Shown here piece after piece: positions 1-32,000 of a DNA stretch of 32,000 nt. The notes beneath the pieces were generated by a model. It was given only the letters and a program-made list of their open reading frames with translations. It was not told where the DNA came from and did not search any database. The translations under genes were made by a program, and so were the position numbers. How positions within the stretch are numbered: the first letter of the stretch is position 1; each line of letters begins with the position of its first letter. Source of the stretch: Candidatus Lokiarchaeum ossiferum (GTDB lineage: Archaea; Asgardarchaeota; Lokiarchaeia; Sigyniarchaeales; Promethearchaeaceae); the NCBI GenBank assembly GCA_025839675.1, contig CP104013.1, positions 630,001 to 662,000 of the forward strand. The letters are read 5' to 3'.

Positions 1-1
1 A

Positions 2-601
2 ATCAATTTGTTGGTCTACAATGCTGCCCTTTCTCCTATTGGATCTTTTTTTAATCCTTCTCTGACAACCCACCGGGAAGTAATTAAACTTAATTGTCGA
101 GGTCCAATGGAATGGAGTTATAGATTGATTCCGGATATGTGCAAACGAGGACACGGAGGAGTGATATTAATGTCTTCTCTAACTGCATTTCAAGGTTCTC
201 CCTTTGTTGCGCATTATGGAGCTACGAAAGCATACAACCTTAGTTTAGCAGAAGCATTATGGGATGAATGTCGGGCATTTAATGTTCATGTAATGGCTGT
301 TACAGCCGGAGCAACATCTACACCTAATTTTATAGCAAGTAAACCAAGAATAAATAACATTATAAAGCCCCCCATTCAATCTCCTCAAGAAGTCGCAGAA
401 CAAAGTCTGAATGCCTTACATCGTAATATTCCATTTTTTATTCCGGGCTGGAAAAATCGATTAAGTAGTTTCGTTTTAAGGAAATTATTACCTCGTTCTT
501 GGGCAATTAAACTTATTGGGCAGATGAATCGTAAAATGTATGACCACGAATCTGAAAAAAAAACAATTAGCACAAAAAAAGTGAGGGATCAATTAAACTA
601 A
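2..601 (+). CDS. short-chain dehydrogenase/reductase (SDR), 5'-truncated by the window edge
   Basis: The reading frame is open to the window start; the track entry 8..601 begins at an internal TTG. The translation has NNAG-like LVYNAA and then the SDR catalytic Ser...Tyr-x3-Lys pattern (MSSLTAFQGSPFVAHYGATKAY). The N-terminal Rossmann/TGxxxG part lies outside the window. Confidence 0.8.
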   Translation: MNLLVYNAALSPIGSFFNPSLTTHREVIKLNCRGPMEWSYRLIPDMCKRGHGGVILMSSLTAFQGSPFVAHYGATKAYNLSLAEALWDECRAFNVHVMAVTAGATSTPNFIASKPRINNIIKPPIQSPQEVAEQSLNALHRNIPFFIPGWKNRLSSFVLRKLLPRSWAIKLIGQMNRKMYDHESEKKTISTKKVRDQLN

Positions 602-867
602 GAATAATAAGGTAAAAGAAAGTTTGCCAAGTTAAGGTAGAAAAAAATTCATTGAAAAAACGAATGAGCACTGTAATTTGTTTAATTTAGGGAAATTCTT
701 TTTTTTTTGCTTACTACACCAATGATTATGAAGATTAACACCAAACCTCCAGCAATCCCACCCAAATATTCTATTGGAAGTGGTAATAATCGTTAAAGAA
801 GTACAATATGTTTAAAATAATCTTACAAAGATTTAAATTGTCAAGTTAGCTTTACATAAATAGCAAG

Positions 868-891
868 AAATGTAAAGGAACCTTTACATTT
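868..891. promoter_or_regulatory. 24-bp palindrome (11-bp perfect arms, 2-bp spacer) with a third half-site copy upstream; candidate operator
   Basis: AAATGTAAAGG-AA-CCTTTACATTT occupies 868-891, and a further CTTTACAT copy lies at 850-857. The site is about 95-135 bp upstream of the 986 start codon. Confidence 0.3.
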
Positions 892-985
892 AAGCAAAAA
901 ATGATCCTACCTTTTCTCCACTCTAGCGAACGCTATCGAAGATAGGATCCAGAAAAACTGTAAACCTCACAGGAAAATTACATAA

Positions 986-1438
986 ATGACATATATCCCC
1001 ATAATTGCCCCTATCCTTACTGGGCAAAGTAACCATCGAGGTAGTAAAGCTCGAACCGCCGGAATCATGATGATTTTCATCATGGGAATCATAGCCTTTT
1101 TAGGATTCTATTTGTTTAGAATGAACTCTACAGGAAGAACTTTTTCAATTTCCTTCGAACCCGTAATCATGATCTTACTTTTTGTTATCATGGGAGTTGT
1201 AATAGTTACCACAATGATATATAAAGCGGAAATGAATTCAAAGAATTCAGTTAATACACAAAGACCAATGGATACGCATGAAATTCGTCTCTCCAGTCAC
1301 CCAACATTCCAGCAAAAATCTAATGTGATTTTAAATTGTCCCGCCTGCCAGAATTCCTTGGATGAAATGGCGCTTGAAGGATTACTCGAAAATAAAGTAG
1401 TTTATTGTCAATTTTGCGGGGAGAAAATCCACCGATAA
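986..1438 (+). CDS. small membrane protein with C-terminal zinc ribbon
   Basis: 150-aa ORF with two clear hydrophobic helices (GIMMIFIMGIIAFLGFYLF; IMILLFVIMGVVIVTTMIY). It ends in a CxxC...CxxC ribbon (CPACQNS...CQFCGEK). No family recognised. Confidence 0.6.
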   Translation: MTYIPIIAPILTGQSNHRGSKARTAGIMMIFIMGIIAFLGFYLFRMNSTGRTFSISFEPVIMILLFVIMGVVIVTTMIYKAEMNSKNSVNTQRPMDTHEIRLSSHPTFQQKSNVILNCPACQNSLDEMALEGLLENKVVYCQFCGEKIHR

Positions 1439-1538
1439 TTTTTTATTCACTGAAAAGAAAGGAACTGCAGATTTGCGAGATTGCTTCTAACTTCAAAAAA
1501 TAACAAATCATAATAAATATCAAAAGGAATATAAAATA

Positions 1539-2363
1539 ATGGGACACACATTTGAACCGGTTATTGGCACTTTGGAATCCAGCTATGTGAAGAAACAGCT
1601 CATTGCAACAACCTTGGCAATGGCGATAATCAACTTATCGATCATTATTATGGGTTGGGTCATGCAATTAGTATTAGCTGAACAAACCCCTAATGGCTTA
1701 TGGACAGTAATTCTTCTGATTGTTGCTGCTCTATTTATCATACCGGTATATCTGGCCTATCTTTTTGGAAATATTTATATAAAAAACTTTTCCTATGAAA
1801 TCTCCGAACAGTTTATCGTGATCAAGCGCGGAGTTTTTGCACGGACGAAGACATCTATTCCATTTAGCAGAGTTCAAAATGTTAATGTTCATCAAAGTTT
1901 GTTAGATAGATGGTTAAATTTATTTACAATCAAAATTGAAACGGCAGGAGCGGTTAGCTTGGAATCGAACGCCCTATCGGAAGGATACATCCCTGCTTTA
2001 AGTGATCCAACCAAAATTGAAGCCACCATCAATAAATTGATTCATCAATATACGCAAGATGTACCCGAAAAAGTGCAGGATAAAATATTCACAGATAATA
2101 ACTTAGCATTCGACGAATTTATCGCATATATTTTAGCCAAAATGACGGAGGGAGATGAGATCAAGACTAGAATTAGAGAATTACGCAAAGAAAACAACAT
2201 GAGTCAAGTTGATCTGGCGGATGCTCTTGGAGTATCTCGTCAAACTATAAGTTCCTTAGAAACTGGAAAGTATATGCCTTCGTTGAAATTGGCAATGAAA
2301 ATTTCACGAGTGTTTAAGATCCCAATAGAAGAAATTTTTGAAATGGAAGATGAGGAAGAATAA
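1539..2363 (+). CDS. membrane-anchored bPH (YdbS/YdbT-like) domain protein fused to a C-terminal XRE/Cro-type HTH
   Basis: A two-helix hydrophobic hairpin is followed by a bacterial-PH-like block (FIVIKRGVFARTKTSIPFSRVQNVNVHQSLLDRWLNLFTIKIETAG). The C-terminus is a textbook XRE HTH (MSQVDLADALGVSRQTISSLETGKYMPSLKLAMKISRVFKIPIEEIF). Confidence 0.75.
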   Translation: MGHTFEPVIGTLESSYVKKQLIATTLAMAIINLSIIIMGWVMQLVLAEQTPNGLWTVILLIVAALFIIPVYLAYLFGNIYIKNFSYEISEQFIVIKRGVFARTKTSIPFSRVQNVNVHQSLLDRWLNLFTIKIETAGAVSLESNALSEGYIPALSDPTKIEATINKLIHQYTQDVPEKVQDKIFTDNNLAFDEFIAYILAKMTEGDEIKTRIRELRKENNMSQVDLADALGVSRQTISSLETGKYMPSLKLAMKISRVFKIPIEEIFEMEDEEE

Positions 2364-2407
2364 TTCAAAATAACAGAAATTATATTCAAAAATTCAAGTT
2401 CCATTTC

Positions 2408-2415
2408 TTTTTTTT
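2408..2415 (+). terminator. oligo-T tract (T8) downstream of the 1539..2363 gene
   Basis: A T8 run lies 45 nt after the stop codon. Archaeal RNA polymerase is known to terminate at oligo-dT tracts. Confidence 0.35.
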
Positions 2416-2515
2416 AACATTCTAATCAACCACGATTAGATTCCCACCCCCCAAAAAGCAATTGTGAAGAGTTTCACGGTCCATATAACCAAAATTCAAA
2501 TTTCACAGAAATTTA

Positions 2516-2612
2516 AGAAAAGACAGTAGTGATTCCGAAGTGATATTTAGGAACCGGGTCAAGCCAGATTCAAACGCTTGATTTCTCACAAGAGATCATT
2601 ACTGTCTTTTTT
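2516..2612 (+). other. long imperfect inverted repeat / candidate structured RNA element (17-19 bp outer stem, nested 6-bp hairpin, 3' U-run)
   Basis: AAAAGACAGTAGTGAT (2518-2533) pairs with ATCATTACTGTCTTTT (2595-2610); position 2529/2599 is a G.U pair. G.U/U.G extensions at 2517/2611 and 2534/2594 work only on a + strand transcript. An inner hairpin TCAAGC (2559-2564)/GCTTGA (2576-2581) has an 11-nt loop. The element is locally GC-richer than its flanks and sits 70 nt upstream of the ABC ATPase start. Confidence 0.35.
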
Positions 2613-2680
2613 CCATTTCAGTGGATTTTGGGTGGAACCATTCCCATTTGTACAAAAAAACCAACTAGGAAAATAAAATC

Positions 2681-3493
2681 ATGGCAAAAATCGAGAATGA
2701 ATCAATTCAGGTTTTAAATGTTGAGCAGCTTTCAAAAAGCTTTGAAAATGTGCATGCAGTAAACGATGTTTCCTTTCATATTAAGAAAGGTGAAGTATAT
2801 GGACTTTTAGGTCCAAATGGAGCTGGAAAAACGACTACGATAAAACAAATATTAGGTTTGTTAACACCGGATAATGGAAATATTAACATTTTGGGGTTAC
2901 ATCCCGAACGTGATGAAATCGAGGTGAAAAAACGCATTGGCTATATTGCCGAAGAGCCTTTGATCTATAAATCACTCACTCCCAAAGAATTATTCAACTT
3001 CATTGCAAGCATCAGGAGGATTACCGACCCGAAAATTACAGAACGATTGGCCCAATATTTGGACAGTTTAGGAGCAATTGAATATTACGAACGACTTATT
3101 TCAACCCTTTCCCGGGGAAATAAACAAAAAATTCAGATAATTGCAGCGTTCTTACATAACCCAGACCTTTTGATTATGGATGAACCCTTAGCAGGATTAG
3201 ATGCTAAATCTGTAAAAGTGGTTAAAGAAATGGTGGAATTACACACCCAAAGAGGAGGAGCGGTCCTATTCTCAACTCACATCATGGAAGTTGCAGAAGA
3301 TTTGTGTGATCGAATTGGTATTATTTCCCAAGGTAAACTACTGGCAGAAGGTACAATTCAAGACTTGCGTGATCATACGAATATGATAGATGATACATTA
3401 GATCTGGAAGATATTTTCTTAAGGATCACCGAACAAGATGAATCAGTTAATCTCATTATTGACCAATTACGAAAAACGATGCAAGCAGCATAA
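2681..3493 (+). CDS. ABC transporter ATP-binding protein (ABC-2/exporter type)
   Basis: Walker A GPNGAGKTT, degenerate signature LSRGNKQK, Walker B LLIMDEPLAGLD, H-loop FSTHIM. Confidence 0.9.
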   Translation: MAKIENESIQVLNVEQLSKSFENVHAVNDVSFHIKKGEVYGLLGPNGAGKTTTIKQILGLLTPDNGNINILGLHPERDEIEVKKRIGYIAEEPLIYKSLTPKELFNFIASIRRITDPKITERLAQYLDSLGAIEYYERLISTLSRGNKQKIQIIAAFLHNPDLLIMDEPLAGLDAKSVKVVKEMVELHTQRGGAVLFSTHIMEVAEDLCDRIGIISQGKLLAEGTIQDLRDHTNMIDDTLDLEDIFLRITEQDESVNLIIDQLRKTMQAA

Positions 3494-3512
3494 TTTTAAA
3501 AACAAAACCAAG

Positions 3513-5213
3513 ATGAAAACAATGAACACACAAGAATTATTTCATTTATCGAAGTATGTTTACCAAGAAGCTTGGATGGAATCACAATTAGCCATGGCAG
3601 GTTCGGGACAAGAACGTTTGTTAGAAAAAATGTCTGCAGATAAATCCTATATGAAAGGACAAGGATTTATCTTGAAATTCATGGTAGTTATGTATCTGGC
3701 CATTATGATTATTTTTCCGATTATGACATTCAGCAATATTCAAATTGCATTATCCCAAGGAATTTCGGAGACATGGGTGATTTTTGCGGGAAGTATGATA
3801 CTTGCCTCCTTTCTATTAATGCAAATTTTATTGTTAGTGTCCCTATCACTTATGTTTTCTTCTGGTATTTTAACGGGAGAAGCTTTTCGATGGCTTGCGA
3901 CCTTGCCATTAGAAAAGAAGCACATGAGTAAAATCAGTATTTTTGCCTTTTTCCGCGGATTGGATTATCAAATTTATACTATGATATTAGTCTTGCCCAT
4001 TGGAGTAGCTATAGGGACACAAAGCATATTATTGACCTTCTGTGCGTTGATTCTGTCAGTGGTCAATATCATTCTTGCCTTTACCGTTCTGGTACATGTT
4101 GGGGAAAAAGTGAGTAATGTACTAACCAACCGAGAAGCCAACACCAAAAAAAATAATTTAATTCGGATTGGAGTTATTTTTGGATATGCTGGAGGATCTT
4201 TGATAATTATAATGGCGATTATGCTATCCATAGAGTTAATTCCACAATTTTTCTATCCGACAATTATTCCTTTTGATGCTTCAATGCTCAACACATATTT
4301 GGGAATTATCCCTTTTCCATTAAATGGAGGATATGTATTGATACAACTATTCATGCAAAGTACAAATTTAGCTTCAACCCCACTTAGTTCACTTGAAATT
4401 GTATTGATTGGAACAGGATTTGTCATTTTGGTACTAATAATTGGAATTTCCTTCAGAAGTGCTTTGATAAAATTAGAGAGAATTGGTAGATATGCATCCA
4501 ATTCGTTTTCCGGTGAGCAAAGTTCTACTAAAAGGGAAAATATTGAAGTTCAGACGGTATCTCCAATAACCGCCCATTTTAGAAAAGATAAGCAAATGGC
4601 ATTAAGAGATATTCAAGCAATGACATTTATCATCATACCTCTAATTCTTTCAATTTTTGGTGGTATTTTTGGGATGGATTATATCATAATGTCCACATTT
4701 TATATCGTTTTTAGCATATTGCGGACCGATGGTAATGGAGCAACCATCATCGCTTCCTTACCAATAGTACCTCGAGAACAAGCTAAGGCTAAATTGAAGT
4801 GGGTATTTACGGTCTTACCTATCTGCACATTAATATTTACGATTTCCGCGTCTCTGTTCAACATTGATGATAGAAGTTCCGTAGATTCCATCTTAATTGG
4901 ATTGATATCACTTCCTATCGGCCCAGTTTTAGGGACATTGTTGTTTGAATATAAAGTAAGAGTCTTTGGCAAAATGAAATACCGATATTCCTTAGAAGAA
5001 CGAAATAAAGATTGGATTGTCATCAAATGGGGTATAGTTATTTTGATTGGATTAGTGTTACATTTCATTATTTTAATGGGAATGGATGAACTTCTTTCAA
5101 GTCAAGGGACTGGAGGAATAGCGGTGTATTTTCTACCTATTGAAACAATTTGCGGAATTCTTGGATATATAATCTTTAATCGAATGTTTCCAAAGCCAAA
5201 AATCTATGATTAA
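3513..5213 (+). CDS. large polytopic membrane protein, putative permease partner of the preceding ABC ATPase
   Basis: The ORF is hydrophobic throughout, with at least 10 predicted helices by eye. The ATG at 3513 (MKTMNTQELF) lies 20 nt after the ATPase stop; the track start at 3438 would overlap the ATPase by 56 nt. No family motif recognised. Confidence 0.7.
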   Translation: MKTMNTQELFHLSKYVYQEAWMESQLAMAGSGQERLLEKMSADKSYMKGQGFILKFMVVMYLAIMIIFPIMTFSNIQIALSQGISETWVIFAGSMILASFLLMQILLLVSLSLMFSSGILTGEAFRWLATLPLEKKHMSKISIFAFFRGLDYQIYTMILVLPIGVAIGTQSILLTFCALILSVVNIILAFTVLVHVGEKVSNVLTNREANTKKNNLIRIGVIFGYAGGSLIIIMAIMLSIELIPQFFYPTIIPFDASMLNTYLGIIPFPLNGGYVLIQLFMQSTNLASTPLSSLEIVLIGTGFVILVLIIGISFRSALIKLERIGRYASNSFSGEQSSTKRENIEVQTVSPITAHFRKDKQMALRDIQAMTFIIIPLILSIFGGIFGMDYIIMSTFYIVFSILRTDGNGATIIASLPIVPREQAKAKLKWVFTVLPICTLIFTISASLFNIDDRSSVDSILIGLISLPIGPVLGTLLFEYKVRVFGKMKYRYSLEERNKDWIVIKWGIVILIGLVLHFIILMGMDELLSSQGTGGIAVYFLPIETICGILGYIIFNRMFPKPKIYD

Positions 5214-5223
5214 TTTTTTTTTT
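5214..5223 (+). terminator. oligo-T tract (T10) immediately after the permease stop codon
   Basis: A T10 run begins at the base after TAA (5211-5213). Oligo-dT termination is established for archaeal RNAP. Confidence 0.4.
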
Positions 5224-5249
5224 CAGAAAAAAAAAATGGAGCAATTAAA

Positions 5250-5429
5250 ATGAAAACAAAAACCCACTCAATCGGAGATATATCAGCTTATGTCGATTCC
5301 TCGACACCAACGACCGAGCAAGATTTGCAAATGCAAAAGAAGCAAAAACAAAAGAAGTTATTTCGAGCCTTTCTGCTAATTATTGTTGCAGGACAATTGG
5401 TTTTTTTAATTCTCTTGAAATTTTTCTAA
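5250..5429 (+). CDS. possible 59-aa tail-anchored small membrane protein (below the ORF-track length cutoff)
   Basis: I translated this by hand: MKTKTHSIGDISAYVDSSTPTTEQDLQMQKKQKQKKLFRAFLLIIVAGQLVFLILLKFF*. It has a polar N-terminus, a basic patch and one C-terminal hydrophobic helix. It fills an otherwise empty 260-bp gap between the two ABC systems on the same strand. Confidence 0.3.
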   Translation: MKTKTHSIGDISAYVDSSTPTTEQDLQMQKKQKQKKLFRAFLLIIVAGQLVFLILLKFF

Positions 5430-5485
5430 GACAATTAATGCAACACCAAAATTTTTTTATTCCCACATCTTAGTTGAGTATAAGC

Positions 5486-6526
5486 ATGAATCAGAATGAA
5501 TCGAAAAAGGAAGTTTTAATCGAGTTTAAACACCTCACCAAGAAATTTGGTCATTTTACGGCAGTAAATGATTTATCCCTACAAATATTTCAAGGGGAAG
5601 TTCTGGGATTTTTAGGACCGAATGGTGCCGGAAAATCTACCGCTATGAAAATGATGGCAAATCTATTAAATCCTACTTCAGGGGAAGTATGGGTTAATTA
5701 TAACCACAAACTGGAAAAATTGACCAAATATAATCAGGATTATCTTTTAGATAACATTGGATTTTTAATTGAAAATCCAGCGTTTTACGAGAATAATACC
5801 CCCCGACAAGTTTTAACCCTTTTTGCAAAATTAAAGGGATATCCGCGAAATAAAATTCATGAACGCGTAGAAGAGGTGGTGCAAATGATTGGAATGGGAC
5901 AATGGATCGATAACAAATTAGGAACATTTTCTAAAGGGATGCGTCAAAAAATTGGTATAGTCTCTGCAGTGGTCCACGATCCAGCAATTATTGTCTTAGA
6001 TGAACCCCATACGGGATTGGATCCAAAAGCACGCCGCGAAGTTCGAGATTTCCTTTTAAAATTAAAAAATTTAAATAAAACGGTGTTTCTCTCAAGTCAT
6101 CTTCTCTATGAAGTATCGGAAGTCGCAGATCGAATCGCTATAATTTCCCATGGAATACTCGTGGCATGCGATTCTTTGGATAATTTGGAAGAAGAAGCAA
6201 AACGCAGTGTCATTGATTTAGAAATGATTGGATGGGAGAATCCAGGGGAGACGATTATAAAGCTGAAAGAAACGGTTGGCCAATTTCTAAGCGGCCCCAT
6301 CTATTATAATAGGGATCAGAAAATATTTGAATTACAATTCGATGGATCCCAAGAAAAACAATATGAAATGCTCCATAAACTGATTTCTGCTGGCATCAAA
6401 GTTATTGAATATAGTGTTCCTAAAGCAGGGTTATTGGAAGATTTATATTTAAAGTATGTTTCTGAAAGCGATAAAACTTTCAAACAATTTCAGAAAAAAG
6501 CGGTGAAGGTGGAGTCAATACTTTAG
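5486..6526 (+). CDS. ABC transporter ATP-binding protein with about 110-aa C-terminal extension
   Basis: Walker A GPNGAGKST, signature variant FSKGMRQK, Walker B IIVLDEPHTGLD, H-loop LSSHLL. The ATG at 5486 is preferred over the TTG at 5474. Confidence 0.9.
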   Translation: MNQNESKKEVLIEFKHLTKKFGHFTAVNDLSLQIFQGEVLGFLGPNGAGKSTAMKMMANLLNPTSGEVWVNYNHKLEKLTKYNQDYLLDNIGFLIENPAFYENNTPRQVLTLFAKLKGYPRNKIHERVEEVVQMIGMGQWIDNKLGTFSKGMRQKIGIVSAVVHDPAIIVLDEPHTGLDPKARREVRDFLLKLKNLNKTVFLSSHLLYEVSEVADRIAIISHGILVACDSLDNLEEEAKRSVIDLEMIGWENPGETIIKLKETVGQFLSGPIYYNRDQKIFELQFDGSQEKQYEMLHKLISAGIKVIEYSVPKAGLLEDLYLKYVSESDKTFKQFQKKAVKVESIL

Positions 6527-6539
6527 GAGGTCAATAAAA

Positions 6540-7433
6540 ATGAGCACAACAATTGAATCACATAAGACATTGGAACAACAACAAAAAAGATTGGGATTGA
6601 AGCGCAGCGTCCAACAAGTGTATGATATTGGAACTTTTGAATTCATCCGGAGTTTTAAGAAAACGCTAATTCTACTTGGAGTTGCATTGGTGATGTTCAT
6701 AATGTTCTTCATCATCGAAGAGGCTCCATTAAGAAGGGGGGAAGAATTGTCGGAAGATCCTTACCCATATTTTATCAATTTTCTTGGAATGATAAGTATG
6801 ATTATTTTAATCTGCGCGACTGCCTACGGAGGATCATTATTAGTGATAGATTTTGAAAAACAAACCGGAAACATCCTATTTCCAAAAATTAGCCGCAATA
6901 AAATGTTTTTCGGACGATTTCTTGCAAATTACATTATGAATGGGGGAATAGTGATCTTTTATTATTTATTAGTCGCGTTTGCAACGCTCTACCATTATCA
7001 ATTTGTTCCATCTTCCTTATGGGCAAGTATGGGTTGGGCATTGTTATATACTTTAGCAGTACTATCATTTATTACGTTTTTTAGTTCTTTTATGAAAAGC
7101 ACAGCAATGGTAGTAGTTTTCTCCTTAATATTCCTCTTAATTCTCTTTTCGATAATAGAATCGATCCTTTCACTCTTTACTACGGTGGAACCTTTGTTTT
7201 TATTGACCTACTATTCGCGAATAATCACACAATGTTTCAATATGCCCCTTGAAGATGAACGAGTTTCCACTATCCCGTTAATTACAGGAGAAGAAACAGG
7301 ATTAGATACTGATTTTGCTATGACTCTCTGGTCTACCCCAAGCCATCAAGGAGCGCTATTTGGAATGTTAATTTATTCGGCAGTATTTATTTTCTTCTCT
7401 TTTGTTTTCTTTCGAAGAAGGGAGTTAAAATAA
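6540..7433 (+). CDS. ABC-2-type transporter permease (6-TM class)
   Basis: The start lies 13 nt after the ATPase stop and is preceded by AGGAGG (6524-6529). The ORF has one N-terminal TM, a loop, then five further hydrophobic helices, which is typical ABC-2 permease topology. Confidence 0.7.
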   Translation: MSTTIESHKTLEQQQKRLGLKRSVQQVYDIGTFEFIRSFKKTLILLGVALVMFIMFFIIEEAPLRRGEELSEDPYPYFINFLGMISMIILICATAYGGSLLVIDFEKQTGNILFPKISRNKMFFGRFLANYIMNGGIVIFYYLLVAFATLYHYQFVPSSLWASMGWALLYTLAVLSFITFFSSFMKSTAMVVVFSLIFLLILFSIIESILSLFTTVEPLFLLTYYSRIITQCFNMPLEDERVSTIPLITGEETGLDTDFAMTLWSTPSHQGALFGMLIYSAVFIFFSFVFFRRRELK

Positions 7434-7442
7434 AGGATATCG

Positions 7443-7449
7443 TTTTTTT
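7443..7449 (+). terminator. oligo-T tract (T7) after the ABC-2 permease
   Basis: A T7 run lies 10 nt after the stop at the end of the + strand gene block, followed by a convergent gene. Confidence 0.4.
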
Positions 7450-7620
7450 CTGAGGTGACCTATTCATCTCACTTCTTTTTTAAAATGATAAAAATTCAAA
7501 AAACTTCCATGTAAAAAAAGATCATAAAGGACCGCGATTCAGTTATAATGAAAAAATTTTTAGTGAAATAGTTGGATTGTCAAATAAATTTGTAGTTATT
7601 GACAAGGCTACTTCAAAAAA

Positions 7621-8352
7621 TCATACTTTTTTATTTTCTACTAATGAATATCTATAGAGATCCTTTCCAAGAAAAATATACCAGCCGAAATAAAATATGC
7701 CTGCTACGATCATAATGTAGCTACTTAAAGTAGGTGTGAAAAGATGCAGTAAATGTTGAATTAAATCAAGGCCGTTTGCCAAAATTCCTAAAATGATAGT
7801 CGAATTTGAAAACAATTCATTCTTGTGCATTCTAATATGAAATAATAGAAATCCACCTTGCAGGAAAATTCCTGATACTAACCAAGCAGTCCCATTCCAT
7901 TCATTCATTGCAAGAACAGCTTCCCCTGCGGCAATATATTTACTTCTGATCATATCGTCAACAGTATTGTTGTACTTATCACTCAAATCTATTAATGATA
8001 ATGCCCCGTTATTTGTTACGGCTATTACAACTCCCATTAGAATAAGTATTAATAGGAAAAGTGATATTGCGGGGTCTTTTTTTTTCATAACTGCATATAT
8101 ACCAAATGATACTGGTGCCATTAGTAATATGATAATCAAGCTTTGAAAATCTAATCGTAAAATTGCCTCAAATCTATTGGTTTCTAACATTTCAAAGACT
8201 TCTTCAATAGTTTCAGGAAGGATTCCAACAACTATTGCAAAAATCATAATGAATATCGCACATAATAGCTGAGAATATACTGAGATTGAAGCAATTTTAC
8301 AAGTAATCTTCCAATCTTCATCAACAATCTGGGAATTGGTATTAGAACTCAT
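7621..8352 (-). CDS. polytopic membrane protein, unknown function
   Basis: 243-aa ORF with about 6 hydrophobic helices. It has clean intergenic flanks on both sides. No catalytic motif recognised. Confidence 0.6.
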   Translation of the reverse strand: MSSNTNSQIVDEDWKITCKIASISVYSQLLCAIFIMIFAIVVGILPETIEEVFEMLETNRFEAILRLDFQSLIIILLMAPVSFGIYAVMKKKDPAISLFLLILILMGVVIAVTNNGALSLIDLSDKYNNTVDDMIRSKYIAAGEAVLAMNEWNGTAWLVSGIFLQGGFLLFHIRMHKNELFSNSTIILGILANGLDLIQHLLHLFTPTLSSYIMIVAGIFYFGWYIFLGKDLYRYSLVENKKV

Positions 8353-8564
8353 TTTTTTTTACCTTTTTTTTTCTTTGTAATCTTACTTAAAAAAACTGAC
8401 ATATTCGTGTTTTCATAGCGAGCACCTAATTTACTATCTAAAACAGAAATTTGATTCTCGCAGTTCGTTCCTATAAATTGCGGGAAAGCTTAGAATTAAT
8501 GATCCATTTTCAACCTTATTTTCTTTTCTTCTTAATTCATTCGTTATATGACTTGATTTTCTTT

Positions 8565-9476
8565 TTAAAGCTTCTTAAATAAATTTTTTATTTTTTTTTG
8601 GGGTAATTTTATTTTTTTCACCTTTTTTGAATTATTATCATTCCTTTGTATATTTGCATGAAATCTGTTCAGCGCGATCAGTCTAATCAAATCTAATTCC
8701 AATTTCGTAATGTTTTCCCCATATTTCTTAATTATTATTTTATCACATTCATCTTCATAAAAAATTCGATCATTCTGATTTTCATCCAGTTTGTATATTT
8801 TTCGATTATATCTTCTTTCTATTTCTATAATTCTATTTAAACTATCAATTAAATAAATAACTTTGTCAAAAAGTGTCGAGATCTTAACTTTCATTACGTA
8901 TATTTGGCCATCTCTATCCATGATTTGAAATCCTTCGAGGAAAAATTGTTTTTCGATATCAAAAGGTATTGAAGCCCAAGGTATTTGTTCAATACTTAAA
9001 TCATCTGTTAATATTAGAGAAATTTCATTCATATTTTCCTTCAAATTCTCACGGGAATAATAGGAGAAAAGGAAAGGATTCAAATGTTTTTCAGGGAGCA
9101 ATGAATTGAAAAAATAATTATATTCATTGATTTCGACGGAAAGATCTTGTTCACTAACTATAATGATAGGACAAGAAAGTAACAAAGCTCTAAAGAATAG
9201 AAGAACAATTTGATTGTTGAAATTATCAAGAATTGTTTTGAGAGAAAAAATGTGTTTTTGTGTTCTTGTTTTGTTTAAAACAACTGAATCAAGCTTTTCA
9301 TAGCCAATTGCTTTATGTTTGTTTGAAACAAATGCGAGAAATCGATGGTTACAGCATATTCCTGATTCGATATGAATTTTTATGGCATTCAAAGTCCCTT
9401 TTTTAAAAAGATGATTTGGAATTTTTACCATAGCACCCTTACCACAATCAGGACAGATTATTTCTATGAAATTCAT
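8565..9476 (-). CDS. zinc-ribbon protein of unknown function (N-terminal CxxC...CC-x-H, about 250-aa alpha/beta body, basic tail)
   Basis: The ATG at 9476 (MNFIEIICPDCGKG...CCNHRF) is preferred over the TTG at 9488. The body is soluble and the C-terminus is a K-rich tail. See the finding on the DENN-core-like segment. Confidence 0.6.
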   Translation of the reverse strand: MNFIEIICPDCGKGAMVKIPNHLFKKGTLNAIKIHIESGICCNHRFLAFVSNKHKAIGYEKLDSVVLNKTRTQKHIFSLKTILDNFNNQIVLLFFRALLLSCPIIIVSEQDLSVEINEYNYFFNSLLPEKHLNPFLFSYYSRENLKENMNEISLILTDDLSIEQIPWASIPFDIEKQFFLEGFQIMDRDGQIYVMKVKISTLFDKVIYLIDSLNRIIEIERRYNRKIYKLDENQNDRIFYEDECDKIIIKKYGENITKLELDLIRLIALNRFHANIQRNDNNSKKVKKIKLPQKKIKNLFKKL

Positions 9477-9572
9477 TGAATTTAGCAATTTTCTACTCTT
9501 TCTCCTTTAAATTAGTTCTTTAATGGGCATAAATCTCTAATAAAATATTATAGTCTAAAAAACCATATCTGT

Positions 9573-10211
9573 TTATTTTTCGGAAATAGACAAAAGAGAG
9601 AACTGCTTGGATATTATATAGTTTGCTTCCGAACGAAATTTACTAACTATTTTATGTTCACGTTCTAAAACTTTCATCCGAAAATCATCGTAAATTTCCT
9701 TCCCTCTCATGCTCTGAGCTTTTTTTGTCTCATGATAAGTTAAATCAATATAAATATTAAAATCACCGGTAAAATGTAGAGAATACAATCCTTCCAAAAT
9801 TAATACAGAAATACCGCTAAAATCTGTAATAAGTGTATCTACGCGATCATTAATTAAATCGACACATGGTAAATTCCCAACTTTATCTGATTTAAAATCT
9901 AAAATATTTTTTATAATTAAATCCCAATCATATTCCGTAAAATTAATTGCAGAAATTCCTTCCTTTTTCCTCCATTCTAATCGATTATTAGGAGGAATTC
10001 GATAGTAGTTATCGGTGTGGAGAATTTTTGTAAGAATTCCTTCTTTCTTTAAATATCTACCTACCATGTGAGCGACTTCACTCTTTCCAGAACCAGATTC
10101 TCCACCGATTGTGATAATTAATTTTTCCCTTCTTGTTTTAAGATATTTTTGAACTATCTCATGGGCAACATTTTTATGTTTTTCCTCGATTAGTAGAACA
10201 TCACCTAACAT
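9573..10211 (-). CDS. uridine kinase / phosphoribulokinase-family P-loop kinase
   Basis: P-loop GGESGSGKSEVA, then LHTDNYY, NFTEYDWDLI...LDFKSDK, LPCVDL...DRVDT, VLILEGLYSL and IYIDLTYHETKKAQSMRGK follow the Udk/PRK family order. Candidate starts at 10211 or 10232 both overlap the upstream GH65 stop codon (10201-10203). Confidence 0.75.
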   Translation of the reverse strand: MLGDVLLIEEKHKNVAHEIVQKYLKTRREKLIITIGGESGSGKSEVAHMVGRYLKKEGILTKILHTDNYYRIPPNNRLEWRKKEGISAINFTEYDWDLIIKNILDFKSDKVGNLPCVDLINDRVDTLITDFSGISVLILEGLYSLHFTGDFNIYIDLTYHETKKAQSMRGKEIYDDFRMKVLEREHKIVSKFRSEANYIISKQFSLLSISEK

Positions 10212-13200
10212 GTATTTCACTCCATTGTTCATTAATTAAAAAATATTCTTTACCCCTAACTCGGATTGCTTGTTCTATTACTGAGTCACTTGAAAATTTA
10301 ATTCTGACATTTAAATTTGAGAGTTCGAAGGAATAACGACAACCTTTCAAGTTGAATGAAAAATTCAAGCATCGCCAATGTGCAGGTAATCGAGGGTCAA
10401 TTTCTAAAAAATCCGAGAACAAATTCACACCTGCATAACCAAACAATATCATACAATAAGAACCACCCATAACTCCAGTATGAATTCCTTCTCCAGTTGT
10501 TCCATTCTGAATATCAGAATAATCACATGATAGTGTTTTTAAAAAAAAATCGAATGATTCTTTATATCGTCCCAGCAGATTTAAAACATGAGAATGTACT
10601 AGATAACTTAAGGTAGAACCATGTGATGTTCTTTTGTAATAATAGTCAAAATTTGTTTCCAAAAACACATTCGGAATTCTATAGCCATTATTAGATAAGA
10701 TAGATTCAACTTCACATTTGGGTAACATATAAAAGATCATAAGTAAATCCGCTTGTTTGATAGCTTGAAAACTATTGACATCCAAATTTTCAGATTTGAG
10801 AATTCGGTCAAGTCGATTAATGCATTCATATTTTTTCCGATATTCATCCAAATTTAGTTCTACTAGATTTAAAAATCCTTCAAACTGAGAAATTATCCCA
10901 TCGTCAGTAATTTCAATAAAAAGGTTTGTGCTAATTCTATCCCAAAGGTTCAATTCTTTTTCAGTTAATCCTATAGATTTGAATAATGATAATTTATCCA
11001 ATTTCGGCAATTCTGATAAAATTAAGAGAGTTTTCTTCAAAAGCCAAGAAACCAATATATTGGTATAAGAATTGTTATTGATTCCACGATCTGGCTTATC
11101 AGGATAATGTTCATGGAATTCATCTGGACCCATTACATCCTTTATAGAATATCGTCCAGTTTTTGAACTTAAATGTGAGATTGATGCCCAAAATCTACAT
11201 ATTTCTAATATAGTAATCAAACCTTTTTCAAAGAAAAATTGATAGTCCTTAGATACATGGAAATAATTCAAAATGTTATAAGCAATTGATAAATTCACAT
11301 GACGTTGTTTAATACTATGGTCTTCGCTCCAAATACCTGTCAATGGATTTAAGTGCATCTTTTGTGTTTCTTCTCTGCCATCTAAACCACTTTGCCATGG
11401 ATATAATGCCCCACTATACCCTTGTTCTTTTGCATTTTTTCTTGCTTGATCTAATCTATCAGTTCGGTAAATAAGGATGCTTTGTGCGATTTCTGGATAA
11501 TGAAGATTATAAAATGGAAAAAAAAATAATTCATCCCAAAAGAAATGTCCACGATAGGATTCACCATGTAATCCACGAGCAGGAATACTAAGATTTGACT
11601 CTACACTGAGAGGAGAACCACTTATTATAAGGTGATATAAATTAATTCGAATTAATTTCTGTACATATCGATCACCTACTATTTTGACATCAACTTTATT
11701 CCAAATTTTTTTCCATTCTTCATAGCTACTCTTAGCAATATCATCAAAAGCATCAATTTTTGATAGTTTGGAAGTAGAATCGTCAATTTTTTTTTGAATT
11801 TCATTTTTATTATAAAATTTACAAATATATACAATTTTTTCCAAGCTGATTGAATCATATTGGCTAATATTTTCGGATAAGGTTGCCTTAACACAAGTTT
11901 TTTCTTTAGTTAAACCAATTAATGGGAAACATTTATCTTCATTTTTTGATAGCATAATTTTTGCTGAAACTAAAATGTGAATATTTGATTGAATTGTTGA
12001 AGACACATTCGAGATAATATCACCCTTGGAATATAGAAATACTGTCTTCAAATGCTTTGAATTCAAACCGTTATATCGCTTTACACCCTTATTTTCAATA
12101 GAACTATCAATAGAAGTTTGAAATGTAATTTTGCCAGAATAATTCAAAGAAGTAATTCCATATTGAATTGCCCCATAATTAGGATTTTTCATGCTAATAA
12201 TACGTTTAGAAACAATTTTAGTTCTATTTTTATTCAAATCTTCAACAACGATAAATCGATTTAGCACACCTCTTTTTAAATTCAAGGAGCGTTTAAATTG
12301 TAGAATTTTCCAAGAAGTAGGATCGAACCATTCACCAGAATTTATCTTAAATTTAAGGGGAAGCCAATTTGGACAATTTACTAAGTCTAAATTTGATATT
12401 ATTTTATTTTTAACATTAGATTCAGTTCGGTTATATACTCCTGCAATATAGGTTCCAGGATAATTATTTATTGTTGCGTTTACCTCTTCAAAAGTGCCAC
12501 GAGTGCAGATTACACCATTTCCAATTGTACAAAGGGATTCTCTCATCATTTCTAGTTCAGGAGCATAGTGATTATATTCAATTTTCCATTGAGATTCATT
12601 TAATTCAAAACTAAACCAATTTTTAATTCTTTCAAATGAAATATCTCGTAGATCTTCTACTACAATATCTGCACCATTTATTTTCAATTCATTTTGATTA
12701 TTTTCACGGGCAACACCAATTATTAGACCAAAATTACCATCTCTTCCTGCTTGAACTCCTGATATTGCATCTTCAACTATTACGGTAAGATCATATGGAA
12801 CTCCAAGATTGTCTGCAGCCTTGTGGAAAATGTCTGGTTGAGGTTTTCCTCTCAACTCTAATTTTTGTAAGGAATTTCCATCAACAATAGTCTCAAATAG
12901 CTGGATAATTCCAACCGATTCTAAAACTAATCGACAATTTTTACTCGAGGAAGCAACACCCAACTTAATGGATTTTTTCTTTAAATCTTTAATTATTTCC
13001 AAGGATGATGTAAAAACTTCTACTCCTTGTGTTTTAATTAAATTTTCTAGTATCTGGTTTTTTTTATTACCTAATCCACAAATTGATATCACATCGGGTG
13101 AATCGTCTTGACTTCCATATTCGAGACTAATATTTCGAGATAGAAGAAAGGATTCTACTCCTTTATAACGAGGTTTCCCATCTACATATAGTAAATAATC

Positions 13201-13362
13201 ACTCTCATGGGTAAATTCTTTAAAATTTTCACCTAATAAGTTAGAACGTTGTTTTAGATAACTATTAAACATGTTCTTCCAAGCCAAACTATGAAGCTGG
13301 GCGGTGTTTGTTATTACACCATCCAAATCAAAAATTACTGCCTTGCAAATCATTATGTTCAT
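10201..13362 (-). CDS. fusion protein: N-terminal beta-phosphoglucomutase (HAD) + glycoside hydrolase family 65 disaccharide phosphorylase
   Basis: HAD motifs are present: IFDLDGVITNT (DxDG), GVASSS, GKPQPDIF, VEDAISGVQAG. The GH65 catalytic-region pattern GLHGESYRGHFFWDELFFFP and the later TGEGIHTGVMGGSY follow. 1053 aa. Confidence 0.9.
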   Translation of the reverse strand: MNIMICKAVIFDLDGVITNTAQLHSLAWKNMFNSYLKQRSNLLGENFKEFTHESDYLLYVDGKPRYKGVESFLLSRNISLEYGSQDDSPDVISICGLGNKKNQILENLIKTQGVEVFTSSLEIIKDLKKKSIKLGVASSSKNCRLVLESVGIIQLFETIVDGNSLQKLELRGKPQPDIFHKAADNLGVPYDLTVIVEDAISGVQAGRDGNFGLIIGVARENNQNELKINGADIVVEDLRDISFERIKNWFSFELNESQWKIEYNHYAPELEMMRESLCTIGNGVICTRGTFEEVNATINNYPGTYIAGVYNRTESNVKNKIISNLDLVNCPNWLPLKFKINSGEWFDPTSWKILQFKRSLNLKRGVLNRFIVVEDLNKNRTKIVSKRIISMKNPNYGAIQYGITSLNYSGKITFQTSIDSSIENKGVKRYNGLNSKHLKTVFLYSKGDIISNVSSTIQSNIHILVSAKIMLSKNEDKCFPLIGLTKEKTCVKATLSENISQYDSISLEKIVYICKFYNKNEIQKKIDDSTSKLSKIDAFDDIAKSSYEEWKKIWNKVDVKIVGDRYVQKLIRINLYHLIISGSPLSVESNLSIPARGLHGESYRGHFFWDELFFFPFYNLHYPEIAQSILIYRTDRLDQARKNAKEQGYSGALYPWQSGLDGREETQKMHLNPLTGIWSEDHSIKQRHVNLSIAYNILNYFHVSKDYQFFFEKGLITILEICRFWASISHLSSKTGRYSIKDVMGPDEFHEHYPDKPDRGINNNSYTNILVSWLLKKTLLILSELPKLDKLSLFKSIGLTEKELNLWDRISTNLFIEITDDGIISQFEGFLNLVELNLDEYRKKYECINRLDRILKSENLDVNSFQAIKQADLLMIFYMLPKCEVESILSNNGYRIPNVFLETNFDYYYKRTSHGSTLSYLVHSHVLNLLGRYKESFDFFLKTLSCDYSDIQNGTTGEGIHTGVMGGSYCMILFGYAGVNLFSDFLEIDPRLPAHWRCLNFSFNLKGCRYSFELSNLNVRIKFSSDSVIEQAIRVRGKEYFLINEQWSEIHVR

Positions 13363-13396
13363 AAACCTGCTATTTTGTTTTGCTTGTAAAAAAAAT

Positions 13397-14515
13397 TTAA
13401 AGTTGTTGAATCGGATTTTTATGTATTAGATTTAATTCCGATTTTGCATCAAATACATGAATTTTCTCATTTGGGAAACTCACATATGCATGATCTCCCA
13501 TTTTTGCACTATAAAACCCATTAGCGACAGCTAAAGATGCAAATTTGCCTTTAAACTCGAACTCTATTATTGTATTCGCACCTAAATATTCAACCACATC
13601 TATTTTGACCTTAAAAGCATCTTGTCGTTTGTCTGGAGTAATTTGAATATGTTCTGGTCTTATTCCTAGTATCAAATCTGTCGAATTGGCAGTTTTAATT
13701 TTTTCTACAATACTTGAATTAATTGAATATTGATTCTGCCCAAAAACGAGATTGGAACCTTGCAATTCACATCTCATGAAATTCATAGATGGAGCGCCAA
13801 TGAATCCTGCAACAAATATATTTCGAGGAGTATTATATACTTCAGATGGAGTTCCTACTTGTTGTATATACCCCCCATTCAAAATGGTTATCCTATCAGC
13901 CATGGACATGGCTTCAACTTGATCATGAGTTACATAAATCAAGGTAGTTTGAAGCTGCTTTTGAAGTTTGATAATTTCACCACGCATTTGAGTTCGAAGT
14001 TTTGCATCTAAATTACTTAATGGTTCATCAAAAAGAAAAACTGTTGGATCTCTTACAATACACCTTCCTAATGCAACTCTTTGCCTTTGACCACCACTTA
14101 ATTCTTTCGGTTTTCGATCTAATAAAGATTCAATCTCCAAAATTTTTGCAGCTTTCACGACATTTCGATTGATGATTTCTTTATCCACTTTTGCAAGCTT
14201 CAAAGCAAAACTCATATTTTCGCGAACATTCATATGAGGATAAAGCGCATAGCTCTGAAATACCATAGCAAGGTTTCGTTCCTTTGGAGGTAACTCAGAA
14301 ACATCTACATCACCAAAAAAAATATTTCCATCAGTTACATATTCAAGCCCAGCAATAATATTTAGACACGTAGATTTTCCACAACCAGATGGACCAACAA
14401 GAACCATAAATTCTTTATCTCTTATAGTCAAATCTATTCCTTTTAGTACATGAACATCTGGCTTAAATATCTTATTTACTTTTTTCAATTCTATATTTAC
14501 CATTTTTTTCACCAA
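13397..14515 (-). CDS. sugar ABC transporter ATP-binding protein (MalK/UgpC type with C-terminal regulatory/TOBE-like domain)
   Basis: Walker A GPSGCGKST, LSGGQRQRVALGRCIV, Walker B VFLFDEPLSNLD, H-loop YVTHDQ. The 372-aa length is typical of MalK-like ATPases. Confidence 0.9.
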   Translation of the reverse strand: MVKKMVNIELKKVNKIFKPDVHVLKGIDLTIRDKEFMVLVGPSGCGKSTCLNIIAGLEYVTDGNIFFGDVDVSELPPKERNLAMVFQSYALYPHMNVRENMSFALKLAKVDKEIINRNVVKAAKILEIESLLDRKPKELSGGQRQRVALGRCIVRDPTVFLFDEPLSNLDAKLRTQMRGEIIKLQKQLQTTLIYVTHDQVEAMSMADRITILNGGYIQQVGTPSEVYNTPRNIFVAGFIGAPSMNFMRCELQGSNLVFGQNQYSINSSIVEKIKTANSTDLILGIRPEHIQITPDKRQDAFKVKIDVVEYLGANTIIEFEFKGKFASLAVANGFYSAKMGDHAYVSFPNEKIHVFDAKSELNLIHKNPIQQL

Positions 14516-14522
14516 TTTTTAA

Positions 14523-16625
14523 TTATCCTTTTACCGCTCCACTAGTAATTCCTTTGATAATGTGTTTTTGAAAAATTAGAACAATAATGACCAGCGGTAC
14601 TGTAGCAATCGAAGTTGCAGCCATTAAGGCAATATCAGTATCCCAATTTGCAGACAAACTTGCAGGGTTTTGAACAAAACGCAAAATTGCCCGAGGAATT
14701 GTATGATTATCATCCGATATTAACCAGATTTGAGCAAACAATAGTTCATTCCAAGCAGCAATGAAAACTAAAATAAAACATGTAAATAAACCTGGAACTG
14801 TTAAGGGCATTATCACTTTTCGAAATACTTGAAAATTTGAAGCACCATCAACACGTGCTGCTTTCCATAAATCTTCTGGAATCTCCTCAAAGAAAGATCT
14901 CAAAACAAAAGTTGCGAGTGGAAGATTGAATGCAGCATATGGTAAAATTAACCCAAAAAGACTATCTGTTAGATCCAGAAATGGAAATATGTTTGAAATG
15001 ACTTTTGTTTGAATAAAATATGGAATAATGATTACTAAAGGTGGCAAACTAGTCATTGTAAAGATAATCAGCGATGTTATTTTTTTAAATTTGAAGTCAA
15101 ATTTCGCTAATGCATAGCCAGTTAAAGAACCTACAATTAAAACAACTAGGGCAGTTAAACCAGATAAAATAAATCCATTAATTAGCGCTCTATCAAAGGT
15201 TGCTCCAAAAAATTCTGAATTTTGAAATACTACCTTGAATGCATCTATGGATGGAAATTTGGGCAGAATTTCAAAACTATCTTGAGCAATGTATGGATTA
15301 CGAAAAGCTCTTAAAACAATCCAAATAAATGGGAAAGCACAGAATAGACACATTAAAAATACAGAGATAACTAATCCTATCTTTTTAATTACACGTTTTC
15401 TTCGAAACCATTGAATTTCTTTATTTGAAATTTTCCTCAAAAGAAATGTTGTCTTATCACCATCATGGATTGAGTTCTCATTATCGTCGTTATTATTTTC
15501 ATTATTATCCAGAATTTCATCAGTGAGAGAAGGTCCTTCTTTGGATTTTCTCATTAGAGAAATCGAAGATAATTTGGTTTTGGGAGATTTTGAGGTTCGA
15601 TCTACAGACAATATCTTAAAAATGAAAACCGCGAATATAATAATGATAAGAAATTCTAACATTGCAACTGTGGAGGCCTTTCCAAATTCTTGAGATCTAG
15701 ACCAAAAATTTACTGATTGATATGTCATTGAATATACAGTATCATCCCTAAATATTACAATCGCATCATATACACGAATTGCATCCATAACACGAAATAC
15801 TAATGCAGTAGCAACACCAGGTCTAATAATTGGCCAAGTAATCTTTGAAAATTTTTGCCAAGGAGTTGCTCCAGCGATATCTGCAGCACCATATAAATCT
15901 TCAGAAACAACCTGTAAGGCAGCTAGAATTAGTAAACTGAAGAATGGAGTAGTCTTCCATACATCAATTAGAATTGAAGATAACATTGTTGTTGAAATGG
16001 GTACCATCATGAATCCAGGAGAAAATGGAATCAAACATGGTAAATCAAATAGAATTGATACATCAGCACCAAAAAAAGCAATTCCATTTCCACCTAATCC
16101 TTGAATTAAAGAATTAAACAAACCATAATCACCTGATGGTGCAAGTATTTCATATCGAAAAATAGTTGCTGAAGCAACAGTTGGCAACGCCCATGGTATT
16201 AAAAGTGTTGCTCTAGCTAAGCCTCGACCTTTAAACTCTTTATTCAATAGTAAAGCAAAAATTAAACCAAGTAATAATTCTAAAGTCACAGCAACGATCG
16301 CAAAGAAAAGTGTTTGGTAGGTATATTGCCAAAAATGATTGGCATTTATCCCTCCATGAAATAATAATTCATAATAATTAATTAAAGTGATTTTATCACC
16401 GAAAAAACCATTTGAAGCAGAACTATTTGTAAAACTAATCAAAATACCTATTATTAGTGGGAAGAAAATTCCAAAAAGAAAAACTAATACCGCTGGAATT
16501 AATATCTTATATGCAAATCTTTTTTCTGATTTATTAAGTTCCTTCTTATTTTTCTTACCCAGCGATAAATTTTCATCTGGATTCGGTCTTGATACTGTGT
16601 TATATATTTTTTTAGATTCTTCCAT
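14523..16625 (-). CDS. fused double permease of a carbohydrate (CUT1-type) ABC importer (MalF-like + MalG-like halves in one polypeptide)
   Basis: Two EAA-loop motifs are present: AADIAGATPWQKFSKITWPIIRPG and AARVDGASNFQVFRKVIMPLTVPG. They are separated by a low-complexity acidic linker (LDNNENNNDDNENSIHDGDK). 700 aa. Confidence 0.85.
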   Translation of the reverse strand: MEESKKIYNTVSRPNPDENLSLGKKNKKELNKSEKRFAYKILIPAVLVFLFGIFFPLIIGILISFTNSSASNGFFGDKITLINYYELLFHGGINANHFWQYTYQTLFFAIVAVTLELLLGLIFALLLNKEFKGRGLARATLLIPWALPTVASATIFRYEILAPSGDYGLFNSLIQGLGGNGIAFFGADVSILFDLPCLIPFSPGFMMVPISTTMLSSILIDVWKTTPFFSLLILAALQVVSEDLYGAADIAGATPWQKFSKITWPIIRPGVATALVFRVMDAIRVYDAIVIFRDDTVYSMTYQSVNFWSRSQEFGKASTVAMLEFLIIIIFAVFIFKILSVDRTSKSPKTKLSSISLMRKSKEGPSLTDEILDNNENNNDDNENSIHDGDKTTFLLRKISNKEIQWFRRKRVIKKIGLVISVFLMCLFCAFPFIWIVLRAFRNPYIAQDSFEILPKFPSIDAFKVVFQNSEFFGATFDRALINGFILSGLTALVVLIVGSLTGYALAKFDFKFKKITSLIIFTMTSLPPLVIIIPYFIQTKVISNIFPFLDLTDSLFGLILPYAAFNLPLATFVLRSFFEEIPEDLWKAARVDGASNFQVFRKVIMPLTVPGLFTCFILVFIAAWNELLFAQIWLISDDNHTIPRAILRFVQNPASLSANWDTDIALMAATSIATVPLVIIVLIFQKHIIKGITSGAVKG

Positions 16626-16668
16626 TATTTCACCCTGTTCGATTCAATAAAAAAAAAGTGTAAAAATT

Positions 16669-18120
16669 TTAAGTTCGTCTCTTTCTAACTAAAATAATAC
16701 TTACGGTTAGACTCAAAGCAACAACTAAAAAGCCTATAGAATAACCCGGAATACCATTTCCAGGAATTTCTATTTTACCACTGATTATTTCAGTAATTGC
16801 AGATTCCATCTTTCCTAGACCTTCATTAACTGATTTTACACCACCTAATATATCATTAAAATAATCCGCAATTTCTACTGAAAAAGTAGCATATTTAGGA
16901 TGTACAGGTCGAGCAAGTGTACGTTCAGCAGCGGATTCGAATTCTGCTACCCACTCATATCCAGCAGGTAAGTTATCAAAAGCAGATTTCAATGCAGGAA
17001 AATTAGAGCATTCAGTCAATTCGGCAAGTTGAGCAACTTCATCGCCTAAGAATCGTATTAAATTCATAGCTTCAGTTTTTTGAGTTCCACTCGTTGGAAT
17101 GGCTAAAACAGCACCACCCACTACAGCCGATTTTTCAGAATCTCCACCTGTTTTAGTTGGCATTGCAGTTACGCCAAACTGGACATAATTACCAGAACCA
17201 TCTGTAGCATTAAGTCCTGCTTCAGCTTTTGAATTTCCATAAGCAAATGGCCATTGTCGCATAAAAATAGCTTCTCCAGCCGTCCATTTTCCAACAGAAG
17301 AACCTTCATCATGAGTTAACCCTTCTCGAGGAACAATGTAATCTGTACCTTGAACACCAGTATATCTAGGAGCGATCAAACCATTCAAAAATGTCATGGC
17401 AGATTGAACATCTGTGTTATTCAAATCAACTTCTCCATCTGAATCAAATATACTTGTTTGACCAGCACTCCCCATCCATTCAATGAAATTACAAACCCCA
17501 CCTTCATATGCATCAAATTGTCCGACGAAGCCAACTAAATCGGGATCTAAGGCTTGTTCTGTTGCGTTTGCAAGAATTGTATTTGCTGCGGCTTTGAATT
17601 CATCCCAAGTATCGAAATCATCTACAGAATCGTATCCATTTCTAGCTAAAATATCTGCTCGATAGAAAAGTACACCTAAATTCAAGAAGTATGGATATGC
17701 ATATGCCTTGCCATTATACATGCTAGAATCGACCATCCCGCTAAAATAATCATCAAATTCCCCTGATTCAAGAGTAAGCTCATCAATCCACCCATTTTCA
17801 GCAAATTGAGCTGTCCAAACCGTATCAAGCCCAACAACATCGAATTCAGAACTCCCTGCAGCCATCTGAGTCGTAAGATAAACAAGCTGATCGTCAGCAC
17901 GGGTTCCAGAAGAAATAACTTCGACTGCATCCACGCCGGTTCCAAGTGTATCAGCCAAAAATTCATCAATAACAGCTTCCACTCCTGGTGCTTGTTGGTC
18001 TGTTACTATGATTTTTAAAGTTACACCTTGAGCTTTAACAGGCTGAATTATTCCCAAGCCGAGAGTAAAAACCATCATACCTAAAAGAGTAATAGATACA
18101 AATCCATTTTTTGTTTTCAT
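16669..18120 (-). CDS. extracellular sugar-binding protein (ABC family-1 SBP) with N-terminal signal/anchor and C-terminal PGF-CTERM-like anchor
   Basis: The ATG at 18120 gives MKTKNGFVSITLLGMMVFTLGLGIIQPVKAQG, which is signal-like; the track start at 18177 adds 19 aa. The body is SBP-like (..YAYPYFLNLGVLFYRADIL.., ..GGAVLAIP..). The C-terminus is PGYSIGFLVVALSLTVSIILVRKRRT. Confidence 0.85.
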   Translation of the reverse strand: MKTKNGFVSITLLGMMVFTLGLGIIQPVKAQGVTLKIIVTDQQAPGVEAVIDEFLADTLGTGVDAVEVISSGTRADDQLVYLTTQMAAGSSEFDVVGLDTVWTAQFAENGWIDELTLESGEFDDYFSGMVDSSMYNGKAYAYPYFLNLGVLFYRADILARNGYDSVDDFDTWDEFKAAANTILANATEQALDPDLVGFVGQFDAYEGGVCNFIEWMGSAGQTSIFDSDGEVDLNNTDVQSAMTFLNGLIAPRYTGVQGTDYIVPREGLTHDEGSSVGKWTAGEAIFMRQWPFAYGNSKAEAGLNATDGSGNYVQFGVTAMPTKTGGDSEKSAVVGGAVLAIPTSGTQKTEAMNLIRFLGDEVAQLAELTECSNFPALKSAFDNLPAGYEWVAEFESAAERTLARPVHPKYATFSVEIADYFNDILGGVKSVNEGLGKMESAITEIISGKIEIPGNGIPGYSIGFLVVALSLTVSIILVRKRRT

Positions 18121-18533
18121 TTTATCACTACCTACATTTTTGTACCAATTACAAATTTCTTGTCGTATTTTATACATACATCATTATTACTACATATCTG
18201 AAAGTTTTGACAAGCAAAATTTATACTGGCAATAATATTCTATCAGATTAGTATATAAACATTCGTATTTGGCTGCCACAGAATTGTACTGGAAATACTA
18301 ATACTGTAATGGGTTAAGGTGGACACATATGTTTTTTATTTCAAAATATGATAGATTTTTATTAAAAATATGTCTCAATAAATGGATAAAAACTTCTCAA
18401 AATAAGAAAAACTGTAAGAAATTTAACATCAGATTTTTTTCTGAAGATCAATCTCATTAATTTTTTAAAAAATCGAAAAGCATTAATAAAAATAATTCAA
18501 GAATTAAAAAAAAAAAAAATATGTTATTCAGAA

Positions 18534-19313
18534 TTATCCATGTTTCATTCTATCCTTGATTGACTTCACAATCTCTTTGATATTATTATGAACGACATCT
18601 AACATATTACGCCATTCACGTCTTTGATCATCTGTTGCACCTGACCATATTCGAGGTAATACAAAAATTTTTGTCGGTATCAGAGAGCGTAAAGGTAGAT
18701 TGTTATAGACTTCCTCTCCATAGGCCAAAATAAGATCTGGTTTTAAAAAATCAATTTCGCGTTTCAAGTGTTGGTGATAACATTGTTTAACTAAGAAATC
18801 TTTCGCCTTTGATTTTTTTAAGTAAGTAAAATTTCTAATAGTTTGACATTTCACTAGGTTAGTATAATTAACATAGTCAAATACTTGATATCGTTCAATA
18901 GAAAGTACTTTGGAAATTGCTTCAAGAAGATCACGATGAAAGGATAATTTTCTCCGATTTTCATCATAATCTATTGCATTTCTAAACATCGATCCGGCAA
19001 TATCGAGATGTTTCCTAACAAATTCTTTGCTTTCTTCTATTGTAATCCTATCATTGGATCTATGAATCTTACTATATTCCTTTGTTTCTTCTTCAGTAAG
19101 TTTTCCAGGGTTGGTAGCAATAATTAGAAATTTTTTTGGTAGTGATGTTTTCCAATAAAATGACCTCGGAATAAAACATTTATTTCCATTTGGATCATTT
19201 ACAGCGCCATGTTCATTACATTCATCACTACAACATCTAATGATTTCAGAATATAAATCTAACATCTTTGATTCAACTTGAAAAGAATTTGAAGTTACCA
19301 AAATATATTTCAC
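18534..19313 (-). CDS. uracil-DNA-glycosylase-superfamily-like protein (tentative)
   Basis: The motif order resembles the UDG superfamily. FLIIATNPGKLTEEE compares with the G-I/M-NPG motif A of MUG/SMUG families. YTNLVKCQT compares with N-x-V-K-C. The block QCYHQHLKREIDFLKPDLILAYGEEVYNNL is also present. An N-terminal Cys cluster is CCSDECNEHG...NKC. Confidence 0.5.
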   Translation of the reverse strand: MKYILVTSNSFQVESKMLDLYSEIIRCCSDECNEHGAVNDPNGNKCFIPRSFYWKTSLPKKFLIIATNPGKLTEEETKEYSKIHRSNDRITIEESKEFVRKHLDIAGSMFRNAIDYDENRRKLSFHRDLLEAISKVLSIERYQVFDYVNYTNLVKCQTIRNFTYLKKSKAKDFLVKQCYHQHLKREIDFLKPDLILAYGEEVYNNLPLRSLIPTKIFVLPRIWSGATDDQRREWRNMLDVVHNNIKEIVKSIKDRMKHG

Positions 19314-19370
19314 CGTAATTAAAGTAATATAGTAATTTGTTTATCTAATAAAAAACCTATTTTTCAAAAT

Positions 19371-19455
19371 TAAAAAAATGTGAGTTTTTTGTCAAGTTTA
19401 TAAAAAAATGTGAGTTTTTTGTCAAGTTTATAAAAAAATGTGAGTTTTTTGTCAA
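19371..19455. repeat. 30-bp tandem direct repeat, about 2.8 copies (TAAAAAAATGTGAGTTTTTTGTCAAGTTTA)
   Basis: Copies at 19371-19400 and 19401-19430 are identical. The third copy (19431-) matches through 19455 and then diverges. Each unit junction creates the self-complementary TATA-like TTTATAAA. Confidence 0.95.
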
Positions 19456-19897
19456 ACTAAATCTTTTCTTAAGAAATATCGAAAAATGAAACACATACAA
19501 TATTCCATGGCAATATTTGAAATTCTGAAGTTGCACCACAATCTATCTCCTCCATATACTGGACCAAACAATCCTTAAACTCCTGTACAAAGAGTAGGAA
19601 TTAAGACAAAAATCAATAATTGTTTGGATCGATTATGGGGAGCCATTTCATGAAGTTGGCATAGAACATTTTGACTAAAAATCGTTTATTTCTCAAGATT
19701 ACAGACCACTTTCTTAGATAATGTACAATATTGGGGTGAAATATATTTGATATTAAAAATAGATACCCTATTTGGTTCAAAGCATAAAAGAAAAAGGAAT
19801 AAATTAAAAAAAAGTGTTATGATTCAGATCCGTTTTTTTCATAAATTTTTTTTATATACTTCGATAACTTCTAAAGAAAAATCAACTAACTTCAATT

Positions 19898-21118
19898 ATG
19901 AAGAAAGTTCCAATCTTTGTAAAATGGCCAATATGGGATGAGGAGGATATTGAACTTGTCTCAGAAGTCATTAAATCCGGAAATTGGTGGTGTGGTGCGC
20001 CCAATGCCCATGAAGGAGAAAATGTTTGGAAATTTCAGACAGAATTTGCTCAATTTCACCAAGTAAAACATGCTTTTGCTTGTACAAATGGAACCCATGC
20101 AATTGAAATATGTTTGATGGCTTTAGGAATTGGTCGAGGGGATGAAGTGATTGTGTCGGATTGGACATTTGTGGCGAGCGCATCAGCAATTGTATCTGTT
20201 GGAGCAGTCCCAATTTTTTGTGATGTAAATTCTGACACATTTTTAATAGAACCCACGAAAATCGAAGATTTAATCACACCCCGAACAAAAGCCATTGTTT
20301 GTGTCCATTTGGGGGGAATGCCTTGTGATATGGAAGCTCTTTTAAAAATAGCGAAAACTCATGATTTAAAGATTATTGAAGATTGCGCGCATGCCCATGG
20401 AAGTTCTCTACAAAATAAAATGGTAGGGACTTGGGGAGATTGTGGAACCTTCTCGTTCCAAGCATCAAAAGTCATAAATGCGGGAGAAGGTGGTGCTATT
20501 ATTTGCAATGATGATGAACTTGCTTTGAAAATCTACCAAGTTTTGGATAGTGGGAGATTGCCTGGGAGATGGTTTTATGATCATTTTGCTTACGGTTCTG
20601 ATTTTCGCTTAGGAGAAATGAATGCCGCATTATTACGCACACAATTGAAAAAATATCCCGCTCAATTTCGCCTCCGAAATAAAAATGCTCAATATTTAAA
20701 TATTAAGCTTAAAGAAATACCCGGGATTTCACCCCAAAAACGGAAAAAAGCAGTCACAGGATGTGCTAATTATGTCTATCCGGTATTTTTCGATCCAGAT
20801 CATTTTGGAGGTATTGATTATCAAGTAATATATAAAGAATTAGAAGAACGAGGAATTCCCACCGATGCTTGTTATCCACCCTTGCACAAATTAGACCTCT
20901 TTGAAAATATGAATCTTCTCCCAAACATCGATTATAGCCAAGCCAATTGGGGAAAAGATAACCCTCACCCGCAAAATTTTCCAGTTGTTGAAAAGCTGCA
21001 TCGGAATGCATTTCAATTAGATCACCGGGTTTTACTATCCAATCAAGAAGCATTGGATTATATAATAGAGCAAATAAAAATCATTCAAAAAAAATTCTCA
21101 AAAGATGATAAAGAATAA
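19898..21118 (+). CDS. DegT/DnrJ/EryC1/StrS-family PLP-dependent (sugar) aminotransferase
   Basis: Family pattern ...FACTNGTHAIEICLMALGIGRGDEVIVSDWTFVASA...DCAHAHGS...FSFQASKVINAGEGGAI, with the PLP-lysine in the SxxxSK context. 406 aa. Confidence 0.9.
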   Translation: MKKVPIFVKWPIWDEEDIELVSEVIKSGNWWCGAPNAHEGENVWKFQTEFAQFHQVKHAFACTNGTHAIEICLMALGIGRGDEVIVSDWTFVASASAIVSVGAVPIFCDVNSDTFLIEPTKIEDLITPRTKAIVCVHLGGMPCDMEALLKIAKTHDLKIIEDCAHAHGSSLQNKMVGTWGDCGTFSFQASKVINAGEGGAIICNDDELALKIYQVLDSGRLPGRWFYDHFAYGSDFRLGEMNAALLRTQLKKYPAQFRLRNKNAQYLNIKLKEIPGISPQKRKKAVTGCANYVYPVFFDPDHFGGIDYQVIYKELEERGIPTDACYPPLHKLDLFENMNLLPNIDYSQANWGKDNPHPQNFPVVEKLHRNAFQLDHRVLLSNQEALDYIIEQIKIIQKKFSKDDKE

Positions 21119-21126
21119 AATTCTCT

Positions 21127-21762
21127 TCATTTCTGGTATAATAAAAACGTAGTTTTTTCTTTCTTTCCATTAAACATCTTCTCATCAACATAGGATTTCA
21201 AAAAAGTAAAGCCTAATTCCTTAAGGGTCAAACGCATCCATTCCTGCGAAAAAGATGACCAGTACATGGGGGAGTCTTCAAACCATGTATCGCGCCCTTC
21301 ATCACTATAGAGCGGGAAATCAAGTAGTAGCACACCATCGTTTGTCAGTATGCGATAAATGTGAGTGAATAATTCAACATGATAAATTCGAGGGAGATGT
21401 CGTATAGAAAACATGGAAATAATCCCAGAGTAAGAATTAGAAGTAGATTTCCGGCAAAAATCCACCATTTCAGCCACTTGAAAAAAACTCTTCCATTGGG
21501 GAAATTCATGATGAGCAAGCGAAATTTGTTCTGGAGATAAATCTATGCCGAAATATTCTCTTTGAGACTCTAATATCACCTTTGCAATAGGATATCCGCT
21601 TGCACACCCAAGCTCAAGAATTCTTCCTTGATTCTTGGGATGATTCAACCATTCGATGAAGATCGGAAGTTCCGATTGAGACATATCCTTCTGATCTCGA
21701 TAGGATTTCGCTACTAAAGCATAACCCTCTTCAACGTACTTAATATCTTTATCCATAGTCAT
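21127..21762 (-). CDS. class I SAM-dependent methyltransferase
   Basis: Motif I ILELGCASGYP, followed by FGIDLS (acidic motif II) and GIISMFSIRHL...DGVLLLDF, as expected for the Rossmann-fold MTase order. Confidence 0.8.
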   Translation of the reverse strand: MTMDKDIKYVEEGYALVAKSYRDQKDMSQSELPIFIEWLNHPKNQGRILELGCASGYPIAKVILESQREYFGIDLSPEQISLAHHEFPQWKSFFQVAEMVDFCRKSTSNSYSGIISMFSIRHLPRIYHVELFTHIYRILTNDGVLLLDFPLYSDEGRDTWFEDSPMYWSSFSQEWMRLTLKELGFTFLKSYVDEKMFNGKKEKTTFLLYQK

Positions 21763-21795
21763 AAGTAATTAAGAATTTAATTAAGAGTTTTCAGA

Positions 21796-22551
21796 TTATG
21801 GTGATTTTTGTGTCTTGATAAAATCACGAAATTGCAGTAGATTCTGGGGATTATCAAATAAAATACCATCCAAACCCCAAGAATATAGTTCTTTTTGTAA
21901 TTGCAAGGGTTCAAGTTTATCTTTAAAATTCCAAGCAAATGCTTTAACCCCAAGGCTATGACATTTCTGAATAAACTCTTCATTGGTGATTAAATCGCTT
22001 TTTAATGAAAACATTGTAAAGGGGATAGGAAAAGATTTGGCTGAAGTAGAATTTAGAAGATTTTCCAAAGTAAATTCCTTGCATTTGGTGATGTTCAAGC
22101 AAATAGGGATTTTTGGTAGTAATTTATGAGCGAGAATTAATTCCGACAAATATCTACCGCTAAACACACAATGTTTCTGGAAACCATATTTCTTAATAAT
22201 TTCACAAGTTGGTCGGGCAGAATTCACTCCTTTTAACTCAATCATTAACTTAGTGATAGAATTTGAATGAGCTTGCATATAGGCAATGATTTCAGACAGA
22301 AGTGAAATATTTTGATGACCAATTTTAGTTGAATATTCTTTTAAATCTTCATACTTCGTTTCACGAATAAGAGAATCAACACCATAAATACGAGACAGAG
22401 AAGCATCATGAAATACAACAAGTTTTTGATCTTGAGTTAATTGTACATCAATTTCGATAAAATTCATACGGAGATCTAAAGATTTTTGAATTCCTAGTAA
22501 TGAATTCTCTGGAATTCCTTGACAAAACCCTCGATGGGAAATAAATATCAT
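21796..22551 (-). CDS. glycerophosphodiester phosphodiesterase (GDPD family)
   Basis: Canonical GDPD motifs are present: ISHRG near the N-terminus, ENS, IEIDVQLTQDQKLVVFHD. The ATG at 22551 (MIFISHRG) is preferred; alternatives are the ATG at 22572 and the TTG at 22635. Confidence 0.8.
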   Translation of the reverse strand: MIFISHRGFCQGIPENSLLGIQKSLDLRMNFIEIDVQLTQDQKLVVFHDASLSRIYGVDSLIRETKYEDLKEYSTKIGHQNISLLSEIIAYMQAHSNSITKLMIELKGVNSARPTCEIIKKYGFQKHCVFSGRYLSELILAHKLLPKIPICLNITKCKEFTLENLLNSTSAKSFPIPFTMFSLKSDLITNEEFIQKCHSLGVKAFAWNFKDKLEPLQLQKELYSWGLDGILFDNPQNLLQFRDFIKTQKSP

Positions 22552-22731
22552 GGATAAGAATACTCTACCCATCCTAAAAAAGGTGGGTGTGCAATCACTT
22601 TCATCTTCTGCGTTTATTCTGCTGACCGATTCCAAAGGATTAAGCAGATTTTAGTGAAATCCTCAAATTTCTTTGAGAAAGATAAGATGTGAAATATACC
22701 TTTTAAGGTTTTAATTCCAAAGTATATTATT

Positions 22732-23271
22732 ATGCCAGCCCATAAATTATTTTTATTTGGACTTGATAAAGCCGGAAAAACAACCTTATCGCATTTTATT
22801 AAAGAGGCAAAGGAAATTCAACCCCGTCCAACACTTGCGTTCAATTTGGATAAATGGATCATCAAGGATTTGGAATTTCAAATTTGGGATGCTCCAGGAC
22901 AAGTATCCCTTCGTTATGTCTGGAAAAATGGATTTAATCGGGCAAAAATATTAATGTTCGTTTTAGATTGTTCACATCCAGAACGGTTTGAAGAGGCTTT
23001 CACTGAATTTAATCAAGTTATCATGAATGCTGACACACGGGGAATCCCCTTAGTGTTCTGCTTCCATAAGTGGGATATTGACTTAGCTCAAGCAAGCTAT
23101 AATGATGCCAGAGCAGTTTTTAAACTTCCTCTTATCACTGATCGACCGGTATTTTCATATAGAACAACAGTGAAAAATTTAGAAACATCAAAAATTCCAA
23201 GTAATGAGGATATTGGTGGTTTAAAGTTAAAACTTGTAGAATTAATTCAATCAGAACGATGGGGCACCTAA
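22732..23271 (+). CDS. Arf/Sar/SRbeta-like small GTPase (divergent G3/G4)
   Basis: G1 is GLDKAGKTT (the Arf-type GLDxAGKT). G2 region is PRPTLAFN. G3 is WDAPGQ. G4 is HKWD in place of NKxD. 179 aa with no Gly2 or N-terminal amphipathic helix. Confidence 0.85.
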   Translation: MPAHKLFLFGLDKAGKTTLSHFIKEAKEIQPRPTLAFNLDKWIIKDLEFQIWDAPGQVSLRYVWKNGFNRAKILMFVLDCSHPERFEEAFTEFNQVIMNADTRGIPLVFCFHKWDIDLAQASYNDARAVFKLPLITDRPVFSYRTTVKNLETSKIPSNEDIGGLKLKLVELIQSERWGT

Positions 23272-23310
23272 TAACTAAGAATAAATAAATAACAATGGAG
23301 AATATCAATC

Positions 23311-24276
23311 ATGCAAATAATCACTACAATCTATGAAACTAAACTTATAATCGCTGATTCACTCCCTGAATCAGAAATAACAGATAAAAAGAAAGCACTT
23401 ATTACAACACTATTCAAGAAAAACCTTGATGAAGTTAAAGCGAAACGATTGCTGATTAAAGAAGAACGAAATTCACTCAATTATTTGTTTTTGTTGCCTG
23501 CTCCTCAATCTCAAGAGGAAATCATTGTAATGTTAAGTATTTTTTTGGATGAACATGAAAACACGCTAGTATTCCAACCTATCATTATGAAATATGTTGA
23601 AAAAATTATTGCTACCCCAGAAATATATTCCGGTGTTTATTTTACACAAAATAATGATAACGTTTATTATAAAGAATGCGCACATCGTCTCCACACCTTG
23701 TTGGAACACTGTCATGATGAAATTCTGAAAAAAGAAAAAAAATCTCAAGTTGGTTTGGCTAATATTATTTTCTTTGGAATTCAAGCAGTTGGGAAAACTT
23801 CTATAATTAAACACTTGATTAATGGCCAATTTATCCAAACTCGTCCAACACTCGCACCTCAAATTTTAAAACTCTATTTTGAGCAGGTTGATTTTCGAGT
23901 TTTTGATGTAGGAGGACAAAAAAATCTTCGAAAACTGTGGACAACCAAATTGCAAAGACCCCAAGCAATAATTTATGTCCTTGATTGTTCTCATGATATA
24001 GAAGCCCTCAATGATTCTGTATTTGAATTTAATCGTATAATGAAACACTATTTTATAGAACATATAGATGCTGATAAGCTAAGAAAGATCCCTGTTTTAA
24101 TTTTGGCCAATAAAAAAGACATCAATCCAGATCTTACAATAGAAAATATCATAAATGACTACAATATATCAGCGTATGATATTAATTACCGCGTGAATCT
24201 TTGCTCTGCTCTTACAGGGGATGGATTGATTGAGAGTTTTCAATGGTTGACAAAAACAATCAAAATTTCAAAATAA
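23311..24276 (+). CDS. Arf-like small GTPase with about 150-aa N-terminal longin-like extension
   Basis: The C-terminal half has G1 GIQAVGKTS, G2 TRPTLAPQ, G3 FDVGGQKNLRKLW (Arf WDVGGQ..R.LW pattern), G4 NKKD and G5 CSALTGDGL. The N-terminal half has a beta-beta-alpha-beta-beta-beta-alpha residue pattern. Confidence 0.85.
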   Translation: MQIITTIYETKLIIADSLPESEITDKKKALITTLFKKNLDEVKAKRLLIKEERNSLNYLFLLPAPQSQEEIIVMLSIFLDEHENTLVFQPIIMKYVEKIIATPEIYSGVYFTQNNDNVYYKECAHRLHTLLEHCHDEILKKEKKSQVGLANIIFFGIQAVGKTSIIKHLINGQFIQTRPTLAPQILKLYFEQVDFRVFDVGGQKNLRKLWTTKLQRPQAIIYVLDCSHDIEALNDSVFEFNRIMKHYFIEHIDADKLRKIPVLILANKKDINPDLTIENIINDYNISAYDINYRVNLCSALTGDGLIESFQWLTKTIKISK

Positions 24277-24360
24277 TTTCACATTTCTATCATTTTTTCA
24301 ATGTATCCCTTTTTACTCAATTTAAACGGTTTAAAAAAAAAAATTCCAATCTGAATTGAA

Positions 24361-24696
24361 ATGAAAGAAAGAAAAAAGATCTCGTTTAAATTAATGCCCG
24401 ATTTTCAATGTGACCCTCTTTGGTGGGGTAAAGATTCAGCTAAAGTTGGAAATATCGATCCAAATACCCTCCCCATTTCAAGCTTCTTAAAAAAAAAGTT
24501 GTATGATTGGGCAAAACAATTTGACTCAACCCTCAATTTAAAAGAACCAAATCGATCTACCGAATTTGAGGATTTGAATATTGTTCAATTTCAAGAAGAA
24601 GGGAAAAATATAAAGTATCTTTTGGAATGCGAGATTGGGCATAAATATCAAATTGAATATTGTTTACCTTCCCTTGAAAAAAAAACAGAACATTAG
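24361..24696 (+). CDS. hypothetical 111-aa soluble protein
   Basis: The ORF lies 84 nt downstream of the second GTPase on the same strand. No motif recognised (MPDFQCDPLWWGKD...LPISSFLKKKLYDWAKQFD). Confidence 0.5.
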   Translation: MKERKKISFKLMPDFQCDPLWWGKDSAKVGNIDPNTLPISSFLKKKLYDWAKQFDSTLNLKEPNRSTEFEDLNIVQFQEEGKNIKYLLECEIGHKYQIEYCLPSLEKKTEH

Positions 24697-24988
24697 CGAA
24701 ATAAACTTATGTTATTGAGAAATAACCAATGACTATAAATTAATTTGATAATAATTGGCTATAGATTTTGATTTTTCCTCAATTTTTCCATTTGAAACCG
24801 AATTAATATTAGCGGATTTGTCAAAAAGGATGATTTTTTAATTTAATGTAATAATCTCATCTATTTATAAAATTCTTCTTTCAACAAAATTGATTTGAAA
24901 TGATAAAAGTACGTAGCAAAAAACGAATATAATGCAATCTATAGGTTTTTCTTTTCTATTTCCAATCTTGTTTTGAGATGAAACTAAA

Positions 24989-26233
24989 ATGTTATTATTT
25001 TCAATAAAAAATGTATTTCGAAAAAAAATTATGGCCATTTTATCCAGCTTAGGCATTGGATTCGGCTTAATGCTCATGTTTGTCTTAGGAGCTTTCAGCT
25101 CAGGAGTTGAAGCTCAACTTGAGGATAATTTTGCAGAAGTAATTGGAGTTGTAGAAATTCAAGAACAAAATCCAATAAATGGTCGAAGTGAACTTCCTAA
25201 AAACACAATGGATATCTTATTTGATGCCCCCTTAGGGGAAGATATTCAAAATTATAATGTCAAAGTATCGCTACCCACAGCATTTACACTCCCTTATATT
25301 GGAAATATACGTGAAGATATGGACGGAGATGTCCTTCAATTAACTGGAATAAATCAAACTTTGGATCAGTTATGGAAAGGGCCTACTAGTAAAATTACAT
25401 TAGGCCGAGATTTCATAGCAGGAGAAAAAGAAATCATATTAGACTCACGTTTGATAGATGTTGATAAATTGGATGTTAGATTAGGAGATTTCTTAACGGT
25501 TTATCTTGAAATTAGTCCTTTAAAAAATGTAACCGAATTATTTGAAATCGTTGGTTTTTATTCCCAAGATGATTCAGGAGCACCGGATTTTGTTCCCAGA
25601 AGTTATTATGGATATATGGACTTGGAAATCGCGTGGAGCATGTTAGGGAAAGCAGGTTTAAATAATGAGACATTCACATCAATAGATCTATTATTCCCTA
25701 GTACGAGTAATGAGCAAACAACAGCTTATATAGATCAAATAATTGATTTATCAGATTCAGGGGAATTTGGAGATATTTTCGTTCAAGCTTTCTCATTGGG
25801 TCAATTTCAGGAATCACTATCAGAATCATTTGATATTTTTAATTCCTTTTTCTTGATAATTTCCTTGATCACTGCTTTAGCTGGCGGTATGGCGATTATT
25901 GTTAGTCAATTATCGAGTGTGAATGAAAGACGCAAAGAATTTGCAATTTTAAAATCTACAGGATGGAAAAATAGGCATATTTTCACAAATATAATCATAG
26001 AATCATTGGTGTTAGGTATTCTGGGAGCAGTAATTGGAATAGGATTAGGACTTGGAATAATTCAATTACTTGGTAGTTTAGAGGGTGCTTTTTCTTCTGC
26101 AACTGCAAAAATCTCGCAAGGTTTGGTAATTCAGGTTTTAAGCTTTGCATTAGGAATTGGTGTAATTGGTGGAATGTATCCCGGAATTAAAGCGGCACGT
26201 TTACGTCCAGTTGAAGTACTAAAGGGAGAATAG
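24989..26233 (+). CDS. MacB/LolE-type ABC transporter permease (FtsX domain with large extracytoplasmic loop)
   Basis: N-terminal FSIKNVFRKKIMAILSSLGIGFGLMLMFVL is followed by a about 230-aa soluble loop and three C-terminal helices. The ORF ends YPGIKAARLRPVEVLKGE, the classic FtsX-family C-terminus. Confidence 0.85.
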   Translation: MLLFSIKNVFRKKIMAILSSLGIGFGLMLMFVLGAFSSGVEAQLEDNFAEVIGVVEIQEQNPINGRSELPKNTMDILFDAPLGEDIQNYNVKVSLPTAFTLPYIGNIREDMDGDVLQLTGINQTLDQLWKGPTSKITLGRDFIAGEKEIILDSRLIDVDKLDVRLGDFLTVYLEISPLKNVTELFEIVGFYSQDDSGAPDFVPRSYYGYMDLEIAWSMLGKAGLNNETFTSIDLLFPSTSNEQTTAYIDQIIDLSDSGEFGDIFVQAFSLGQFQESLSESFDIFNSFFLIISLITALAGGMAIIVSQLSSVNERRKEFAILKSTGWKNRHIFTNIIIESLVLGILGAVIGIGLGLGIIQLLGSLEGAFSSATAKISQGLVIQVLSFALGIGVIGGMYPGIKAARLRPVEVLKGE

Positions 26234-26236
26234 AAG

Positions 26237-27013
26237 GTGAACAAAATGATAAAAACTGAAACTCAAAACAACTTAGATAAAGATAGGCAAAATCGCGCAG
26301 TCATTTCTATGCAGGATATCAGAAAACAATATGGAAAAGGTGATCTAATGATTGAAGCCGTGAAGGGAATTAACTTAGATATTGACTATGGTAATATTGT
26401 CACGATCATGGGACCTTCTGGTAGTGGAAAAAGTACTTTCTTAAATATTTTAGGTACAATGGATAAACCAACTACGGGGAGAGTATTTATTGAAGGAATA
26501 GATGTAGCTCAAATAAAGGAAAGAAACATCTCTCTGTATCGAAAAAAACTCATTGGATTTGTATTTCAAAATAATTATCTCCTTCAAAATTTGAATGTTA
26601 TTGATAATGTTTTAAGCCCTTTAATTCCCTATGGAATATCTTCAGAAGATAAGAAACGAGCTCTCATGCTAATTGAAAAATTAGGTTTAAAAGGAAGAGA
26701 AAAAAGCACTGTAAAAAAATTATCAGGAGGACAAGCTCAACGAGTTGCAATTGCTCGTGCACTAATAAACCAACCTCGAATATTGCTGGCAGATGAGCCA
26801 ACGGGAAATTTAGATTCAGAAACGGGGAAAGAGATTATAGAAACGCTGATAAGTCTATCCAAATCAGGAACAACTATTATTATTGTGACGCATGATCCTC
26901 GCATCGGTCAAATGATTGAAATGCAAGAAAATGGGAGAAATATTTGGTTAGAAGATGGAAAATTGAGTGATAAACCTTCTTATGATGTATTTTGCTATGA
27001 TACTGAAAAATAA
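26237..27013 (+). CDS. MacB/LolD-type ABC transporter ATP-binding protein
   Basis: Walker A GPSGSGKST, LSGGQAQRVAIARAL, Walker B ILLADEPTGNLD, H-loop IVTHDP. The GTG at 26237 lies 3 nt after the permease stop; an alternative ATG is at 26246. Confidence 0.9.
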   Translation: MNKMIKTETQNNLDKDRQNRAVISMQDIRKQYGKGDLMIEAVKGINLDIDYGNIVTIMGPSGSGKSTFLNILGTMDKPTTGRVFIEGIDVAQIKERNISLYRKKLIGFVFQNNYLLQNLNVIDNVLSPLIPYGISSEDKKRALMLIEKLGLKGREKSTVKKLSGGQAQRVAIARALINQPRILLADEPTGNLDSETGKEIIETLISLSKSGTTIIIVTHDPRIGQMIEMQENGRNIWLEDGKLSDKPSYDVFCYDTEK

Positions 27014-27028
27014 TATTCATTATAAGAA

Positions 27029-27039
27029 TTTTTTTTTTT
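27029..27039 (+). terminator. oligo-T tract (T11) after the MacB-type ATPase
   Basis: A T11 run lies 16 nt after the stop codon. Confidence 0.4.
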
Positions 27040-27084
27040 CATTACGGGAAAATTTATAATCCTAAACTCCATTAATTTCTTAAA

Positions 27085-28011
27085 ATGCAAAATCATGCTT
27101 ATTCTTCAAATCAATTTAATTCAAATATATTTTTTGAATTTGGTAATTCAATGAAAAATTACGTCAAAGCATCCGTTATCGTAGCAATCATTGGCATTAT
27201 TGGTTCATTTATTATCCCATTTTTAGGAATTATTCCAATGTTGTATGGATCAGGTTCTTCAGGTCCGTATCAAACGATGGGAGGGATGATGCTAATTTCG
27301 AGTCTTTTTGGACTTGCTTCACTTGGATTATCTATTTTTGTTTTGGTAAGGTATATTCAATATTTATCGGCTCTTAAAAGAATTGGACAGACCTTAAATG
27401 ATTTCAATCTGCAAAAAGCCTATAAAATGGAAATTGGGACAATAATTGGTTCGATTATTTTTCCAATTATTCTCATTGCAACATTCGTTCCAGTTATTAT
27501 TTCCATGGTTAATGATCCCTATGAAGCTATGATCACGGGATTTTTAGGTTTGATTCTACTCGCCTTGTTGGGAGGCACAATAATATTCGTGCTATCAATC
27601 CTTGGAGTGATTGCTCTTGATCGATGGGGGGAACAATTCCGATATAATAATAATTTAATAGGGATTAATATTGCAGAAGGAATAAATTATATGAAGTGGG
27701 GAAGAATAATTGCACCATTCACAGGCGGTATTGGGTCAATATTTTATCTTGTCGGAATGTGGAAAGCAGGAACGAATTTAATGATTTATAAAGCAGGAGA
27801 AAATCAACCTGGAACATTCCAACCCAGTATGCCATCCTATCAGAGATCCTCCGAAACAAATTTCGACAGTTTTTCAGAGCAAACATATCGCCCAGATTCT
27901 ACATTAGGAGGAAACACCATAATTCCGTCCGGTTTTTGTTCGAAATGTGGACAAAAAATTCTCAATCTAAATTCTACTTTTTGTGAGAATTGTGGAAATA
28001 AACTCAAGTAA
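27085..28011 (+). CDS. polytopic membrane protein with C-terminal double-CxxC zinc ribbon (paralog 1)
   Basis: About 6 hydrophobic helices. Conserved blocks VRYIQYLSALKRIGQTLNDFNLQKAYKMEIG and MKWGRIIAPFTGGIGSIFYLVGMWKAGTNL. The C-terminus is CSKCGQK...FCENCGNKL. Confidence 0.7.
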   Translation: MQNHAYSSNQFNSNIFFEFGNSMKNYVKASVIVAIIGIIGSFIIPFLGIIPMLYGSGSSGPYQTMGGMMLISSLFGLASLGLSIFVLVRYIQYLSALKRIGQTLNDFNLQKAYKMEIGTIIGSIIFPIILIATFVPVIISMVNDPYEAMITGFLGLILLALLGGTIIFVLSILGVIALDRWGEQFRYNNNLIGINIAEGINYMKWGRIIAPFTGGIGSIFYLVGMWKAGTNLMIYKAGENQPGTFQPSMPSYQRSSETNFDSFSEQTYRPDSTLGGNTIIPSGFCSKCGQKILNLNSTFCENCGNKLK

Positions 28012-28096
28012 AGTTTTAGCCATAAAACACTCTTTTTTCTCTTTAAATTACCTATGAAAAAGATTTTTTAGGGTGTACCCCTATATTTTCCTTGCT

Positions 28097-29005
28097 ATGG
28101 AAAATCCCTATGCACCTTCAAATAGACACATTTCTGAACTTTATTTCAACCTAGGACAAGCGATGAAGCAATATGTAATCGCCATATTAGCTAGCTGTGG
28201 AATAGGAATAATTGGGCTTTTTTTAACAATATCTATGGGTCCTTACGTAACTTCAGAAGTTTATGCCCTATCAGGAAGTGCGGGGATGCAAATAGTCACA
28301 TTGGCAGCAATACCGGGAATTTTCAGCTTTTTGTGGATTGGTTTATTTACTTATATTGCAGTACGGTATTTTCAGTATCTTTCAAAATTAAAGGCCTTGG
28401 GAAATCAACTAGGCGATGTAAATTTACAAAAAACATATAAAATGGAAATCGGAGCCATAACATCAGGGATATTCTTGGTGATATTTGTTATTATCATTCT
28501 TATGCCAATCTCTCGATCACTATTATATAATCCAGCGAGATTCAATGTCTCAGGACTAATTGGTCTAATATTTTTGATTTTTTTTGGTGGAATTGCGGTT
28601 TATATATTCCAGATAATGAGCGTAGTGCATTTTGATAGATGGAGTTATTATCTTCAAATTTCTGATCCTAATATTACAACCTATTCAATTAAAGAAGGAA
28701 TGGGATTCATGAAATTTGGTAGAATACTTAATCCCTTTGTAAGCGGAATTGGAGAAATCTTTTATATGGTGGGAATGTGGAAATCCGGACAAAATTTGAT
28801 TAAATATTCAGGCATGAATAATACCAGAGTAGAGAATCCATCTATTTATGGCCAATTTTCCGAACCACATACACGAACCTATCGACCACTTCAAATGCAT
28901 CCAACACCAAGTCGACCACAGCATTTCTTTTGTTCAAATTGTGGAAACAAAATTACCCCTCCAGAATCCAAGTTTTGCCAAAATTGTGGGAATAAATTAT
29001 TCTGA
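28097..29005 (+). CDS. polytopic membrane protein with C-terminal double-CxxC zinc ribbon (paralog 2)
   Basis: The ATG at 28097 (MENPYAPSN) aligns with the paralog 1 N-terminus (MQNHAYSSN); the track start at 28073 is a GTG. Blocks VRYFQYLSKLKALGNQLGDVNLQKTYKMEIG and MKFGRILNPFVSGIGEIFYMVGMWKSGQNL are shared. The C-terminus is CSNCGNK...FCQNCGNKL. Confidence 0.7.
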   Translation: MENPYAPSNRHISELYFNLGQAMKQYVIAILASCGIGIIGLFLTISMGPYVTSEVYALSGSAGMQIVTLAAIPGIFSFLWIGLFTYIAVRYFQYLSKLKALGNQLGDVNLQKTYKMEIGAITSGIFLVIFVIIILMPISRSLLYNPARFNVSGLIGLIFLIFFGGIAVYIFQIMSVVHFDRWSYYLQISDPNITTYSIKEGMGFMKFGRILNPFVSGIGEIFYMVGMWKSGQNLIKYSGMNNTRVENPSIYGQFSEPHTRTYRPLQMHPTPSRPQHFFCSNCGNKITPPESKFCQNCGNKLF

Positions 29006-29296
29006 TATTAACAAATGCTTCTTTTTAATTGTTTTTCGATTTAGTGTTAAATTGTCATTTGTGTTGACTAAACTTATCCACTTTTCAATTTTATATTGGA
29101 AAACAGAGAAAACAACTAGAAATCCGAGTAAGATAATAGTTTAAGATAAAAATAGGATGTCAACAAAGAATGAACTAATTCTAGAGAATATAAATTATCA
29201 ACTATTCTTTGTTCAATATATCATCTTTTTTTTGGTTTGGCTGCAGAAAACCAATCAATTGAATTTAAACACTTAGATAATACAGCAAAACAGTTT

Positions 29297-30418
29297 TCAC
29301 TCAAATTTATGCCTGAATTCGTTAAATTTTTTCAAAACTTGGAGAAAAATTTCATCCTTGAAAGATAGAGATTTCTTAAATTGAATAATCGGGTTCAAAA
29401 ATTCTTGAAAGGAATTTGATTCCTTAGGGTTTAATAGAAAAATGACAGTATACTCGTTAATATTGAAAATTAAATAAATATTTTTTGAAGAAATGAGAAT
29501 TATTCCGAAAAGTGGTTCTTTGTAGATATTTTCCATTATTGTATGAGATGTATTGTATAATGTGAGTGCATTGGCAATGGAATCTTCAGAACTTAGATTA
29601 TTTGCCGAATCTTTCTTAACTCTCACATTACCAGAATTATCCACAAGAACAAATGGATTTTCAATCTCAAAAAGTAATTTTCCAGGAGATTTAAGTATTT
29701 TTTGAACTTTTTTAGGTTTCAATTTTTGATTAAGCGCAATATTTGAATCATTTTCGAGAGTTTCATAAACGATAGTAATATCCTCATAATTTTTATATTC
29801 GAGCACGCGGAAATCAGAAGAAATAAGTGTCACCATATCAAGTTTCTCGGTCAACCTTTCTTCCACAATTCGATTTACGGCTTTTATTAGTACCATCGTT
29901 TGAAATCCCAGAATTTTTTTATCAAAGTATTCTTTTGCTTTACTATAAAGAACTTCACCATCAATATTGCTCAAATACAAGACACTGCGAATGTTATCCT
30001 CCTCATCATAGTTTTTTAAAATATTAATATAGTCAAAATAACCGTGAGATTTCAAAATACTATCTACATTCTTATGAAATGGATTAAAAGTACCAACATC
30101 GCCATTAAAATTGGTCACTTTCTCCAAAAATAAATCTAAAAACGTATCTCTGATTTGAATCAGGATTTTTCGGATTATTTTTTCAAATTCTTTATCCTTT
30201 GTTAAAATAACAAAAATTAAATCCTTATATCGATCAAAGATGTAAGTGGTTAAATTTAAAGTAATTTCTTCAATAACTTCCCCGCTTTGCCCTTTGGCAA
30301 ACATATTTAAGGCTGTGAGAAAACCAGAGATCAAATTTGCATCCGAATCATCATCATCACTTGTCCATGTGAAGTAACTAATTCCCGCATCATTCATAAC
30401 CAAAATTCGATCAATCAT
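29297..30418 (-). CDS. protein built of three tandem longin/roadblock-like modules (tentative)
   Basis: The 373-aa soluble ORF shows a threefold repetition of a beta-beta-alpha-beta-beta-beta(-alpha) residue pattern. The first module starts MIDRILVMNDAGISYFTW...ANLISGFLTALNMFAKG. Details are in the findings. Confidence 0.65.
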   Translation of the reverse strand: MIDRILVMNDAGISYFTWTSDDDDSDANLISGFLTALNMFAKGQSGEVIEEITLNLTTYIFDRYKDLIFVILTKDKEFEKIIRKILIQIRDTFLDLFLEKVTNFNGDVGTFNPFHKNVDSILKSHGYFDYINILKNYDEEDNIRSVLYLSNIDGEVLYSKAKEYFDKKILGFQTMVLIKAVNRIVEERLTEKLDMVTLISSDFRVLEYKNYEDITIVYETLENDSNIALNQKLKPKKVQKILKSPGKLLFEIENPFVLVDNSGNVRVKKDSANNLSSEDSIANALTLYNTSHTIMENIYKEPLFGIILISSKNIYLIFNINEYTVIFLLNPKESNSFQEFLNPIIQFKKSLSFKDEIFLQVLKKFNEFRHKFE

Positions 30419-30611
30419 TTCTCAATTTAAGTTGATTTACCAAGATAAAAAGTTTGTTGCTTTCAATTAATATGATTTGTTTGAGTTTCCATTATCAATT
30501 TTAGCTTTTATAATATTAATCATAGTTTGCAATTTCAAATCAAGATCCAAGTGAAAAGATTTTTTACATGAATAAGTGAATATTATTGAAAGAAATACGG
30601 ATTTGAAAAAC

Positions 30612-31652
30612 ATGGGTTTATGGGTAGAATTATTAATTGTTCAAACAATTATTGGGTATTGCTTTGTTATGGCAAACGATTTGATAGGACTTTATAATAT
30701 TAGAGATTTAAACAATATGAAGGGTGATATCACATTGGTAAAGGCACACAAGAGAATAGGCTGGATTGAAACAACCTTTTTCTATTGTATAACGATCCAA
30801 TGTCTAATAATGGTTTTTATGGCTTTAGGAGGATCAGGCACACCTCCTTTTTTATCTATTGGAAATACAAGTGGTATTCATTTTATGATAGGTGGTATAG
30901 TAGGAACGATACTTTTTTCGTTTAAATTTATTATCGCACATTTTAAAAAGAATATCATCTATAAATATGGTCAGTTCATCGGACCAATAGGGTTTGTGGG
31001 ATGGAGTTTAGCACATTGGACAAGCATGGTAAATTATTTCTTTTTTTATTCTGGAGAAACCATTTTTTTACCAAAGACTGCTTTTTCCTTCATAATTGCA
31101 GCCTTGATCTCATTTTCGATTGGAACAGCAATATTTTTAGGTGTTCTTGCTAGAAGAGGAGGAAGCACTACAAACAGTCGGTGGTCCGTCCATCAAATTG
31201 CATTCATTCTACATGGAATTACTTTTGGTTATGAAGGTGCGGCTAAAGATTTGTTAGGAACCCCAGCTTTATATAAATACGTCATACCGAAGACATATGG
31301 CTTTTTAGAGAAGATGTTGAAGGATGTTTTAGGTTTTGACCTGAAAGAATTAGAAGAGATGAATTTGAATAAAGCTTTAGAAGCTTTTACAAAAAAATCC
31401 GCCGAAATTGGTATGGCAGAAAAATTGAAGATTAAATGGGAATCCGATCATGTTTTTACCATCGAATCAGTAAATTGTTCCACCGCAAAGGTTCGAAGTG
31501 TTATGAAACCCGAGGAATTAACCAATGCAATCTGTCCATGGGCAATAATGGCTGCTGCGATAGTCAATAAAAGCACAGGAAAAGATCTTGAAATCGCTGC
31601 ATCAGAATTTAATGAAATCGGATCTTTAACTAAAGTTACTCTAAAAGAATAG
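30612..31652 (+). CDS. polytopic membrane protein with C-terminal soluble V4R-like domain (tentative)
   Basis: About 6 hydrophobic helices are followed by a about 150-aa soluble tail ending ...IESVNCSTAKVRSVMKPEELTNAICPWAIMAAAIVNKSTGKDLEI... The Cys spacing and G-rich end are reminiscent of V4R/4-vinyl-reductase-type ligand-binding domains. An alternative GTG start is at 30576. Confidence 0.6.
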   Translation: MGLWVELLIVQTIIGYCFVMANDLIGLYNIRDLNNMKGDITLVKAHKRIGWIETTFFYCITIQCLIMVFMALGGSGTPPFLSIGNTSGIHFMIGGIVGTILFSFKFIIAHFKKNIIYKYGQFIGPIGFVGWSLAHWTSMVNYFFFYSGETIFLPKTAFSFIIAALISFSIGTAIFLGVLARRGGSTTNSRWSVHQIAFILHGITFGYEGAAKDLLGTPALYKYVIPKTYGFLEKMLKDVLGFDLKELEEMNLNKALEAFTKKSAEIGMAEKLKIKWESDHVFTIESVNCSTAKVRSVMKPEELTNAICPWAIMAAAIVNKSTGKDLEIAASEFNEIGSLTKVTLKE

Positions 31653-31665
31653 GAATCCAGTACAG

Positions 31666-31675
31666 TTTTTTTTTT
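31666..31675 (+). terminator. oligo-T tract (T10) after the 30612..31652 gene
   Basis: A T10 run lies 14 nt after the TAG stop. Confidence 0.4.
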
Positions 31676-31818
31676 GAAATCAATTCTTATCATACAAGAG
31701 ATGCCATTTGAAGATTTGATTAAATTAAGAGAATATTGAAATCATTTGCTACCAAGGTTAAATGTTCCAAATGAGTAATAGATCTTTGAGAATATCTTAT
31801 TAAGGGGAATATAAATGA

Positions 31819-32000
31819 ATGCAAAAATCTCGTCATCGTCGAATCCAGCAAAAATTTATAGAAGATCGAACCCATATTGACCATCTATTGAAATATGGGT
31901 GGACTTTGCTCGATAATACAAGTCAAATGACCCAACACTTTATGGAATTATTACGAGAATCAATTCTCCAACAACATCCAGAGTGGAATGAAGATCAAAT
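31819..32000 (+). CDS. possible ORF start, open to the 3' window edge, unknown function
   Basis: I translated this by hand: MQKSRHRRIQQKFIEDRTHIDHLLKYGWTLLDNTSQMTQHFMELLRESILQQHPEWNEDQ... with no stop before the window end. It is too short to classify. Confidence 0.25.
   Translation, partial: MQKSRHRRIQQKFIEDRTHIDHLLKYGWTLLDNTSQMTQHFMELLRESILQQHPEWNEDQ

Follow-up and report, generated by a model that had tools for sequence, protein, structure and literature searches.

A Lokiarchaeial longin–Arf-like GTPase fusion whose predicted longin domain appears to have lost the GAP-type motifs of its family

Membrane traffic and nutrient signalling in eukaryotes are regulated at their core by longin and roadblock platforms and by Arf, Rag and Rab GTPases. 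These platforms and GTPases first occur together in Asgard archaea. A single gene of Candidatus Lokiarchaeum ossiferum, located in a 32,000-nucleotide stretch of the genome (the window), raises the question of what a longin domain does when it is covalently joined to an Arf-like GTPase. A sequence-only reading of the locus had proposed such a fusion and had called its architecture unusual. The gene (23311..24276, + strand) encodes a protein of 321 aa that is 100% identical to NEF87_000556 (UYP44271.1), annotated in records as "hypothetical protein" or "ADP-ribosylation factor-like protein". Its ATG start codon is the first after the upstream stop, with no earlier in-frame start, and its neighbours are ordinary genes; the remainder of the window holds sugar transport and metabolism genes. 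Orthologs in related Lokiarchaeum genomes are 97% and 86% identical. An individual description of NEF87_000556 was not found in the literature searched.

The C-terminal half had been read from its motifs as an Arf-style G-domain, and Pfam, PDB sequence searching, Foldseek and a gap-free alignment to Arf1 agree on this point. The domain (aa 148-321; 23752..24273, + strand) carries all five G motifs at the strings that had been quoted for them. By motif inspection, these are the G1 motif or P-loop GIQAVGKTS (aa 156-164; 23776..23802), the switch I or G2 motif TRPTLAPQ with T180 (aa 177-184; 23839..23862), the G4 motif NKKD (aa 267-270; 24109..24120) and the G5 motif CSALTG (24202..24219), which lies within CSALTGDGL (aa 298-306), all on the + strand. 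The G3 motif and switch II, FDVGGQKNLRKLW (aa 198-210; 23902..23940, + strand), contain FDVGGQ with the catalytic-type glutamine Q203 and were placed both by motif and by alignment to Arf1.

Membership in the Arf family is evident from scores as well as motifs. Pfam Arf (PF00025) matches aa 150-317 with an E-value of 6e-33 and 114.2 bits, relative to a cut-off of 22.3, whereas the other families found on the G-domain, Ras, Roc and SRPRB, score 38.5, 38 and 31.4 bits, respectively; Gtr1_RagA gives no Pfam match in the protein at E<=1. The best matches in a PDB sequence search are all Arf or Arl proteins (Arl3, Arf1, Arl8, Arf6 and Arl5; E 3.8e-22 to 1e-17), and the G-domain of the full-length AlphaFold2 model resembles Arf6, Arf1 and Arl1 with TM scores of 0.84-0.85 in Foldseek. 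With G1 to G5 complete, the DxGGQ glutamine Q203 in place and an Arf score above those of other small-GTPase families, the domain bears the marks of an Arf-family member, and neither the HMM nor the structure comparison groups it with non-Arf prokaryotic families. A BLASTP comparison finds the domain 31% identical to human Arf1, with aa 152-211 aligned to Arf1 residues 20-79 without a gap from the P-loop through switch II and a single 8-residue insertion located before β5. Because Arf1 residues 20-79 are aligned gap-free, the interswitch is of Arf length, which is a prerequisite for the interswitch toggle. Judged by its G1 to G5 motifs, switch-II glutamine and Arf-length interswitch, the G-domain should bind GTP and GDP and cycle between them.

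What precedes the G-domain is different from a canonical Arf. The membrane-binding amphipathic helix found at the N-terminus of Arf proteins is absent; instead, a 147-aa longin module stands ahead of the G-domain, and a charged sequence, EILKKEKKSQV, leads directly into the first strand of that domain. The Asgard ArfR proteins HodArfR1 and GerdArfR1 (crystal structures 8ouk and 8oum) share the G-domain fold with NEF87_000556 (TM 0.80-0.82 in Foldseek) at only 24-26% identity, and Asgard ArfRs are single-domain proteins with an N-terminal membrane-binding amphipathic helix, where NEF87_000556 has the longin module.

The N-terminal part had been assigned to the longin order from its residue pattern alone, and the predicted structure bears this out. 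AlphaFold2 modelling of aa 1-147 from a 13-sequence alignment yields a confident model (pLDDT 89.7, pTM 0.85) that is neither disordered nor of an unrelated fold, and in which every secondary-structure element guessed from the sequence is found. The predicted topology is β-β-α-β-β-β-α-α followed by a long extra helix that runs into the G-domain; by DSSP, the elements are β1 (2-8), β2 (12-18), α1 (25-45), β3 (47-52), β4 (55-63), β5 (70-78), α2 (85-101), α3 (103-112) and the helix 118-146. Longin domains differ from roadblock domains in having no N-terminal helix and two C-terminal helices (PMC10933270), and the modelled core (aa 1-112; 23311..23646, + strand) shows exactly this arrangement. The top Foldseek match in the PDB is NPRL2 in GATOR1 (E 5.9e-4, probability 1.0), and other top matches are DENND10, the Lst4 longin (TM 0.50) and a Lokiarchaeota "Roadblock-Longin" protein (8yqg, TM 0.48). 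A TRAPPII subunit, Npr2, FLCN, AP sigma subunits, LAMTOR and Ykt6 rank lower. Although these values are modest (E about 1e-3, TM 0.43-0.50), every match with a probability of at least 0.96 is a longin domain, and the PAS/LOV, GAF and IclR ligand-binding domains that are also matched appear at lower probability.

Predicted structure thus supports a longin fold, and sequence searches are silent. Neither the target nor profiles of 13 or 50 family members gave a Pfam, NCBIfam or PDB sequence match for the N-domain. When sets of 13, 50 and 51 family members were run against Pfam, and profiles from two alignments against the PDB, nothing emerged for the N-domain beyond two weak Afi1 matches and noise from coiled coils (NEMO and designed helical repeats), and hhalign of the N-domain family against a Fuz_longin_1 protein from the same window found no match.

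The longin core is joined to the G-domain by a long amphipathic helix, α4 (aa 118-147; 23662..23751, + strand), seen in the AlphaFold2 models. The Cys and His residues of this linker were considered as a metal site, but about 30% of members have Cys there and Leu, Phe and Ile take its place in others, so that these are core positions and the proposal was rejected. The full-length model has a mean pLDDT of 83 and a pTM of 0.56, a value too low to fix how the two domains are arranged.

The architecture itself is not new. Fusion of longin domains to Arf-like GTPases is a known and recurrent Lokiarchaeial architecture, reported since 2016 according to the account of Klinger et al. (2016) given by Dey, Thattai and Baum (2016, PMC4917890), in which five longin domains fused to Arf-like GTPases are counted in Lokiarchaeum. 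In MK-D1, 74 small GTPases have been modelled, 26 of which are combined with roadblock or longin domains, and the longin-GTPase ("L-G") fusions include ones annotated as Arf (Tran et al. 2024, PMC10933270). Longin domains at the N-terminus of Asgard Arfs have also been noted, and such Arfs were inferred not to act on membranes (Zhu et al. 2025, PMC11914678). NEF87_000556 fits this published class in that one open reading frame of a Lokiarchaeial genome encodes an N-terminal longin fold and a C-terminal Arf-like G-domain. Like the published fusions, it has the order longin to G-domain, a length of about 320 aa, an origin in Lokiarchaeia and no N-terminal amphipathic helix. The description of the architecture as unusual therefore holds relative to eukaryotes, but among Lokiarchaea the architecture is recurrent and published, and it is shared by 67 of the best 150 representatives of the N-domain family. 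Since NEF87_000556 is a further member of a published class, a claim of novelty is unsupported, and the gene adds no new architecture.

The published counts also bear on where the G-domain belongs within the Arf family. Vargová et al. distinguish ArfR, the clade from which eukaryotic Arfs directly descend, from ArfL, an Asgard-only clade. Lokiarchaeum GC14_75, the original MAG, has a single ArfR as compared with the five longin–Arf-like fusions of the account cited above, and for this reason placement of the NEF87_000556 G-domain in the ArfL clade is more likely than placement in ArfR.

The N-domain defines a family of at least 403 clusters that extends well beyond this gene. A profile search of 1.84 billion proteins found 403 cluster representatives at E<=1e-3, 186 of them at E<=1e-10. 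Among the best 150 of the 403 representatives, 67 are longin-G proteins, about 35 are short and about 50 have other C-terminal parts. Among 51 of the best 150 without a matched G-domain, Pfam identifies V4R (TRAPPC3-like) in 11, PAS in 8 and a histidine-kinase ATPase in 3, in addition to GAF and TPR. The family is thus fused mostly to Arf-like G-domains and also to V4R and PAS-kinase modules, and its joining to V4R, PAS, histidine-kinase, GAF and TPR parts marks the N-domain as a mobile module. A limited scan of species-representative genomes with a narrow alignment gave 5 loci, all Asgard: longin-G genes in a Promethearchaeia MAG, in Sigynarchaeum and in one unclassified "uncultured archaeon" MAG, and two Heimdallarchaeum loci with another, G-first architecture. 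Most of the fused G-domains of the family keep DxxGQ and NKxD, and in some members the G-domain is clearly degenerate.

The consensus of the family, "LSYFDxxxGPxVFxxxP ... NYxFxIPSxWARGxxExLM ... IYKAFY", contains two elements that recall eukaryotic GTPase-activating longins. A GP motif just before β2, beside the arginine finger, is specific to the GAP-type longins SMCR8, C9orf72, FLCN and NPRL2; FNIP2, NPRL3, adaptins, TRAPP and DENND proteins lack it (PMC12290439). The arginine finger of the longin subdomain has been placed "between strands β4 and β5" (10.64898/2026.01.05.697756). In hmmalign, a GP before β2 and an Arg in the β4-β5 loop occur together in 104 near-complete N-domains out of 128 (81%). 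Within the longin-G fusions, 41 have both motifs, 12 have neither, 5 have the Arg only and 1 has the GP only.

Comparison with NPRL2 places these motifs in register. In the NPRL2 sequence taken from PDB 6ces_N, GP is at residues 20-21 and the arginine is R78, and both correspond in position to the GP and β4-β5 Arg of the wider N-domain family. Aligned by hhalign to NPRL2 residues 9-41, the β1-β2 region of the family has its GP superposed on that of NPRL2 (probability 54%, E 1.3e-4). In global mode, the "WaRg" of the family falls on "YsR78N" of NPRL2 with an E-value of 1.5e-4 and a probability of 25%; the NPRL2 homolog set consists mostly of fragmentary metazoan models, so that the power of this profile-profile test is low. 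The longin-type GAP subunits, NPRL2 of GATOR1, FLCN, SMCR8/C9orf72 and Avl9/DENND6A, are the best structural neighbours of the modelled N-domain. SMCR8-C9orf72 and Avl9 act on Arf GTPases; a 2026 preprint (10.64898/2026.01.05.697756) describes Avl9 as an Arf-GAP and DENND6A as an ARL8B-GAP. Some Asgard longins were already noted to carry the GP motif, with their partner GTPases left as an open question (Traffic 2025, PMC12290439). In the literature searched, no statement was found on a longin with the GAP signature being joined to an Arf-like GTPase in one chain, nor on a split of the Lokiarchaeial longin–Arf fusions by presence of GP and Arg. From the motifs and a weak profile similarity, a GAP-signature longin fused to an Arf-like GTPase is a lead to be followed at the level of the family.

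NEF87_000556 itself, unlike most of its family, sits in the subgroup without GP and Arg, as one of the 12 members with neither motif in the hmmalign of 128 N-domains. Its β1-β2 turn, YETKLII (aa 8-14; 23332..23352, + strand), has the family GP deleted (YET--KLII), and the hhalign alignment to NPRL2 correspondingly leaves G20-P21 facing a gap of 2 residues. In the β4-β5 loop, PAPQSQEE (aa 63-70; 23497..23520, + strand), Q68 occupies the position of the WARG arginine in both hmmalign and hhalign. The subgroup is marked by a motif of its own, DEHEN (aa 80-84; 23548..23562, + strand), which lies at the junction of β5 and α2 and is conserved down to 40% identity. As far as its motifs tell, NEF87_000556 is a degenerate form of the family's longin, in which both GP and Arg are lost, with a G-domain that is fully intact.

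Several eukaryotic systems provide points of comparison. Eukaryotic longin GAPs are polypeptides distinct from the GTPases they act on, and their longin is followed by a DENN module, whereas NEF87_000556 combines longin and GTPase in one chain, without a DENN part and without either catalytic-pocket motif. The Rag/Gtr proteins resemble NEF87_000556 in that a small GTPase carries a roadblock/longin-superfamily domain, which in Rag serves as a dimerisation platform. However, the roadblock of Rag/Gtr is C-terminal and its G-domain is of Rag type, while NEF87_000556 has an N-terminal longin and an Arf-scoring G-domain. SRX of SRα and SRβ, like the two domains of NEF87_000556, bring a longin-like fold together with an Arf-like GTPase. 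However, they meet in trans, SRβ is held by a transmembrane anchor and SRα carries an SRP-type NG domain, and the G-domain of NEF87_000556 scores 31 bits with SRPRB versus 114 with Arf.

The genomic surroundings add one candidate partner. Directly upstream lies NEF87_000555 (22732..23271, + strand), identified by Pfam and motifs as a 179-aa divergent Arf-like GTPase with WDAPGQ as G3 and HKWD as G4, which is 32% identical to the G-domain of NEF87_000556. The two genes share a strand and are separated by 39 nt, and a GGAG precedes the ATG of NEF87_000556 by about 12 nt. The pair may be co-transcribed; NEF87_000555 is a candidate partner only. The 86%-identical relative keeps the tandem pair together with its surroundings (DegT aminotransferase, methyltransferase, GDPD, FtsX/ABC transporter). 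At five homolog loci that are more distant (47% identity or less), no GTPase gene lies next to the homolog and none of the neighbours are shared, and a conserved operon partner was not found across the homolog loci compared. This agrees with the remark of Tran et al. (2024, PMC10933270) that operons seldom unite MK-D1 GTPases with their regulators.

Taken together, the reading of NEF87_000556 that we hold to be moderately probable is that of a soluble Arf-like switch whose longin, drawn from a GAP-type family and devoid of the catalytic-pocket motifs, would act as a non-catalytic docking or dimerisation platform. The longin-fold module and the helix that follows it would replace the canonical Arf amphipathic membrane helix, and the nucleotide state of the G-domain would be coupled to a partner and not to a membrane. 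In the family members with GP and Arg, the longin would most likely provide a GAP platform for the Arf-like domain to which it is fused, either built in or through a dimer partner. In NEF87_000556, by analogy with the longin partners FNIP and NPRL3 or with the dimerisation roadblock of Rag, it would be non-catalytic, and GAP activity is probably absent from it.

Other explanations of the N-domain have to be weighed with this one. The domain could still regulate its own GTPase, as an intramolecular GAP or another catalytic regulator that works through DEHEN or other residues, for example Asn- or His-based. DEHEN might be the source of an alternative activity, as it is conserved exactly where GP and Arg are lost, the G-domains of the subgroup mostly keep DxxGQ and NKxD, and the covalent tether holds the two domains near each other. 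However, the motif at the β5/α2 junction is outside the β1-β2 and β4-β5 loops that form the known longin GAP pocket, the full-length model shows no confident domain-domain contact, and a longin GAP that works without an arginine has, to our knowledge, no precedent; we consider such a regulator unlikely. The longin could alternatively bind NEF87_000555 in trans and form a two-GTPase heterodimer, much as SRX of SRα sits on GTP-loaded SRβ. SRX-SRβ and the Rag heterodimers are precedents for such an assembly, and the close tandem arrangement, the GGAG before the ATG and the retention of the pair with its neighbours in the 86%-identical relative are in its favor. The distant loci that lack an adjacent GTPase argue against it, as does the general separation of MK-D1 GTPases from regulator operons (PMC10933270), and little probability attaches to it.

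A small-molecule sensor of PAS/GAF type that gates the GTPase is suggested by other proteins in which the same module stands ahead of PAS-histidine-kinase, GAF or V4R (ligand-binding) modules and by the LOV/PAS, GAF and IclR domains among the lower-ranked Foldseek matches. It is improbable given that the matches of highest probability are uniformly longins, that the topology follows the longin pattern (PMC10933270), and that the family-wide GP and Arg suit a GAP pocket better than a ligand pocket. Finally, loss of both signature motifs, together with the clearly degenerate G-domains of some family members, could mean that NEF87_000556 is a decaying paralog without a specific function. An intact open reading frame with all G motifs, orthologs preserved at 97% and 86% identity and a subgroup with its own DEHEN motif conserved down to 40% make this very improbable.

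A bolder reading concerns the family as a whole, and we regard it as doubtful but not far-fetched. GAP-type longin and Arf-like GTPase would form a single-chain unit, longin-type GAPs would originally have acted on Arf-like GTPases, and NEF87_000556 would be an archaeal counterpart of FNIP/NPRL3 whose heterodimer partner is either a paralog that bears the Arg or the GTPase of the adjacent gene. If true, this would answer the question raised in Traffic in 2025 of which Asgard GTPases partner the longins with GP and Arg. The GAP-signature result for the family may outweigh the single gene in importance. As the host is one of the few cultured Asgard archaea, NEF87_000556 is open to experiment. 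The members that carry the catalytic signature and the degenerate NEF87_000556 form a natural pair for asking whether longin GAP activity on Arf-like GTPases predates eukaryotes.

The longin-like module at the N terminus of the target protein (NEF87_000556) is also joined to partners other than an Arf-type G-domain. Pfam was run on 51 members (family hits P0042–P0167) without a matched G-domain from among the best 150 of the 403 family representatives, and in 11 of these 51 it places the module beside V4R/TRAPPC3-like domains; other partners in this set include PAS/histidine-kinase modules, GAF and TPR. Two proteins with the longin-G architecture (longin first, then the Arf-like G-domain) carry very long C-terminal tails, namely P0121 (1119 aa) and P0139 (701 aa). 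Unlike the target, with its longin domain first, the closest Heimdallarchaeum relatives of its G-domain, 313-aa proteins of H. endolithica (locus L010, 2498–3436) and H. aukensis (L011, 2498–3436), begin with the G-domain, which is followed by a C-terminal extension of about 130 aa. At the loci of P0009 and P0010 (L005 and L006), members of the subgroup defined by a GP motif and a β4–β5 loop arginine, the longin-G gene is convergent with a gene showing faint TPR matches (L005, 4948–5958; L006, 5082–5888), which might be a recurring neighbor.

Within the target itself, Cys and His are unusually frequent in the linker helix (aa 119–147, window 23665–23751; ECAHRLHTLLEHCHDE). A metal site here is unlikely, because comparison across the family shows that these residues occupy interchangeable hydrophobic core positions.

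Directly 5ʹ of the target on the plus strand lies NEF87_000555 (window 22732–23271), a divergent Arf-like GTPase of 179 aa whose G3 motif reads WDAPGQ and whose G4 motif, HKWD, has His in place of Asn. It matches the Pfam family Arf (7.5e-28) and also Gtr1_RagA (2.3e-7). Among the homolog loci compared, this tandem is kept only in L004, the syntenic locus of the relative with an 86%-identical target protein. The DNA that separates the target from the FtsX/ABC transporter genes contains a 111-aa plus-strand ORF (window 24361–24696) for which no family match was found; the corresponding interval in L004 is only a 246-nt gap, and the ORF is therefore not conserved there. It may not be a real gene.

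Elsewhere in the window, the products of two tandem plus-strand genes (27085–28011 and 28073–29005) are alike in length (308 and 310 aa); both have a C-terminal zinc-ribbon and no Pfam match in the N-terminal 280 aa. A minus-strand gene (10201–13362) encodes a 1052-aa protein in which a HAD-type hydrolase domain is fused to a complete GH65 glycoside phosphorylase; a sugar ABC transporter operon (13397–18177) is adjacent to it. A second longin-type protein, of 372 aa, is encoded about 5 kb from the target (29297–30418, minus strand) and is unrelated to it; profile comparison with the target's N-domain family found no similarity. Its first 85 aa match Fuz_longin_1 (E 1.9e-8), the Pfam family for the first longin domain of FUZ/MON1/HPS1, and it is possibly a tri-longin RabGEF-like protein.

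Follow-up and report, generated by a model that had tools for sequence, protein, structure and literature searches.

We identified in the Asgard archaeon Candidatus Lokiarchaeum ossiferum a gene encoding a protein of 373 amino acids which is predicted to consist of three longin-type modules in one chain, a layout otherwise known only from the eukaryotic proteins Mon1, Ccz1, Fuzzy, Inturned, HPS1 and HPS4. The protein is an Asgard homologue of these tri-longin-domain (TLD) proteins according to profile matches of its first longin domain (LD1) and structure comparison of its AlphaFold2 model, and its gene lies at most of the assessable loci next to a gene encoding an integral membrane protein. 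We propose, with a probability of about 0.5, that the protein acts as a membrane-coupled longin platform which regulates a small GTPase whose gene lies at another place in the genome. All coordinates given below refer to the window that was analyzed, a stretch of 32,000 nucleotides (positions 630,001 to 662,000 of contig CP104013.1).

The Tri-Longin Gene and Its Predicted Modules

The open reading frame lies on the minus strand (29297..30418) and has an ATG start codon; its 373-aa product matches a hypothetical protein of Ca. Lokiarchaeum ossiferum with 100% identity. A previous interpretation of this DNA (the sequence-only reading) had described the genome as archaeal-looking, which is correct as it belongs to an Asgard, and the peptides it quoted agree with the translation of the ORF. 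A search of 5.8 billion clusters identified 13 full-length homologues (29-82% identity), and a profile search covering 1.84 billion entries identified about 35 full-length representatives. The presence of full-length homologues in both searches indicates that 29297..30418 is a real gene. The homologues form a defined orthologous family of proteins of about 340-400 aa, which is present in Hodarchaeales and Heimdallarchaeaceae and also in the Loki and Thor lineages, and this occurrence suggests that the tri-longin family is old within the Asgards. The gene is present in L. ossiferum and in MK-D1, the two cultured species. Searches of PDB sequences with the tri-longin protein and with the family profile gave no match, even at E ≤ 10, and neither the tri-longin protein nor the neighbouring membrane protein matched an NCBIfam family.

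In the longin fold, a sheet of five strands is covered by one helix on one side and by one or two helices on the other. The AlphaFold2 model of the tri-longin protein (mean pLDDT 84.3, pTM 0.83) predicts three modules with the order beta-beta-alpha-beta-beta-beta (bbabbb), at the places where the sequence-only reading had positioned three longin-type modules, and each strand and helix named in that reading coincides with a DSSP element of the model. LD1 (aa 2-102; 30113..30415, minus strand) has strands at residues 2-9, 14-19, 51-54, 57-64 and 67-73 and helices at 27-41 and 76-102. Module 2 (aa 143-221; 29756..29992, minus strand) has strands at 143-150, 156-161, 193-200, 204-210 and 214-221 and a helix at 167-188. 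Module 3 (aa 256-370; 29309..29653, minus strand) has strands at 256-259, 265-269, 303-310, 314-320 and 323-328 and helices at 278-298, 331-345 and 356-370. The predicted longin order bbabbba(a) is thus complete in modules 1 and 3, and module 2 is a bbabbb unit with linker helices on both flanks (aa 108-139 and 235-251). Because a helix (residues 127-139) precedes its strands, module 2 could equally be read in the model as a roadblock domain (abbabbb), and we refer to it as a longin/roadblock-type module. At the level of sequence profiles the signal of repetition is weak: in hhalign comparisons, modules 2 and 3 align in register over 72 columns with a probability of 64% (E 6.5e-5), modules 1 and 3 align in register but weakly (probability 24%, E 8e-4), and similarity between modules 1 and 2 was undetectable. 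The threefold repeat claimed previously is therefore found in the predicted structure, which carries it more than the sequence does.

Relationship to Eukaryotic Tri-Longin RabGEF Subunits

The Pfam family Fuz_longin_1 (PF19036), which represents the first longin domain of FUZ/MON1/HPS1, matches aa 5-86 of the tri-longin protein with 35 bits (E 2e-8), above the gathering cut-off of 26.1 bits. Twelve of the 13 members of the tri-longin family match PF19036, and one Heimdall homologue bears a UniRef name for a Fuz_longin_1-type domain. A Mon1 profile was built from human MON1A, fly and C. thermophilum Mon1 and vertebrate Mon1A, with the MON1A and human Fuzzy sequences checked to be identical to PDB chains. 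LD1 aligned with Mon1 over 83 columns (hhalign probability 85-94.5%, E 6e-6 to 8e-8), and module 3 gave a weak, in-register alignment with LD1 of Mon1 (E 2e-3). These profile matches identify LD1 as a homologue of the first longin domain of the eukaryotic FUZ/MON1/HPS1 family. The Fuz_longin_1 match is not specific to the tri-longin family, since single-domain Asgard longins related to module 1 match it as well, although more weakly (two of ten above threshold); in a profile search, module 1 was related to hundreds of single-longin Asgard proteins of 120-180 aa. PF19037 and PF19038, the families representing LD2 and LD3, did not match any tri-longin member at E ≤ 1, and modules 2, 3 and 2+3 aligned with LD2+3 of Mon1 with a probability of at most 0.2%, against a profile that is shallow (vertebrates, fly and one fungus).

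A Foldseek search of the model against PDB returned at ranks 1-18 solely chains of the TLD RabGEF proteins Mon1, Ccz1, Fuzzy, Inturned and BLOC-3, with 406-481 aligned columns. The best match was Mon1 (E 9e-10), and the alignments were collinear over the full length. Ranks 1-7 were confirmed as Mon1 by sequence, and chains 7q3d_C, 7q3e_C and 9rs8_A as Fuzzy; the Mon1/Fuzzy side matched better than the Ccz1/Inturned side. Full-length Mon1 of C. thermophilum scored E 1e-7 to 7e-9 compared to 4.7e-3 for a crystal chain with LD1 only (5ldd_A), indicating that the structural match extends beyond LD1. Single longins (N-termini of AP sigma and mu subunits, zeta-COP) were found at E ~5e-4 with TM(target) 0.5-0.63, and no FLCN, SMCR8, NPRL or DENN chains were present among the top 50 matches. 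TM-scores to TLD structures were 0.22-0.28 with an rmsd of ~22 Å and about one domain fitting per superposition, so the inter-domain arrangement as predicted does not superpose on experimental TLD subunits. The Pfam match above the cut-off and the Foldseek ranking corroborate the proposal of the sequence-only reading that the eukaryotic tri-longin RabGEF subunits are the closest architecture. As far as the model shows, the resemblance of modules 2 and 3 to eukaryotic LD2 and LD3 is one of fold only. Shared ancestry of the whole architecture with the eukaryotic tri-longin proteins is likely but not proven, because modules 2 and 3 have no sequence link to them and global superposition is poor (TM ~0.27). 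No description of an archaeal tri-longin protein was found in the literature searched, in line with the earlier remark that a compact triple-module protein of this kind is not a described archaeal family.

A Conserved Partner Gene Encoding a Membrane Protein

In nine of the ten assessable loci (Loki, Thor, Hod and Hermod lineages) the tri-longin gene adjoins a gene for a membrane protein with five transmembrane segments (5-TM) and a cytoplasmic C-terminal domain. In the L. ossiferum window this gene (30576..31652, plus strand; 358 aa as listed) and the tri-longin gene are divergently transcribed from an AT-rich intergenic region of 157 nt (30419..30575). The probable start of the membrane protein is M13 (ATG at 30612), since its homologues align only from residue 13-15 onward, and with this start the intergenic region measures 193 nt. 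The sequence-only reading had overlooked this divergently transcribed neighbour. Across loci the two genes are found in co-directional, divergent and convergent orientation and the remaining flanking genes vary; contig sizes and locus tags suggest that additional tri-longin/membrane gene pairs exist. In the distant Heimdallarchaeaceae tri-longin subfamily the membrane partner is absent within 6 kb. Redox genes (glutaredoxin, FeThRed_B, CCG, FMN_red, cytochrome bd) are located near the pair in several loci.

The membrane protein has 176 homologous clusters with 50-93% identity in the Loki, Thor, Odin, Hod and Hermod lineages, and its AlphaFold2 model has a pLDDT of 82.2 and a pTM of 0.77. The C-terminal domain (aa 200-358; 31173..31649, plus strand), whose invariant residues include H213, E220, C301, C320, R307 and W322, has a predicted Bet3(TRAPPC3)/V4R-like fold according to Foldseek against PDB. 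It matched TRAPPC3 (6aq3; E 0.0098, probability 1.0, TM(target) 0.55), and further TRAPPC6 (2bjn), Bet3-family chains of yeast TRAPPII and Thor-TRAPPC3 (7yh3); probabilities were 0.87-1.0 for most of these matches at marginal E values (about 0.01-0.2). The V4R sensor domains of MopR, DmpR and PoxR and H-NOX matched the domain as well as the Bet3 family did. The Bet3/V4R assignment is at the level of fold only, as no sequence-level match to the domain was obtained in Pfam or PDB, including a search with the domain profile at E ≤ 10. Some homologues of the membrane protein carry a precomputed annotation with Pfam PF27323. Matches of the full-length membrane profile to cytochrome oxidase subunit 2 among PDB sequences were considered noise, and heme binding via the invariant residues H58 and H102 was dropped because the topology reading places them at opposite membrane faces.

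The Conserved Helix of LD1 and a Proposed Mechanism

In the family alignment, the most conserved segment of the tri-longin protein is aa 27-47 (30278..30340, minus strand), which comprises helix alpha1 of LD1 and the next loop. The segment reads L-I-S-G-F-L-T-A-L-N-M-F-A...G-E, with S31, G32, F33, T35, A36, N38, F40, A41 and G46 invariant, and its mean top-residue frequency is 0.77; the corresponding helices in LD2 and LD3 have values of 0.35-0.42. The minimum of the AlphaFold2 pLDDT (54-59) falls on the same segment. In longin/roadblock dimers the two subunits meet at the equivalent helix and strand beta3, and the GTPase is bound on the single-helix face; the helix equivalent to alpha1 is located on the GTPase-binding face in MglB, in TRAPP and in further platforms of the longin/roadblock type (PMC3747258). 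The focus of conservation on this dimer-interface and GTPase-facing helix supports the platform proposal.

We infer that the tri-longin protein would dimerise via LD1 (helix alpha1 and strand beta3) to form a longin platform that would be the homodimeric equivalent of the hexa-longin core of Mon1-Ccz1. Physical contact with the cytoplasmic Bet3/V4R-like domain of the adjacent 5-TM protein would place the platform on the membrane, where it would bind a small GTPase encoded elsewhere in the genome and control its nucleotide state, most likely as an exchange-factor-type regulator (GEF) rather than a GAP. In TRAPP, the C-terminus of Bet3 completes the GEF site on the longin dimer (PMC3747258), and this precedent of a Bet3 subunit supplying a catalytic element speaks for the proposed platform. 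The absence of FLCN, SMCR8, NPRL and DENN chains from the Foldseek top 50 argues against the GAP class. The eukaryotic TLD GEF is a heterodimer of paralogous TLD subunits with a catalytic LD1-LD1 site (PMC12383261). Each family locus examined has one tri-longin gene and no second, Ccz1-like paralogue beside it, so that the defining heterodimer is not evident and a homodimer would be expected for the Asgard protein.

GTPase Neighbourhood and Alternative Explanations

The window contains two genes for Arf-family GTPases (22732..23271 and 23311..24276; Pfam Arf E 7.5e-28 and 6e-33), located 5-7.7 kb from the tri-longin gene on the opposite strand. The sequence-only reading had noted small GTPases nearby and had attached functional weight to them. 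That the tri-longin protein works specifically with these two GTPases (22732..24276) is very improbable and already largely refuted by synteny: both are bona fide Arf-family members within 7.7 kb, but they lie on the other strand with five unrelated genes in between, among them a pair of ABC transporter genes and genes for two membrane proteins, and their proximity is not conserved. Across the homologous loci examined no conserved GTPase neighbour of the tri-longin/membrane pair was found. Neither L001, which is the closest homologous locus, nor L004 had a recorded GTPase within ~10 kb of the gene pair, and the GTPases near other tri-longin loci are not orthologous (23-30% identity). The conserved association with GTPase genes on which the earlier proposal had staked itself is thus lacking at these loci. 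Lack of synteny is a weak ground for rejecting a GTPase client in general, since in MK-D1 the GTPase genes are generally located outside operons with roadblock, longin or TRAPPC3 genes (PMC10933270). Loki genomes encode 74-109 small GTPases, about one per 50 kb (PMC10933270, PMC4917890), and we estimate that a GTPase gene would lie within ~8 kb by chance in roughly a quarter of cases, making chance proximity likely here. The 150-aa N-terminal extension of the 321-aa Arf-like protein showed no signal of kinship with module 1.

Other explanations concern the client and the origin of the protein. The tri-longin protein may be a regulatory or signal-transducing cytoplasmic subunit of the membrane protein without a GTPase client, in which case the membrane protein would function as a sensor, a transporter or an enzyme with a V4R/H-NOX-like domain that binds a small ligand or metal, and the longins would be PAS/GAF-like interaction or ligand modules. 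The sole conserved genomic partner is indeed the membrane protein and not a GTPase, and the fold of its C-terminal domain is matched by H-NOX and by V4R sensor domains that bind ligands. With 50-93% identity the membrane protein is much better conserved than the longin protein, its numerous invariant His, Cys and Glu residues are what a ligand or metal site would be expected to show, and redox genes occur near the pair in several loci; longins moreover fall within a wide PAS/GAF-like superfamily, and their presence alone is no proof of trafficking (PMC4917890). We nevertheless consider an arrangement without a client unlikely, as dimeric longin/roadblock platforms engage small GTPases across evolution (PMC3747258), the top structural matches are GEF subunits and not sensors, the conservation hotspot is on the canonical GTPase-facing helix, and Asgard genomes are rich in orphan GTPases whose regulators are not operon-linked (PMC10933270). 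A platform of the MglB/Ragulator kind, either assisting a GAP or purely a scaffold that recruits GTPases to the membrane protein, would fit the roadblock reading of module 2 with helix 127-139 ahead of its strands and the JGI (COG-style) annotation of one family member (P0037) as a Roadblock/LC7/MglB-type regulator, and it has models in MglB, which aids GTP hydrolysis, and in the Rag/Ragulator scaffolds (PMC3747258). It is decidedly unlikely given that Pfam Robl_LC7 (PF03259) matches no family member, all top structural matches are GEFs, and longin GAPs of the FLCN/SMCR8/NPRL type are missing from the Foldseek top 50. Regarding origin, an Asgard single-domain longin could have been triplicated independently, leaving the protein related to TLD subunits by the longin fold only, while it might still serve as a GTPase platform. 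This convergence is possible though on the unlikely side: modules 2 and 3 are closer to each other and to module 1 than to LD2 and LD3 of Mon1, hundreds of single-longin Asgard proteins match module 1 and some of them Fuz_longin_1, and global TM-scores to TLD structures are low, whereas TLD chains lead the Foldseek search with collinear full-length alignments 4-6 orders of magnitude better than LD1 alone, the family is found in Hodarchaeales, Heimdallarchaeaceae, Loki and Thor lineages, and a single tri-longin progenitor has already been inferred for the eukaryotic TLD subunits (PMC6864590).

Comparison With Known Longin Systems

The Asgard protein and the eukaryotic TLD RabGEF subunits both have three longin-type domains per chain (373 aa here, ~400 aa in the eukaryotic cores) with an LD1 that belongs to PF19036. 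The Asgard protein differs in its archaeal host, in the single gene per examined locus with no adjacent second TLD gene, in LD2 and LD3 without detectable sequence homology and a predicted domain arrangement with a TM of ~0.27, and in having no disordered N-terminal region, PDZ domain or accessory subunits. Its partner is an integral membrane protein, compared to Rab5, PI3P or RMC1 for the eukaryotic subunits. The TRAPP core, in which the longins Bet5, Trs23 and Trs20 are combined with Bet3-family subunits, is similar in that it joins a longin platform to a Bet3/TRAPP-fold domain; in the Asgards, a longin protein and a protein with a putative Bet3/V4R-like domain are encoded by a conserved gene pair. 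Unlike in TRAPP, the Bet3-like domain in Asgards is the cytoplasmic tail of a 5-TM protein without sequence similarity to TRAPPC3/V4R, the longins are fused as three in one chain instead of being separate single-domain subunits, and nothing points to an octameric assembly of the Asgard pair.

Single Asgard longins and GTPase fusions were described by Tran et al. (2024), with no tri-longin protein among them (PMC10933270). The single-domain Asgard longin, roadblock and TRAPPC3 proteins and bacterial MglB share the fold superfamily with the tri-longin protein, and a role as GTPase platform is expected for all of them; the tri-longin protein stands apart by its three tandem modules, its own orthologous family and its conserved membrane partner. 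Actinobacterial conservons consist of CvnA (a membrane sensor kinase-like protein), CvnB (roadblock), CvnC and CvnD (GTPase). They likewise link a membrane protein genetically to a platform of roadblock/longin fold, for which control of a small GTPase has been proposed. Three of their features are not found in the Asgard pair: the GTPase gene in the operon, the use of one roadblock domain only, and a sensor resembling histidine kinases. Asgard homologues or look-alikes of longin-domain GAPs have been reported (PMC12290439). The longin GAP complexes FLCN-FNIP, GATOR1 (NPRL2/3) and C9orf72-SMCR8 also use longin domains to act on Arf or Rag GTPases, but they have a longin plus DENN architecture and none of them is among the 50 best Foldseek matches of the Asgard protein.

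Implications for the Origin of GTPase Regulation

Tri-longin RabGEFs (Mon1-Ccz1, BLOC-3, CPLANE) set the identity of endosomes, lysosomes, lysosome-related organelles and cilia. The deepest point to which they have been traced lies before LECA (PMC11513930). They are inferred to derive from one tri-longin progenitor (PMC6864590), and no prokaryotic counterpart was found in the literature searched. A compact, single-gene Asgard version would give this progenitor a concrete candidate. More tentatively, the tri-longin protein and its membrane partner could be the surviving archaeal form of the single progenitor of Mon1-Ccz1, BLOC-3 and Fuzzy-Inturned, in the shape of a membrane-tethered homodimeric hexa-longin exchange factor with a Bet3-like anchor; we regard this as doubtful, but if true, it would join the TLD and TRAPP longin GEFs in one ancestral membrane-bound complex that predates the eukaryotic endomembranes. 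The pairing with a Bet3/V4R-like integral membrane protein suggests a way in which a GTPase switch could have been anchored to a membrane before phosphoinositides, prenylation and Rab cascades. Because Asgard GTPase genes do not share operons with roadblock, longin or TRAPPC3 genes (PMC10933270), it is hard to match GTPases to their regulators by gene order, and the pair provides a defined two-protein bait with which the client GTPase can be sought. With the gene present in cultured species, the origin of eukaryotic GTPase regulators becomes testable in a cultured organism.

Identification of a gene encoding three predicted longin domains

The gene located at 29297..30418 on the minus strand has an ATG start and encodes a 373-aa protein, whose translation contains the peptides quoted in the sequence-only reading. 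The window is AT-rich (GC 0.28-0.37). A "hypothetical protein" of Candidatus Lokiarchaeum ossiferum matches the translation with 100% identity, which bears out the Asgard origin supposed in the sequence-only reading. A search of 5.8 billion clusters identified 13 full-length homologues (366-388 aa, 29-82% identity), and a profile search of 1.84 billion representatives gave 986 matches at E ≤ 1e-3. About 35 of these are full-length (roughly 340-400 aa); the others are mostly single-domain proteins of 120-180 aa in which module 1 alone was matched. Because both searches recovered full-length homologues, the gene is, on these sequence comparisons, real and under selection. Full-length members are found in MAGs named Promethearchaeota/Lokiarchaeota, Thorarchaeota, Hodarchaeota, Hermodarchaeota, Ranarchaeia, Kariarchaeaceae and Heimdallarchaeaceae, and in the closed genome of Ca. 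Heimdallarchaeum endolithica. A conserved 165-aa single-longin protein (~7845-8339 or equivalent in loci L007-L011), found in Promethearchaeota, Hodarchaeota and Odinarchaeota MAGs, has the helix motif GFLTALN(M/L)F in common with the first longin domain (LD1) and may be the single-domain relative out of which the tri-longin protein arose.

An AlphaFold2 model was built from the 13-sequence alignment (mean pLDDT 84.3, pTM 0.83) and its elements were read by DSSP. Module 1 (LD1) consists of strands at aa 2-9 and 14-19, a helix at 27-41, strands at 51-54, 57-64 and 67-73 and a helix at 76-102, and is connected by linker helices (aa 108-139) to module 2 (LD2), with strands at 143-150 and 156-161, a helix at 167-188 and strands at 193-200, 204-210 and 214-221. 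Linker helices at aa 235-251 lead to module 3 (LD3), with strands at 256-259 and 265-269, a helix at 278-298, strands at 303-310, 314-320 and 323-328 and helices at 331-345 and 356-370. The full longin order is present in modules 1 and 3; module 2 is flanked by helices at both ends and could, in the model, be read as either longin or roadblock. Each strand and helix assigned by eye to the three longin-like modules coincides with a DSSP element, in agreement with the sequence-only reading, and we regard a three-longin fold as highly probable (about 0.85). At the level of sequence profiles the internal repeat is weak: hhalign aligned modules 2 and 3 in register over 72 columns (probability 64%, E 6.5e-5), gave a probability of 24% for modules 1 and 3, and found nothing between modules 1 and 2.

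Relation to eukaryotic tri-longin RabGEF subunits

Residues 5-86 match the Pfam family PF19036 (Fuz_longin_1, "First Longin domain of FUZ, MON1 and HPS1") with 35 bits (gathering cut-off 26.1) and E 2e-8. This family was matched in 12 of the 13 homologues (best E 2e-10) and the generic Longin family in two only. In a Foldseek comparison of the model with the PDB, ranks 1-18 were occupied only by chains of tri-longin-domain (TLD) RabGEF subunits, aligned over the whole length (406-481 columns, E 9e-10 to 1e-4, probability 0.99-1.00). Ranks 1-7 are Mon1 (9l0d_A, 9lol_B, 8c7g_C, 9rs7_A, 8jbe_C, 7qla_A and 9rs6_A) and chains 7q3d_C, 7q3e_C and 9rs8_A are Fuzzy, all checked by sequence; the remaining matched chains of the same PDB entries were assigned to Ccz1, Inturned, HPS1 and HPS4 by elimination and entry title. 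The Pfam and Foldseek matches uphold the proposed eukaryotic counterpart of the Mon1/Ccz1/Fuzzy/Inturned/HPS type. Full-length Mon1 of C. thermophilum (1e-7 to 7e-9) outscored both its LD1-only crystal chain 5ldd_A (4.7e-3) and single longins such as AP sigma/mu and zeta-COP (~5e-4 or worse), so the match of the predicted structure draws on more than LD1. FLCN, SMCR8, NPRL and DENN chains were absent from the Foldseek top 50, and the protein is therefore not assigned to the class of longin GAPs to which Asgard longins have lately been connected (PMC12290439).

TM-scores against the TLD chains were only 0.22-0.28, with an rmsd of ~22 Å. No more than about one domain can be superposed at once, and the predicted three-domain arrangement accordingly does not match that of the solved TLD subunits; this could be a real difference or the result of modeling a dimerising protein as a monomer. 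The protein shares the three-longin architecture and a PF19036-type LD1 with the eukaryotic TLD subunits, but its predicted arrangement does not superpose on theirs, and for LD2 and LD3 the families PF19037 and PF19038 were not matched in any family member. LD2 and LD3 were also compared by hhalign, using the 38-sequence family alignment and an alignment of Mon1 sequences, verified with PDB chains, from human, 12 other vertebrates, Drosophila and C. thermophilum. LD1 alone aligned (83 columns, probability 85-94.5%, E 6e-6 to 8e-8); modules 2 and 3 did not align with Mon1 LD2+3, a negative that is not strong because the Mon1 profile is shallow. Two of ten single-domain Asgard longins related to module 1 also exceeded the PF19036 threshold and two more matched weakly, so the LD1 signal is shared by a wider clade of Asgard longins. 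The tri-longin architecture and the homology of LD1 to FUZ/MON1/HPS1 are thus established. For the whole three-domain arrangement, the restriction of the profile match to LD1 leaves room for an independent triplication of the longin domain; given the whole-length structural match, common descent with the eukaryotic TLD proteins is likely.

A conserved membrane protein is the genomic partner

The important new fact, missed in the sequence-only reading, is a conserved membrane partner. Its gene (30576..31652, plus strand) is divergent from the tri-longin gene. In the closest homologous locus (L001) an 88% identical partner adjoins the tri-longin gene, also divergently. In a Prometheoarchaeum-like contig (L004) and in MK-D1 (L005) the partner is 64% identical and the genes are convergent, 15 nt apart. 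In Thorarchaeota (L012), Hodarchaeota (L013) and locus L014 they are co-directional with the longin gene upstream (gaps of 92-180 nt), and a Hermodarchaeota contig (L018) has a divergent pair. A six-frame HMM scan of homologous loci confirmed the pair in nine of ten assessable loci; L019 was without the pair and L017 is cut at the contig end. Because the other flanking genes vary from locus to locus, the pair is conspicuous against the background synteny. Agreement in contig sizes and locus tags points to additional pairs beyond the scanned loci. The pair is also co-directional in L006 (WJJB01000404.1), a contig labelled Candidatus Bathyarchaeota Bin_245, where it is of Asgard type and accompanied by an MIT-domain protein; either this bin is misclassified or contaminated, or the pair is present beyond the Asgards.

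The partner family comprises 176 clusters (50-93% identity) across Loki, Thor, Odin, Hod and Hermod names, and with ~70 invariant columns in a 35-sequence alignment its conservation is far above that of the tri-longin protein. It is among the most conserved Asgard-specific proteins in this analysis, and its clusters are all annotated as hypothetical; some homologues carry the precomputed Pfam accession PF27323. Since the homologues begin at M13, translation probably starts at the ATG at 30612 rather than at the listed GTG at 30576. In the AlphaFold2 model (pLDDT 82.2, pTM 0.77) aa 3-196 form five long helices, and a soluble alpha/beta domain comes after them. The positive-inside rule applied to the loops suggests an N-out, C-in topology, which would place this domain in the cytoplasm. 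Foldseek matched the model to Naegleria TRAPPC3 (E 0.0098, probability 1.0, TM(target) 0.55), human TRAPPC6, Bet3-family chains of yeast TRAPPII, the Thorarchaeota TRAPPC3 crystal structure 7yh3, V4R domains of the sensors MopR, DmpR and PoxR, and H-NOX domains. No sequence-level support was found in Pfam, NCBIfam or PDB, and the case for a Bet3/V4R-like C-terminal domain is a moderate one, made at the level of fold.

A distant tri-longin subfamily (355 aa) occurs in Heimdallarchaeaceae (L015 3850-7068 and L016 858-4090). Its gene overlaps the end of an upstream 317-aa gene by 7 nt, which is preceded by a gene for a 398-aa multi-TM/TPR-like protein, giving an operon-like appearance; none of these genes encodes the Bet3-like membrane partner. 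A CCDC47-like protein (weak match) and an Arf/Ras GTPase are encoded ~5 kb downstream. In non-Loki lineages, genes for glutaredoxins, ferredoxin-thioredoxin reductase beta, CCG/HdrB-like proteins, FMN reductase, 4Fe-4S proteins and cytochrome bd subunit I recur near the pair (L013 1-4000 and 6100-11000, L017 1300-5000, L014 1-400, L019 1000-2700 and 5500-6700). L013 and L017 share synteny, so their redox genes are not independent observations; the recurrence could hint at a redox-related role of the partner.

The neighbouring GTPases are not a conserved partner

The sequence-only reading had tied the tri-longin gene to two Arf-family GTPase genes (22732..23271 and 23311..24276). Both are genuine according to Pfam and lie 5-7.7 kb away on the opposite strand, separated from it by an FtsX/ABC pair, two zinc-ribbon membrane proteins and a small ORF. 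No Ras-superfamily GTPase was recorded within ~10 kb at L001 (65% identity) or L004, the sole GTPase recorded at L001 being a DRG-like TGS GTPase; in the flanks of the MK-D1 locus (L005) the scan for GTPases covered three ORFs. The Arf-like gene 1.4 kb from the pair at L013 and the Arf/Ras gene ~5 kb away at L015 (23 and 30% identity to the window GTPases) are not orthologous, and the GTPases were rejected as a conserved partner. Lokiarchaeal genomes encode 74-109 small GTPases, about one per 50 kb (PMC10933270, PMC4917890), so we estimate that chance alone would put a GTPase cluster within ±8 kb about one time in four.

The GTPase encoded at 23311-24276 (plus strand) has a 150-aa N-terminal extension with a residue pattern resembling another bbabbb (longin/roadblock-like) module, a layout like that of the longin-Arf fusions reported for Lokiarchaeum; Pfam detected the Arf domain only, and hhalign against the tri-longin modules gave nothing. 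Between the tri-longin gene and the ABC transporter lie tandem paralogous multi-pass membrane proteins of 308 and 310 aa (27085-28011 and 28073-29005, plus strand), each with a C-terminal zinc-ribbon (CxxC...CxxC). A 1053-aa protein (10201-13362, minus strand) consists of an N-terminal HAD-type hydrolase domain fused to a complete GH65 glycoside phosphorylase, and its gene adjoins a sugar ABC transporter operon (13397-18177); these genes appear to serve carbohydrate metabolism of an ordinary kind, with no bearing on the tri-longin finding.

A possible function for the tri-longin protein

In the 38-sequence alignment, conservation is maximal in LD1 helix alpha1 and the following loop, where S31, G32, F33, A36, F40, A41, G46 and E47 are each at least 90% conserved. 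The mean top-residue frequency is 0.77 over aa 27-41, compared with 0.42 in the corresponding helix of LD2 and 0.35 in that of LD3. The lowest AlphaFold2 confidence coincides with this most conserved stretch (aa 21-50; pLDDT 54-59, and <50 for aa 41-46), which would fit an element needing a partner. Longin/roadblock dimers are held together through alpha1 and beta3, and it is on the single-helix face that GTPases bind in MglB, TRAPP and related platforms (PMC3747258).

We propose that LD1 would dimerise into a platform and that LD2 and LD3 would supply the scaffold, as they do in the hexa-longin Mon1-Ccz1 core (PMC12383261, PMC6864590). The Bet3/V4R-like domain of the partner may hold this platform at the membrane or regulate it, and the alpha1 face would bind a small GTPase encoded elsewhere and change its nucleotide state. 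Functional coupling of the two proteins is probable. For a GTPase client the odds are about even, and the protein might instead act without a GTPase, as the regulatory subunit of a membrane protein that senses a ligand or redox state; the V4R and H-NOX matches of the partner accord with that, and the conserved alpha1 helix with a client. If a GTPase is bound, the protein may be an MglB/Ragulator-type platform. GEF-type action is favoured because the best structural relatives are all GEFs and because in TRAPP the exchange site on the longin dimer is completed by a Bet3 subunit (PMC3747258), and yet a GEF, rather than a GAP or scaffold, remains a tentative assignment.

The UniRef name of the Heimdallarchaeum protein is "FUZ/MON1/HPS1 first Longin domain-containing protein", and the LD1 match was therefore already visible in automatic annotation. 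A full-text literature search, which covered papers outside subscription-only access, found no description of an archaeal tri-longin or Mon1-like protein or of the gene pair; an earlier description is possible. Single longins, roadblocks, TRAPPC3 and GTPase fusions are treated by Tran et al. 2024 (PMC10933270), the evolution of BLOC/Mon1 has been traced to a pre-LECA origin and no further (PMC11513930), and neither of the two TLD-defining papers mentions prokaryotes. We class the protein as a prokaryotic, single-gene, membrane-partnered tri-longin protein.
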